From the IMG/VR virus record IMGVR_UViG_3300025012_000043, positions 48,590-112,589 of that record: a stretch of DNA of 64,000 nucleotides; one strand, written 5' to 3'. Within the stretch, counting starts at the first letter, position 1, and each line of letters starts with the position of its first letter. Positions 1 through 64,000 of this stretch are shown here, in pieces. Below the pieces are notes generated by a model. The model was not told the DNA's origin. It was given only the letters and a program-made list of their open reading frames with translations, and did not search any database. The position numbers were made by a program, and so were the translations under genes. The DNA is from a virus.

Positions 1-582
1 AAGAAATGCAAACTCAAAAGTTGGAATTGCTTCTAATGATTTAATGGAGGGAAAATTCTTAGATTGATTGCTTATCATTCTACTATTATTAAACTTTGCT
101 TCAACAAATGGTAGATGAGCAAACAACACGAATTTTATACCCATCATTCTTAAATCATTACATTTAAACTCAAACCATTCAACCGTATTAGTCCTACGAT
201 GTACTTCCCACGGCAACATAACGGCAACAATATCATCTTTAATACGAAATGTTGATTGCATTGTATCATATAAAAATACATTACTATGCAAATCAAGTGT
301 TTTTATTTCACTTAATAAATTTCTATCATCTGACAAATCATGATTACCAGTTAATATATGAACTCTAGTCCAATAAGGGAATGACTCCAGGAATTTATGA
401 AATCTTAATTCTTCTGCTCCGCCTTTCTGTATATCTCTACGATGATAGATATCACCAAGCAACACAACATTCTCACATCCGTGCTCATTAACAAATTTAA
501 TAATTTTATCTAAACACTCATCGGTGTCACTAACCCATTGTGAATCTAAATGAATATCTCCGACTATTAAAACTTTGGACAT
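1..582 (-). CDS. SbcD/Mre11-like metallophosphoesterase nuclease (3'-truncated by window edge; not in ORF track)
   Basis: Manual translation from ATG at 582: MSKVLIVGDIHLD...LLGDIYH...LTGNHD...FAH. These are calcineurin-like motifs. The frame is open to position 1 and lies in the replication module. Confidence 0.85.
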   Translation of the reverse strand, partial: MSKVLIVGDIHLDSQWVSDTDECLDKIIKFVNEHGCENVVLLGDIYHRRDIQKGGAEELRFHKFLESFPYWTRVHILTGNHDLSDDRNLLSEIKTLDLHSNVFLYDTMQSTFRIKDDIVAVMLPWEVHRRTNTVEWFEFKCNDLRMMGIKFVLFAHLPFVEAKFNNSRMISNQSKNFPSIKSLEAIPTFEFAFL

Positions 583-1658
583 CAGGCTACCTCCCTAATT
601 TCTGACGCTACCTCACGATAGCTCTCGTGGCTGATCCCCAGCCCGGCAATAAGAGTGTTGATCGCAGCATTAACATCGCGATCATGAACCGTCCCACAAA
701 CGTTACACTCCCAGTACCTTACCTTCAAGCCTGATTTCCCTGTTGGACCAGAACGCGCCCCACAGGTAGAACAGGTCATGGTGGAAAACTTAGATGGCAC
801 TTCGATATACTCTCTACCGCCTGCACGGCATTTGTAAGAAAGCATTGATCGAAGTTGTCCGTGGGCAGCTGCTCCCACGGACTTGCCAAACCCTGAACGA
901 GCCAAACCACCCAAATTATCCTTACTAATCGCAATGACTTGATTCTTGGACACTAATTCACGAGATATCTTATGATTTCTGTCCTTGCGCTGATTCTTAA
1001 TCCTTTCATGAAGTCTAGCAACTTGTTTACGATTTATACCACGCTGGGCTTGGCCCAAACGGATTAAATTATTCTGTAATTCCTTGGGGTGTTCAATCTT
1101 TTCACCAGTTGAAAGTGTAAGTAAGGTAACATATCCAGGGTCTATACCAACCTGATCATCAGAAACATGAGGGATAACATTAGGTTGGGCATTTATATTT
1201 AAACACAAGTACCAGCCAGAAGCCCGTTTAATAATGCGGCCTGAATTTATCTTGCCTTCAGGGATATCCTGTTTATGGAATTTTACTAAACCTAGCAATG
1301 GCATTCTAACCCTATTATTTAGGGGTGGTTTAATGGGGTCTGGAAATGGGATAGAATTTAACTTATTTCGACGGCCCTTAAATCTTGGCTTCCTAGAAAT
1401 TTTCTTAAAACAACGTTGCCAAGATAACCAAGTTTGATCTAACATGCCCTGTATAGTATGGCTGGGGATGCCAAGTTTGCCACTATGGCCAGTGAGTAAA
1501 TTCTGAAATGTTTTTCGTGAATAATAAACCTTATCCCTGGCATCTAACTCAATTTTACGAATAGCCCAATTCCAGACAGAAGTAAGATGAAACAGCCAAG
1601 TATTTAACTGGGCCTCTTGAACCTTGGTTAACTTTAATTTACGTTGATATTGAATCAT
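582..1658 (-). CDS. tnpB: TnpB-family RNA-guided nuclease with atypical RuvC-II, no adjacent TnpA
   Basis: N-terminal HTH-like region, KPRFK, RuvC-I VGIDPG, Zn finger CSTC/CNVC, RuvC-III HDRDVNAAIN. The usual hhhEDL of RuvC-II reads IAISKDNL. Confidence 0.92.
   Translation of the reverse strand: MIQYQRKLKLTKVQEAQLNTWLFHLTSVWNWAIRKIELDARDKVYYSRKTFQNLLTGHSGKLGIPSHTIQGMLDQTWLSWQRCFKKISRKPRFKGRRNKLNSIPFPDPIKPPLNNRVRMPLLGLVKFHKQDIPEGKINSGRIIKRASGWYLCLNINAQPNVIPHVSDDQVGIDPGYVTLLTLSTGEKIEHPKELQNNLIRLGQAQRGINRKQVARLHERIKNQRKDRNHKISRELVSKNQVIAISKDNLGGLARSGFGKSVGAAAHGQLRSMLSYKCRAGGREYIEVPSKFSTMTCSTCGARSGPTGKSGLKVRYWECNVCGTVHDRDVNAAINTLIAGLGISHESYREVASEIREVA
587..645 (-). ncRNA. Putative 3' part of TnpB omega-RNA scaffold plus guide, overlapping the tnpB 3' end
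   Basis: Minus-strand hairpins GGCUG-GGGAU-CAGCC (643-629) and GCUAUC-GUGA-GGUAGC (622-607, GNRA loop), then GUCA (606-603). omega-RNAs typically overlap the tnpB 3' end. Boundaries are inferred. Confidence 0.45.
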
Positions 1659-1679
1659 TCTTATTTTATCGTAGTACTT

Positions 1680-1889
1680 TCATTTGTCGTTAAACGACAC
1701 ACGAATTTTAATGCCTTCTTTTTTACCTAAAGAAATTAATATATCAGCTAAATCTTTAAGTGCAAATTGAATTTGGTCATGTAAATGATACCCAGTTGGT
1801 TTATTACATTTCTCATTTATATATCTTTTCATAACATCTCGTACATCAACATTAACTTCAATATTTGTGGTGACTGATACCATTGTCAT
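1680..1889 (-). CDS. Hypothetical protein (69 aa) between dnaE and tnpB
   Basis: ORF with AGGGAG SD inside the dnaE 3' end. Confidence 0.6.
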   Translation of the reverse strand: MTMVSVTTNIEVNVDVRDVMKRYINEKCNKPTGYHLHDQIQFALKDLADILISLGKKEGIKIRVSFNDK

Positions 1890-1891
1890 GT

Positions 1892-4800
1892 CTACTCCCT
1901 AATTACCGCATATATAGTCTGCCCAACAATATCTGTTAACGCTTTGGCTATAGTATTATTCAATATATCGAGATTCACAATATCACCAACAACCTGCTTA
2001 ATTAACATCCCCTCCATTTTTGATGGTTGCTTCATAAACCCAAGATTCTTGATCTTAATACCATATTGTGGCAATATTGGTTTACCAATTAATGTAAGCC
2101 CCTTGCCACGCTTACTACTGTATTTTACTATTGCCTTCAAAATAACTGGCGCAAATTTTTTGGCTAATGATGTCTTAATACACCCATAATTCACTCCACT
2201 AATAATCTTGTCATCTAAGTCTTCCGTATTAACATTAATATTCCTATCATGACATCCCTCTCGATCTATTAAAGAAACTGACCCAAATTTATTCCATGTT
2301 TGATCTTTCTTTGGATATATAACCTCAATCCCATTATTAATCCCATATATATATACGACTGATTGTGTTGGTAATGCTAGTGCCTTAGTAAGGGAGATGG
2401 CACCAACTGAATCTGCTAATGCCTGATACAAATCCAATACTGGATCAACATCAAGAAGTCCTATAGTACCTGATTCATTTTCCAATATCTCAGCCGACTC
2501 ATACTCTTCTTGCTTAACAAACCATGGCATAGTAATCATATTATTTGGTAGATCTAAACTAATCTGCCCATTCTCCATTGCTTTTTTATAGGCTGGCTTG
2601 TCAAATGCCCCAGATTCATTATATTTAATTGTCGCAGTTTTAATAGCTATACTCTTAGTACGTACATATTTCTTAATCTCTTGTATGTTTTTAACGATAT
2701 CCTTCCTATTTAATGTGGGATCAAACAAAAACGCTCCAGCCAATGCTAATTGTGAAATCTGGTTAGATGGGACGCTTTTGTTACGATTAATAAAATCAGC
2801 AAAACATTTATATTCTCCATTCATCTCACGTTCTTTAATAACCACTTTAGCCGATGATTCACCGATTCCCTTCACAGAAGACAAGCCAATATAAATAGTA
2901 TCTTTGAAAGCAGAAAATACTAGTTTTGACTTATTAATATTTGGCCTAGAGATCTTAATCCCCAATTTCTTACAGTCCGCTATTATAATTGAATGCTGGT
3001 CTGAATCAGTCATTATAAGATTGGCGCACATAAATTCTGTAGGATAATTTGCCTTCAAATATGCGGTTATATAAGTAATAACACCATACGCCGCAGCATG
3101 AGCCTTCGGCCACATATACCTTGCTGATGGCTTAATAAGCCCAAATATATATTCAGCGAATTCTTTTGTTTTGCCAAATCTAATAGCACTAGTTATAAAT
3201 TTCTCACCCTCTTCGTCAATTTCTTTGACTAATTTTTTACCAACAACCTTGCGCAAATGATCGGCTTCGGCCATTGAATATCCAGCCACCCTACGTGCTA
3301 TTTCCATGATCTGTTCTTGAAATAACATCATATAATGTGTAGGCGCAAGAACATCATCAATACATGGGTCAATTTTTGTCGGTGGCATCAACCCATTTTT
3401 AGTTCTTATATATTTCTCAGCCATAGACATTTTGATTACTTCATCATATGCCAAGGCCCCTGGCCTATATAAAGCATTCATGGCTATGATATGCTCAAAT
3501 TCTGTAGGAATCAATCCTTTCATCATATTTGTAAACCCATCACTTTCAGCCTGGAAAACACGACACGTATTGCCATCTTGTAATAATTTAAACGTTTTCA
3601 TGTCATCAAGCGGAAGTGTATATGGGTCAATATTAACCCCGTGATTTTCTTTGATCAACTCACATGTGATCTTAATAATATCTAATGTTGTTAAGCCAAG
3701 CAAATCAAATTTAACCAGCCCTACCTTTGATGCGACATACATATCACACATAAGCGCTGTTTCTGACTCACTATTTACCTTAAATGTTGGTATTATATCA
3801 CTAAACCGATCTTTTGAAATAATAACTCCCGATGCATGGATAGACACCGATTTAGGATTACCAGATAATCCCATAGCAAAATCATACCAGCTTTTATCAA
3901 CACGTGGGGATTTAAAGGCTTTCATCTTCTCCATAGCAGATATGATACTCTCTTCTTCTCTTTTGGCGGTCTCTTCAAATAACTCCTTGGGTTCCAATTC
4001 ATCCAATGCCCCGAGATCTTTAATTAAATCATCTACTCGCCTACGATCTGGTTCTATTGCTCGGATGGCCTCACGAATAGCTAACTTAGTAGTCATATTA
4101 TTAAATGTTGCAATCTTAGATACCTTGTCAGCACCAAAGATTGATTGAACTATCTCAATTACTTCTGGCCGCCGCCGTTGTTCAAAATCAATATCAACAT
4201 CTGGAAGATCAATACGACTGGGATTTAAAAACCTTTCAAACATGAGTTTATATTTAATCGGATCTATACCAGAAATCCCGAGAGCAAACAATACAAGACT
4301 ACCAGCACTACTTCCCCGGCCCGGTCCAATCAAGATCCCTCTTTTACGCACTTCCTTAATAACAATACCAAGGATTAGAAAGTAAGAAGAAAAATTGAGT
4401 TTCGAAATAATCCCCAATTCATATTCTAATCTATCTTTGTACTCCTTGGTGGCAACCCCTCTAGTTTTAAGGCCCTCATAAGCAAGAGTCTTTAAATATT
4501 CATCATTGGTCTCTATGTTTGCAGGTAAGAACGACTTGGGTAATTCTGGCATATACTTACCCATTTTGAACTCTATATTATAATCTTCTAACTTTTCATA
4601 GATCTCCATGGTATTATCAAATGCTACCTTAGGAATATTTGACGCAAACTTCTCTAATTCACCACGAGTCTTCATATAATATTCAGCATTCAGAATAGCT
4701 GGCTTACTTATGTCGTCTGGAAATTCACCATATACTACCCCACGTTTTCTATCTAAAATATGTGTACCAAACTGAAGTGATAACAGTGCATCCTGAACTT

Positions 4801-5428
4801 CAGCATCACTTTTATTTAAATAATGAACATCATTAGTAATAATCGGCTTAATATGAAACTTTTCTGCCATTTCTAACATAACATCTACCCAACCAGCTTG
4901 CATTGGTACGCCGGTTTCCATGACTTCCACATAAAGGTCATCTTTAAAAATTGATTTTAAACGAGATACTGTGGCCACAGCCTCATCAGCTTTATCATTA
5001 TAAATGTCTCTAGCAATTAACCCGTGTAAACATGCAGTTGAACAGATAATGCCCTCACTAAATCTGGCAATAACATCTAATGACATTCTTGGCTTATAAT
5101 AAAAATATTCAAAAGCATCAGACACTATCTTTATTAAATTTTGATATCCAATACGATTCTTAGCGATTAAAACTATATGCCCAAGTTTCTCTCTACCTTC
5201 AAATTTCCTCTCTTTTGATACATACCCCTCAATGCCTATGCCGCACTTCAAATCAAACTCTTTGCAAGCCTCGTAAAATGGAATGGCACCAAACATTGTG
5301 CCATGGTCAGTTAAACAAGCCCCCTGAAACCCAAGCTTCTTGGTATGCTCTACTATTTTCTTAGGTGATGTGGTGCCGTCCATCAATGAATAAAATGAGT
5401 GCTGGTGGCAATGTATGAAATCTTGCAT
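1892..5428 (-). CDS. dnaE: DNA polymerase III alpha subunit (family C)
   Basis: PHP domain (HQHS, LTDHG, TNDVHY), GPGRGSSAGS, FERFLNP, PDVDIDF, HASG, KFDLLGL. Start reassigned to ATG 5428 (AAAGGA SD, directly after the upstream stop). Confidence 0.97.
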   Translation of the reverse strand: MQDFIHCHQHSFYSLMDGTTSPKKIVEHTKKLGFQGACLTDHGTMFGAIPFYEACKEFDLKCGIGIEGYVSKERKFEGREKLGHIVLIAKNRIGYQNLIKIVSDAFEYFYYKPRMSLDVIARFSEGIICSTACLHGLIARDIYNDKADEAVATVSRLKSIFKDDLYVEVMETGVPMQAGWVDVMLEMAEKFHIKPIITNDVHYLNKSDAEVQDALLSLQFGTHILDRKRGVVYGEFPDDISKPAILNAEYYMKTRGELEKFASNIPKVAFDNTMEIYEKLEDYNIEFKMGKYMPELPKSFLPANIETNDEYLKTLAYEGLKTRGVATKEYKDRLEYELGIISKLNFSSYFLILGIVIKEVRKRGILIGPGRGSSAGSLVLFALGISGIDPIKYKLMFERFLNPSRIDLPDVDIDFEQRRRPEVIEIVQSIFGADKVSKIATFNNMTTKLAIREAIRAIEPDRRRVDDLIKDLGALDELEPKELFEETAKREEESIISAMEKMKAFKSPRVDKSWYDFAMGLSGNPKSVSIHASGVIISKDRFSDIIPTFKVNSESETALMCDMYVASKVGLVKFDLLGLTTLDIIKITCELIKENHGVNIDPYTLPLDDMKTFKLLQDGNTCRVFQAESDGFTNMMKGLIPTEFEHIIAMNALYRPGALAYDEVIKMSMAEKYIRTKNGLMPPTKIDPCIDDVLAPTHYMMLFQEQIMEIARRVAGYSMAEADHLRKVVGKKLVKEIDEEGEKFITSAIRFGKTKEFAEYIFGLIKPSARYMWPKAHAAAYGVITYITAYLKANYPTEFMCANLIMTDSDQHSIIIADCKKLGIKISRPNINKSKLVFSAFKDTIYIGLSSVKGIGESSAKVVIKEREMNGEYKCFADFINRNKSVPSNQISQLALAGAFLFDPTLNRKDIVKNIQEIKKYVRTKSIAIKTATIKYNESGAFDKPAYKKAMENGQISLDLPNNMITMPWFVKQEEYESAEILENESGTIGLLDVDPVLDLYQALADSVGAISLTKALALPTQSVVYIYGINNGIEVIYPKKDQTWNKFGSVSLIDREGCHDRNINVNTEDLDDKIISGVNYGCIKTSLAKKFAPVILKAIVKYSSKRGKGLTLIGKPILPQYGIKIKNLGFMKQPSKMEGMLIKQVVGDIVNLDILNNTIAKALTDIVGQTIYAVIRE

Positions 5429-5429
5429 G

Positions 5430-6488
5430 TTATCCTTTCTTACTGTTTCTTCTTGCGTACACATTATTAAATATTACATCCATAGTTTCTGGTAATAAAG
5501 TACTGGTTATAATATTCAATTGTTTCTTTTCTATCGTATTCATGGCCTCCATAACCATTGATCTAATATTACCTGGAGCATGAATTAGTCCTGATATGGC
5601 ATTATACCAATCACGAGGCCGTTGCTCTTCTACTAATATACCATTTACACCATTAGTAATAACTTCTTGATATGGAACAATATTAGATGCCACTGTAACC
5701 GCACCAACCGCCGTATACTCTAACCATTTAATATTACTCTTACTCTTATTAAAAATATTGTGTTCAAGTGGTACTATACCAATATGTGGCTGAATAGATA
5801 CCAATGTTTGTAGATAGTCTTTAACTGGTAACCAAGGTATATACTTAATACGAGTATCATCCTTTAGCCCTGCTGGTATCCATCCCATAAAAAACAATTT
5901 AATCTTATCACCAAAGGTATCGAGTAACTTAATAATCGCTCCCTCTACACCCTTAAAATCATCAATATGTGAAGGCCCTCCAGCATATACTATGCGTATT
6001 TCTTTATCAACATTATATGGGCGCTGAGCAATAAAATTTTTGTCTAATTCAATCATATTAGGGATACAATAAATATTCCTATTATAACATTTCATTTGAT
6101 TCTTTAAAAATTCGGTAGAAACTATAACTGCATCCGCTGATTTCATAAAATTTCTAACATTTTGCTTAGCATTATTATCTATAAACTTATAGGCAGGATT
6201 TATGGGCCGTACATTAAAGAAATCATCATCAGTTTCATATCCCACTATTGCACCAGATTCCTTTGCGGCATTCCATAACGGTTTAACTTTGTCCTCAAAA
6301 TGCCTTTGGAATATAATCATATCATAACAATACATATCAGCTATCTGTAATTCAGTAGCACAAACTATATGATATATATCAGTATTTAATTGTAAATACC
6401 AGGCTGGTAACATACACCGATAGTTTCCACAGCCTTGCCGATCGGAAAGCGTATATAACAATTTTCTTTTATTTACTCGCTTCCTCAT
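5430..6488 (-). CDS. GT-B (GT4-like) glycosyltransferase
   Basis: GCGNYR, YETDDD, VSTEFL, GGPSH..D and PLEHNIFNKSKSNIKWLEY motifs, typical of phage GT-B proteins. Confidence 0.8.
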   Translation of the reverse strand: MRKRVNKRKLLYTLSDRQGCGNYRCMLPAWYLQLNTDIYHIVCATELQIADMYCYDMIIFQRHFEDKVKPLWNAAKESGAIVGYETDDDFFNVRPINPAYKFIDNNAKQNVRNFMKSADAVIVSTEFLKNQMKCYNRNIYCIPNMIELDKNFIAQRPYNVDKEIRIVYAGGPSHIDDFKGVEGAIIKLLDTFGDKIKLFFMGWIPAGLKDDTRIKYIPWLPVKDYLQTLVSIQPHIGIVPLEHNIFNKSKSNIKWLEYTAVGAVTVASNIVPYQEVITNGVNGILVEEQRPRDWYNAISGLIHAPGNIRSMVMEAMNTIEKKQLNIITSTLLPETMDVIFNNVYARRNSKKG

Positions 6489-7011
6489 CCTTCTTCTCCT
6501 CAGGCCATATATAATTAAGTATGGGCTCTATATCATCAGTAATATCTGTTGGTAATTTCTTTAACTGGGCCTTATCTACTACTGATAAACTTCCATCAAA
6601 CCCATTAAATGAATCGCCAGTCCAAAAACTAACAGTAAATTTTTGTGATGGCGAACTATCGGAACCAAGTGTAGCAATAATTTTAACCTTGTCCGTGTTT
6701 TTATATAATTTATTATTATTAGATAATTTCCATCCACGACCCAAAAGATGTATAAATATTTTTTCTTTCTCTATAACTAATACGGCTTTCTTAAATTGAA
6801 CAGTAGGTGGGGATGGTAATATTATAGAGGGGACTTCTTCCTTCTTAGATTGCTTAATAGACACCACTTTAACATCTTGTTTCCTAGATATTTTCTTATC
6901 TGTCTTCTTGCCCCTATGCTCTTCACATTTATCTAAATATGGATTAAATTTAGATTTCTCAAATACTATACCACATTGAACACACTTTTGCTGTATTTTG
7001 GATGGCGACAT
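6469..7011 (-). CDS. Hypothetical protein with N-terminal CxxC...CxxH Zn ribbon
   Basis: CVQC...CEEH; GGGGAG SD. Confidence 0.6.
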   Translation of the reverse strand: MSPSKIQQKCVQCGIVFEKSKFNPYLDKCEEHRGKKTDKKISRKQDVKVVSIKQSKKEEVPSIILPSPPTVQFKKAVLVIEKEKIFIHLLGRGWKLSNNNKLYKNTDKVKIIATLGSDSSPSQKFTVSFWTGDSFNGFDGSLSVVDKAQLKKLPTDITDDIEPILNYIWPEEKKDEEASK

Positions 7012-7034
7012 ATTCTCCCCATACGATTATTTAC

Positions 7035-7337
7035 TTATTTTATCGTATTAGTGGATTCATCTAAATACTGTGGTTTGATTGGTTTGTCTTCTGGGATCTC
7101 TTTATTCTTAAAAGCTTCCCAATTTAATACTGGCTTATTTAATGCTGCAACCATATACGACAAATCATTCTTTAATTCTTCTAATGTTTCACCATATGGT
7201 GACATATAATCCGTTGTAATGGCAGTAGGTACACCATCTTTATTATAATAAGTTTCATAAATAGCAAATTGCACATTCTCATTCAAACATTTGCCATGAT
7301 AAGTGCGCTTACGAACTACGCGGTAGTTCCATGACAT
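7035..7337 (-). CDS. Conserved phage hypothetical protein (WNYRV family)
   Basis: MSWNYRVV...IYETYY...GETLEEL..DL..M..AL.KPVL pattern seen in many phages; start moved to ATG 7337. Confidence 0.6.
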   Translation of the reverse strand: MSWNYRVVRKRTYHGKCLNENVQFAIYETYYNKDGVPTAITTDYMSPYGETLEELKNDLSYMVAALNKPVLNWEAFKNKEIPEDKPIKPQYLDESTNTIK

Positions 7338-7338
7338 A

Positions 7339-7786
7339 TTATTTAGTTTCCACATTAGGAGTTCCCTCAATAACATCAATCTCTAAATTAACAATTTGAA
7401 TAACGGCTTCCTTGTGTCTATTAATCATCTCACCCACAATACGTTGAAAATAGGGGTCAATCAATCCTAGTGTCTGAAAAATACTTACTTCGAATTCCTT
7501 GAACTTCTTGTCAATCTTTGCTTCCATCTCTACCATATGAACCCTCTCTTTTGATTCAGTCATTATTTTTACCCTCCTCGTGGGCTCCTGCCTTAGTTTT
7601 TGCCGTTGGTTTAATACTTAACAATGTTATTAACCTATCTAACTTTTCATTCGTACGTTGTAATTCTTTCATTTTTAAAACTTCTATCTGTATGCGGACT
7701 ATCCCCATCTTAGCATTTTCCATATAAACTTCTGGTGAGTCAATGTCATCAATACTACTAACATCCCAAAGATTTTTAGCGCTCAT
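7339..7786 (-). CDS. Two small hypothetical proteins (7339-7563, 7556-7786)
   Basis: Overlapping, SD-preceded ORFs in the operon. Confidence 0.55.
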
Positions 7787-7907
7787 TTATTCTCCTTTTT
7801 TAATAATGGGGTCTAATTTAATATTCACCTTATTCTTATTACGACTACGCTTATTGGATAAGCGTATATTGTACGGAGTCTTATATTTTGGATCGTCTTT
7901 AATCATT

Positions 7908-10652
7908 TTATTTGCAGCGACTCCATCCGCAAGCCGAGCACTCTATACACTTTGACATATGCACTACGGGATTTCCACACTCAGGACAAGCTTGTTTATA
8001 TGTAATCGCTGAATCATGTTTATCCTTATTTTGAACCAATTTATTTTTATTCTCTTTTGCTCCTACATGAGTTTCTATCGCCACACATATGGCATCAGAT
8101 AATGATGTAATGGTACGCCCACCCTTATAGAAAGCCGTCTCCCCAGCGGAGATACCACGAAGTTGTTTCGTGATATATTTTGTAGACACACCACACCGCA
8201 TAAGTAACGATACCAACCTACCAAGTGCTTCGGCTTCTGCTGCGATCGGTGACCCGGACCGCCCGGCCTTAATAATAACCTCACACAACCCAATATCATC
8301 TTCATTGACAGTGATTAGTGCGTCACCGAACCCAAAAGGTATCTCATATGTACGACCAGTTGGGGCCTCGATTCTAACTCTTGGCCCAAACCCACCATTC
8401 TGCTCAATTGGTTTGGCCTGTTGTCCGGAAGTCAAAACCTGCACACCCTTTGATCCATCACGATAAATAGTTACACCTTTACAACCAAGTTTATATGATA
8501 AACGATATGCCGCATCAATATCTTCTATTGTTGCGTCCTTCTTCATATTAATAGTCTTACTAATTGAATTACCAACATATTTCTGAAATGCTGCTTGCAT
8601 ACGTACGTGCCACTCGGGAGCAATATCATGTGCAGTAACAAATATATACTTAATATCTTCTGGTATATTCATCTTCTGTACTGATCCATTGTGTTCATTA
8701 AATATGACATCAAATAGATCTGGGATATTTAAATTGCGTCTACGTATTTCCTCATCAAAATCGCCATGCAATTCACTCAATTTTTTATCGCCAAACGCCA
8801 TACGATTATATGCAACGGCGTATAAAGGTTCAATGCCTGATGATACACCAGCAATAAGAGCTATTGACCCAGTTGGGGCAATGGTAGTAACAATTGCATT
8901 TCTGCGGGCCTCACCAATCTTATCTAACTCCCAAGCTGGGAATATGCCTTTCTCTTTGCCTAATTCAATACTGGCTTCAATCGCACGAGTATTAATATAC
9001 CCCATGATATGTTCTGCTTGCTCTAGCCCTTGCATTGAATTATATTGAATCCGCATCTTAATAAGTGCATCAGCAAAACCCATGACACCAAGACCAATCT
9101 TTCTGGTCTTCATGATGGCATCTTTAATCTCTTGAAGAGGTTGTGGGCTAACATCAAGCACAGCATCCAAAAACCTAACAGCCAATGGTATTAACTTATT
9201 TAATTTTTCATAATCCCACTCATAGATAACTACACCTTCTGAATCAACCTTTTTCTTTAGCATAGCAACAAGATTAATAGACCCCAATACACATGATTCA
9301 GAGGGATATAATATTGTCTCACCACAATTTCGCCCAAACACACCACTAGAAACAACAAATTTACCATCTTTTTTGCTCGTTATTATCCCATAATTATGAT
9401 TGTCATCCACAGTTATATTATATACATCATCATATCCATAGAATCCCACTGATTTTACTTTATGATTATAATATTGAACCGCCTCATCTAAGTTTTTATT
9501 ATATTTATATTTATCTCTATGCCTATGTATATTGGCAACACTATTACTATTAAATGGCATTAAACTATCGCCTTCTTTTAACTCCTTAAGTTCTACCTTC
9601 TCACCATTACGCCTAATAAATTTGTGATCTGGTGTCGCAATAACCGTCGAATCGTCATCGAGTGTGAGCTTCCAAACTTCCTTCTTTTCTCCCGTAAGCC
9701 TAGGATTTTTGCCCCATTTGATCTCTACCTGTCCATTCTCCAAATTACGTGAATACACTGGCACATCATTACCCTCTTCAACTAATTGTCTAATACTAAC
9801 CGCATTACGTCCATCAGCAACGGCAATTAGTGTATCTCCAACGACACATGGGTTTGATGCTCGCAAAATCCCAAGCGATGGCGTTGGATTGTCACGATTA
9901 ACTCTATCAATCCACAATACACCTGGGTCACCAATACGCCACGCCATCGACACAATCTTATCCCATACTTCTTTGGCATCTAATTCTCCGACTTTCTCTT
10001 TATTACCATAGACAGGAAAATATAAATTATATTTCTTACCCTCGTCTCTTGCCTTCATAAATTCATCGGTAACAGCAACTGAAATATTCATATTCTGCGC
10101 AGCACCAGAATGCTTCATATTAATAAATTCAAGAATGTCTGGATGATGGACAGATAAAATACCCATATTGGCTGATGGTCTAATACCACCTTGATCAACT
10201 ACTGACATTGCATCAGCATAAATTTTAATAAACTGAACAACACCACGAGTCTTATATCCGGTTGACTTAATAATAGTATCTCGTGGTCTAATATTAGACC
10301 AGTCCATCCCGACACCACCACCAGCCTTTTGAATTAAGGCAGCCTTGCGATAAGTACTAAAAATATCATCTAATGAATCCTGGACATCCAACACAAAGCA
10401 CGCTGGATAGGAACATCCATTCCCAGTACCAGCGTTTACTAATGTTGGGGTATTTGGTAAAAATTCTAGATTGGCCATCATGTTAGTATATGATTCAACC
10501 AATTCTTCTTTCTTCTTCTTGGGAAGCTCTTCACAACTGGCTATATCCTTAGCTACCCGTGAAAACAATTCCTCTGGCGTTTCATATGTAGACCCCTTTT
10601 TACGAAGGTACCTTCTACGCAGTACCGTAAGAGCATTTTGGCTTAAGTGCAT
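7908..10652 (-). CDS. nrdJ: Class II (B12-dependent) ribonucleotide reductase with intein, C-terminal TSCPD-like domain and Zn ribbon
   Basis: FLPNTPTL, ACFV, GGGVG, NP|CGE split by an intein, CVLGSINL, RKIGLGVMG, TIAPTG, SKTIN, KGVTIYRDGS, CPECG...CSACGWSRC. Confidence 0.95.
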   Translation of the reverse strand: MHLSQNALTVLRRRYLRKKGSTYETPEELFSRVAKDIASCEELPKKKKEELVESYTNMMANLEFLPNTPTLVNAGTGNGCSYPACFVLDVQDSLDDIFSTYRKAALIQKAGGGVGMDWSNIRPRDTIIKSTGYKTRGVVQFIKIYADAMSVVDQGGIRPSANMGILSVHHPDILEFINMKHSGAAQNMNISVAVTDEFMKARDEGKKYNLYFPVYGNKEKVGELDAKEVWDKIVSMAWRIGDPGVLWIDRVNRDNPTPSLGILRASNPCVVGDTLIAVADGRNAVSIRQLVEEGNDVPVYSRNLENGQVEIKWGKNPRLTGEKKEVWKLTLDDDSTVIATPDHKFIRRNGEKVELKELKEGDSLMPFNSNSVANIHRHRDKYKYNKNLDEAVQYYNHKVKSVGFYGYDDVYNITVDDNHNYGIITSKKDGKFVVSSGVFGRNCGETILYPSESCVLGSINLVAMLKKKVDSEGVVIYEWDYEKLNKLIPLAVRFLDAVLDVSPQPLQEIKDAIMKTRKIGLGVMGFADALIKMRIQYNSMQGLEQAEHIMGYINTRAIEASIELGKEKGIFPAWELDKIGEARRNAIVTTIAPTGSIALIAGVSSGIEPLYAVAYNRMAFGDKKLSELHGDFDEEIRRRNLNIPDLFDVIFNEHNGSVQKMNIPEDIKYIFVTAHDIAPEWHVRMQAAFQKYVGNSISKTINMKKDATIEDIDAAYRLSYKLGCKGVTIYRDGSKGVQVLTSGQQAKPIEQNGGFGPRVRIEAPTGRTYEIPFGFGDALITVNEDDIGLCEVIIKAGRSGSPIAAEAEALGRLVSLLMRCGVSTKYITKQLRGISAGETAFYKGGRTITSLSDAICVAIETHVGAKENKNKLVQNKDKHDSAITYKQACPECGNPVVHMSKCIECSACGWSRCK
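9327..9848 (-). mobile_element. Mini-intein (174 aa, no intact homing endonuclease) inserted before the thiyl-radical Cys of NrdJ
   Basis: Starts CVVGDT; block B ATPDH; block F DVYNITVDDNHNY; ends VFGRN followed by extein Cys (CGE). Confidence 0.92.
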
Positions 10653-10670
10653 CTATAGTCTCCCATCTTG

Positions 10671-11126
10671 TTATTCTGAAAATCCCGCTGTACTTCCGAA
10701 ACCATTCTCACCTCGTTCAGTCTTGGGCAATTCATCAACATATTCTATACGATATACAACCGATTGATGTAGCACTAACTGCGCCAGTCGGTCTCCCCTA
10801 TTAACCACTACATCATATTTATTGGGATTCAATGCAAACACAAGCAAAGCGCCAGTAAAGCCCTCATCTATTGTCCCATCCATAATAAGTAACTTCTTTT
10901 TAGCAAATGTTGAACTACGAGGTCTGATTGATGCCCACGTTCCCCAGGGCAATTTTATACTAATTCCAGTTGGGATATTTATCATACCACCACTCGGGAC
11001 AATAATTTTCTCTTCTTCAATACATACAACCAAGTCTAAACCTATATCACCTTCTCGGGCTGGCTTTAATACCGGGGGTATAAATGCCGCATTATCTAAT
11101 ACTTTTACCTGTAGCCTATTGCTCAT
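10671..11126 (-). CDS. dut: Trimeric dUTPase-family protein (substrate uncertain)
   Basis: Five motifs: GLDL, PRSS, GTIDEGFTG (Tyr->Phe), GDRLAQL, RGENGFGST. Start ATG 11126 with GGAGGAG SD. Confidence 0.88.
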   Translation of the reverse strand: MSNRLQVKVLDNAAFIPPVLKPAREGDIGLDLVVCIEEEKIIVPSGGMINIPTGISIKLPWGTWASIRPRSSTFAKKKLLIMDGTIDEGFTGALLVFALNPNKYDVVVNRGDRLAQLVLHQSVVYRIEYVDELPKTERGENGFGSTAGFSE

Positions 11127-11628
11127 TAAACTCTCCTCCTTCACAAATATTCAATGACTCACCAAGCGTAAACTCCTCTGTGAGCTCTATAAAATTTTCA
11201 GCATTTATCTGCACAATCTTATTATTTAAAATATTCCCTAATTCTCTATAATTAGTAATCCATCTAGTATTAAATTGTTTGGCGACCCATTTCATATATA
11301 CTGATATCTTTACATCTGCGTCCGCGCACAAAATGACCGATTGATGTAATTTGTTTTTATTATCTATACACCACGAAACCTCTAACCACGTACCAACAGT
11401 TGGTATTCCATTGATATAAACTACAACAATGTTGGCCCTTTCTAAGGCCAAACGATTAACATCAACTATATAATCTGGGTCCACATCACCCATTGGTATA
11501 AATGCCCTGCCTGGCATAAATAATGTAACATTTTGGTCCTTGTTAACTAAATTGTTAATTACATCATAATAAGCCAATTTATCGGTATTATTATCAACAT
11601 TCCCCGCACAATATACAGAGACTGACAT
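11116..11628 (-). CDS. Nucleoside 2-deoxyribosyltransferase-like / dNMP N-glycosidase
   Basis: VYCAG (Tyr), F.P, ANIVVV, TVGTWLE (nucleophile Glu), matching the NDT/DNPH1 fold. Confidence 0.7.
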   Translation of the reverse strand: MSVSVYCAGNVDNNTDKLAYYDVINNLVNKDQNVTLFMPGRAFIPMGDVDPDYIVDVNRLALERANIVVVYINGIPTVGTWLEVSWCIDNKNKLHQSVILCADADVKISVYMKWVAKQFNTRWITNYRELGNILNNKIVQINAENFIELTEEFTLGESLNICEGGEFNEQ

Positions 11629-12180
11629 TTACTCCTCCATCATCCTAAGTAGTGTCATCACCCTATCAACCTCTGCCGAAGTATTCCCATTAATTAGTGA
11701 CTCTAAAAACTTAATTTTATCGTGTCTAAGCATATTGAAACATATGTCTCTAATTTGTTGCATATTTGTTTCATCCTTAGTAATCCTCTTCATTATTACT
11801 TCAGCAGTATCATAATCATCACGATTCCTTTTAATTAAGCGCCCAATCCGTTTAATCGCTGGCGCATCAATATAGACCACGCTCCATAAATATGCCTTGA
11901 GGTTCTTGCTAATCCAGGTAACCTGTCCCTCTGTCCTAGGAACTCCATCAACCAATATAATTTCCCTATTCGTTCTATTAATGCGATCACTGATCCCTCC
12001 CATGATAGCATCATCATTATAATAAAGATCACCATTAGCCAGATCCTTATGTGAATCAGCAAGACTTCTAACTATATCGCCAGATGAAATAAATTCTGCC
12101 CCAACTATGGCTGATACTTGTTTAGAAATGGTAGTCTTACCCGAACCAGCCGGACCGATTACCCAGAGAATTCGTCTCAT
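11629..12180 (-). CDS. Adenylate-kinase-like (d)NMP kinase
   Basis: GPAGSGKTT P-loop, ISSGDIVR, LVDGVPRT, R.R.DD lid-like segment. Confidence 0.88.
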   Translation of the reverse strand: MRRILWVIGPAGSGKTTISKQVSAIVGAEFISSGDIVRSLADSHKDLANGDLYYNDDAIMGGISDRINRTNREIILVDGVPRTEGQVTWISKNLKAYLWSVVYIDAPAIKRIGRLIKRNRDDYDTAEVIMKRITKDETNMQQIRDICFNMLRHDKIKFLESLINGNTSAEVDRVMTLLRMMEE

Positions 12181-12219
12181 TATATACCCCTAAAAATTTA
12201 TACTATACCCTTTGTATCG

Positions 12220-14865
12220 TTACACATATGTTGGTATAATATTTGTGTCTATATTAATCTCCTTACCAAAATTTGCTGCCTCTCCAGCCCTAAGCGACCC
12301 AACATTAGGGTCTTTATCATAAAACACATCAATCATTATATCAGAAGGTCCCATTCTAACCTTGGCTATATTCATTGTAATATTGCCACGTTTTCCACCA
12401 AATCTACCAATATCATCTAATGATTTTTTAGTAAAAATAACGACCTTGGCCGCGTCTTGTGATAATTTGTACGCACCACCAACCCCCTCAACTGATCCAA
12501 ACGCTTCTGATTTATCTTTATTCTGTTGTGCAACGGTAACAATACACAACGGATCACGAGGATTCATTGCTCTATTTTGTAATAGTGAACTAGCAACATC
12601 TAATACTTCCCATTTCTTCCCTACTTTATTATCTGATTTAATTAATTGAACATAATCAATAAACACATGTTTACATCCAAATTTTAATCTATGATATTCA
12701 ATGATGCCCATGATCTCTGAAATAGTAAAATTATTTGGCACTATAACATATCCAGGAGAAGAACGAAGCCGATTATATGAATCCATCATCTTTTGCCATT
12801 CTACTGACCCTTGAGGATACTTCCCAAGCCTAATCATCGTATTTGAAAGATCACAATCAATAGATATCATTCTTGTCCAAATGTCATCCCTAGACATTTC
12901 AGCAGAAATGAACAATGATGGTTCCTGTGATATGGTGATGACATCATTAAACCAATTTACGGCGACAGATGTTTTACCAACACCAGTATGCGCGGCTACC
13001 ATATGCACATATCCTAATTCCAACCCAGACCAAGCTGTATTAAGTGTCGCCCATCTCTCAGATAATGGTGTACCAAGAATCGCCTTGCCGGATTTAGACC
13101 GCTCTATGTAAAGGTCTGAGAACCTATCAGCTAGATCTTGTGTTGATGATGTAACCATAGTATTTCTACGATCATTAATCTCAACTATTGAAGCACGATG
13201 TTCCTGCATGATAACATCTACTGGTTTGTCTATATCCATAGACTCTGCCAATAATTTCGCCGCCACCTTGCTAGCACTACGTCGCATATGCAATTCTTTA
13301 ATCTGTTGAATACAAAACTCAACATCTAAATTATGTTTCTGTAACGTTGCCCAATATTGTTGCAATGGTTTTTTAATGGTACTTAGTAAAATTTCTTCAG
13401 ATATGGTGCTATATTTCATCAAACATGAACACACAGTCTTATATAGATCTGAATTATTACGTACATAAAATTCGTGCTCAGCGATCTCGTGCCTGACAGT
13501 ATAGGCAAATTCCTTATCTTCGACCATTAATTTAATAATAGTACTCTCGGCTTCCTTATTATGTATGTCCCTTGGATTTGACGAATATGTGATGAAATAA
13601 TCAAGCGCATTACAAATATTATACTTGATCTCTATATATTTAGATGCCATCTCACGATAAACCGTACTAAATTTATTAATATATTTACACACTACATCCA
13701 AGAATTTTATCTCTTCCGTTAATCCAGGTACCACACTATAAGCATTATCAATATAGAAATGGATGGGATGTACACTGGCATTAATATATTTACCAATCCC
13801 ATCGGCCCCAAATTCTTTCAATATCTCATCTGGATCTCCGCCCTGCAATACAACAAATGATACAAATATATTACCATATATAGTAAACTCATCAGCGATT
13901 TTTATCAACTCTCTCTTACCTGGCTCATCACCATCTGGTATTAATACTACTTCATTAACTTTATATTTAGACAACGCCCCAATTAAAACTGGTGATAGAA
14001 ATTTAGACAGACCACAAGTAGCTATTGTATTTTTAAGCCCGTGTGAATACATCTGTAATAAATCAATTTGTCCTTCTACCACGTTCAATTTATAATTATT
14101 ATTTCTCAATTCCTTTCTAGCTAAATTAAGCCCATAAATCGAAGTCTCATCATACATCTGAGAACTTGATGATGACCCGACATATTTAACACTACCAGAA
14201 AATGGTCTTGTATAAAATTGTGTGGCGTGTCCACTACTATTAAACACTGGGAATACTATGGCATTATCCCACATCATTGGATTACATAAATCAATGTCCT
14301 TCAAATCAGTGTATGGTATGGTAGTACCAAGTTTCCTAGTAATGGCTTCATGTAACCACTGGGTGGATACCGTATACCCTATCTTAAATGTTTTTAGGGT
14401 TTCAATATCAATCTTACGTTCATTTACCATAAAAACAGATGAATCACCCAAATCCCCGAGAAGCGCTTCGTGGCATACTTCAACCACAGCATCATAAATT
14501 TTAGAGTGGAAGATGTGACGGGAGTCTTGCGAGGAATCGAGGAAGGGGGTTAGATCTATATTATATCGTTCAGCAAGTAACTGAGTGGCCTCAATTACTT
14601 CAACACCCTCAGCAAACTGTACGAAGTCAATCGCATTGCCGCCACGTTTACATCCGAAACAGTAAAAATAATGTTCACTTATTTCACCCGTAGTATTTAC
14701 TTTGAACGATGGCACACTCTCCGAATGAAATGGGCAACAGAAGGCAGAATTAACACCCTGTACCTTACCATCTTCTCCAGTGTGCTGTTTGACCAACTCA
14801 ATCAAACTTACCTTATTTAGAACTAAACCTATAGCACCAGTCAGATTAGTTAAACGTAATCCCAT
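12220..14865 (-). CDS. Fused DnaG-type primase / DnaB-type helicase
   Basis: CHC2 finger (CPFH...CFGC), Toprim (VEGQID, PDGDEPG, DPDE), DnaB Walker A AHTGVGKT, SAEM, IDYVQL, QDA, K.R.G. Confidence 0.95.
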   Translation of the reverse strand: MGLRLTNLTGAIGLVLNKVSLIELVKQHTGEDGKVQGVNSAFCCPFHSESVPSFKVNTTGEISEHYFYCFGCKRGGNAIDFVQFAEGVEVIEATQLLAERYNIDLTPFLDSSQDSRHIFHSKIYDAVVEVCHEALLGDLGDSSVFMVNERKIDIETLKTFKIGYTVSTQWLHEAITRKLGTTIPYTDLKDIDLCNPMMWDNAIVFPVFNSSGHATQFYTRPFSGSVKYVGSSSSSQMYDETSIYGLNLARKELRNNNYKLNVVEGQIDLLQMYSHGLKNTIATCGLSKFLSPVLIGALSKYKVNEVVLIPDGDEPGKRELIKIADEFTIYGNIFVSFVVLQGGDPDEILKEFGADGIGKYINASVHPIHFYIDNAYSVVPGLTEEIKFLDVVCKYINKFSTVYREMASKYIEIKYNICNALDYFITYSSNPRDIHNKEAESTIIKLMVEDKEFAYTVRHEIAEHEFYVRNNSDLYKTVCSCLMKYSTISEEILLSTIKKPLQQYWATLQKHNLDVEFCIQQIKELHMRRSASKVAAKLLAESMDIDKPVDVIMQEHRASIVEINDRRNTMVTSSTQDLADRFSDLYIERSKSGKAILGTPLSERWATLNTAWSGLELGYVHMVAAHTGVGKTSVAVNWFNDVITISQEPSLFISAEMSRDDIWTRMISIDCDLSNTMIRLGKYPQGSVEWQKMMDSYNRLRSSPGYVIVPNNFTISEIMGIIEYHRLKFGCKHVFIDYVQLIKSDNKVGKKWEVLDVASSLLQNRAMNPRDPLCIVTVAQQNKDKSEAFGSVEGVGGAYKLSQDAAKVVIFTKKSLDDIGRFGGKRGNITMNIAKVRMGPSDIMIDVFYDKDPNVGSLRAGEAANFGKEINIDTNIIPTYV

Positions 14866-14914
14866 CCAGATACCTCACTTAATAAGATAAATACTTATCG
14901 CTACAAAAATCAAT

Positions 14915-15655
14915 TTAACTACTCGTCCCATAATAAGGTACATCAACCTCGAACATTTTACCTAGTTGACACATATCACACTTCCATTCCCATGAAAGAT
15001 GTTCCTCCACTGGAATCCAAGTATTCGTCCAATAAAACCCAGGTTCTAATAAACCAGACTTAGGGTCGTAATCTTTACCAGTAGGTAATACACGTTTGTG
15101 AGATTTGTCTTTGATTTTTAATACCTCCTCTTGGTTTGGAGGGGGGTTAGGAGGAAGTACTAAAAACGAATCTACTACTTTTGGATCTACTGCTATGGAT
15201 CTACTAAAATCGGATCCGGATTGTTTTCCGGTTATTGGCCCGGATCGCTTTCCGGTGTCAGGCCCGGATCGCTTTCCGGTTCCGGAACCGGATCCTTTTC
15301 CGGAAGGTTGTTCTTGCTTAACGTCTTCATCAAATGTTTCTTTCCATAAAAACTTATATTCATTATTATAATGTTTTAATCTATTAATGCCACTAGGTGG
15401 GATAATTTTAATATATCCACCCATACTTAATATATGCAATAAACGATAAACTGTGTCCTCTTTCAACTTAACTTTTTCAGCTATTACAGCCTGTGATGGG
15501 TAACATCTACCATTTTTGCCGCTATAACTTGATAATACACCATATAATAATTTGGCCGAAGGTGGTAAATCTTCGGCCTCTAATACACAATTTGGTATAA
15601 ACACACCTATAAATACTTTATATGGGATAAATACATCTCCTTCTTTCATACTCAC
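14915..15655 (-). CDS. Winged-HTH phage replication initiator (lambda O-like architecture)
   Basis: L...AKLLY..L...CYPSQ..IA.......TV...L..L...GYI HTH followed by a repetitive linker; directly upstream of the primase-helicase. Confidence 0.75.
   Translation of the reverse strand: MSMKEGDVFIPYKVFIGVFIPNCVLEAEDLPPSAKLLYGVLSSYSGKNGRCYPSQAVIAEKVKLKEDTVYRLLHILSMGGYIKIIPPSGINRLKHYNNEYKFLWKETFDEDVKQEQPSGKGSGSGTGKRSGPDTGKRSGPITGKQSGSDFSRSIAVDPKVVDSFLVLPPNPPPNQEEVLKIKDKSHKRVLPTGKDYDPKSGLLEPGFYWTNTWIPVEEHLSWEWKCDMCQLGKMFEVDVPYYGTSS
15216..15303. repeat. Four iteron-like dyad repeats CCGGA-N6-TCCGG at exact 24-bp period (putative origin)
   Basis: Units start at 15216, 15240, 15264 and 15288. Adjacent G(G/A)ATCTACT copies at 15168, 15183 and 15197. 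Confidence 0.8.
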
Positions 15656-15665
15656 CTCTTTATTA

Positions 15666-16364
15666 TTATTTTAGCCCCCATTTACGTTTATTAATCTCTC
15701 TCACCTCTCGCATAGCCTTTTCTGTGGCTTGTCTCTCCCTAACTTCCCTAAATTCTGCGTCCATAAGTGCGACTTCTAACACAGTTGCCTTTCTAGTTGG
15801 GATATTTTTAATCCATTGTTGAGAGCGTTCCATGGCCTCAAGCCTTCTTTGAAATTGAACTTCCTTTAATTGTTTCTGTCGTTTTAGTGCCGACATAATA
15901 TATGGTAATTCTGTGCCACCATCTCTATTTTTAATATTTTCTATTATTTGTTGTACATCTTGAATATTAAATTCTGATCCAATGTCTAAAATCATTTTAA
16001 ATTCTGTTTGATTAAAATCGTGCTCTAATACAGTATTACATAAATAGTGATATACTTGTTTATGCTCATCACCCCAATCCAGCGGAAACTCTTTAACTAC
16101 AGCTTTCTTATCACACATATATTTCAATAAATTATTATAATCTGCTGACCCCATGATCGGCAAATACCAATCCTGTGTACCACCATAACTATTACAATTG
16201 TCTGATTTTTTACGATTCCACCATGCAGCAATTACTCTAAGTACATAATTATTACCATAATATTCTATATCACAAATATCATATTGGATATCTGGGCGGA
16301 TATCTTGTAAACGTTCTAACAATTCCCTGCCAAACTTTGACATTACTCGCACATATGCCTCCAA
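15666..16364 (-). CDS. Hypothetical protein, possibly DnaD-like replication accessory
   Basis: LPYIMSAL resembles the DnaD/DnaB_2 YIxxIL motif; immediately upstream of the initiator. Confidence 0.4.
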   Translation of the reverse strand: MEAYVRVMSKFGRELLERLQDIRPDIQYDICDIEYYGNNYVLRVIAAWWNRKKSDNCNSYGGTQDWYLPIMGSADYNNLLKYMCDKKAVVKEFPLDWGDEHKQVYHYLCNTVLEHDFNQTEFKMILDIGSEFNIQDVQQIIENIKNRDGGTELPYIMSALKRQKQLKEVQFQRRLEAMERSQQWIKNIPTRKATVLEVALMDAEFREVRERQATEKAMREVREINKRKWGLK

Positions 16365-16376
16365 AACAGATTAAAT

Positions 16377-16406
16377 TGCCCCCACACCTTGATAGGTGTG
16401 GGGGCA
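16377..16406 (-). terminator. 13-bp GC-rich hairpin, probable terminator or processing site
   Basis: tgcccccacacct-tgat-aggtgtgggggca in an intergenic spacer; followed on the minus strand by ATTTAATCTGTTTT. Confidence 0.55.
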
Positions 16407-16413
16407 GGTAATA

Positions 16414-17776
16414 CTAATGTTCTCCGCGCAGCACTCTGATCATATATCCTCTAAGAGCTACTATCCTATATCTAAATTCCGGGCTTATATCTATTTTACT
16501 AGCTCTTAAAGGATTTAGTGCTACATCAGTATCTAATACTAAGTTAGTAGCTTGACGCAATCTTTCCTTTTTAGATTGAAATCCATAAATCATTGTCATA
16601 ACCATATGACAAAATCAATCCTTTCTATTAAATCAGTAATTCTCATACGAATATTTATCGCGTCATCAATGATGTACAAATATTTATTGGCATTGCGCAA
16701 CTCACTCATAATCTGTATCATCCTATGTATTCGAAATTCCATTTCACTAATACTTGGTGACATCATAAGGCTTATGTTGTAAATATGGAAAGCTTTTGCG
16801 TTGTAATTTATTAATATCTCTATATAAATCATCAATCTGATGAGCTATGTCACAAAATATATCATCATTTGTGGTATATAGTTGATATGCGGCTCCTATT
16901 AATCGCATCTTTACCCTGGCCAAATAAAGTAATTTATTTTCCATATTTTTGCTCCCAACCCAAATCTAAAATTAATACCCCAAGTTTGCAAGTAGCATTA
17001 TAGATAGCCATAATATTAACATATAATTCAGAAAATTCTCCCTTATTATCCCATTTGGAAACCAAAAGAGCAGCGATTGATAATTTGCCTCTCACCCTAG
17101 ATAAGTACATCCATTTATTTCTCATATATACCCAATACGCGTAATTTATTAATATATATATATAATACCACTATTCTTCTTGTTATTTTATAAAAAGGTT
17201 CTTTAGACTTTGCAAGATATATTGTTCGTCTAATATCGTCATATGGCATAACAGCCTGTGCATCTAATAACTTATTTTCTATCTGTTCTAACCAGAGTTC
17301 TTTATTGATCATATTTTCTATCTGTTCTAACCAGAGTTCTTTATTGATCATATTTACACAAATTCTTACATAAATAATGATGTAATTTCCATATCTTTTT
17401 AAAAATTTTGCGACTAATTCCTTTTGAATTATTGTGTTGCCATTGACATGCCCTTAATAATAATGTGTTTATTTCTGCTAATTTTTCATGTTCGGGCCTC
17501 ATATAAACACTCATCATTTTTTCCTCTTTATCGGCCATATTATATTATATCAGGCCGTACTAAAAACATATTGTTGATTAATTTATCAAATTTTAGTATT
17601 AAAACTGTATTATGCGGAAATATGCCATTCAAAATCCATTGACAATGAAAAAGCTTGTTGCCTAAATAATAATCAATACGTTTACCCACTTTCTTTTTCA
17701 TATTATTCCCCAATAATAACATTCGAATGACAATCAACCAAATTAATAAGTTTTGTGATAAGTATTTGTGACACAT
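16414..17776 (-). other. Tandem array of about 7 small (55-80 aa) paralogous helical-hairpin proteins
   Basis: ORFs 16414, 16596, 16747, 16934, 17115, 17341 and 17540 share hxxhxxxLxxA...hxxxIxxLxxxIxxL; three begin M.NK..(Y/W)L. Confidence 0.6.
17273..17350. repeat. Perfect 39-bp tandem duplication
   Basis: tattttctatctgttctaaccagagttctttattgatca x2, giving MINKELWLEQIEN twice. Confidence 0.95.
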
Positions 17777-17824
17777 TCATCGCACTTAAGAGATATAAAG
17801 CATAATGTAATTTATAATTTAATT

Positions 17825-27772: not shown

Positions 27773-28244
27773 TCAATTTGGGATTACTTCTTCTCCTTCT
27801 TCCTCGCTCTCATATTGATCCTTTAGTATATCCATAATAAGATATTCAATAAACATTTCTACTTCATCCTTTGCCTTCACACTAAGCTGTACATTTAAAT
27901 TCCCAATTGCCTCCTTAACCAGTGCGTCCCGGATTTCCTCATATCTTGGGAAAAGATATTCGGCTATTTGTGCTTCCTGTTCATCTGTCAATCCTGGTAA
28001 TGCATCATATTCTTCATCAGTCATATTACTCTCCCTCTCCTTCTTCTGATGTCTCTTCTTCTATATCCCCTGAATCAATCTCAAACGCAATATAGGTTTT
28101 ACCACTCTCCTCGTCTACAATAATCTGTGCCTCTGGTCCCTCCTCATTAGCCTCCTCTGTAGGCTCTTCCTCTGAAGCCACTACCGGAACTGGCTCACCT
28201 GGGTCTATCGCAGTTTCAAACTTGTCATCATCACTAGGCATCAA
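27773..28244 (-). CDS. Two small highly acidic proteins (27773-28024, 28026-28244)
   Basis: Glu/Asp-rich ORFs with SD sequences. Confidence 0.6.
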
Positions 28245-30091
28245 TTACTACCTCCATTCGCTTGTTCAACAAGCTTATTAAACTCCTCTTCTGAATATAT
28301 CGCAACATCTTTGTGTGTTGACAACTGTCTAACAGTATTTACTATAGCACTATTACCAAATTTGCCATAAATAAATCCAGTAATATATGGAGCAAACTGT
28401 GAAACAACCCTACCGCCATATTTATTTATAATGTTTTCATATTTAATTCTATCTCTATCATAGAGTAAACCATCGATAAAAAAGGTTTTATTATATAGTG
28501 GATGGTCAAGGGATTGCTTGAAATATTTAAACATTGTTCGGACAAATTGAATTTTATTGGTCTCCATAAATCCTAAAAGTTTACTGATGGTGATACTATC
28601 AAACCCAATACGTGATAATGTTGTATCGGTAAAAATGTGCTTGGTAATTAAATTTATATACATACTATTAAAATTTTTCATGATCTCGTTGCATTCTTTG
28701 ATATTTAAAAATGGAATAATGATATTTAAAAATTCACCAGGCATCTCTCTACTTTTTTGAACTCCCTCAAATATTAATTTGTATTCATTATCCACTATCT
28801 CTATTGAATCTATGACTGTATAAATATCATTTAAGTTAATTATATCATGTCTGTGTAAAAAATCGGCCATCACATATTTATCAACTGTCGGACAAAATTT
28901 GTCAATCCACACCTGAATACTATTTAATACGACTGTTGGGCACCTAGGATTAATACAATATATATTGCCATTACTAATATCAACACTATGCTTACATTTT
29001 GGACACGAAGATGTGATGAAGGGTGTTTTATTACTCCCATACTTTTTGTCTAAAACCAACACATCATTTACATTTGTACCAGTAAACATATCACCAACAC
29101 AATAATTACCAATATCCTTAGTAGTAAAATTGGGGAAAGTTTTGTAAAGTGTATAATTTGATTTATCTATTGTTACATATTGGTCTTTAGTATCAAACTC
29201 ACCACCAAAATTAAATGCAACTACTGGTATGATACGTACTTTACCACCATCAATCATCGTATCCCATGAGATATTAAGAACCGCCAGCAAATTATTGGCC
29301 CCTATATTAGTGGTTACACCCCATTGGTTCAATGTTTTCATAGATAAAAGTTGAATCATTTCCATACTACTATATGATGTCAATATCTTATTACATTTGT
29401 ATGGTAAATTGCCACCGCCAATCATTAACTTAGCACTTTCTATAGTACGCGTCCATTTGGGTATTGTCGTATTCAGCATAGTCGCTGTCTTAAACCCAAC
29501 ATTTCTAAATGTCTCAAATAGATCATCAATAGTATCTGCCACGGACTGAGTAAAAGAAGCATAGGTAACAATAAAATCACATTCTAATATCCGTTCATCT
29601 GGAATTGGTGAAGTAAGTAATTTATACAATTCGAGCTCTGGTAATTTAGACAAAATCGCCCCGTGGATATACCCATCAGCAGCTACCATCCGTCCAAGGG
29701 GCATATTATTCAAAAAATAAATGTTATGTGTTATATCTACATACAAACCCAGACTAACAACCCACAATGCACTAACTATTTGTTTATTCCTAATCTCTAA
29801 TCGTATGTTTGGCACATCAGGTAAAAATATTACAGACAAATAATCTGAATATTTACCAGATAATTTATAATTGATGGTTGACCAATCCGATAACTCAGTA
29901 ATATTATTAATATCATTAAATATATTACTATGTTCCATCTTGCCTTCTGGCAATACAAACTTTTCACCCCTAGCTAAATAATGATTGGGCAAAACGCTTG
30001 CTAATTTATCAACATCCTCAGTTTTAACAATATCATACAATTCTTTATTTGTCATAGAACCCTCCATAAATTTGTCCGCAAAGTTTCTCAA
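28241..30091 (-). CDS. Catalytically degenerate NAD-dependent DNA ligase (LigA) homologue
   Basis: Colinear with LigA: DIT.NI, LPY, OB fold (I.PV, .VGD), C4 finger CPKC...YCINPRCP, BRCT (PLYNKTF...YGGRV). Motifs I, III and IV are eroded. Confidence 0.75.
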   Translation of the reverse strand: MRNFADKFMEGSMTNKELYDIVKTEDVDKLASVLPNHYLARGEKFVLPEGKMEHSNIFNDINNITELSDWSTINYKLSGKYSDYLSVIFLPDVPNIRLEIRNKQIVSALWVVSLGLYVDITHNIYFLNNMPLGRMVAADGYIHGAILSKLPELELYKLLTSPIPDERILECDFIVTYASFTQSVADTIDDLFETFRNVGFKTATMLNTTIPKWTRTIESAKLMIGGGNLPYKCNKILTSYSSMEMIQLLSMKTLNQWGVTTNIGANNLLAVLNISWDTMIDGGKVRIIPVVAFNFGGEFDTKDQYVTIDKSNYTLYKTFPNFTTKDIGNYCVGDMFTGTNVNDVLVLDKKYGSNKTPFITSSCPKCKHSVDISNGNIYCINPRCPTVVLNSIQVWIDKFCPTVDKYVMADFLHRHDIINLNDIYTVIDSIEIVDNEYKLIFEGVQKSREMPGEFLNIIIPFLNIKECNEIMKNFNSMYINLITKHIFTDTTLSRIGFDSITISKLLGFMETNKIQFVRTMFKYFKQSLDHPLYNKTFFIDGLLYDRDRIKYENIINKYGGRVVSQFAPYITGFIYGKFGNSAIVNTVRQLSTHKDVAIYSEEEFNKLVEQANGGSN

Positions 30092-31034
30092 TTTTAACTC
30101 TAAACTGTGGCGTATATGAATTACTTCTATTTAATAAATTAATATACAAATCATATACAGACATAGTGTCTAACATTTTAGATAACACCTTATAGTATAA
30201 AGGGTCAATAGTTTTAAATGCCACTCTCACTATACTGGTGATCTTATCATTTGGCCGTTCTTGTAACATTTTAATATGAATATCTGTAACTATTTCGTAT
30301 AATTTCCTCATCTCCATATCAACAACAAAATCTAATAATATGTCATTACGTTTTTGGTTTAATTGATTAACTCCTGCAAATGGTATGTCATCACCATTCA
30401 ATATCGCACATTTATCAATATCTGAATACCATATAGCCGGATATGCAACAATAGAGGACCGCTTGATAGTTTTGTGATCCAACATACCAATCTCACTATT
30501 CAATATGGCTACTGCTTTCTTAATCATCCCAACCTGTGTCTTTATTGGCTCACCATGTGTATATACCATTCTCATTATTCTGGTCTGATCGCACATCAAG
30601 ATATTTACTATATTAGCTTCGGTGTCTTTATTAATTATACCACTTAATATATATTCATTTGGTAAAAATGTGTACTTTTCTGGGACCATACACCTAATAA
30701 TACCATTAACATATAATATATATATATTTTCAGTATATTTACTAAATATATCATTTAAGCACCTTACTGCAAGATCATTAGATAATGATGTTAACAAGGA
30801 ATAAGTGGTAGGTCGATGAGTAAAAAGACGAGAGATGATGGGGAGTAAATAAGGGGGGACATTAAATTGAAGTTTTCTTTGTTCAGTTTTACCACCAATA
30901 TTAAAATATCCGATCGTAATATCAACCTTATCAAATGATATGAAATTAACATATACTGGGGGGACCAGTAATTCACTAAGCCCCCCAACCTTAGCATATT
31001 TAATCGCTTCCCGTAGAGATGTAAATTCAGCCAT
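30045..31034 (-). CDS. Divergent DUF932/DUF945-like protein
   Basis: Y..LPNE.IL...VG.....I.NSEIG...SS....P.I pattern; the conserved RLVCxNG is not retained. Confidence 0.45.
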   Translation of the reverse strand: MAEFTSLREAIKYAKVGGLSELLVPPVYVNFISFDKVDITIGYFNIGGKTEQRKLQFNVPPYLLPIISRLFTHRPTTYSLLTSLSNDLAVRCLNDIFSKYTENIYILYVNGIIRCMVPEKYTFLPNEYILSGIINKDTEANIVNILMCDQTRIMRMVYTHGEPIKTQVGMIKKAVAILNSEIGMLDHKTIKRSSIVAYPAIWYSDIDKCAILNGDDIPFAGVNQLNQKRNDILLDFVVDMEMRKLYEIVTDIHIKMLQERPNDKITSIVRVAFKTIDPLYYKVLSKMLDTMSVYDLYINLLNRSNSYTPQFRVKIEKLCGQIYGGFYDK

Positions 31035-31139
31035 AAATTTTTATGGACATTAGGTATTAGACACCTCTCTAATTTGGGTTTCTTAAGCCTTAGTTAATTT
31101 AAGCTTTAATTGTGTTTGAATCATTTATTATTTTATCGT
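31029..31139 (-). pseudogene. Miniature internally deleted tnpB relic
   Basis: ACGATAAAATAA + MIQTQLKLKLTKA*ETQ (vs tnpB MIQYQRKLKLTKVQEAQ), joined to IREVS..TAATGTCCA (vs IREVA TGATGTCCA). Confidence 0.75.
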
Positions 31140-31152
31140 TATATGGGGATCA

Positions 31153-31608
31153 TCAAATAGTATTTTCAAGACAAAATATGCTACCTAATGTTGCTTTTCT
31201 ATTTGGTCTATACATATAATTCAATTTTAAATAAAATTGAAACCAATCTTTTCCAAAATTGGCACCAGCCCATTTGTCTTTATGAAGCAAATTTGGATAG
31301 GTTAAAACTGCCCAATACAAAGCAGAATCAGACAATGTATTATTTTCATATTTGGCCTTATACCCAAATTCATGTGCACGACCAAGCCATTTAGCTAAAT
31401 TATAAACCCCATTTTGTTTAAACACCTCACATATAATATAAAACTTATGTGAATTTACCCTATGTGAGGCAGGTCCACCACAACATCCCCATGTCTTAAT
31501 CCATGATTTCATATTAATTTTCTTTATTAAATTTCTCATAGCGGGATCTACAAATTTATAATCAATATTATCTGGTGGCATAACTATAGTACCATATGAT
31601 TTCATCAT
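31153..31608 (-). CDS. TYW3-like-motif phage protein
   Basis: VDP....LI..IN....I.T..CC.G motif. Confidence 0.4.
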   Translation of the reverse strand: MMKSYGTIVMPPDNIDYKFVDPAMRNLIKKINMKSWIKTWGCCGGPASHRVNSHKFYIICEVFKQNGVYNLAKWLGRAHEFGYKAKYENNTLSDSALYWAVLTYPNLLHKDKWAGANFGKDWFQFYLKLNYMYRPNRKATLGSIFCLENTI

Positions 31609-33350
31609 CGTTGTGGTTGGTGAGTATAAAAATTACTCATGGCATCACGAATTTTACTCAATTTATTATATAATTGATTCTTATGTACTTCTATCCCAGC
31701 ATTATTTAACATAAATATTGTATCATGCATGGCACATCTTAATGGATATATCGTACTATTTTTACCTGTGTCTATCCGTATAATCCTGCCCATATCTCCC
31801 CTCCAATACCTGGCATTCATTTAGCTGCTCCTTTATATCTTCTTTCCTACGAAAATCAGAAGCTTTATTATTTTCCTTCTTTTCTTTGCCTACATTATTC
31901 ATCACGCGTAGCCGATGATGGATATATAACCCATATATATTATCTTCAAGATGCTTTATTTCTTTATATAAGCCGCGATAACGAGTCATCAAATGATAAT
32001 TATCATTTCTAAAAAGGGCATAACAATTTAATATATTCATCCACATCTCATATAAATGATGCCACGTATCTTTACCCTCGTGCATTAAACATCATCCTTC
32101 TATATAATTTTTCCAAAGCAATCACAACCTCCTCATCATCAAGCTCCTTAGCCATAATCCACTGCATAACAATTTGGAGATTAACTGGGTCAATATCTCC
32201 CTTGGGGAAAAAAGTATTTGCTAAGAAATCAGCAGTATCTTCAATTGATTCTGGTGCAATCAAAAATTTCGGTGGAATAGCCATATTATTTCCTCCTTCT
32301 ATCTAATTCAAACTGCATGTCTCTATATTTATATGCATTTATTTCCCGGTCTTCAATTATCATTGATATATTATGTACAATTATAGAAATATGATATCTA
32401 ATAGATAAAGGATTACGAAGATCACCAACTGTTATACCACAACATATACCATAAGTGAACCATAATCGCTGCCTAATATCACGTAATGCAATTAAGTTAC
32501 TATAACGTTTAATATAGGGATTACGACGATCAACAATAGGCATATCTATTTTAGTCCTTCTTCAATCACTTTATATAAATTATCTTCTAACATAAATATT
32601 TTACCACTTACCCCCTCTATTTTCCTATCTATAAAAGAGCTAACAATAATGATATTCTGATATCGATCATCTCGCACAATAACGCAGTTATTTGTATAAT
32701 TGTACGCATCATTTAAAAGATCTCTGATATCAGATAGACGATCAATAGCATCGAAAATTGTCAAACTAGTTTTATTAATTTGATCACAAAAAACACTTTG
32801 TTTATACATTATCTCCACCTCGACCAGTAAACTTCCCAACAATAAGATTTTAATTGAGATATCCTTATTCTTAATCCCTTGCTTAGTGGTATATCTGTAC
32901 TGATTGATATTGATTTTTTTATATAAATAATTATATTATATAATATATCAGCCTTATGATAAAACATGATAGTTTATTGCCTTATTGACATCATATGTAA
33001 TATGTATTACATAATTTTTAATACTATGTATTCGTTTAAATATATGATCTGGATACCCGACATTACTGTCATATAAGTAAATTATTGCATTCCCTAATAA
33101 TCTTCTAATTTGTAAACCGACATCTTTATTAGAGCCCATATTAGAATCCATTATCACCATCCCACCCATACCAATAATAATCATTAAATTTTACCTCTAA
33201 CGCTAAGATTTTATCATACAACCTATCACTAATTATTATCCCTATATTGTCAGTGGTATCTCCAAGTAGGGTTATTATTTGTGCTGTGTATATATTATGT
33301 GCTAGTGATTTCATCCTCTTTCGCTTTTTCAAGACCGCCCCCATTTTCAA
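31605..33350 (-). other. Second cluster of small ORFs, several matching the helical-hairpin family
   Basis: 32286 ALRDIRQRLWFT, 32546 RLSDIRDLLNDA, 32954 GLQIRRLLGNA, 33141 RMKSLAHNIYTA, each with an IxxxIxxL second helix. Confidence 0.5.
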
Positions 33351-33916
33351 TAATCACCTTGCGCAATTGATCTACTATAGTTTGTGGGAGGATTATTTCA
33401 CCAGATATACTGGCATGATATGCATTTATATAATTCTTTAGTATTTCCTGTTGTTTCTGTTGAATTCTATAACGTCTAACCCGGATCGATACCTGATAAC
33501 GATTGAACTCAATTTCACAGGATTCGCATCGGGCCTTCTTTGGGACCGTATCTGGCATCAAGTGTTCAAGCGGGGGTACTATAAAATACTCTTGATGATT
33601 TTTGGCCTTATTGATATTTCCTATTACATCCTTCCACCCATTACACTTACTAAATATCTTGGGGTCAAGAATGTCACGGTTCATTTGATTCTTGTTCCCA
33701 TCTCCTTTTTGCCAGTTTCGCCCATTTCTCAGCCTTTATGACAAATTGATCTATAGATGGGTGGCAAATTGATTGATTCTCTGGTAATCCCTCCAATACC
33801 TCGACAATTGCATTATGTGCGATCGTTGCATGATAATTTGCTTTACTATTAACTGGTATAAGACTAATGTTATTAAGTGCCATCATCGTACGATAATATG
33901 CAGTAGATTTTCTCAT
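33295..33916 (-). CDS. Two hypothetical proteins (33295-33684, 33674-33916)
   Basis: Packed ORFs downstream of the sigma-like gene. Confidence 0.5.
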
Positions 33917-33917
33917 T

Positions 33918-34667
33918 TTATTTTTGCCCTATAAATTTATTAGCGAGACTAGTTAATTGAGCAAATATGATACCAATTCTTGCAGATGATACTCCCCAAT
34001 ATGCTCCTACCTTCTTGTTAATGTTTATGCACCCGGAGCGCCATTTACCTCTACGAAATTCAAAATCAGATATACTGCCACTACAAGTACCACCACATGT
34101 AATACATGGCCCAGTATCTTTCCCACATAGTATATTAAATAAATCAACGGCCTTCTTGGCTTTTTGTTTCCCTAAAAATTCTCTAAATTTCTCAACTTCA
34201 AGTTTAGACTCAACTATTTTATCTGTACCCGATTGTCGTGCTGTTCCAGATAAAACCTCTTCTCCAAATACTGTTGTATATTCAATTGGACCATGACATT
34301 TAGGACATTTATCATATTTCTTTACCGCCCATATCTTACATGAACAATGGGGGAGTAAATTACGATTACAAATTTTTCTTATGTAGTCCTGAACACTCTT
34401 TACACCACCATCTAATAGATATCCTAAACAAGGACTTGTACCAGTACCTTCTTTGAAAGTCTTGACTTTCTTGAGACGTTTTACAACCCCGACCATGAAT
34501 TCCTGCCGAATATCATCCGTGGTACAAAATGAAAGTAAGGATGGGGGAAATTTTACTGGTAAACCGCGTTTATTGATTTGATCATAAACTTCTTGGAATA
34601 ATTTTTCCTTGTCATCATTAGACGGCTCAGAGATAGATATGTTAGACATAGATATACCCATTACCAC
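33918..34667 (-). CDS. Phage sigma70-family-like factor with Zn-ribbon insertions
   Basis: Region 2-like DDIRQEFMVGV...YL......VQDYIRK; region 4 HTH KVGAYWGVSSARIG; two Cys clusters. Confidence 0.65.
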   Translation of the reverse strand: MVMGISMSNISISEPSNDDKEKLFQEVYDQINKRGLPVKFPPSLLSFCTTDDIRQEFMVGVVKRLKKVKTFKEGTGTSPCLGYLLDGGVKSVQDYIRKICNRNLLPHCSCKIWAVKKYDKCPKCHGPIEYTTVFGEEVLSGTARQSGTDKIVESKLEVEKFREFLGKQKAKKAVDLFNILCGKDTGPCITCGGTCSGSISDFEFRRGKWRSGCININKKVGAYWGVSSARIGIIFAQLTSLANKFIGQK

Positions 34668-35380
34668 CTACCTTTCCGGGTTGTGGACTGATAATAGCCT
34701 ACTTTTTGGGTTTAAGTAATTCTTCTTTGGTCGCTGTCGCTATCTCTTCTACTTTGTCCTTGAGGGTCTTACGTGTAGACTCTAAATCACCGATTACTTC
34801 CTCAAATGCGTCATCAAGTTGTTTCTGATATTCGATTTTAGGATCTACCTTAACTGTGGGCATAATAACCTCCGTAGTGAGTATTTATGTAACTCAAACA
34901 AACAATACTAATGAGCAATTTGCCACATATTATTATGCCAATACAAAGACTTAGTTGCCCCAGTTTTTATGTTAAGTATGTCCACACGTACCCATTTGGC
35001 ATACTTCGTGCGCCATGATCTAGTTATTATATACCCCGATTTCCTTCTTCTATCTAACACTTCCTCTTGCTTTTGCGTTAGTTTTACTTTCTTCCAATCA
35101 TCAATTTTTATCTCTAAATATTGTCTCCTCGTATACATATTGGATTGCCGCATCTAAAGACATTGATTGCCTATTAGTTGGATTGGTGATTTCGTATACT
35201 GAATACCAATCATCAGCACCAAGCTCAATAGTATAACTCTTATTACCCCTAACGGATACGAAATTATCTGGGTGTTTTGATAAATAATTTAATAATATCT
35301 TTTCATATTCAGTCCGGGTAAAAATAGTAACTTCCTGGGTTGCTCCGCCTAAATAATTATCTAATACAAGTTGCATACCC

Positions 35381-35764
35381 TCATTTCTCCTCATTTAATT
35401 TAATTGTGTACATCTTTCCACCATTTGAATACACTATATCCTTAATACCACAATCACGGGCCAGTTGCAAACAACCTTTACATGGCCTAGCATTCTTTAG
35501 ACCAGCCCTAATAGACAAAAGTGTTGCGCCCTTAGTATGTGATGCCCAGTTTAAGGCCCTCATCTCTGCATGAGCCTTATCCTTAATTTTACCATAAGAA
35601 GAGGGCATGGGACAAGTTTTCCCTTGAACATTGGTGGCAATTGACAGAAAAGATCGCCCTATGACCATAGCTACATGCTTATATCTAATATGATCTGAAT
35701 TGATAGTATATGCCTCAGCACGCTTCACAAAAGCCGAAATACGTTTACTCGGTTTGTCTTCCAT
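35381..35764 (-). CDS. Zn-dependent cytidine/dCMP-deaminase-fold protein
   Basis: HVA, N, HAEMRAL, ARPCKGC, GIK.IVYS. Confidence 0.8.
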   Translation of the reverse strand: MEDKPSKRISAFVKRAEAYTINSDHIRYKHVAMVIGRSFLSIATNVQGKTCPMPSSYGKIKDKAHAEMRALNWASHTKGATLLSIRAGLKNARPCKGCLQLARDCGIKDIVYSNGGKMYTIKLNEEK

Positions 35765-36396
35765 AACTATTTTATCGCAAGATAAGTATTTATGTAATAT
35801 TTCATCCTTCCAATTGTTTCCTCAACAATAGTACAATGCAGTAATCCTTCCCCACTAATTGAAACAAATGCAGTACTATTACACTTGCCATGGTCTGAAC
35901 CACCGACTAATTTAGATTTTTTATACCCAGGCCCATGTTGAAATACTTTAATTAAATCTTCCGCTAAGTCCTTAATTGATAATAACGCAAATATTTCACT
36001 GCCCAACATTCGCCTCCCTAGAGTATTTGTTAATCTGAGTTGCTTCTCCACACATATTTAATAATAATTTGTGCAATGTTGTGACATAAATTGTCATATA
36101 TGACAAAATAATTGATACATTATACGTTGAAAATGTATTTATGTCATTCAAAAAGTCATTAAATATCAATACTCGTGTTATAAAATTCTCTAATAAGTCT
36201 ATCTCTAATTTTGTCTTACCAATCAACTTTACACCCTTTCATTTTATGGTCTGCATATACTGCGCCATAAAAATATATAAAAATATAATATAGTTCTCTA
36301 CTAATAAACCAATGTCGCGATATGTTATTTAAAGTAGGATCGACACAATGACCAGCAAATACTCTAGCGTGACCAGCAATCCAAATTAATTCTGAA

Positions 36397-36585
36397 TTAG
36401 TTAGTGGTCGTTGTAATCCAGGCTCCTCCATCGGCATCAATGTCAACCCCTTGTATATTGTGTGTAATTTTTAGATGTTCCAATAGACAGTCTAAATCTG
36501 GGAATGAAACTAACCGTTCACACGAATTACATACCCATTCCGTACCATGTAATTTTCTAAACCCAATCATTTCAAGCTGTGTCAT
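36397..36585 (-). CDS. Small C2H2-type Zn-finger protein
   Basis: WVCNSC...EHLKITHNI. Confidence 0.55.
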   Translation of the reverse strand: MTQLEMIGFRKLHGTEWVCNSCERLVSFPDLDCLLEHLKITHNIQGVDIDADGGAWITTTTN

Positions 36586-36854
36586 ACTTTATTAGTAATT
36601 TTGCCATCAGCATCAGCAATAACCCTAATAAATTTATTCTGGACAAGCTCCCCATACTGAGCTTCTGTTAAGAAGTCACCAGGTAGTGGGCTATGCATAT
36701 TTACACATCTAGTGACACGAAATTGGTTGCTGGCTACACCTTTTACTCGTTCTACATATACAGTACGAAAAATAGTCAACTCACCATTTTTAACCATGTA
36801 TTTCTCCTTAGTGTGGTATAAACCTATTGATACACAATAAAATAATATTCATAT

Positions 36855-37343
36855 TTATATTGTAATATTGTTCTCTGTTGAGAAATCCGCTATTAGTCGG
36901 CCCTCCAAATGATGATATTCATGTTGGAAAATCCTAGCCAAAAATCCATTGAGAGGACAATTAGTAGTTCTGTTATTATTTATATCGGTGAATGATACTC
37001 GTATATTTTCATTTCTGGCAATTAATATATTGATACCAGGTACTGACAAACATCCTTCATTAATTATTTTCATAGAAGTATCTTTATGTAAAATAATCGG
37101 GTTAATAAATATCATCTTACGTCCAGCATAATGTATTATAAATATGCGTTTATTGATACCAACCTGTGGAGCAGCCAAACCAACACCAGTAGGGTTCTTT
37201 TCTAGGGTATAATGCATATTTCGTATCATTGTTTTAATTGTTGGTGTTATTTCTTCAACCTCAGTGTTGACTCCTTTTAAAATCTTTAAATCATCAGTAT
37301 TAAACGCATTTAATATTCGTAATTTGTGTGTGTGTAGTTTCAT
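36855..37343 (-). CDS. def: Peptide deformylase
   Basis: GVGLAAPQVG, EGCLS, QHEYHHLEG. Confidence 0.93.
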   Translation of the reverse strand: MKLHTHKLRILNAFNTDDLKILKGVNTEVEEITPTIKTMIRNMHYTLEKNPTGVGLAAPQVGINKRIFIIHYAGRKMIFINPIILHKDTSMKIINEGCLSVPGINILIARNENIRVSFTDINNNRTTNCPLNGFLARIFQHEYHHLEGRLIADFSTENNITI

Positions 37344-37361
37344 ACTACCCTCCTTTATTTA

Positions 37362-37751
37362 TTACTTCTTGATTTTATACTGCCCAGCCTTCAAACGCTG
37401 TGCCTTAACCTCCGTACCTGCCCACGCAGACGCATCCTTCTTGAGTGGAAACCCGCCACATAATACTGATCCATCCTTAGCATAAACAGTCCATCCATCG
37501 TTCTCACTAGCCATTACTCCAGTAGCAGACTCGATGGTGGTTACTACTGCTGCTCCTGTGGTCTCATCAACAGTACTGGCTACTTCGTTCATCTCATCCT
37601 CCTTGGGTTGCCTAGCGGCTTTCGATTCCGCTGGCTCGTGTAGGAAACAATACGGCAACATGTTTTTGAAAATAATATCTGCTGGCGCTTTACATCTAAT
37701 ACACTTATACTTCTTTGGATCAAACTGAATTTCAGTTTCCGTCTTGTTCAA
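37362..37751 (-). CDS. Hypothetical protein with CxxC...CxxH finger
   Basis: CIRC...CFLH. Confidence 0.5.
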   Translation of the reverse strand: MNKTETEIQFDPKKYKCIRCKAPADIIFKNMLPYCFLHEPAESKAARQPKEDEMNEVASTVDETTGAAVVTTIESATGVMASENDGWTVYAKDGSVLCGGFPLKKDASAWAGTEVKAQRLKAGQYKIKK

Positions 37752-38307
37752 TCTTTTTTGCCTCCTTCCTCCCCATCAAATAATTAACAGCCTTTTCTAA
37801 AATTTCAACCGAATCACTAGCATAACCCAAAACGGAATTACACAGTGCACAAAGCAATCCCCTTATTTCTCCTGTAATATGATCATGATCCACACAAAAA
37901 CCACCTAATGGTTTGGGATCATTAGTACCACAAATAGCACAAACATACTCTTGGTCCTTTAACATGTTATCATACTGTTCGATGGTAATACCATAGACAC
38001 GTTTTAGTCTCCATCTTTTACCAGATTTCGCCATAGATTTCTTCCCATTTGGTGATGTCTGGTATTTTTTCTTAGACTTCTGTGTAACCAATTTACCTTT
38101 GGGTGTAGCCTCATATTTTTTCTTCCACTTCTTCATAGATATCTTGCCTATAGGTGTGGCCCTATATTTTTCTGAATTCGCATTCACACAAGGCTTACAT
38201 TGAGATCGTACCCCATCTTTCTTTCGCGCATCCTTATAAAATTCATCTTTAGATTTTTCAACTTTACACTTAGAGCAAATTTTCATTTTTTGCACTATAA
38301 TGCTCAT
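37732..38307 (-). CDS. Free-standing EndoVII-type HNH (homing) endonuclease
   Basis: K.CSKC...F.K......CKPC; basic repeats; YGIT.EQY..ML..Q...CAIC...VDHDH.TG..RGLLC..CN. Confidence 0.85.
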   Translation of the reverse strand: MSIIVQKMKICSKCKVEKSKDEFYKDARKKDGVRSQCKPCVNANSEKYRATPIGKISMKKWKKKYEATPKGKLVTQKSKKKYQTSPNGKKSMAKSGKRWRLKRVYGITIEQYDNMLKDQEYVCAICGTNDPKPLGGFCVDHDHITGEIRGLLCALCNSVLGYASDSVEILEKAVNYLMGRKEAKKIEQDGN

Positions 38308-38614
38308 ACCATCTCTTCCGAGCCACACCTTTAACAATACAGACCTCCTTATATATCTCTCTTATTTTAACATCTGTATCATTATTAATTCGTACCAATA
38401 ACACCATTCTGTTTGTAGTCACCATATTAAAATATTTTGGTACACTGTAAAGGTGTCCTTTAGTACAATCCCACCCATATGCAAATGCAGTATATTGATG
38501 TGTAAACCCCAAATCTTCTAGTAATGCTAGTGTATTGTCGTTGTCTGTTGATGTATATACAAATACATTTGGGTCACCTACTAGCATATAAACAGCATAA
38601 TGTCTTCGCGCCAT
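38270..38614 (-). CDS. Hypothetical protein
   Basis: ORF directly downstream of the VWA gene. Confidence 0.5.
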   Translation of the reverse strand: MARRHYAVYMLVGDPNVFVYTSTDNDNTLALLEDLGFTHQYTAFAYGWDCTKGHLYSVPKYFNMVTTNRMVLLVRINNDTDVKIREIYKEVCIVKGVARKRWYEHYSAKNENLL

Positions 38615-38617
38615 TAG

Positions 38618-39883
38618 TTATTCTCGTACCGGTATGACTTCACCGAATGGCACCTTACTCGCACCTCCTACAACCACCCATAATACTGGATAGTCTGGTT
38701 TTTTAGAGGGGAATGAACCAAAAGTGTCTGTTAAATATACCAATACCTTTGGCTTTATCCTCTCTTTTGTTACACGCTTAAACACTGGCCGAAAATCTGT
38801 CCCACCACCTCCTTTAAATTTAATTTTGCCAGGCAATTGCCACACATTCAGTGAATTGGCCTCAATAAATTCATGTACATTGGCATCACATGTCATTATG
38901 TAGGTACGTTTAGATAAATGCGCCATACCAATTAGTTCAGCAAGAAACCTTCGTAGCATGTTGTCATCTATTGAACCACTGGTATCAATGGCTGCAACTA
39001 TATCACCAACCTGTGTACCATATGATGATGGCATGAAAAACCCAATAGCATGAGACTTCTTTGAAGGATAAAGTTTAGTACGTTGATATCCACGACACTT
39101 GGATTCCATTAAATTCTTTAGTCTCACCCACCAATCAACCTGTGGTTCCAATATCTCTTTGATCAATCTATCCAGTCCAGCGGGTAATTTACCCTGCCCA
39201 GCGGCCCTGGCAACTTGTGTAGCTTTTACAATGGCATGTTTAACCTTTGTATTTTCATGATCTTCTCTCTGTTTCTGAATATGTGTATCAAATCCTGAAG
39301 GATTGCCATGTATAGGACATTTATTATCTCCGTCACTACCATCACCATCACCATCATCAGATACACTCTGGCTATCCTTGCTATTCCCACTGCCACCACA
39401 ATTACATTTTATTTTTTTAGCTTTCTCCAGTAATACCTTATAAACTTCCTCAGCAACCACCTCATCTAATTTTATATCTTTCATAGATTGGATTTTGACA
39501 AGTGCGGCATCATTCCACAAAGATATCTCTGTATCTCGTTGATTGAATGATATACTGTTCTTCTCTAGTAGGTGATTATCAACGATGTCCGCTGCGATAT
39601 TAAATAATTGCTTGTCTTTATTCATCCCCCTTTGCATGTGATCCATAATGACATGAACTATTTCATGGCATAATGCAAATTTGATATTTTCAATGGATCC
39701 CAGCAACTTTATTCTATTTGCATTCCAATATAAATTATATCCATCTGTTCCCATGATGGATACTGATTCTGTTTCTATGATTGGAAGAGACAATAATATC
39801 GTGGCCCAAAATGGATGATCTCTTAACAGTTGGATCTTTGCTGCACTCATCATCTCTTTGGCATCAGTGACAACGGTTACCAT
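38618..39883 (-). CDS. HExxH metallopeptidase-like + VWA protein (DUF2201 type)
   Basis: GTDG, HEIVH, NIAAD, acidic linker, IDTSGSI, GGGGTDF, YLTD; start ATG 39883 with AGGAGG SD. Confidence 0.9.
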   Translation of the reverse strand: MVTVVTDAKEMMSAAKIQLLRDHPFWATILLSLPIIETESVSIMGTDGYNLYWNANRIKLLGSIENIKFALCHEIVHVIMDHMQRGMNKDKQLFNIAADIVDNHLLEKNSISFNQRDTEISLWNDAALVKIQSMKDIKLDEVVAEEVYKVLLEKAKKIKCNCGGSGNSKDSQSVSDDGDGDGSDGDNKCPIHGNPSGFDTHIQKQREDHENTKVKHAIVKATQVARAAGQGKLPAGLDRLIKEILEPQVDWWVRLKNLMESKCRGYQRTKLYPSKKSHAIGFFMPSSYGTQVGDIVAAIDTSGSIDDNMLRRFLAELIGMAHLSKRTYIMTCDANVHEFIEANSLNVWQLPGKIKFKGGGGTDFRPVFKRVTKERIKPKVLVYLTDTFGSFPSKKPDYPVLWVVVGGASKVPFGEVIPVRE

Positions 39884-39907
39884 TAACCCTCCTGGGGCAT
39901 AAAGTGG

Positions 39908-39935
39908 TTGGGTGGGGCATTTCTGCCCCACCCAA
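39908..39935 (-). promoter_or_regulatory. 12-bp stem with GAAA tetraloop between the AAA and VWA genes
   Basis: TTGGGTGGGGCA-GAAA-TGCCCCACCCAA; an extra ATGCCCCA abuts the downstream SD. Confidence 0.55.
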
Positions 39936-39939
39936 TTTA

Positions 39940-40989
39940 CTATTTTTGCTGCAACAGATTCATTATTTTCTTGATGATTGGCTTAAACTTGTCTTCTTGA
40001 ATCTCTACCACTTTATCCAGGAATGAGGTTTTTACATCCACGATAAACTTCATTTGAAATTCTGGTGGTATTACTTCCAGAAACATGACAAGATGTTTTG
40101 CAATCTTGTGTGACATCGTTTGTTTATTGGCATAATGAAGAACCGCATACACAGTGGCAAACTGATTTGATAGTTCCATACTTTTAAATCCATCGGGGAT
40201 TCTACCTTCCTCAACAATCGCCCGCACATCGACTTTAGCAAACGTCTCAAAATATGCTACGAAACTGACCGCAGCACCTTCACCAACACATGCATATGCC
40301 AGGTCATTAACAGTTGTTAAGGATCTCTTATCAACGTTCATCCATTTATCACCGAGAGCCCCAGTAAGAACATCAGACAACATTACCCAAGTGCGTGGAG
40401 TTGGGCTTGCATATTGATCCGGCATCAGCTTTAAGAGAAGGTCTGGCTGATAATCAAGAAACGATATAATCTGGGTGGCAACCCCAGTATCTTTTGCATA
40501 TGCTTTCCAATCTTGTAGAGATGATTCTACAATAAAATTTACTAACCGTGTCTTGAATGGTACGGAAGGCTCGTTGATATATGCGAAATCCTCGCGCCTA
40601 TTACCAGCTAGAATAATGCGGGTTTGTGGTGGGGCTTCCCAGTTGTCTAAACTACGATCTAAAACTATACGCAGAGCCGCATTCTGTACTGATGGCTCTG
40701 CGCATGAAAATTCGTCAAACATCAATATAGTAGGTTCATTGATGATAGGCAGGAAGTCCGCACGTGCCCATTTACTCACCCCATCTTTCATATAGGGGAT
40801 ACCACGTATCTCACTAGGTTCAAATTGGGCCAGCCGAATGTCAATAAATCGCATCTTGTTTTCTTTTGAAATTTGTTTAATAATACTACTCTTTCCTAAA
40901 CCTGGGGCTCCCCATAAACCTATTGAAACTTGTGGTGAATTCATTATTACTGTGCGGATCAATTCCTTAACCTTACCAATTGTCGGCAT
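39940..40989 (-). CDS. MoxR/dynein-related AAA+ ATPase
   Basis: GAPGLGKS, DIRL, RGIP, FDEF, AGNR, TPRTW. Confidence 0.9.
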   Translation of the reverse strand: MPTIGKVKELIRTVIMNSPQVSIGLWGAPGLGKSSIIKQISKENKMRFIDIRLAQFEPSEIRGIPYMKDGVSKWARADFLPIINEPTILMFDEFSCAEPSVQNAALRIVLDRSLDNWEAPPQTRIILAGNRREDFAYINEPSVPFKTRLVNFIVESSLQDWKAYAKDTGVATQIISFLDYQPDLLLKLMPDQYASPTPRTWVMLSDVLTGALGDKWMNVDKRSLTTVNDLAYACVGEGAAVSFVAYFETFAKVDVRAIVEEGRIPDGFKSMELSNQFATVYAVLHYANKQTMSHKIAKHLVMFLEVIPPEFQMKFIVDVKTSFLDKVVEIQEDKFKPIIKKIMNLLQQK

Positions 40990-41031
40990 GAACTCTCCTT
41001 AGGATAGTGTGGCACAATGGTAATACAATAA

Positions 41032-44000
41032 TTAGAAGTACTGCCCCACCGATGAATCATAAAACATGACAGACACATCATACCCAAGTGATATAAATTG
41101 AAGCAATATCGGGTAATTTAATGCATTAACACCACTAGGATAAAATATTATAAGGGTCTTACTCGGTACTAATCCTTCTCCATGAAATTTTAATACAGCA
41201 CTCACACCAATAGTTGGCCCATCCCGGATATTTTCAATCTCATCTGATTGAATCATTGGTTCACCAGGGGTCTTATGACGACGCAATGGTGTTACTCTAA
41301 CAATATTTTCATACTGTTTCACATCATTACCACATGATTCACACTTTGGCCCAACACATTCAGTTTTACAATACACACAAAAATACTTCAACTACTCCAC
41401 CCCCTTTCAAAATATCAATCTACACAAAAAATATCACCAAACCCAGCTGCCAAAAAGTTAAGTAGTATACCTCTTTTAATCTTTAACTTCTTGACATCTA
41501 ATGCCATACCAAATTCCCTATATTTCTTTATTAACCCTATAAATGTCTCCTTGCTGTGAGTATTAAATGATCTATTTTTATTATATTGTATAAGGTTTAA
41601 AAATTTAAATATACTATCCTTATTATGATATGCATGATAATCAAACATAGCCTGCCCTAATGATCGTTCTGATACATTCCATACATGAGGTTCACGTGCA
41701 GTAATAGTTAATTGCCCATTATGACACAAATAGGAAAGTATTAGCCACACATGCGGGTTGTAATACCCAGTCTTTGATGGCTGTAATCTCTCACATAAAT
41801 CCTTATGCGTACACTCCCAATGAAGTCCTCTAAATACTGAATCTAAATCAAAAACTGTTGAATTTATTCTTTGCAATACAGTTATCAGGTCAGTAATATT
41901 TTTAATATGTGTCATACATATTCGCAAATATACAGAATAATTGCCTGAATCTGGTATTGGATTATATGGAGTATCTGTTTCAAACAGATTTGCTGCAACA
42001 AGCAAATCACCCAAACAAACAATAAATGGACGTGGTAAAAATGATGGGAAATTATTCGTATCATTTATTTTGTCGATCGTTGGTAGATGTTTAACCCAAA
42101 TTGCCTCAAGAATGTATGGGCCTGGTAGAGTAATAGTGTGTTTGCGTATGTCCATTGTATATCTCTGCCATATAGCAGACAAAAATTTTAGTCTAGTTAT
42201 TATCTTTTCTACTAATATATACTCTTTTGTGCAAAAATATAAATATGACACACTATTAAATGCCAACGATATAAGCATTGGATCAACATTTAATAAAAAG
42301 TCTTTAAAAAACGTCTCATTTGGATTATCATATTTATCCATTGATTCTCTATATATGGTACGTGATTTATACATTCTATAAAATTCAGAATATACCCATA
42401 TCATTGACGCTCGATATACCACTGTATCTTGTCGTCCATTTGACGACAATACATACTTATAATGCTCAAACAATTTTAATAGTTGTGAATGTGGCTCTAT
42501 TTTATCATTAGTACCAATCGCACGTAATAAATCGATGTTGTCGTTCTTTAAATCATGCCCACTTATTAGTGCGATATCCACATTAGTCATGTATCTGCCT
42601 CCGTAATATTTTGCATGCGATCATTGATGAGTCCCTGATCAAAAATGGCCCAGCTAATTCTTTATATTCAGCGATTTCTCGGTTTTCTACACAACGCTTA
42701 ATTTTAGAAAACCGTTTCTTGGTTAGCCTGATATTGGCATCAACTGCTATACCAATACCAAGTTGCCCCAATTCCTCAAATGTTCGCTTCTCCTCCACAA
42801 GTATATCATCAAAAACACCATCTAATTGTTTTTCATCTAATTCGCCCTTATACCAACTAGACAATTTTGTTGAATAATTACTAGTCAATATATATGCGCC
42901 ACCAATAGATTGACTGAAATAATATACTGCCAATCTCTCATACCTACTAGAACTGGTGTATATTTCATTAAACACATCAACATATCGAACATCTTCAGGA
43001 TTATGCAAAATATGCCGCAAATACATCTTCTTAATAGAGGGATGCGACACTAAATTAAGCGGTACTTTTATTGGTAACTCTTGCCCATTATAAATATATC
43101 TAAATATTTCACTAATCCCATATGTTCTATTATTTGCCACTTCATTAGTAATCAACGATAATGCCTCAAAAATCCTTTTAAACATTGGGATTGTGTGTTT
43201 AAATTGATCAAGCCTTTTATGTCCACATACTGCGGTAGTATATTGTTGCACACTAATTAAATTAGTCCATTCGAGATGTTGTAACCTATACATCAATCCT
43301 ATATGCGTAAGAACACGTTCACCATATAAAAAATAAAGAACAAGCAAAACACAAGCCACATAATCGTGTTTGATATGTCTTATGCTTTCAATTAGTGGAT
43401 CTGGTACATAAGTTGGTGATTTATATATATCATGTCGATATTGATACAATAAATAGGATATAGATGAAAAAGCATCATCGACTGTATATTTGTATATTGG
43501 TTGTGTATTTAATGGCCCAATATAAATTTGACTGACATCTCTAATGGGCTCAATATCTACCCATAAATCCTCTAAATCATTTAATAACATTGATATATCC
43601 TCATGTATATCATACCTATATATACTAAAAGCTACTTGTAATAGGAAATTATCAATTTCCTTCCGCATTACTAGGCCCTTCACACTTAAACTGTTTAAGT
43701 ACTTTCTGTGTATTATCCCATTGTTCTTTTGTAAACCCAAGGTTTAGAAAAGTATTGAGATCTGGAACCTCTGCCTTTATATTCAAAAACCTACCATCAC
43801 AAATGTGTTTATTGTTAATGTATTTATCTCCACATATATATTTACCATTAAGATCAATATAATGTACATGTGTATATGGCACCATAAAAGCACGATCTAC
43901 TTCTTTTTTATAATACGATATAAGTACTATAATTGCTGCAACTGCATTAATTCCAAGGATTATCCATGGAGCAGATGCTGGGATATTACCCTTAATACCA

Positions 44001-45987
44001 CTTAATGGATCACTCTTCTTATTTGTCGCCATTGATCTTCTCCACCATTTGTTGTAGCCCAGTTACTGCTTGGGCCTTTTGTGCGCGTTTAATGACAAAA
44101 ATACTGATCATATTGGTCGTGAGTGGCCCAATAGACATGCCCATTTCATATAATACTGGCATATCCTTTAAGGCCCATGACAAATTAGACATCTTCATTG
44201 AATAAGACGAACCCAATACATCATCCATATTTGCGCCAATTCTCTTTGCGATCTCTGCAACATACCTAATCGGAGCATATGTATAATTAGCAACATTCAT
44301 TCGCCATATACCAGCCAATACTTTTAATATAATGTTTCTATTAATAACACTCATACCATCATTCCCCAGTGCCAAAGCACCACAATACCAAGTTTGTACC
44401 GAAATGTCTCTGTGTTTATGTAAGTTTAAATAATCTGATACAGATGGATTGATTCCCAATACGGTTTTGCCATAATTATATGAAGTAATCTGTTCGTGCA
44501 TCTCTGGGATACCTATTAATGATATTCCTGACATATTGATATTACTATCCACAAGTTTGCCCATCAATGATGTGAGAGTTTTCTTATCAGCATATCCTGG
44601 TATTTTCTTGCCCATACCCAGAATAAATCGATTGACAACTGACATATTACCACTATAATAATTCAATAATTCTTGTGGTTGTTGTAATAAACACAATTTA
44701 AATGGTGTTGAATTTAAAATTTGCTCTGGTATATCAATGATTATATTTATATATGAAGACAATATGCACATATTAACAAGTGATTTTACGCATTCAGCAT
44801 ACAGCTTTAAATAAGATGGCGTATCATATTTAGGGGATAATAACTCGAGCATATTAGTAATATCTATTTTGGGCATGGTTTTTATTACGCTTAAACAATA
44901 TTCAGCAGTGTATATTAAATGATCAACACAATTTTTATGATCAATTTGATACAATATACGGGATAACTCAAAATCATTAGAATCTCTAGCATTTCTATGA
45001 GAAAACTCACCCTTTCCCTTATAACCACTCGAATCGCTATATTGTATATTTACCGATAAAACATTTGCATATTGTTTATATCGGTCAATCACTGTTTGTG
45101 GGATGTCCCATCCATATTTCATTAATAACAAACATAATATATTGTCCAATTGTTTGTGATCACATTTAGATATTATGGGTACCCATTTATTAATCAATGG
45201 TGTTTTATCACACACATACTCAGATCGCATCAACGAAAGAGCCTCACCAATATATGGATAAAGTGGTGCCCATTTATCACCATGATATAAACTGATTAGC
45301 CGATCAATCTGATCTATTGCTAATAGCGGTACATTAATATCTTCACTGCCATCAGCCATATATCCTGGCAGAAAGATTGCTGCATCAATGTTTACCCTCA
45401 TTCACATCCTCCGTTGTAGGTGTAGTAGTAATCACCCTAGGATCAAAACGATATACTATTTCTGATTTGAGCAATTTATCCACAAGAATCTGCATTGCTG
45501 CAAACTCAGCATCATTCCCAGCCTGTGCCTTTATTTTCATATATAAATCAACGTTAATTTTCACATCAAATGAAGAATTATTTCGTTCCATATATCACTC
45601 CTCTGTTTGACCGTTCTTTGGTCGTATCTCCCATCGCAGATATGGAGACTTTTTGTTGTTCAATTCCGCAGTACGCCGCAATTTCAAATATTCCCCTGAT
45701 AGAAAATCATCATTTTCAATGAGGGGATAAAAAGTTTTATCAAATTCCTGCCATACTTTAGCCCAAGCAGTGTCTGTACGTGAATTACCAGCAATACTCA
45801 ATTCAAGTTTTTCTTTTGTGAATACAATTTTTTCCGATAACAACCCATGATTTTCACACAATTCTTTAATTAAAACTTCCCTACATTTTTTATTCATTAT
45901 TTCGGCCTTATCTAGAGCCTTCTTGGATAACATGTATTTACTAACTATTCCTTGTACTCTTTTAGACAATGACTCAAATATAACCAT
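41032..45987 (-). other. Block of orphan ORFs including three large AT-rich helical proteins (41415-42590, 42583-43740, 44019-45401)
   Basis: Long open frames in operon arrangement, no recognisable motifs. Confidence 0.6.
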
Positions 45988-46155
45988 TCTTTCTCCTTCG
46001 TATAGTTTTATTAATTTTGTTCACTATATTTACCAAACAAGAAAACACATATTCAATCATCTTCAGTATTGTTATACAAATAACAACCGACACCATAAGA
46101 AACAGATACGCAATACCCAATATAAAATATTCCATTATTACCTCTATTTATTAAT

Positions 46156-46806
46156 TTACAGGATTAAAGAAGGATTACTACAACCTAATATATCAGCACC
46201 ATAAGTAACTAGCACCAATGCATCACTATGAGATTTGATGCCCCCAGCTGCTTTAATTATTATTTTTTTACCAGAGCTTCTTATGGTGTCTCGAATTGAT
46301 AAAACATGATCATTCCTTGTGCCTCCCTTTATACCTGAAGCGGTTTTAATATTACCTCCAGTTTCTAGTATTAAATTAGTGACTGTAACAATTTGTTTCT
46401 CTGTTAATGTCGGAGTTTCTATTATCCATCGGATCTCTGCATTAGTAGATAAAAATACCTCAATTAGTTCTGTGCGTACACAATCCCACATCTCACTCTG
46501 CATATACACTGGATTGATCACAATATCCAATATAGATGCAAATCCACAAAGATCTGATATCTCTGTAAGCTTGGAAGCAATTGATGTGTCACCATTTGGG
46601 TATCCTACTACACCAATAATATCAAATTTATTCCTATAACTTGAATCCTCGATAAATTCACGCAATTCTATGATATTTACAAATGACGAAGGGAAACAAA
46701 TCCCCTTAATACCCAAAGAAGAAACTTCATTTATATATTTATAAATAGACCCCAAACTTATATTTTTATTTAGTATGGCTGCTTCTATTATTTTTGGGCT
46801 AATCAT
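46156..46806 (-). CDS. deoC: Deoxyribose-phosphate aldolase
   Basis: VVGYP.G, K..E, LDIVIN, IIET..L, IKTASG (Schiff-base Lys), IKAAGGI, GA..LG.S. Confidence 0.88.
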   Translation of the reverse strand: MISPKIIEAAILNKNISLGSIYKYINEVSSLGIKGICFPSSFVNIIELREFIEDSSYRNKFDIIGVVGYPNGDTSIASKLTEISDLCGFASILDIVINPVYMQSEMWDCVRTELIEVFLSTNAEIRWIIETPTLTEKQIVTVTNLILETGGNIKTASGIKGGTRNDHVLSIRDTIRSSGKKIIIKAAGGIKSHSDALVLVTYGADILGCSNPSLIL

Positions 46807-47807
46807 AGGCCCTGCAAAAATGTAGCTGCAGTTTTATCATTTTTCTTTATGGCGGCTTTAACTAACACTGGATATAAATCGCCTATCTGATCTTTAGTAA
46901 GTGGTACGGTCTTTAGCTGTTGCAACATTCGCATTAAGCAATTAAACATATGGTTTCTTTGGTATCCTTCCTGGCGAAGAGTTTCACGAAACCTATCCCA
47001 TGATTTACATATTGCCTTCGCAAATAACTCATCACTTGGCGTGCTGCCCCACATTCTTCTAAAGTGCCACAAACAAAACCATTTATATATTTCATCTGGC
47101 ACTTTCTTATCTCTAAGTATGGTTACTGTGATTGGGCGTAATAAATAAAAATCATTAAATCCATAACAAAACCGTGGCAATTTTTTATTATCACCACCAA
47201 ATTTTTTAATTAATCTATCAATTATGGCATCCCATCTATCAATCACCATTAACTTATATTTACTGCAATCTATATCCATGAAACTAGCATCCCAATTCAA
47301 TATAACTCCAACATTAGAAGCATGCCTATTCATAAACTCCATCGTTAAAAATTTGTCTGCTATTAACCCTAGTGGTTGATATAGTAGATTAGTGGCTGCG
47401 CCACCACGTATCCAATCACTAAATTCAAACTTCGTATTTTTTGCTGTTTGTATAAAAACACGTGGTATATCATCTGGCGCTACTTTACCATGATTCCACA
47501 AACTATCATCATTACCCATGGTATCTTTAATCAGTTCAATCAATATATTTAATGATTGGTCATCAATCATTGAGTTAATGGGTATATCAGAATAAAATTT
47601 CCTATATAATTCATTTAATATATGATGAAAATCGTAATATGATGTACACATATTATGCCATGAACATGTGTATATATCCATATCTTGTGATATTTTATAT
47701 AAATCAATTAAAGATATGTTGGTCATTAATCGATTAAATGATGTTTTCCCAATACCAACCATACCATATTTTTCCTTAAACTTTGCGATAAACTCATCTA
47801 CCAACAT
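46803..47807 (-). CDS. Orphan helical protein (334 aa)
   Basis: Long ORF with SD; no motif recognised. Confidence 0.6.
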   Translation of the reverse strand: MLVDEFIAKFKEKYGMVGIGKTSFNRLMTNISLIDLYKISQDMDIYTCSWHNMCTSYYDFHHILNELYRKFYSDIPINSMIDDQSLNILIELIKDTMGNDDSLWNHGKVAPDDIPRVFIQTAKNTKFEFSDWIRGGAATNLLYQPLGLIADKFLTMEFMNRHASNVGVILNWDASFMDIDCSKYKLMVIDRWDAIIDRLIKKFGGDNKKLPRFCYGFNDFYLLRPITVTILRDKKVPDEIYKWFCLWHFRRMWGSTPSDELFAKAICKSWDRFRETLRQEGYQRNHMFNCLMRMLQQLKTVPLTKDQIGDLYPVLVKAAIKKNDKTAATFLQGL

Positions 47808-47810
47808 TGT

Positions 47811-49161
47811 TTATCGTTTCCTCCTAGTGGTTATTTTAATAACAAACATACTATATAAAAACTGGAAGAAGAGATAAACAATTACGGGCCAAAATAACAA
47901 TATAAAGCAAATATAAAAGTTGGTAAAGTATATATAATCTCTAGAAGCTCTATCATTATCCAATAAATACACAAATAAACTAGTCATACAACCACACAAT
48001 ATCCACATACCCAACCCACATATACCTATAAACAAATTCATTGTGTATCTTTAGTTACTTGTTCCTCCATATTTTTACGTAAAACCATTACATCATCTGG
48101 CGTAAGTTGCAATAGATCATGCAGAATTATTTCTTCCGATCTCTTCATACGTTCAATCAATTGTTGATTTTTGGTGATCATATTATCAATCATACCTTTA
48201 TAATGTATACTTGTCATCCACCATACCAAAGCTGCAATAGCTAAAACAATTACAACCAATATCCAAAGAGATATTACCATGAATATTCACTCAAAGATTC
48301 AATTGCTACCTCTAGTGCATCTATTGCACGATCTCCCGAATCTAATATTTCTTCAATGTCTATATATATTTCTCTTAGGCGATCCCTTCTTTTCGAAATC
48401 TCAGCCTTTAGTTTTTTAATTTCTTTAATTACTTTTGGTGATATCATTTTATCCATATTGCCTCCCTAGTTTATCATCATACTAATAGATGTAGTGTTTG
48501 CAACATACATCATCTTTTCATTATTAATAACATTCATAATATCTATTTCTGTATAAATGTCTGCTATACCAATACTTTTATTTTGTGCATTTTCTGCGGC
48601 CATACCATTCATAATAAGTAAAAGTCTACTTAGTCCCTCATAAACAAAAACATCGACATTAGCCATTAAAATTTATCAAACCACTTGATACCACCCCAAT
48701 GTCTTGGGATAAATTTATAAAGAAACAAAATAAACCCACCAATAAGTACACCAAATGCAATCCAGTCTATCATCTTTTATCTCCCATATTTATTATCTAA
48801 AAGATCTAGATCAACAAAAACTTGAGCATTTTCATTAATACACCGCAATAATAATTCAAACCCCTTACATTGGTTTTCATGTTGTGCTTTCTGTTTTGGG
48901 TACCATTTTTTAAAACGATGGCTATAATTAGGCGAATGGATGGAACCGGAAAGAATAATAATACTATTTTGTAATTTGAGTAGCCTTCGTATTCTTGCCC
49001 CGAGCACGATTACCTCCTCTTTGTTTAATATACTCACCCAATTCTTCTGTGAATTTAGCAAGTTTATCCATATTCTCTGTTAAATCATTCTTCTTCATTG
49101 CGTCATCCTTAAGATTTAATAATACTTCACGAATATCATCTAATTTTTCAAACATAATCAC
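47811..49161 (-). other. Run of small ORFs, several with a transmembrane helix
   Basis: 47811-48041 and 48038-48280 are hydrophobic; the others are short coiled coils. Confidence 0.5.
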
Positions 49162-50102
49162 CTCCCTATGAATGAATGGTTAAGTGCACGATTCATTATA
49201 TGTTCTGATACTGGGCCACAAATACTATCAACTTTCTCACATTCTTTTACTATGTTAGTCCTACTGATGATCGGGTTATCAGTGCAAATACTAACTGGGA
49301 TTAAATGCTCAAGAAAAATTTTAATTGGGTGTACAATATCTTGTGCTACCGCACCAGTATGATAATTACTAGTAACACAACATTCAATTAATATCTGGTC
49401 TCTAGCCATCCTCTTCATTAATTCTTTATCTCTGATGGCTGAGCACCCATGCCCAATACGTTCTACACCAAGAATATCAATCGCTTCCCAGATATTCTCT
49501 GGTGGGCCATCCTCACCAGCATGACACGTTAAATGTAACTTACCAATACGTGCCAGATCAAACGCTTCTTTAAAAAGCCTGGGTGGGAATAGACGTTCCG
49601 CTCCCGCAAGATCAAACCCAACTACTCCGCATCCAGTATGCAGATGTTGTGCCTCAGACGAAGCAGCGCGTGCTAATATTTTAGCTATATGTGGTCCATG
49701 ATGCTTCATTGAGATGATGATTAATCCAAGTTTCATATCTTGGTGTGATTCTTTAAATTTATTCATACCATCTAAGATTGCGCGTGTGGTTTGTCGTACT
49801 GAAAGATCGGCAAATGTATGAATGATTGGTGACCACCTTAATTCCAAAGTACGTACACCAATATTATATGCATCACGTGCTATCACCCCTATGGCGTCTT
49901 TTATATTCCCATAAAATTGCGTCACCCACATTGGTGTATGGAAACGATTCAAATAATCGAGTAATGTTTCATTATCTGTGGCATATATCATTTCTTCAAA
50001 TTTCTCAAACTCTTCACATGGCTGTAACCCATGTTTCTTTAATCTTTCCCACATAAATGTGGTCGGTATTGAACCATCCACATGCTGATGAAGTTCTATC
50101 AT
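49158..50102 (-). CDS. add: Adenosine/adenine deaminase family protein
   Basis: ELHQHVDGS, ELRWSP, GFDLAGAE, HAGE, RIGHG, C.TSN, TDNP. Confidence 0.9.
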   Translation of the reverse strand: MIELHQHVDGSIPTTFMWERLKKHGLQPCEEFEKFEEMIYATDNETLLDYLNRFHTPMWVTQFYGNIKDAIGVIARDAYNIGVRTLELRWSPIIHTFADLSVRQTTRAILDGMNKFKESHQDMKLGLIIISMKHHGPHIAKILARAASSEAQHLHTGCGVVGFDLAGAERLFPPRLFKEAFDLARIGKLHLTCHAGEDGPPENIWEAIDILGVERIGHGCSAIRDKELMKRMARDQILIECCVTSNYHTGAVAQDIVHPIKIFLEHLIPVSICTDNPIISRTNIVKECEKVDSICGPVSEHIMNRALNHSFIGR

Positions 50103-50425
50103 ACCATATTCCGATTTATTTCACTGATGGCTTCCTGTATACTGCATACTTCTTGTATTACACAATTTTCATCGATGATATCTACCACCAAAGCAAATCC
50201 CTTTTCTGTCTTTCCCCATTTATCATAAGCCTCATTTCTAATGTATATTTTATTAACACTTCTTTGTGAGTGCTCTGCTACAATATAATACATTAACTGT
50301 TTATTTACCTTATTGACCCTGTAGTAATTACTAATTAAAACTGGCCCATCTTTAGGTTCGCCCTCTTGGCACACCACTAAATCTCGAAACTGTGTTCTTA
50401 TACTGCCACTTAACTTATGCCACAT
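50099..50425 (-). CDS. Hypothetical protein
   Basis: ORF coupled to add. Confidence 0.5.
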   Translation of the reverse strand: MWHKLSGSIRTQFRDLVVCQEGEPKDGPVLISNYYRVNKVNKQLMYYIVAEHSQRSVNKIYIRNEAYDKWGKTEKGFALVVDIIDENCVIQEVCSIQEAISEINRNMV

Positions 50426-50933
50426 CTTCTATGTCGTTTCTAAAATCGGGCCGATTTAGATATTGGAAAATGTTAAGTTTGTTCTTTTCATACCAACCAA
50501 GTCGTCTATTACAGACACCACACAATAATCCCCTAACTTTATCAGTTTTATGACAATGGTCAACATGAAACACACCCCAATCACCTGGTTTATTAGTACC
50601 ACAAATAGCACAAACATAATCCTGATCCTTTAATATGTCGTTATATTGTTCTAAAGTAATACCATAATTACGTTTTAAATGAGAATTTCTTTTAACTTTC
50701 TTGGCCCCTGGGGTCGCCCTATATTTATTGTTAGCTTCTCTGCCCTTGGGAGTATTACTGTACTTCCTTACAGAATTTCTTATGGCTTTTCTACCCACAG
50801 GAGTCGCTATATATTTTTTGCGCCACTTATTATAACAAACTTTACAGCTAGACTTTAACCCATCCTTCGCATCCTTTCGTTTATAAAATCCACTTTTAGG
50901 TCTCTCAATTTTACACTTACTACAAGTTTTCAT
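50415..50933 (-). CDS. Second EndoVII-type HNH endonuclease, paralogue of 37732-38307
   Basis: MKTCSKC...CKVC, ATP.G.K repeats, YGITLEQY..LKDQ.YVCAICGTN.P...VDHCH...RGLLC..CN. Confidence 0.85.
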   Translation of the reverse strand: MKTCSKCKIERPKSGFYKRKDAKDGLKSSCKVCYNKWRKKYIATPVGRKAIRNSVRKYSNTPKGREANNKYRATPGAKKVKRNSHLKRNYGITLEQYNDILKDQDYVCAICGTNKPGDWGVFHVDHCHKTDKVRGLLCGVCNRRLGWYEKNKLNIFQYLNRPDFRNDIEDVA

Positions 50934-51733
50934 ATTGTTCCTCTGATCTGAAGTATTGCGATTTAATATCAACCCAACATACCTTACAAATGGCACATCT
51001 TTCCCCTCCTTGTAAATGTGAAACCCTACATATCATACCAGTCCTATAGGGACATTCCACAGTCCCTGGTTCTGGCTTATCTGTGATTACTTTAATGGTC
51101 CCAAAAAATATTGCGATTTCTCCAGCTTGCAATTGTTTCCCACATGCTGCGCAATGACCACAGATCTTGGAAGTTGGCATATATTACTCCCCCAATTTAG
51201 TAGATTCCTTGTTCTTGCCATTGGCCTTTTTGAAGATTGTCAAATCTTCTACCTGGGCGTTAAACTCAGCTGTTTCCTTTTTGAGAAGCTCAATCACTTC
51301 ATCAATCTCCTTGGAAATATGGGTGTATTTCTCATCAGATTTGATCTCATCCGCGAAATGTTCATGATAAATAGATTTAGCAGCATTCAGACACTCAGCG
51401 GCCTTAGAAAGCAGACCAGCCTTCTCGAACACGTCCTTTATTGTGATTTTATTAGTATCTGCGATCGTCATACGGCAGTCCCCTCCTTAGGATTTGGGTT
51501 AATAGCTGGTGGGAGTTCACGAATGATTGTCTGAAGATAATCCGGTACCTTGGCCAATTCTTTCTTGGTCATTACATCAAAGGTCACGTCTAAATGCATA
51601 ATTTCTTCAAAAATGTGGTATGCTATTTGGTCATTAAATGATACATAATTGCGATTTAATCTGGTCCATTTAAACATATTAGACATCTCTAACCACTCTT
51701 CATATGACAATATTATTGTGATTTTCCCATCTT

Positions 51734-52015
51734 TCATGCCGGTTTGCATTTGTGCTCCTTTTCTTCATCGATCTCAAGTAGTTTATTAGTAATTATATAA
51801 CACACATCATCAATGGTAGCCATATTTATACCATGTATCACCCGCAAATGTTCACGAATACGTGAACCTTCTATAGCATATTCTGATCCCTCATGATCAT
51901 TACTATGTGGGAGACTATGTGGTATGAAATCCCCACACAAACGACACTCCCATCCTTCTTCATCATTGTTATCTTCACATAGCTCGGCAATAATCACATC
52001 CACATTATGCTCCAT
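51734..52015 (-). CDS. Small C2H2-type Zn-finger protein
   Basis: WECRLC...EHLRVIHGI. Confidence 0.55.
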   Translation of the reverse strand: MEHNVDVIIAELCEDNNDEEGWECRLCGDFIPHSLPHSNDHEGSEYAIEGSRIREHLRVIHGINMATIDDVCYIITNKLLEIDEEKEHKCKPA

Positions 52016-52584
52016 CGATACTCCTTATATGCCAATTAATATAAACCAATATTTCACGTGCTGTTTTCTCTCTAGTAATCGCATTTCCTTTGTACGATAG
52101 CTCAACTTGATATAGGTACTCTTTTCTTTTCATTATGGTAACTCACTGGCAGATGGTACAGCACATTTACATGGTACATGTGGCTGACCACATCCACAAG
52201 TATTTGCGGCTTGTTCCGCCTCTTCCTCTTCCTTCATCATTTCTGCCACTTCCTCATTAGTGGCAACATTTTTATTTAATTCCTCCGTCCAATCATACCT
52301 ATGGAAATCCTCAACAGTATTCATATTAACATTTTCGTGCTCAGTGTGTATTTTTTCTAGCGATTTCACAACTTTTTCATCAATATCAATCATAATCGGT
52401 ATCATCTTCTTATATACCAAGCGTTCATTCTCTTGTAATTCAGTTTCCAGGGTCTCCATATGTTCCCTGGCCATACGGACAAACTTACGCATTAATTTCC
52501 ATTCAGCAGTAGTAAATTTTACATCTATTTCTGGTAGTGGAAATGGTGCTAATGATTCAACAATAACCTGTTCAAGCATGGCTT

Positions 52585-52869
52585 TCATTTTACCTCCAGT
52601 ATTTTTTTGAGAGCCTCATAAAGAGACATTGTTGGTTTACCCATAGATTCGTTTATTTCCCACCCACTTTTATAATCACTTTGCTGCAATGTTTTGGTCT
52701 TAATATGATGAGCATCTCGTAAATGTAAGAATATCTGTTCATCAGTATATTTAAAATCCTTATCGTCACATCCCCGATTCTTCCATCCATTACATAGACA
52801 ACACGCCCACGTACCATCTGGTTCTCTACTAGCTACTTTTTCTATATTAGTACCATCATATTTACTCAT
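52585..52869 (-). CDS. Small C2H2-type Zn-finger protein
   Basis: WACCLC...LHLRDAHHI. Confidence 0.55.
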   Translation of the reverse strand: MSKYDGTNIEKVASREPDGTWACCLCNGWKNRGCDDKDFKYTDEQIFLHLRDAHHIKTKTLQQSDYKSGWEINESMGKPTMSLYEALKKILEVK

Positions 52870-53152
52870 TTCCTATCATACCAGATGGAGGAATTTTTGG
52901 TGTTATTATTGATGGTGATGTTGCCAAATCAGCCTCAATAGTCACAGGCTCATTTATCGTCACCCAATCAGTACCAACCATATCAGCCTCCGAAACGATA
53001 AGCCTTGGTATGCTACCATCCTCCTCATGGATTTTTAACAATCCTTCATGAAGGAAGATATAAATTTCCTGATTATCCCATTCTAACTTAGTAACTTTGT
53101 TGCCCTCAATAATCTCTCTAATCGCAGACGGAAAATTCATTATTCTTTGCAT
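52862..53152 (-). CDS. DUF2829/Tad2-like protein (candidate anti-defence sponge)
   Basis: MNF..AI..I.EG.KV...W.....YIFL...S..DM...DW. Confidence 0.7.
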   Translation of the reverse strand: MQRIMNFPSAIREIIEGNKVTKLEWDNQEIYIFLHEGLLKIHEEDGSIPRLIVSEADMVGTDWVTINEPVTIEADLATSPSIITPKIPPSGMIGNE

Positions 53153-53166
53153 CTTATCCCTCCCAT

Positions 53167-56100
53167 TCAGCTTTGAACTATTTGCTCTACTTCAACATGA
53201 ATGATTTTTACTATATGCACCAATCTAAGTAATGTTCCTTGATTTTCCTTATCATCTTTCCATTTCTTTTGTGTAATACGAAAGCACCGCATACCAATAT
53301 CTTCATTTAGAAAACAAGGAAATCCATATTTATCCCATCCTCTACAACCGGCTTCGTACACTTCTTTTGGTTGATTATCATAATTTACGGTCGTCCATTT
53401 CTTTGAATAATGGCTACTAGGATCTAACGTCCTCCATTGGAGTTGATAGAAATCTTGGTCAATAGTATCTTTCTCTATTCTATTGACTTTAAACTTTACC
53501 ATCCTTATTCCTCCCATTCATGTATTATTTCAGTGTCTATATGGTGAGTATCTACCAGCCCTTCTGGGTAAAGACTAATAGGTATGTTACTACATAACGC
53601 TCTTTCAAGAAAGTTATCAATGGAATCACCTATCGTGTGCCCAACAACACCACCCACAACTATACTAATAGTAACTTTCACTACTGCCTTAGTAGTAGAC
53701 ATTAAGCTACCTTTTTCAATACTTTCATTGTACGAGTAACACGATGTCCGACCCAACTCTTTGGTAAGAAACACACAAAACATCGAGCGCGAGCGTATTT
53801 TCCTAATTTATAGACTACAGTGGTTGGGGTCCAATATAAACCGTATGTACACTCACAAACACGTAGTACACCCTTTCTACTTAATTTGTATGTTACAACA
53901 TATTCATCCCAATTTTTAGGAATCCTGGCTCCAGTGCCCCTAAATATTTCATCTATGCCAACTCCAGAACCAGCACGGTTACCCCTTTTCCGCACTGAAT
54001 GAAAAGAGAACCGTTATCATATTGTTTAACTATCTGACTTACTACCTTAATTCTTGGTGTCATTTTCTTCCTCCTCCTCTGATCCATCAAGTTTATAGAA
54101 ACACCTGGGACAACAATTTCCAAACAGTTCTTTCTTTACTTCTTCCCAATCTTTCCAAGTCTTGGTAGCTTCTCCAGATTCAATCTCTTTTACCATCTCC
54201 TCTAATTCAAGCATCTCCTTGGTTTTAATTGGTTTAGTAATCCTGATACGAATACCAATACCCAATAATATTAATTCAAGTTCCCACGCACCCAACATAA
54301 TATCATTTTCATATGCAAATTGGATGAGAGCCAAATTCCAATTAGTCCAATTATACTTACCAAAAAGCTGCGCCCATTCATTAATAAAATTAGCATAAAC
54401 TTTCATTTATATCTCCTATATTTCTCCTTTATTTTACGAACCGCAGTACACTGGGAATATTTCTTGTCCCAATCTGATGGGTCACCATCATGGCGTGGGT
54501 CTAGACCAATGAACGGTTCTAATTCTTTCCACATATTTTTTTAGTATTATTTATTAGCACTCTTTTAAAATCAGTGATTAATTTATCAATACCTGCGAAC
54601 TCTTCAAATGACATATCTACTGCGGCTCTTAATTCCTTCTCCTCCTTTAACATATTCCTCCTCATTGGTATTATTTCCTGCCGCAAAATAGGGTCAAAAA
54701 ACTTCCCCTTATTTTCATCTATTAACCTTATAATGCGTTCCTTTAATTTGTGATTATATTTTCTTATATTTTTTATATTATAACGTATTTCTTTTAATCT
54801 AGCTTCTTTGGTAAACATAAATGGAAACCTTATTCTATCCATTTCCTCGTACTCTTTTATGGTCGGATGAATTATTTTATATGTCGTCAATTATACCTTC
54901 CTCCTCTTCATCCTTCAACTCTTCTTCCATTAATGCCCTAACAGCATCCTTAAAGCATTTATTCATATCAACCATATGTTGCGATATACCAATCGATCTT
55001 TCTCCCCATTCAACATTATCAGATAACGTTTTATGAAATAAGAAGGCCCTAGCTATATTATCTATCTCCTTTTTAGATAAAATACATTCCTTAATGTTGG
55101 TATTTACCATTGATCCAAGTGTAACAATATTCATAGCTGACTGTCTTTGACGCTTCAATTTCTCTACTGCGGCACCCAAAGGTTCCTTTTGGTCTGGTTT
55201 AAACTGTATATAACTATCAATCCCACCAACTAAAGCAGCAAGCTCATCAAATGGTAAAATAGCCTCATTAAGTTTCTCCTTCACCCCTCTCATCAATGTC
55301 CAATCCATACTTATTTGCCCTCCCTTTAAGTCTGTGAATGATTCGGTTGATTGTGTGATAATTTGACGTACCTTCCTGCATATTAAGTTTATATAACAAG
55401 ACAGCCCTAATTATCAAACGAAATTGTTCCTCATATAATAAATAATCTCCAGAAACTAGGACTGCTGTATTATCGATTTCTATTATTTCTTTTGGTCTAA
55501 ACTGTTTATATATCCGCAATGCATCATTAATTAATACCTTTTCAGTGGACATCATTAAAGGCATTACTATTATTTGTTTATTTAAAAATAACGACTTTAA
55601 ATCGCCAACGATCATTAGTCCACCGATAGGTAAACTTTGTTACCCTTAATATGTGTTATTAAGCCAAAACACTCATGAAATACTTCATTAAATGAAGGAC
55701 CATTAATATAATCACTCCCACACTTACATAGGCTACATATGTGATTATGTTTATTCCTGGCTCTAAATGATTTCTCACATTTTAGACAGCGCCTAGTCAG
55801 CTTTTTACTCATCAAACTCCTCCTTGTCATCAAATATGGGAAGTTTATACTTATTGCTTCCATTATAATTTATATCAGATGATAATATGTCATATTGCTC
55901 ATCTATGAAATGATCAATATTATCTTTGAGTTCCATCATCATATGAATATTAACCAAATCTTTATATTTATCTGGGATAAACCTTCTCACTATATATAGG
56001 GCAATTATCGATTTATACGCTAATTGATCCAAACTATCAGCGGCATGTTTATACTTTCCTATATCATCTTCTAATGTGCATATTTCATCACTTTTGTCTT

Positions 56101-56344
56101 TAATTTCATCTTTATATTCATCAATCTCAGTTTTAAAATCTCTAACTTCTTCTTCAAGATTATCTACTTGTCCCTCTAAATTTTGCCCCTCATCAACCAA
56201 TTGTTCATTCCTGTCTTTTAATTCTTTAATCTCCTGGTTTTTATCACATACTTCATTAATTAACTGATCAATTTTATCCTCTAAAGCATCAATATCCATC
56301 AAGCCAAATCCAAAAAATAATTGTCTAAAGACAGGTTTTGACAT
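53167..56344 (-). other. Run of small hypothetical ORFs ending in a coiled-coil protein (55805-56344)
   Basis: Packed minus-strand ORFs; heptad-rich acidic segment in the last one. Confidence 0.5.
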
Positions 56345-56464
56345 TTTCCCACCTAGATCTCCTTCATAGATATTTATGACATATATTGGGGATAAATAAC
56401 TCATAGGCTAGGGTGCCTATGTTGCCCGATACTGGTGCCGCATTGCGCGGTTGTAGTTGTGGGC

Positions 56465-56498
56465 TGGCCGGGTATTTATCCGCCCCCGGCCAAGGCGG
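56465..56498 (-). ncRNA. H-type RNA pseudoknot in a GC-rich intergenic element
   Basis: CCGCC-U-UGGCCGGG-GGCGG-AUAAAUA-CCCGGCCA: S1 5 bp, L1 1-2 nt, S2 7-8 bp, L2 0, A-rich L3 7 nt. Confidence 0.65.
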
Positions 56499-56504
56499 TG
56501 ATAC

Positions 56505-56861
56505 TTACGCTACCGATTTGAACCCAAGCGCATCCAGGACCTTCTCTTCACTGATGTCATTAAGCTCGACTGGAAGATTGAGCTCCCACTTGGCAAGCTC
56601 TTGCTTGGTCTTCCGTGTCACACTGAGTTGCGCGGTCAGGTTTTCGGTGTTCACGGAAAAGTAAATCGGAACTTTCCGTGTCGGATCTTGGGAGTGACTG
56701 ACCAGCATCCACACCCATTTCCCATTTTTCTCCTTGGGCTCATGAAACTGACCAAGCTTAGCGGGACCAACATGCAAAAGCTTCATCACCCGTACCAACA
56801 TCCGCTTGGCCGTCGCAAACTTGAGGTCTTTCTGCTGCACTCTGGTCACTGTCGCTTGCAT
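56505..56861 (-). CDS. Hypothetical protein with higher GC, flanked by structured RNA
   Basis: AAGGAG SD, ATG 56861; GC-ending codons unlike its neighbours. Confidence 0.65.
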   Translation of the reverse strand: MQATVTRVQQKDLKFATAKRMLVRVMKLLHVGPAKLGQFHEPKEKNGKWVWMLVSHSQDPTRKVPIYFSVNTENLTAQLSVTRKTKQELAKWELNLPVELNDISEEKVLDALGFKSVA

Positions 56862-57893
56862 AATAAGCTCTCCTTTTGCGGGATAACCCGCCTGTGTGTG
56901 TGCGTCGCACAATCACCCTTATTTCTTTCTAAAGATCTCAGCAGTTAGCTTGTCTATGACAAGCCGCAATACAAATAGCACTTCCATATATTCACGGTCT
57001 CTTTCAAAAACAATACATTTACTACAGCCCTTACACAATATTTACACCCCCAATTCATATTTGCTCATTATTACTTTGCCCCTTTCTACCAGGACGAGCA
57101 GCCTGGTGAGTTAACCTCGCATCTCCAAGCATTTCGTATATATTACAGATAGTATTTAACAATAGCTTCTGGCCAAATATTAACTTAAATTCATATACAA
57201 ATAAATACGCGGCTCCAATATCAGAATGTGTCGCAATTAAGTATTGATAATGATCACATTTCTCCTGTGCCATATACTTCTTCAACAATCTTAATGGATT
57301 TGTCTATTAAATCACGAAATTTGTCTTTCATAGATATGGGTACACTTATCTTAAACCTAACCCCTGATCTATGATCACACAACACTAAACAAGTGGTATT
57401 TGTATATTCGATATTTATCCTATATTTACTAAGCTGGGTATCATCCATTTTGGCTTTTTGTCCTCCGCTGGGCTTTGTCCCACACTTCCCTGTTAATAGA
57501 TGTAATAATTTTCCTGTTATGTTGTTCATATATTTCAAATAAATCCTGCTTTGGTATGTGAGTACCCAAACATTTAAATAAACCATCTATTTGATCTTGT
57601 TGTGTTATTCCACTACACAGATTGCCACATAATACACATTTAATATATAGTGTATCATTTTTAAATACCATGATGCCAATTGTCACAATTATATACTTCT
57701 TCTGCATGTGGGTGGCTAATGTTAACATCATGCCTCCAATAAATTTTGAGGGCAATGGGTATAGTATACCCATTGCCCTCACTACCAATCTACCAATAGT
57801 GAAAGAGCTTGGTTAACCCACGCAATTAACCTAAGATTTTTAACCTTAAATCATAATCATAATCTATAAGACTTAACTAGCACCTATATAGAG

Positions 57894-57916
57894 CCCATGT
57901 ATTAATTGTACATGGG
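57894..57916. terminator. Hairpin in AT-rich intergenic region
   Basis: cccatgta-ttaattg-tacatggg. Confidence 0.4.
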
Positions 57917-58651
57917 GTATTTGTTCTTTAATTGTTGTTAACTTTTATGTCCCATATATGCACCTCACTTTACTCCTGGATCACCTCCGTACGAATACCA
58001 CATAATGCTACCACCAATGCTAATTCATCCGGTTGGCATTTGCGTAAATAATCTTCCACTCTCCTGCGAATTTTCTTTCTGTTCTCGTCGGTGGTATTCT
58101 CTACCTCCTTCATAGTTTTATCGATCCCATCGATCCCACGAACAACCTTTATAGCATGACTACGTTCTAATTGTGTTAAATTCATACTAGCTAATTCCAT
58201 AAGTTCCCTCCAATTAAAATAATCACGATTTAAATATAAATCTCATGATCCAATATATTTAAGTAAAGCTCTCCCAAATAAATACATAAAATACAACGAT
58301 CCAACAAAAACCATTAATTGGATCAAAACAACAAATGCCATTGCTAGTACTTCTCCCCAATCATTCTTCATTTTTGCCCTCTTTGATATCATTTCTTGGA
58401 AATTTGCTCTAGACATGGAAATACACGTTTAAACCGGGGAATATACACCCTGGTATTGTTGATCTAAATCAATATTTCCACTAAAGGAGCTACCTTCCAT
58501 TACGCCTCCTTGGTGTGCCCATAGCATTTATACTATAGGCCGATAAAACTACTTATCCACATTACAGTATACTTAAAATATTACTCGTACAGAGCACTAT
58601 TTGAGCTTAAATGCTCAATAAGTGATGTTCTACTACACACATTATATTAGA

Positions 58652-59158
58652 TTATTTCCAAAATTGTAACCCAAGTGGATCACCATATCGTTGCCGTAAT
58701 TCTTGGCCCCGCACTCTCCACTCAAACATGTCGGCTTCATATTTTTCTCTCTGACCAGTCAATATATTAAAATCCCTAAACATTCTTGAATTGTCTGGTC
58801 TTGTTGGCTTACTAGACATATAATTTACACGATCAACAACATAATCTCCATCCACCTGCATAGAAGTGGATGGGGTTGGCGCAACAGCATTAAAGTTTGG
58901 GCCAATAACCCTTTGATTTGATATGGCCGGTACCGGCCTATATCCATCAATCACCGATATATTGATATGTTGTCTCACTTCAACCTTAATATTATGGGGT
59001 ACATTAGCTGGCACACTATCACCATAATATGGTACCCCAGTATTTGGATCCTTAAAAGTTATATAGGTACCACCAAAACTAAAATGAATCCATGCAACAC
59101 ATACGAATACAACACATGTGAGTATGACAAATAATACAAACCAGAGAAATTTATTCAT
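58652..59158 (-). CDS. Membrane-anchored DUF4124-like protein
   Basis: N-terminal TM helix, then FKDPNTGVPYYGDSVP. Confidence 0.55.
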   Translation of the reverse strand: MNKFLWFVLFVILTCVVFVCVAWIHFSFGGTYITFKDPNTGVPYYGDSVPANVPHNIKVEVRQHINISVIDGYRPVPAISNQRVIGPNFNAVAPTPSTSMQVDGDYVVDRVNYMSSKPTRPDNSRMFRDFNILTGQREKYEADMFEWRVRGQELRQRYGDPLGLQFWK

Positions 59159-59166
59159 GTTACCCC

Positions 59167-60858
59167 CTATACTAATTTTACCATACGATCAAAACAAGTA
59201 CCTTCTTCCCATGAAGGAGGGAATAAACATATACCAAAATTAGACACATCGCCCGATTCAACATTTATAATATCCTTCCAACTATCCCCATAATTCCTTA
59301 TGGCATATTCTCCTTCAGGATTTAATTTATATGTTACAATATAACTTCGATTAGGTACCTTCCAAAAACTACGCATACATCTAACCCCTGGGCAAGCTCC
59401 CATTCTTTTGTACTCCGTTCTTAAATGCGAATGTATGTTCCGACTTCTTTTGCCCAAATCTATCCACTCTCTTTATAAGATAACTAACTTGTTGAATCCT
59501 TCTCGGCATCATTTCTCCCTATTGATTGTATTTTAATTTCCTCGACATTACACCAATCCAATGGACGCTCGTCCCAAATAAAACTACAATTTATACATTC
59601 CCTATTAATTGCTTCTTCATATTTAACACGCACAAATACATCATTAACTTGTCCACCACATTTAGGACAAGCACCAGCCGAATAAGGTCTCATTTTCCCT
59701 TCTTAAGTGCTTCCTTTGCATGGACAAGTTGAATTGTTAACATAATAGTAATAACACTACTGATTGTATGATTTGACAACTTACTGACTTTATTCAAAAA
59801 TTTTTGAGTATCTTTGTCTATAGTAAAGTCTACAACAGAAGTTGGCTTATTTGGATCGATAAGCCCAAGTTGTGGGTCACTGATATCGCGCTTAATTCTC
59901 GCCATTAGTCTCTCCTTCATTATAATTATATTTTGTTATACTAACTATGGTAGACTTAGCAACATTAAAATCAATGCCTTCGGTTATTGAATCACCTTCA
60001 ATAACCACAAATCCCGCATTTTCTAATTTTGTTGTATCAATTTTGGCTTCTCTGCGTACCCATACCAAATGTTTAGTTATTTTCTCTTCCACTATCCTCT
60101 CTTCATCTACACCACTAATCATTCGACACAATTCTTTAATCTTACTAAACATTAATGTGCCGTCGCTTCACATGAACATTTGCCACATGAACATCTATCC
60201 CATCTGGCCGCTTCTTCATCAGATAATTGAAGTTTAACGACTCCGCAATGATGACGATTGCACCATACGATAGCCTCACCCGAATCTGTAACCCCGACAC
60301 TTAATTTACTATATTCGGCTGGAGATTGTTCTGCCGGAAGCTCGGCCAAACATTTGTCACAATGTAACCATAATCGTGGATCACTGGTCACTTTATTTCT
60401 TGGCATTACTCCTCCTCTTATTTAAGTCGTTCTAATGTCTTTATTGAATTACACCATACCACACCATGTGCCCCTTCATTAGACACAAAGTCCCAATTAA
60501 CTTTCTCACCACCAAACCACCTATGAATTGTATGCCATACTTTGTCATACATAGAGTTAGTTAATTGTCCTCTGTCAGCTATTCTAACTACTTTAAACGC
60601 TTTATGTGGCATCACATTTGTGGCAACACACTTGAAAATTGCTAAATTGATGTCGTGACACCAGGTATCATGCCAAAATTCTGCAAAATCCCTGCGTCCA
60701 AATGCAAATAATTTAGTGCCTTTCTTCTTTGGCTTATTAACTTTATTTAATTTGTATTCTACCCGATAATCACTTGGCGCAAAACATGATACCAATTTAT
60801 TTCCTTGGACCTTAACTACTTTGTATACTATTTTTTCATTTGGACCAAGTGTTATCAT
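59167..60858 (-). other. Run of small hypothetical ORFs, several with Zn ribbons
   Basis: CPKC...CINC (59484), HCDKC...CNRH (60152); 59167 is paralogous to 53702. Confidence 0.5.
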
Positions 60859-61199
60859 TTTGTATATTTTCCATTCTGAATTTTATTTAATTCAATACCC
60901 AGTAATTTGGACGCACTGGCGTAATCACTATTAGCCACTTGTACTCTATTATACCACCCAGAAATATGTACCAAATGACCAGACCCTTCTTTCCAATAAA
61001 TCCCATCGGAACTTGTTTCGTTGGCAATTGATACATTTGTCAATTTCCATGCAGCAATCGGAGAACCATCCATCCCATATTGTACAACAATCCAATCCGC
61101 CCCCGCAGCATCGGCCCAGATAGATGAACATCCACGTCCCATTCCCGCGCACCCAGACAACAATATTAAGCACAACAATAAATACCAATATTTTCTCAT
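60855..61199 (-). CDS. Putative lipoprotein
   Basis: MRKYWYLLLCLILLSGC lipobox. Confidence 0.65.
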   Translation of the reverse strand: MRKYWYLLLCLILLSGCAGMGRGCSSIWADAAGADWIVVQYGMDGSPIAAWKLTNVSIANETSSDGIYWKEGSGHLVHISGWYNRVQVANSDYASASKLLGIELNKIQNGKYTK

Positions 61200-61515
61200 T
61201 ACTCCTCCATACCTGGGATTATTTGTGATGGCTTGTCTGGCCTAGTGGCACAAAACTCACATGTTATATCCTTACATTTCTTTTCGGTCCAAATATCACA
61301 TGTCGCGCAATAATATGCATCATATTTATCTGAATAATTCATAGTGTCATGTTCACATACAGAGGTACTAGCTAATGGAGATATTGAAGGCCAAGGTGAT
61401 CTACTCGGACCATTTGTAAGTGTTATTACTTTAAATGTCCTTTGTACACCGTCAGCAAGTTGTTGGTCTACTATTAATGTATGCATCTGACTATCTCCTT
61501 AGTAATGTCCTACTA

Positions 61516-62136
61516 TTATTTGGTATCCCAAGAAGCCCTATCTACCCTACCGCTCGTGCGATAAGACTGTGCACAAGCACTTATGCCACGATAGGCACTC
61601 CGAATGCCTTTTGCCGAATCGACAAACGGTATCGCATTTGCTGTTGGGATATTGAGATTTGATGCGCCAGCAAATGCATCCTGATTAGCACCAAGGAACA
61701 CAAAGTCCCACCTGTATGCTTCCTGTTGAAGCTTAATCTTTTCACGGATCTGATCAAGCGTGTATTCTCTGGATGAATTCTCCTCTCCATCCGTGATAAT
61801 TAAGAACAAAATCTTCCCAGGCCGGTCGGCTTCATTGGTATTGTGAAGTCGAAGCCCCACTTCATCCACGGTCTTGCCCACGGCATCCAGAAGAGCGGTC
61901 ATTCCACCAACCATATAAGTCTTGGCATCAAGTGGGGGGACCTCGATCAACGGTTTTCCGTTATGAACGATGTGATACGCAGTATCAAACAAAGTCAAAG
62001 TAAGCGTCGCATCACCAGGAACATTCTTCTGATCTTTTAAAAATTGGTTGAACCCTCCAATCACATCCTTGGTGCGCCGTTGCATTGATCCGGATTTGTC
62101 CACCACACAAACGATCTCAGTCAAATGATCTTTCAT
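61516..62136 (-). CDS. VWA-domain protein
   Basis: MIDAS DKSGSM, TALLDAVG, IITDGEENSS, FLGANQD; start ATG 62136. Confidence 0.9.
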   Translation of the reverse strand: MKDHLTEIVCVVDKSGSMQRRTKDVIGGFNQFLKDQKNVPGDATLTLTLFDTAYHIVHNGKPLIEVPPLDAKTYMVGGMTALLDAVGKTVDEVGLRLHNTNEADRPGKILFLIITDGEENSSREYTLDQIREKIKLQQEAYRWDFVFLGANQDAFAGASNLNIPTANAIPFVDSAKGIRSAYRGISACAQSYRTSGRVDRASWDTK

Positions 62137-62169
62137 TTCTTTACCCTCCTTAGGATAATTATTTGAAGT

Positions 62170-62248
62170 TGGTGCCCCCAGGTGGATTTGAACCAACCAA
62201 CCTCTCGCTTATAAGGCGAGTGCTCTTGACCAGTTGAGCTATGGGAGC
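62170..62248 (-). tRNA. tRNA-Ile(UAU)
   Basis: Acceptor GCTCCCA/TGGGGGC-A-CCA, D arm GCTC/GAGC, anticodon arm CTCGC-CTTATAA-GCGAG, T loop TTCAAAT (one bulge or mismatch in the T stem). Confidence 0.9.
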
Positions 62249-62254
62249 GGAAAA

Positions 62255-63043
62255 TTATGCGTTACGACGTCTAAATTTACGATCTCCAGGCGACGGCATC
62301 CTAAAACTTGTCTTGTCCATACCATGTTTATGAGCACGTACAATATCCGACACTGCAACCATTTTGGGAGTACCGACACCAAGTACTCCCCCAAGAAACA
62401 TTGAGATCTCTTGAAAAGCAGTGAAAGCATGGACAACTTTATAAAACTCAACATCTCTTAAACATGGGTTTATTGTGATAATTTTACTATACCCAAAGCC
62501 ACCTAAATCAAATCCCTTTGTATGATTTTCTTCAATAATAATAACCGGTGATTTTTCAATGTAATGAAACTCATCCACATTACGTTGTTTAAATGGAACA
62601 CTAGTAAAGAATTTCTCAATCTTCTCTCTGTATGTCGTACGCTTACGCATTGATCTAGACTTTTTATAAATCCTATTCTTACCAGTTAAATTCGTCCCAT
62701 AATATTGATCAAGCATATATTTCGTATATGTTTGATTAGCAAACATATCCGTATTCTTTACATCATATGGATACATTGTAATCGGCTTACTTCTACTCAT
62801 ATCAAACTCATTAAATATAAGCCTAAAGAATGGAAATTGTTTCCCGCAAAATAACACAACCCCTGGTTCTATGGTATACCCATTTGGGCATCCAAACATC
62901 CATTCATTCACATTCTCAAAGAACGACACGTGTTCCTCGTCAACCTGCCTAACTTTTTGCTCTCTTACATATACGAGTTCCTTGTCCATTCCGTGAGCCA
63001 TTACACCATCATAGTAATCGTGAAATTTGCTCAATATGCGCAT
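62255..63043 (-). CDS. Conserved phage hypothetical protein
   Basis: MRI.SKFHDYYD...F.K...FTAFQEISMF...HG.D..SFR family pattern. Confidence 0.65.
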   Translation of the reverse strand: MRILSKFHDYYDGVMAHGMDKELVYVREQKVRQVDEEHVSFFENVNEWMFGCPNGYTIEPGVVLFCGKQFPFFRLIFNEFDMSRSKPITMYPYDVKNTDMFANQTYTKYMLDQYYGTNLTGKNRIYKKSRSMRKRTTYREKIEKFFTSVPFKQRNVDEFHYIEKSPVIIIEENHTKGFDLGGFGYSKIITINPCLRDVEFYKVVHAFTAFQEISMFLGGVLGVGTPKMVAVSDIVRAHKHGMDKTSFRMPSPGDRKFRRRNA

Positions 63044-63261
63044 GACAATCTCCTTATTTTAATTTGGTATTCTATTATCTATGTCATAGTGCCGACGATA
63101 TTACTGCAGCTATAGTCATCTTTTTACGCTGATTTTCAAAATCAATATGTTTCTGTATACACTTACCACACGAACACTTTGAACAATATCCAGTATTTTT
63201 CATGATTTTAATCCGACTCAAGATTATTTTTTCTAGGTGCCCCATATCATCAGGCATATTT

Positions 63262-63630
63262 TTACCTATTTTCCATCCCAGTGATGATCTTCTGCACCTT
63301 TGCCGATAAGCCACTATATCTTGGGTTCAAATACGTTAACGATTTAACTAACGCTGTGGGAGACCCAAGAAATGCCTTTAAAATATCACCACACAATGGA
63401 GTGTGAGCATCACGATGTATGCCAATTACCCCATTATCGGCTGCATGTACCATACCAACTGCCCTCTTGATGGCAAGATATCCACCAATCGCCTTATCGG
63501 GTGGGTCTTTATATGACCGATAGGCAAATCCAAATGCAACACGCCCATCATTTAATTTGATACCAGTGATTGCTACTTCAATCAAATTACCTTCGCCTCT
63601 AAGATATTGTACTGGCGGCACGGGGATCAT
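63262..63630 (-). CDS. Hypothetical protein
   Basis: GGGAGG SD; G.A.RS.KD...K.IG..LA..RA motif. Confidence 0.55.
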   Translation of the reverse strand: MIPVPPVQYLRGEGNLIEVAITGIKLNDGRVAFGFAYRSYKDPPDKAIGGYLAIKRAVGMVHAADNGVIGIHRDAHTPLCGDILKAFLGSPTALVKSLTYLNPRYSGLSAKVQKIITGMENR

Positions 63631-63648
63631 TTTCCCTCCCTTTAAAAT

Positions 63649-63999
63649 TTATTTTCTTGCCTCACTTGCCTTAATATACCCGGCAAATTTGGGGTGACGC
63701 TTGAGATTCTTGATCTCCTCGATTTGCTGGGCATTAAGTCTTTCAAGAATTCTTACCCTATCTTTGAATCTCTCCACATCCTTTTCAGCAATAGCACGTT
63801 CAGATTCCTTTTGTGCAATTAATCTTGGATATTCAGAACTAATCTTATCCTCTAATGCTTTAATGGTTACAATGGCAGTATCTCTAGATGATATAAGATC
63901 CAGAATATCTGTAGCAAATTGGGCAAGCCTATACTCATCCAGATTTACTGCAAGTTTCTTTTTCAGCTCCGGCGATGGCGTTAAAAGTGGTATCTTTAA
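63649..63999 (-). CDS. Coiled-coil protein, 5'-truncated by window edge
   Basis: Manual translation is open from the window end: LKIPLLTPSPELKKK...YIKASEARK*. Confidence 0.6.
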   Translation of the reverse strand, partial: LKIPLLTPSPELKKKLAVNLDEYRLAQFATDILDLISSRDTAIVTIKALEDKISSEYPRLIAQKESERAIAEKDVERFKDRVRILERLNAQQIEEIKNLKRHPKFAGYIKASEARK

Positions 64000-64000
64000 T

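What the first reader, a model, noticed from the sequence alone, without database searches (positions are those of the whole stretch)
582..1904. Solo TnpB wedged into the dnaE-sbcD operon, with altered RuvC-II and a predicted guide resembling the dnaE 3' end
Seen: no TnpA, only 21 nt upstream, and the stop overlaps the next start (TGATG). The RuvC-II Glu is Ser with an Asp two residues later; the RuvC-I and -III Asp are intact. Two hairpins and GTCA are followed by GAAATTAGGGAGGTAG (602-587), which matches the dnaE end GTAATTAGGGAG-TAG (1906-1892; 10 bp exact). Both ORFs end ...IRE. Inference A: the 69-aa ORF + tnpB cassette entered at the dnaE end and acts as an RNA-guided homing nuclease against the empty dnaE-sbcD junction of competing phages, with its own dnaE end mismatched. 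Inference B: it is a nuclease-dead TldR-like regulator binding there. Caveat: the match includes a Shine-Dalgarno sequence.
Basis: partly seen in the sequence, partly recalled or inferred. Interest (0 to 1): 0.75.

Follow-up and report, generated by a model that had tools for sequence, protein, structure and literature searches.

The report
Transposase-less TnpB supplying sbcD's start codon

Summary
The raw observations hold: solo tnpB, 21-nt upstream gap, TGATG overlap, Ser for the RuvC-II Glu with Asp at +2, and a 10-bp identity with the dnaE end. The interpretation built on them mostly fails.

- **The 69-aa ORF is native.** Three distinct tnpB-less relatives (four loci) have dnaE, a homologous 67-aa ORF, then sbcD. 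The insertion is window 1678..575 only.
- **The insertion is precise.** It lies 3' of TGAA, where the small ORF's stop overlaps sbcD's start. Deleting it in silico restores that ATGA overlap and an MKVLIVGD N-terminus, as in the relatives.
- **The proposed guide is scaffold.** A covariance model built only from 12 relatives matches window 713..575 (92 bits, E about 6e-23). The predicted guide is 574..559, sbcD codons 3-8.
- **Ser-x-Asp is clade-wide.** Relatives that still carry TnpA have it too, so it is not a local inactivation.
- **This copy cannot transpose.** It lacks TnpA and the left-end hairpin. Its right end carries sbcD's SD and ATG.

Best reading: an immobilised IS200/IS605 element that probably still acts as an RNA-guided nuclease against uninterrupted alleles. 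Cutting is not shown. Unchecked notes from this scan report start-codon-donating right ends on other DNA. I found no paper describing it.

The parts
1892..5464 (-). dnaE-type DNA polymerase III alpha gene (1190 aa). Its last codons (IRE) carry the GGGAG Shine-Dalgarno for the next ORF.
   Evidence: Pfam PHP, DNA_pol3_alpha, finger and HHH_6 domains. It is 80-81% identical to the L002 protein. Relatives have the same gene end.
1680..1889 (-). Native 69-aa ORF of unknown function. It is not part of the insertion.
   Evidence: Homologous 67-aa ORFs sit between dnaE and sbcD in the tnpB-less relatives L002/L003, L019 and L020. It has no Pfam, PHROG or NCBIfam family.
1679..1682 (-). TGAA: the TAM-like motif at the left junction. 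It is part of the ancestral ATGA stop/start overlap of the small ORF and sbcD.
   Evidence: TGAA sits just 5' of the inferred left end in 8 of 13 family copies (AGAA in 3, then TGAT and TGAG). All four empty-site loci read AAATGAA at the same place.
1659..1678 (-). 20-nt remnant where the left end should be. It has no subterminal hairpin.
   Evidence: Complete relatives have about 16 nt, a GC-rich hairpin and 30-40 nt before the first gene. Here only 20 nt separate TGAA from the tnpB ATG.
582..1658 (-). tnpB, 358 aa, with Asp173, Ser245-x-Asp247, Asp328 and a CxxC...CxxC zinc finger.
   Evidence: It keeps 111 of 115 columns that are invariant in 13 relatives.
575..713 (-). Omega-RNA scaffold, lying almost entirely inside the tnpB reading frame.
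   Evidence: Covariance model R1, built from 12 relatives without the window, matches at 92.4 bits, E 5.9e-23, full length, and is the only hit in 64 kb. Covariation in the family supports the structure.
691..694 (-). 5' arm (GGAC) of the long-range stem. It pairs with 580-577 (GUCC).
   Evidence: Relatives have GAAC/GUUC or GAGC/GCUC at these columns. The window's pairing is the only G-C at that pair.
582..598 (-). Degenerate last hairpin (5 bp including a G-U pair).
   Evidence: The model alignment marks non-standard pairs and deletions where relatives have a GC-rich stem of up to about 7-9 bp.
575..583 (-). Terminal right-end motif GATGTCCAA (family consensus GAGGYTCAA). It contains the sbcD ATG (582-580).
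   Evidence: It aligns with high posterior probability to the model's last 9 positions. Flanks diverge immediately after this motif in all relatives.
559..574 (-). Predicted 16-nt guide and target-matching flank, equal to sbcD codons 3-8.
   Evidence: This is the first 16 nt after the scaffold end. The assignment follows the established rule that the TnpB guide is the DNA flanking the right end. It has no other match of 2 or fewer mismatches in the window.
1..582 (-). sbcD-like Mre11-family phosphoesterase gene (348 aa in full; it runs off the window).
   Evidence: Pfam Metallophos and PHROG SbcD-like matches. The full ORF is L001 452-1498. Orthologues in relatives start MKILIVGD.
587..602 (-). 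It is reassigned to the scaffold.

Best explanation
This is an immobilised copy of an IS200/IS605-family (IS608-like, tnpB-only) element.

Shown:
- It is inserted without target duplication immediately 3' of TGAA, where the stop of a native 69-aa ORF overlapped the sbcD start.
- It has no TnpA and no left-end hairpin, and its right-end hairpin is degraded, so TnpA-type transposition should no longer work.
- The TnpB protein and the omega-RNA scaffold are as well conserved as in mobile relatives.
- The tnpB frame now runs through the right end. The right-end tip carries a GGGAGG Shine-Dalgarno and an in-frame ATG, so sbcD reads MSKVLIVGD where the ancestral gene read MKVLIVGD.

Inferred:
- The operon transcript yields an omega-RNA whose scaffold ends at 575 and whose guide is 574-559.
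- TnpB with this RNA cuts DNA that has TGAA directly followed by that sequence. That is the uninterrupted small-ORF/sbcD junction of closely related co-infecting phages.
- Recombinational repair from the tnpB-bearing genome would then copy the element and its flanking markers (non-restorative homing, or marker exclusion).
- The phage's own copy escapes because the right-end tip (TCCAA) replaces the TAM.
- Asp247 probably stands in for the missing RuvC-II Glu.
For: - **Empty sites.** Four tnpB-less loci (three distinct sequences) show dnaE, small ORF, sbcD with an AAATGAA overlap. Removing 1678..575 recreates that overlap and an MK[IV]LIVGD start.
- **Family identity.** Relatives L006, L011, L016 and L029 carry a Y1 TnpA directly upstream. 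Their ends follow the GAAT-hairpin-TCAA layout.
- **TAM.** TGAA precedes the inferred left end in 8 of 13 copies.
- **Scaffold boundary.** The covariance model hit is 713..575 at 92 bits. Family covariation beats 500 of 500 shuffles and all slid controls. The long-range stem is kept here as GGAC/GUCC.
- **Protein integrity.** The window's protein keeps 111 of 115 family-invariant columns, within the leave-one-out range of 1-11 changes seen for the relatives. An 80%-identical, equally long homologue, P0003, has the same IREVA end.
- **Ser-x-Asp.** The motif is conserved in essentially all of the top 120 homologues. Conserved RuvC-II rearrangements are predicted to be active in Altae-Tran et al. 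2023 (PMC10691335).
- **Start-codon donation recurs.** All 3 right ends that carry the G-to-T (ATG) change open in frame into the downstream ORF: this window, L005 (a 1146-aa lipoprotein) and L112 (a 34-aa membrane peptide).
- **Homing concept.** TnpB-driven homing is established for IS605-family elements (PMC10690162 abstract; PMC13565253).
Against: - No RNA, cleavage or homing data exist for this element.
- No natural allele matching the guide was found. The only empty sites come from 70-80%-identical phages and have 5 or more mismatches to the guide, several of them TAM-proximal.
- The last scaffold hairpin is degenerate, and its importance for TnpB binding in this clade is unknown.
- No member of the Ser-x-Asp clade has been assayed, to my knowledge.
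- The TAM is inferred from left-end positions, not from experiments.
- The 20-nt left remnant begins with 7 nt that resemble the right flank (5 of 7). This makes an MKVL-coding pseudo-start that the simple insertion model leaves to chance (roughly p = 0.03).
- The genomic context of P0003 could not be fetched.
Confidence: 0.6

Rival explanations
1. Trapped, functionally inert remnant. The element landed in the sbcD start and lost its means of transposition. It persists only because its right end now provides sbcD's ribosome-binding site and ATG, so any imprecise loss would silence sbcD. TnpB and its RNA do nothing useful.
For: - There is no TnpA in the record.
- The left-end hairpin is absent and the right-end hairpin degenerate.
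- No matching target allele was found.
- The single-sequence fold is not unusually stable, z = -1.2.
Against: - A neutral 1.1-kb ORF should decay. Instead it keeps 111 of 115 family-invariant residues, all catalytic and zinc ligands, and full length.
- An 80%-identical full-length homologue has the same unusual C-terminus.
- The scaffold scores within the family range, and its long-range stem is maintained.
Confidence: 0.25
2. A nuclease-dead or self-directed regulator, which is the reader's inference B broadened. TnpB with its RNA binds without cutting. It would act either at DNA, as TldR does, or on its own transcript, where the scaffold's 3' end is also the sbcD translation-initiation region, and so tune SbcD output.
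For: - The canonical RuvC-II Glu is absent.
- The gene is operon-embedded with stop/start overlap.
- The sbcD ATG and second codon lie inside the long-range scaffold stem, so RNP formation and sbcD translation on one RNA molecule should be mutually exclusive. This last point is inference.
Against: - Ser-x-Asp is clade-wide and present in TnpA-linked, evidently mobile copies.
- RuvC-I, RuvC-III and the zinc finger are intact, and there is no C-terminal truncation as in TldR.
- The guide matches only its own flank, which lacks the TAM.
Confidence: 0.1
3. A 69-aa-ORF plus tnpB cassette entered at the dnaE end, and its guide (602-587) targets a dnaE-sbcD empty junction.
For: A 10-bp exact identity between 600-591 and 1904-1895 occurs nowhere else in the window.
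Against: - The small ORF is present, and tnpB absent, in four related loci.
- In those loci dnaE ends with the same SD-bearing codons, so that copy is ancestral.
- The tnpB-side copy lies inside the model-aligned scaffold.
- An 8-mer within it also repeats locally 21 nt upstream, which suggests a local origin.
- The 16-nt match requires a gap.
Confidence: 0.02

Closest known systems
IS608 / ISDra2-type IS200/IS605 elements (Y1 TnpA plus TnpB and omega-RNA; tnpB-only IS1341 derivatives)
   Same: - TnpB domain architecture.
- The omega-RNA is read from the tnpB 3' end plus the right end, and the guide is the flanking DNA.
- Insertion is 3' of a short motif, without target duplication.
- The right-end layout is a GAAT box, a hairpin, then TCAA. 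From memory (Barabas et al. 2008), this matches IS608.
- Relatives carry a Y1 TnpA.
   Different: - RuvC-II has Ser-x-Asp instead of Glu.
- The inferred TAM is TGAA, against TTAC or TTGAT.
- This copy has no TnpA and no left-end hairpin.
- The tnpB frame runs through the right end instead of stopping 32-57 nt before it.
- The last hairpin is replaced by a Shine-Dalgarno, and the tip carries the next gene's ATG.
TldR (TnpB-like nuclease-dead repressors, often phage-encoded)
   Same: A TnpB homologue without a transposase, in a phage, with an altered RuvC-II position.
   Different: - TldR proteins lose catalytic residues and the C-terminal RuvC part.
- Their guides match host promoters (fliC, oppA).
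- Here RuvC-I, RuvC-III and the zinc finger are intact, the RuvC-II change is clade-wide, and the guide is the element's own flank.
Free-standing phage homing endonucleases (T4 Seg/Mob type; intronless homing and marker exclusion)
   Same: A selfish nuclease gene sits between conserved replication and repair genes, is absent from related phages, and is expected to cut the allele that lacks it during co-infection (PMC13565253).
   Different: Recognition would be RNA-guided, and self versus non-self would be decided by presence or absence of the insertion (a TAM replaced by the right-end tip), not by protein reading of sequence polymorphisms.
IStrons (IS605-family elements fused to group I introns)
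   Same: A way for an IS605-family, TnpB-bearing element to sit inside a gene without killing it (PMC10690162).
   Different: There is no intron and no splicing. Harm is avoided at the translation level, because the right end donates a new in-frame start codon.

Membership tests
TnpB (IS200/IS605 RNA-guided nuclease) | OrfB_IS605 / RuvC plus zinc-ribbon (TNB) domain architecture | tested here: met
   PF01385 at 50 bits, PF07282 at 73 bits, NF040570 at 212 bits (cut-off 100), phrog_506 at 247 bits.
TnpB (IS200/IS605 RNA-guided nuclease) | RuvC catalytic triad Asp-Glu-Asp | tested here: not met
   Asp173 and Asp328 are present. The Glu position (ISDra2 E278) is Ser245, with an invariant Asp247 at +2. 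This is a clade-wide rearrangement, of the kind predicted to be active in PMC10691335. A catalytic role for Asp247 is inferred, not shown.
TnpB (IS200/IS605 RNA-guided nuclease) | Conserved structured RNA (omega-RNA) overlapping the tnpB 3' end and ending at the right end | tested here: met
   Model R1, built from relatives only, hits 713..575 at 92.4 bits, E 5.9e-23. Family covariation is shown. The last hairpin is degenerate here.
TnpB (IS200/IS605 RNA-guided nuclease) | RNA-guided, TAM-dependent DNA cleavage | not testable with these tools
   Needs biochemistry or interference assays.
Mobile IS200/IS605 element | Y1 TnpA in cis or in the same genome | tested here: not met
   No PF01797 match in the 112.6-kb record, which is 76% complete. 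Relatives L006, L011, L016 and L029 have one.
Mobile IS200/IS605 element | Subterminal hairpins at both the left and right ends | tested here: not met
   Only 20 nt lie between the TAM and the tnpB ATG, with no hairpin. The right-end hairpin is reduced to 5 bp with a G-U pair.
Mobile IS200/IS605 element | Insertion 3' of a short target motif, without target-site duplication | tested here: met
   In-silico removal of 1678..575 restores the AAATGAA overlap and the MK[IV]LIVGD start seen in four empty-site loci. TGAA precedes 8 of 13 family left ends.
TldR (nuclease-dead TnpB-like repressor) | Loss of RuvC catalytic residues with C-terminal truncation | tested here: not met
   The protein is full length, with RuvC-I, RuvC-III and the zinc finger intact.
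TldR (nuclease-dead TnpB-like repressor) | Guide complementary to a promoter or 5' region of a regulated gene elsewhere | tested here: not met
   The guide matches only its own flank. The next-best site in the window has 3 mismatches, which is within chance. The host genome is unknown.

The most novel reading that the evidence does not exclude
The same roughly 30 nt of RNA serve two roles. They are the 3' end of the TnpB guide-RNA scaffold, including a stem that sequesters the sbcD AUG, and they are also sbcD's ribosome-binding site and start. TnpB binding or processing of the operon transcript would then gate SbcD synthesis, while the RNP also acts as an RNA-guided exclusion and homing nuclease between co-infecting phages. 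That would be a transposon end exapted at once as a translation signal and as a weapon.
Probability: 0.15. Interest if true: 0.75.

Novelty: new variant of a known kind. Interest (0 to 1): 0.5.

Why it matters
It shows how an RNA-guided transposon can sit inside a tightly packed phage replication and repair operon without breaking it. It lands on a start codon that happens to contain its target motif, and its right end evolves a replacement ribosome-binding site and ATG.

This copy has lost everything needed for TnpA transposition. It has kept the nuclease and the guide scaffold. That combination makes it a natural test case for two questions:
- Do phage TnpBs spread or compete by RNA-guided homing alone?
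- Is the Ser-x-Asp active-site variant catalytically competent?

It also cautions against reading guides from hairpins alone. The scaffold/guide boundary had to be set by family comparison.

Tried and rejected
- **Contig of the closest homologue.** Whether it sits at the same locus is unknown.
- **Nucleotide search.** Megablast of 1-6000 against GenBank phages found nothing.
- **SbcD as a query.** It found no relatives in viral contigs.
- **Genome scan.** The genome-contig scan gave only four close family members (L029-L032). The rest were distant TnpBs.
- **First alignment of the 3' end, rejected.** I first aligned the GGGAGG run of the window with the family's terminal GGGGAGG. The model alignment and the long-range stem favour the alternative, in which GATGTCCAA is the terminal motif.
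- **L014/L120 left out.** This subfamily has a TGATG overlap with a DnaN-like gene and looked like a further example of start donation. Its right-end order differs and the model alignment is poor, so I did not count it.
- **L005 corrected.** I first took it to lack a left end. It probably has an 80-nt left end starting after TGAT.
- **Single-sequence folding.** It was uninformative, z = -1.2.
- **No structure prediction.** The tools return no coordinates, so the placement of Asp247 rests on alignment and conservation only.
- **Literature.** Four searches found no paper describing start-codon donation by IS605 right ends or TnpB homing between phages. A fifth attempt failed on a term-format error.

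Full report
**Anatomy.**
On the minus strand the window reads as follows:
- dnaE, 5464..1892, 1190 aa, with Pol III alpha domains
- a 69-aa ORF, 1889..1680, with no family match
- a 21-nt spacer
- tnpB, 1658..582, 358 aa
- an sbcD-like phosphoesterase gene starting at 582, whose ATG overlaps the tnpB stop

The window is part of a 112.6-kb IMG/VR virus record. That record has one tnpB and no Y1 transposase.

**The 69-aa ORF is native.**
Protein-anchored searches found related phages. L002/L003 have DnaE 80% identical. L019 and L020 are about 72% identical over the C-terminal third.
- In all of them dnaE is followed by a homologous 67-aa ORF and then directly by sbcD. The small ORF's stop overlaps the sbcD start in an AAATGAA context, and SbcD begins MKILIVGD. 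There is no tnpB.
- dnaE in these phages also ends with an Arg-Glu codon pair that forms a GGGAG Shine-Dalgarno for the small ORF.
- The dnaE end in the window is therefore ancestral, and the small ORF is not cargo.

**What family the element belongs to.**
The closest TnpBs are 51-68% identical in viral contigs, with one 80%-identical protein, P0003, from a read-archive assembly.
- Several relatives (L006, L011, L016, L029) have a Y1 HUH transposase immediately upstream. This is an IS200/IS605 family.
- Their right ends share one plan: a GAAT box, a GC-rich hairpin, then GAGGYTCAA. After that the flanks diverge.
- Their left ends have a similar hairpin about 16 nt inside the boundary. The boundary is preceded by TGAA in 8 of 13 copies, AGAA in 3, and TGAT and TGAG in one each.
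- I take TGAA as the likely TAM. This is inferred from position, not tested.

**Where the scaffold ends.**
I aligned the last 150 nt of 12 relatives, leaving the window out. RNAalifold predicted four helices, including a long-range stem between the zinc-finger codons and the last bases of the right end.
- A covariance model from that alignment finds exactly one hit in the 64-kb window, at 713..575, 92.4 bits, E 5.9e-23, full length. The window's GATGTCCAA aligns confidently to the terminal GAGGYTCAA.
- On 26 family members, 90% of cells form pairs and 18 of 27 pairs show double changes. This exceeds 500 of 500 shuffles and all slid controls. The caveats are that the alignment is fitted to the model and that helix 2 is coding.
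- In the long-range stem, relatives have GAAC/GUUC or GAGC/GCUC. The window has GGAC/GUCC, the only G-C at that pair. The upstream change is a synonymous Gly codon.
- The scaffold therefore ends at 575. By the established TnpB rule the guide is the flank, 574..559, which is sbcD codons 3-8.
It is scaffold.

**The insertion is precise.**
Removing 1678..575 joins the TGAA of the small-ORF stop to the flank.
- This restores an ATGA overlap and an SbcD that starts MKVLIVGD, in the same register as all four empty-site loci.
- That fits an IS200/IS605 insertion 3' of its target motif without duplication.

**What is unusual in this copy.**
- Only 20 nt lie between the TAM and the tnpB ATG, so the left-end hairpin is gone.
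- The tnpB frame does not stop 32-57 nt before the right end, as in 22 of 24 relatives. It runs to 7 nt before it. P0003 shares the resulting IREVA terminus.
- The GC-rich last hairpin is replaced by a 5-bp stem that contains GGGAGG.
- The terminal motif has a G-to-T change that creates an ATG in frame with sbcD, adding one Ser codon.
- In short, the signals TnpA needs are lost, while the protein and the rest of the RNA are kept.
- L112 independently shows a left-end hairpin deletion with tnpB ATGA-coupled to the upstream ORF.

**The right-end ATG recurs.**
Among about 27 family loci, three right ends have the G-to-T (ATG) variant.
- In all three the ATG opens in frame into the downstream ORF: sbcD here, a 1146-aa lipoprotein in L005, and a 34-aa membrane peptide in L112 whose native TTG start lay in the TAM.
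- Earlier, mostly unchecked notes of this scan describe the same behaviour on other DNA. My searches found no publication of it.

**The RuvC-II site.**
HMMER alignment to ISDra2 TnpB and to a designed relative puts Ser245 at the Glu278 position.
- The Ser and an Asp at +2 are invariant in a 15-sequence alignment and in essentially all of the top 120 homologues, including TnpA-linked copies.
- Altae-Tran et al. 2023 describe several TnpB clades with conserved RuvC-II rearrangements and argue that they are active (PMC10691335).
- The window's protein keeps 111 of 115 residues invariant in 13 relatives. That is no worse than the relatives themselves in leave-one-out comparison.
- The change is therefore not evidence of inactivation. 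A TldR-like reading lacks its defining features.

**The 10-bp identity.**
It is real and unusual for random sequence.
- Both copies are Shine-Dalgarno regions in the same frame, 8-10 nt before an ATG.
- The dnaE copy is ancestral.
- The tnpB copy overlaps an 8-mer that repeats locally 21 nt upstream (614-607 and 593-586).
- I regard it as convergence on a ribosome-binding site, or a small local or ectopic copy. It is not a guide-target pair. Its origin is not settled.

**Mechanism, and what is not shown.**
I think the likeliest reading is that the operon transcript yields an omega-RNA with the sbcD-derived guide. TnpB would then cut uninterrupted TGAA-plus-target junctions in closely related co-infecting genomes, and repair would copy the element.
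- Its own locus is protected because TCCAA replaces the TAM.
- No matching empty allele, RNA or cleavage has been seen. The available empty sites are too diverged, with 5 or more of 16 positions mismatched.
- An inert, trapped remnant remains a serious rival.
- The sbcD ATG lies inside the scaffold's long-range stem, so guide-RNA formation and sbcD translation may compete. This is speculative but testable.

**Limits.**
- The host is unknown.
- The TAM, the role of Asp247 and all activity are inferences.

Noticed in passing
window 1683-1666 (-): Right after the small ORF, the left junction reads ATG AAA GTA CTA CGA TAA. That is MKVL, like the SbcD N-terminus, with synonymous differences from the real sbcD codons at 576-568. 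It is either chance (5 of 7 nt after the TAM, roughly p = 0.03) or a trace of a duplication or co-conversion event that the simple insertion model does not explain.
   Followed up: partly
window 614-607 and 593-586 (-): The 8-bp direct repeat GAGGTAGC occurs once as the 3' arm of the second scaffold hairpin and once inside the Shine-Dalgarno-bearing replacement of the last hairpin. It may show how that hairpin was rebuilt, or allow alternative pairing with 622-619.
   Followed up: no
window 26528-27709 (-): A 393-aa adenylosuccinate-synthetase homologue scores below the NCBIfam cut-offs for both PurA and PurZ (PurZ model 200 bits against 300). It matches solved phage PurZ and PurA-like structures. 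If it is a PurZ, the genome may carry 2-aminoadenine, which would bear on TAM (TGAA) and R-loop recognition by TnpB.
   Followed up: partly
L112 1440-1510 and 2584-2700: Another phage copy without a left-end hairpin. The upstream ORF is extended by 10 codons and ATGA-coupled to tnpB. Removing the element would restore that ORF's TAG stop. The right-end ATG starts a 34-aa hydrophobic peptide whose native start was probably the TTG of the TAM.
   Followed up: partly
L005 6086-9526: The right-end ATG (GATGTTCAA) opens a 1146-aa ORF that begins with a lipoprotein-type signal peptide. A 108-aa ORF upstream of the element begins with a similar signal peptide.
   Followed up: partly
L011 about 4470-4505: An inverted, right-end-like sequence (the reverse complement of the GAAT-hairpin-TCAA module) lies just outside the left end of a complete tnpA-tnpB element. 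It is probably a remnant of a second copy in the opposite orientation.
   Followed up: no
L014 6040-6110 and L120 930-1000: In a more distant subfamily (51-52% identical), the GGAAT box follows rather than precedes the motif that the model takes as the right-end tip. In L014 the tnpB stop overlaps (TGATG) the start of a DnaN-like gene. The right-end boundary there is unresolved.
   Followed up: partly
window 5430-6488 (-): A 352-aa group-1 glycosyltransferase-like ORF overlaps the dnaE start by 35 nt, immediately upstream in the same operon.
   Followed up: no

What the first reader, a model, noticed from the sequence alone, without database searches (positions are those of the whole stretch)
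10671..12180. Kinase + NDT-like N-glycosidase + dUTPase-like trio as a possible replacement for DatZ/MazZ
Seen: three abutting genes directly upstream of nrdJ. They encode an AK-like kinase, an NDT/DNPH1-fold protein that keeps the Tyr and Glu but has Asn at two usually acidic positions, and a trimeric dUTPase with motif-3 Tyr->Phe. Established: DNPH1/MilB-type enzymes cleave (d)NMP N-glycosidic bonds. Inference: the kinase phosphorylates dZMP, the glycosidase destroys dAMP, and the dUTPase fold makes dGMP from dGTP or destroys dATP. This would be a different enzymatic route to a Z-only dNTP pool.
Basis: inference. Interest (0 to 1): 0.7.

Follow-up and report, generated by a model that had tools for sequence, protein, structure and literature searches.

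The report
Adenine-purging gene trio of Z-DNA phage
Three tightly coupled genes in a large uncultured phage (a nucleotide kinase, a distant relative of the dAMP-splitting enzyme DmtZ, and a dUTPase) most likely clear adenine nucleotides so the phage can build DNA with 2-aminoadenine. This route was published in February 2026, so only the recurring kinase and the unusual phage lineage are new.

Summary
Window 10671-12180 (minus strand) carries three translationally coupled genes between the primase-helicase gene and nrdJ. They encode an adenylate-kinase-family NMP kinase (183 aa), an NDT-fold protein (170 aa) and a canonical trimeric dUTPase (151 aa from ATG 11126).

The contig encodes a PurZ with the Asp13-to-Ser hallmark and a PurZ0-type NTP site. 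Neither this contig nor its 92%-complete 178-kb relative has DatZ, MazG, DUF550, DUF5664 or a PolA/DpoZ.

Poubanne et al. (NAR 2026, PMC12884076) showed that PurZ0 phages use DutZ (a dUTPase that hydrolyses dATP, dGTP and dUTP) and DmtZ (an NDT-fold dAMP hydrolase and deoxyribose-5-phosphate transferase). The NDT-like protein is a very divergent DmtZ relative: hhalign 96.8%, E 3e-10, with Tyr6, Asp12, Pro, Asn, Gly and Glu all conserved. The dUTPase is DutZ-like by context, and the tree only weakly supports this. Its motif-III Phe varies among orthologues.

The kinase is the unpublished part. It sits beside the dUTPase or the primase gene in at least six divergent PurZ lineages and in 0 of 42 PurZ-negative control contigs. 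The scan had already noted the same trio on the 178-kb relative (e1-5818162).

The parts
11629..12180 (-). Adenylate-kinase-family NMP kinase with a short LID (183 aa); candidate dZMP kinase
   Evidence: Pfam ADK scores 39.1 bits against a cut-off of 26.8. The best PDB sequence hits are AK1 and UMP/CMP kinases. The P-loop GPAGSGKT, SSGDIVR, DGVPRTEGQ and RLIKRNRDD motifs are invariant across the family. An AGGGG RBS lies upstream.
11116..11628 (-). Divergent DmtZ-like NDT-fold protein (170 aa); predicted dAMP N-glycosidase and deoxyribose-5-phosphate transferase
   Evidence: hhalign against six DmtZ sequences gives 96.8% probability and E 3e-10. The only tblastn hit in 50,697 phage records is the DmtZ of Gordonia phage Archimedes. 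The AF2 model and Foldseek place it in the NDT/MilB/DNPH1 fold. Tyr6, Asp12, Pro39, Asn58, Gly79 and Glu83 are conserved.
10671..11126 (-). Trimeric dUTPase (151 aa from ATG 11126); predicted DutZ-like dATP/dGTP/dUTP pyrophosphatase
   Evidence: PF00692 scores E 1.4e-23. It is 35-39% identical to Ghobes and Wayne DutZ. It falls in a clade with all PurZ-context dUTPases (SH-aLRT 91) but outside the starred actinophage DutZ subclade. The start codon is supported by P0029 and by the RBS.
7908..10652 (-). Class II ribonucleotide reductase NrdJ with an intein; last gene of the same coupled run
   Evidence: Pfam finds Ribonuc_red_lgC (E 7e-122), Intein_splicing and TSCPD. Its start lies 18 nt after the dUTPase stop.
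12220..14865 (-). Primase-helicase; conserved upstream neighbour of the kinase
   Evidence: Pfam finds DnaB_C, Zn_ribbon_DnaG and Toprim. The order primase-helicase then kinase recurs in G001, G008, G023, G027, G056 and Bacillus phage vB_BpsS-140.
26528..27709 (-). PurZ (PurZ0-type signature); the enzyme that defines the Z pathway these genes serve
   Evidence: PF00709 scores E 1.4e-50 and phrog_1211 scores E 4e-66. GSEGKG shows the Asp13-to-Ser change, TTVT is present, and Asp is kept at the NTP-base site (FLDY).

Best explanation
The three genes, together with nrdJ, form one translationally coupled operon that edits the purine deoxynucleotide pool of a PurZ0-type, probably 2-aminoadenine (Z) genome phage.

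Proposed flow. NrdJ supplies deoxynucleotides. [quoted passage not shown] The NDT-fold protein acts like DmtZ: using Glu83 as the covalent nucleophile, held by Tyr6 and Asn58, it cleaves dAMP to adenine plus deoxyribose-5-phosphate and can pass the sugar-phosphate to free Z base to give dZMP. PurZ turns dGMP into the dZMP precursor, and host PurB finishes it. The adenylate-kinase-family enzyme then phosphorylates dZMP to dZDP, a step so far attributed to host kinases.

Shown here: gene structure and coupling, folds, homology, conserved catalytic residues, absence of DatZ/MazZ, and recurrence of the gene neighbourhood.

Inferred: every substrate specificity, and that the phage DNA contains Z at all.

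The confidence given is for the module as a whole being a DutZ/DmtZ-type Z-pathway kit. The kinase's specific role as a dZMP kinase is less certain, at about 0.35-0.4.
For: Gene structure and coupling.

PurZ: it has the Ser hallmark and a PurZ0-type Asp at the NTP site.

Missing alternatives: no HD/HD_3, MazG, DUF550, DUF5664 or PolA is found in this contig or in the 92%-complete 178-kb relative G001. This holds both for six-frame Pfam searches and for tblastn with the DatZ and DUF5664-DUF550 proteins of SH-Ab 15497 and phiVC8.

DmtZ homology: profile-profile probability 96.8%, E 3e-10, with the mutagenesis-validated residues aligned (Tyr6=Tyr6, Asp12=Asp12, Pro39=Pro57, Asn58=Asn77, Gly79=Gly99, Glu83=Glu103). 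These residues are conserved in all orthologues. The only phage tblastn hit is a DmtZ. The fold is confirmed.

Order: NDT then dUTPase matches Ghobes gp53/gp55 and the Wayne fusion.

Published activities of DutZ and DmtZ: PMC12884076.

Conservation: the trio is kept in G001 and in metagenome locus L028, and in the same order in the distant G008.

Kinase: an ADK-family kinase sits beside the dUTPase or the primase gene in G008, G023, G024 (PurZ-kinase-dUTPase contiguous), G027, G056 and Bacillus phage vB_BpsS-140. In a control set of 46 dUTPase-bearing viral contigs, the only ADK hit over the cut-off lies in a PurZ-positive contig, and 0 of 42 PurZ-negative contigs have one.
Against: No enzyme activity or DNA composition is known for this uncultured phage.

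The dUTPase does not fall inside the well-supported actinophage DutZ subclade. Its tblastn ranking mixes Z and non-Z phages, so purine activity is inferred from context only.

The NDT-like protein is only 26-28% identical to DmtZ. It carries a roughly 15-residue insertion and a long C-terminal helix that DmtZ lacks. It also diverges unusually fast (38% identity between G000 and G001, against 63-85% for its neighbours), so its substrate could differ.

An adenylate-kinase-like enzyme that accepted dAMP would work against adenine removal.

Kinase enrichment is modest (pooled Fisher one-sided p 0.028) and the lineages are not independent. G023 has both DatZ and the kinase-dUTPase pair, so the kinase-dUTPase pair is not strictly exclusive with DatZ.

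The contig is only 76% complete.
Confidence: 0.65

Rival explanations
1. This is an ordinary dNTP-supply and sanitation operon unrelated to Z. The dUTPase is a strict dUTPase that keeps uracil out of DNA and feeds dTMP synthesis. The kinase is a general (d)NMP kinase recycling host nucleotides for NrdJ. The NDT-like protein is a DNPH1/Rcl-type dNMP hydrolase with another preference.
For: All five dUTPase motifs are canonical, and the best PDB match is an ordinary chlorella-virus dUTPase. dUTPases are common in phages: 1071 records were hit. The genes sit next to an RNR, as in many large phages. The window dUTPase lies outside the starred DutZ subclade. Wayne DutZ itself still prefers dUTP.
Against: The genome has PurZ but no other recognisable dATP-removing enzyme. 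The NDT-like protein's only phage relatives are DmtZ enzymes, including the Asp12 implicated in adenine recognition. ADK-type kinases were found in 0 of 42 PurZ-negative control contigs. A contiguous PurZ-kinase-dUTPase run occurs in G024.
Confidence: 0.17
2. The dUTPase and the NDT-like protein work as DutZ and DmtZ, but the kinase is not a dZMP kinase. It may be an adenylate or UMP/CMP kinase that rebalances ribonucleotides (for example regenerating ADP/ATP or NDP substrates for NrdJ), or a dGMP/dTMP-directed kinase. Host guanylate kinase would then still handle dZMP. This rival overlaps the best explanation for two of the three genes.
For: The published pathway assigns dZMP phosphorylation to host kinases (introduction of 10.1101/2025.10.22.683976, Fig. 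7 legend). The closest solved relatives are AK1 and UMP/CMP kinases. Most PurZ contigs (45 of 50) have no ADK-family kinase, so it is dispensable for Z synthesis in general.
Against: The kinase is repeatedly and tightly coupled to the dUTPase, and once directly to PurZ, in divergent Z lineages, and it is absent from PurZ-negative controls. The Gln at the adenylate-kinase base-reading position is conserved in all of them. That fits a base with a 6-amino group such as Z.
Confidence: 0.35
3. The NDT-like protein has drifted to a different job. It might mainly salvage free Z base by transfer, attack a different dNMP (dGMP, dZMP or hmdUMP), or act as a counter-defence nucleotide hydrolase.
For: It diverges much faster than its neighbours. 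It carries a family-specific insertion, an invariant Asn73 and a C-terminal helix absent from DmtZ. Ghobes DmtZ already cleaves dZMP as well as dAMP. Some relatives of this operon lack the gene altogether: L031, vB_BpsS-140, G023 and G024.
Against: All DmtZ catalytic and adenine-contact residues are invariant across the family. Its position immediately upstream of the dUTPase is conserved.
Confidence: 0.15

Closest known systems
DmtZ of Gordonia phages Ghobes and Archimedes, and the N-terminal domain of Arthrobacter phage Wayne DmtZ-DutZ (Poubanne et al., NAR 2026, PMC12884076)
   Same: It has the NDT/DNPH1 fold and a Tyr/Asn/Glu triad with Asn instead of the usual Asp. Asp12 follows the first strand, the transferase-type Pro is present, and no Asp occupies the 5'-OH site. 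It is encoded just upstream of the dUTPase in a PurZ0-type genome that lacks DatZ/MazZ.
   Different: It is only 26-28% identical. It has a roughly 15-residue insertion (about 105-120), a long C-terminal helix and an acidic tail. Asn73 is invariant where DmtZ has Ala, and Asn13 replaces Gln13. It occurs in low-GC (36%), >110-kb DnaE-replicated phages rather than 40-80-kb actinophages with DpoZ. Known DmtZ hits in the phage collection come only from Arthrobacter, Gordonia and Streptomyces phages.
DutZ of Ghobes and Wayne (same paper)
   Same: It is a trimeric dUTPase with all five motifs. It sits next to dmtZ in a PurZ0 genome and is the only candidate dATP/dGTP pyrophosphatase present.
   Different: It is 35-39% identical and lies outside the supported actinophage DutZ subclade. 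Motif III has Phe here, although this is polymorphic among its orthologues. Purine activity is not demonstrated.
DatZ + MazZ (or DUF550/DUF5664) system of PurZ phages such as S-2L, phiVC8 and SH-Ab 15497
   Same: The predicted outcome is the same: remove dATP and supply dGMP for PurZ.
   Different: The folds are unrelated (HD phosphohydrolase and MazG-type). None of them is present in this genome or in its 178-kb relative.
adk-dut pair of Bacillus phage vB_BpsS-140 (MH884512.1)
   Same: The order primase, AK-like kinase, dUTPase is the same, in a PurZ-encoding phage with a syntenic PurZ-X-RecA-helicase replication module. Its kinase is the best phage hit for the window kinase.
   Different: There is no NDT-like gene between the kinase and the dUTPase. 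Its PurZ has Asn at the NTP site (PurZ type). The kinase is only 30% identical. No function has been tested.
DNPH1/Rcl and MilB/BcmB (d)NMP N-glycosidases
   Same: The fold is shared, as is covalent Glu catalysis on 5'-monophosphates.
   Different: Those enzymes carry Asp in the triad and have different base preferences. They have no link to Z genomes.

Membership tests
DmtZ (NDT-superfamily dAMP hydrolase / dR5P transferase) | NDT/DNPH1 alpha-beta fold | tested here: met
   The AF2 model has pLDDT 80 and pTM 0.76. The Foldseek top hits are NDTs, MilB, DNPH1 and BcmB, at E 6e-5 to 1e-3 and probability 1.00.
DmtZ (NDT-superfamily dAMP hydrolase / dR5P transferase) | Detectable sequence homology to characterised DmtZ | tested here: met
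   hhalign of A4 against A5 gives 96.8% probability and E 3e-10. Pairwise BLASTP against Archimedes DmtZ gives E 3e-10. It is the only tblastn hit among 50,697 phage records.
DmtZ (NDT-superfamily dAMP hydrolase / dR5P transferase) | Catalytic triad Tyr6 / Asn77 / Glu103 (Ghobes numbering) | tested here: met
   Tyr6, Asn58 and Glu83 align to these residues and are invariant in all orthologues.
DmtZ (NDT-superfamily dAMP hydrolase / dR5P transferase) | Asp12 (proposed adenine N6 contact) and Pro57 | tested here: met
   Asp12 and Pro39 are aligned and invariant.
DmtZ (NDT-superfamily dAMP hydrolase / dR5P transferase) | Lid Trp124 from the second monomer | tested here: inconclusive
   Two conserved Trp residues (Trp114 and Trp123) lie in the equivalent segment. 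MAFFT aligns Trp123 and L-INS-i aligns Trp114. No dimer model was made.
DmtZ (NDT-superfamily dAMP hydrolase / dR5P transferase) | dAMP-specific hydrolysis and transfer to Z base | not testable with these tools
   This needs purified protein.
DutZ (purine-active dUTPase of PurZ0 phages) | Trimeric dUTPase with motifs I-V | tested here: met
   PF00692 scores E 1.4e-23. The alignment to 3ca9 shows all motifs.
DutZ (purine-active dUTPase of PurZ0 phages) | Membership of the monophyletic DutZ clade | tested here: inconclusive
   The quick ML tree places it with all PurZ-context dUTPases (SH-aLRT 91), apart from 7 non-Z references, but outside the 96* subclade holding the characterised DutZ. There were few non-Z references, and the careful tree did not return.
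DutZ (purine-active dUTPase of PurZ0 phages) | Encoded in a PurZ0 genome without DatZ/MazZ, next to dmtZ | tested here: met
DutZ (purine-active dUTPase of PurZ0 phages) | Hydrolysis of dATP and dGTP | not testable with these tools
   This needs an enzyme assay. No sequence determinant of purine acceptance has been published.
PurZ0-type 2-aminoadenylosuccinate synthetase (genome context) | Asp13 to Ser, with Asp retained at the NTP-base site | tested here: met
   GSEGKG and FLDY are seen in the alignment to E. coli PurA, Ghobes, Wayne, phiVC8 and SH-Ab 15497.
PurZ0-type 2-aminoadenylosuccinate synthetase (genome context) | Placement inside the PurZ0 clade | tested here: inconclusive
   The window and G001 form their own deep branch. 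The backbone of the 18-sequence tree is unresolved.
Adenylate kinase family (PF00406), short-LID type | P-loop, NMP-binding (S/T)GDxxR, DGxPR..Q, and LID Arg/Asp cluster | tested here: met
   Pfam ADK scores 39.1 bits against a cut-off of 26.8. The motifs are invariant in 14 family members and in 8 PurZ-linked kinases.
DatZ / MazZ system | HD-domain dATPase and MazG/DUF550 pyrophosphatase present in the genome | tested here: not met
   No hit was found in G000 or G001 with PF01966, PF13023, PF03819, PF04447 or PF18909, or by tblastn with known DatZ and DUF5664-DUF550 proteins. PF04447 and PF18909 had no positive control.

The most novel reading that the evidence does not exclude
The adenylate-kinase-family gene is a dedicated phage dZMP kinase and the missing phage-encoded step of Z-nucleotide synthesis. 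It would have been acquired repeatedly and coupled to the DutZ-type dUTPase in many PurZ lineages. In this lineage the complete kit (NrdJ, DutZ-like, DmtZ-like, kinase, PurZ0-type) would serve a bacterial-type DnaE replicase instead of DpoZ.
Probability: 0.35. Interest if true: 0.6.

Novelty: new variant of a known kind. Interest (0 to 1): 0.42.

Why it matters
The DutZ/DmtZ route to an adenine-free dNTP pool was known only from small actinobacteriophages with a DpoZ polymerase. This locus extends it to large, low-GC, DnaE-replicated phages, through a DmtZ branch so divergent that Pfam and PHROGs miss it.

The more useful lead is the kinase. dZMP phosphorylation is still attributed to host enzymes or to 'uncharacterized phage proteins'. 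A kinase repeatedly welded to the dUTPase, and once directly to PurZ, in independent Z lineages gives a concrete candidate that is easy to test. If it is dZMP-selective, it would also help efforts to make Z-DNA in vivo or enzymatically.

Tried and rejected
1. DNA-level search of the trio against 50,697 phage records found no match.

2. PDB sequence search with the NDT-like protein gave only chance hits. PHROGs gave nothing.

3. The search for related loci with the NDT-like alignment in IMG/VR failed: A3 was too divergent and A4 found no confirmed relative. The relative G001 was reached through PurZ instead.

The contexts of the metagenomic homologues P0002, P0005 and P0007 could therefore not be read.

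6. The careful and first quick dUTPase trees returned no answer from the script machine. The cached quick tree was used, so only SH-aLRT support is available.

7. Motif-III Tyr-to-Phe was considered as a marker of changed specificity and rejected. The characterised DutZ enzymes have Tyr, and orthologues of this gene vary.

8. Distant AK-like hits (27-33% identity) in three unannotated phage records and three metagenome contigs show no PurZ, dUTPase or NDT neighbours within the DNA fetched. They were judged uninformative.

9. Strict mutual exclusion with DatZ was rejected for the kinase-dUTPase pair, because G023 has both.
Full report
**What is there.** The window is the last 64 kb of a 112.6-kb IMG/VR viral contig (GC 36%, CheckV completeness 76%). 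Almost all genes lie on the minus strand. Between the primase-helicase gene (12220-14865) and an intein-containing class II ribonucleotide reductase gene, nrdJ (7908-10652), lie three ORFs at 11629-12180, 11116-11628 and 10671-11144.

The sequence shows tight coupling. An AGGGG RBS precedes the kinase ATG. The kinase stop abuts the next ATG (GGAGGAGTAAATG). The second gene's stop overlaps an ATG at 11126 by 11 nt, behind a GGAGGAG RBS. nrdJ starts 18 nt after the third stop. The dUTPase therefore most likely starts at 11126 (151 aa), which matches the database protein P0029, rather than at the GTG at 11144.

**The three proteins.**

- **Kinase.** The first protein passes the Pfam adenylate-kinase threshold (39.1 bits against 26.8). 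Its nearest solved relatives are short-LID AK1 and UMP/CMP kinases. The P-loop, SSGDIVR, DGVPRTEGQ and RLIKRNRDD motifs are invariant across its family.
- **NDT-like protein.** The second protein has only a sub-threshold Pfam NDT hit, no PHROG hit and no PDB sequence hit. An AlphaFold2 model (pLDDT 80, pTM 0.76) matches NDTs, MilB, DNPH1 and BcmB.
- **dUTPase.** The third protein is a canonical trimeric dUTPase (PF00692, E 1.4e-23). Motif III reads GTIDEGFTG.

**Genome context.** A PurA-family gene at 26528-27709 carries the PurZ hallmark Asp13-to-Ser (GSEGKG) and the TTVT motif. It keeps Asp at the NTP-base site (FLDY), as the PurZ0 enzymes of Ghobes and Wayne do; phiVC8, SH-Ab 15497 and Bacillus phage vB_BpsS-140 have Asn there. 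In an 18-sequence tree it forms its own deep branch together with an 84%-identical gene from a 178-kb, 92%-complete IMG/VR contig, G001.

Neither contig has an HD or HD_3 domain (DatZ), MazG, DUF550, DUF5664 or a family-A polymerase. This holds for six-frame Pfam searches and for tblastn with the DatZ and DUF5664-DUF550 proteins of SH-Ab 15497 and phiVC8. The polymerase is a DnaE-type Pol III alpha.

**What the literature already says.** Poubanne et al. (NAR, February 2026, PMC12884076) showed the following.

- PurZ0 phages replace DatZ/MazZ by DutZ, a dUTPase homologue that hydrolyses dATP, dGTP and dUTP to the monophosphates.
- They also use DmtZ, an NDT-fold enzyme that cleaves dAMP to adenine and transfers deoxyribose-5-phosphate to the Z base.
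- DmtZ has a Tyr6/Asn77/Glu103 triad. Asp12 is essential, and Pro57 and Trp124 are notable.
- All 98 PurZ0 genomes in their set had dutZ, 85 had dmtZ, and 77 of those were fused in the order DmtZ-DutZ.

A bioRxiv study also links NDT and dUTPase domains to Z-modified contigs (10.1101/2025.10.22.683976).

**Is the NDT-like protein a DmtZ?** Several results say yes.

- Its only tblastn hit among 50,697 phage records is the DmtZ of Gordonia phage Archimedes. Pairwise BLASTP gives E 3e-10.
- A profile of the window family against a profile of six DmtZ sequences gives 96.8% probability and E 3e-10.
- The alignment puts Tyr6 on Tyr6, Asp12 on Asp12, Pro39 on Pro57, Asn58 on Asn77, Gly79 on Gly99 and Glu83 on Glu103. 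All are invariant in every orthologue, including the fast-diverged G001 copy.
- The position that binds the 5'-OH through Asp in true NDTs is Thr77. That fits a 5'-phosphate substrate.

Differences remain. Identity is 26-28%. There is an insertion of about 15 residues and a long C-terminal helix. Asn73 is invariant where DmtZ has Ala. The lid Trp cannot be placed unambiguously (Trp114 or Trp123). The family is rare: an exhaustive search of 1.8 billion representatives found four clusters. One of them (P0007) is fused to a MazG-like DUF1599 domain. That is a pyrophosphatase-plus-NDT pairing analogous to DmtZ-DutZ. Known DmtZ hits come only from Arthrobacter, Gordonia and Streptomyces phages, so this is a new, distant branch.

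**Is the dUTPase a DutZ?** It is 35% identical to Ghobes DutZ and 39% to Wayne DutZ. In a quick ML tree, all dUTPases from PurZ contexts and their metagenomic kin form a clade (SH-aLRT 91) that excludes seven non-Z references. However, the characterised DutZ enzymes sit in a starred subclade that does not contain the window protein. tblastn ranks Z and non-Z phages together.

The motif-III Phe is not informative. DutZ enzymes have Tyr, and close orthologues of the window gene have either residue (Tyr in G001 and L028, Phe in P0033, P0035, P0041 and P0043).

The argument for purine activity is contextual. It is the only candidate dATP/dGTP pyrophosphatase in a PurZ genome, and DmtZ needs a source of dAMP. 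The gene order NDT then dUTPase copies Ghobes gp53/gp55 and the Wayne fusion. I put DutZ-like function at roughly 60-65%.

**The kinase.** Neither paper mentions a phage kinase, and no paper in the library links an adenylate kinase to PurZ. [quoted passage not shown]

- The best phage homologue of the window kinase is the adk of Bacillus phage vB_BpsS-140. That phage encodes PurZ, has a syntenic replication module, and has the order primase-adk-dut.
- The order primase-helicase, kinase, NDT, dUTPase, nrdJ is kept in G001 and in metagenome locus L028. L031 has kinase and dUTPase without the NDT gene.
- I fetched the 80 IMG/VR PurZ-like loci closest to the window's. All 80 carry the Ser hallmark, 67 have Asp and 12 have Asn at the NTP site.
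- Of these, I searched the 50 contigs of at least 30 kb. dUTPase occurs in 29, NDT-like in 11, HD_3 in 1, and an ADK-family kinase over the cut-off in 5.
- The kinase neighbourhoods are telling:
  - G008 (178 kb, complete, PurZ 37% identical): primase-helicase, kinase, NDT-like and dUTPase in the same order within 3.4 kb.
  - G023: overlapping primase-helicase, kinase and dUTPase genes, and also a DatZ.
  - G024 (33 kb, complete): PurZ, kinase and dUTPase contiguous.
  - G027: kinase next to the primase-helicase gene and 3 kb from the dUTPase.
- All these kinases keep the adenylate-kinase Gln at the base-reading position.

As a control, I took 46 dUTPase-bearing viral contigs not chosen by PurZ. 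They gave one ADK hit over the cut-off. That contig (G056) is PurZ-positive (GSCGKG) and again has primase-helicase followed by the kinase. None of the 42 PurZ-negative contigs had one. Pooled, that is 6 of 54 against 0 of 42 (Fisher one-sided p 0.028). The lineages are not independent, and the samples are small and selected by similarity. I read this as a real but still modest association. It makes a dZMP (or Z-pathway) kinase the best single guess at about 35-40%.

**Mechanism proposed.** NrdJ makes deoxynucleotides. The dUTPase strips dATP and dGTP (and dUTP) to monophosphates. The DmtZ-like enzyme irreversibly removes dAMP and may reload the sugar-phosphate onto free Z. PurZ and host PurB convert dGMP to dZMP. 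The kinase raises dZMP to dZDP, and a host NDP kinase finishes the step to dZTP. A DnaE-type replicase then uses the adenine-depleted pool.

Gene structure, folds, homology, conserved residues, absence of the alternative enzymes and neighbourhood recurrence are shown. All substrate specificities, and the presence of Z in this phage's DNA, are inferred.

**Verdict.** The scan had also already reported the same trio on the 178-kb relative (e1-5818162). It had separately reported a kinase-pyrophosphatase fusion beside PurZ elsewhere (e1-3413255). I did not see that sequence, but its claim agrees with the recurrence I measured.

Three things remain new: a highly divergent DmtZ branch outside actinophages, the DutZ/DmtZ kit in large DnaE-replicated phages, and a recurrent AK-family kinase coupled to it. 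I rate this as a new variant of a known kind, of moderate interest.

**Limits.** Two tree runs returned no answer. PF04447 and PF18909 had no positive control in the search tool.

Noticed in passing
window 1892-5464 (and whole contigs G000, G001): The only DNA polymerase found is a DnaE-type Pol III alpha (PHP, DNA_pol3_alpha, finger and HHH_6 domains). No family-A polymerase or DpoZ is present in this contig or in the 92%-complete 178-kb relative, although both encode PurZ. Published Z phages use DpoZ or PrimPol, so a DnaE replicase working with dZTP would be a separate point of interest.
   Followed up: partly
window 11116-11628 versus L025:6553-7032 (G001): The NDT-like gene is only 38% identical between the two related phages. 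Its neighbours are far more conserved: kinase 69%, dUTPase 63%, NrdJ 81-85% and primase-helicase 81%. The catalytic residues stay invariant. This is unusually fast divergence for a metabolic enzyme.
   Followed up: partly
L025:8665-9494 (G001 nrdJ) versus window 7908-10652: The window NrdJ contains an intein (Pfam Intein_splicing, residues about 277-421). In G001 the NrdJ match is split, with about 830 nt of extra DNA between residues 369 and 374. This suggests a further or different insertion (intein, intron or homing element) at a nearby site.
   Followed up: no
protein P0007 (252 aa, metagenomic): A distant member of the NDT-like family is fused behind a MazG-like all-alpha domain (weak DUF1599/DUF6378 hits). 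This is a pyrophosphatase-plus-NDT fusion analogous to DmtZ-DutZ but built from a different pyrophosphatase fold.
   Followed up: partly
L137 (G024:C1:16281-19418) and L135 (G023:C1:47138-50545): A complete 33-kb phage has PurZ, an AK-like kinase and a dUTPase as three contiguous, overlapping genes. A complete 53-kb phage has overlapping primase-helicase, kinase and dUTPase genes and also a DatZ-type HD_3 gene. The kinase-dUTPase pair can therefore coexist with DatZ.
   Followed up: partly
window 24836-26131: A 431-aa ORF directly downstream of PurZ has no Pfam or PHROG hit. It shows weak similarity (E 2e-5) to the 402-aa hypothetical gene in the same position (PurZ-X-RecA) of Bacillus phage vB_BpsS-140. 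It is a conserved unknown neighbour of PurZ.
   Followed up: no
window 582-1658: A TnpB/Cas12f-like gene (OrfB_IS605 plus the TNB domain) lies between the DnaE gene and a calcineurin-like phosphoesterase (SbcD-like) gene. No TnpA was seen nearby. Other first-reader notes cover it.
   Followed up: no
window 5430-6488: A group-1 glycosyltransferase (phrog_7162, E 1e-39) overlaps the start of the DnaE gene inside the replication module. Whether it modifies DNA or protein is unknown.
   Followed up: no
window 28241-30091: A 616-aa ORF has only weak NAD-dependent ligase similarity (phrog_3869, E 1.9e-6; a BRCT hit below the Pfam cut-off). I did not examine it further.
   Followed up: no
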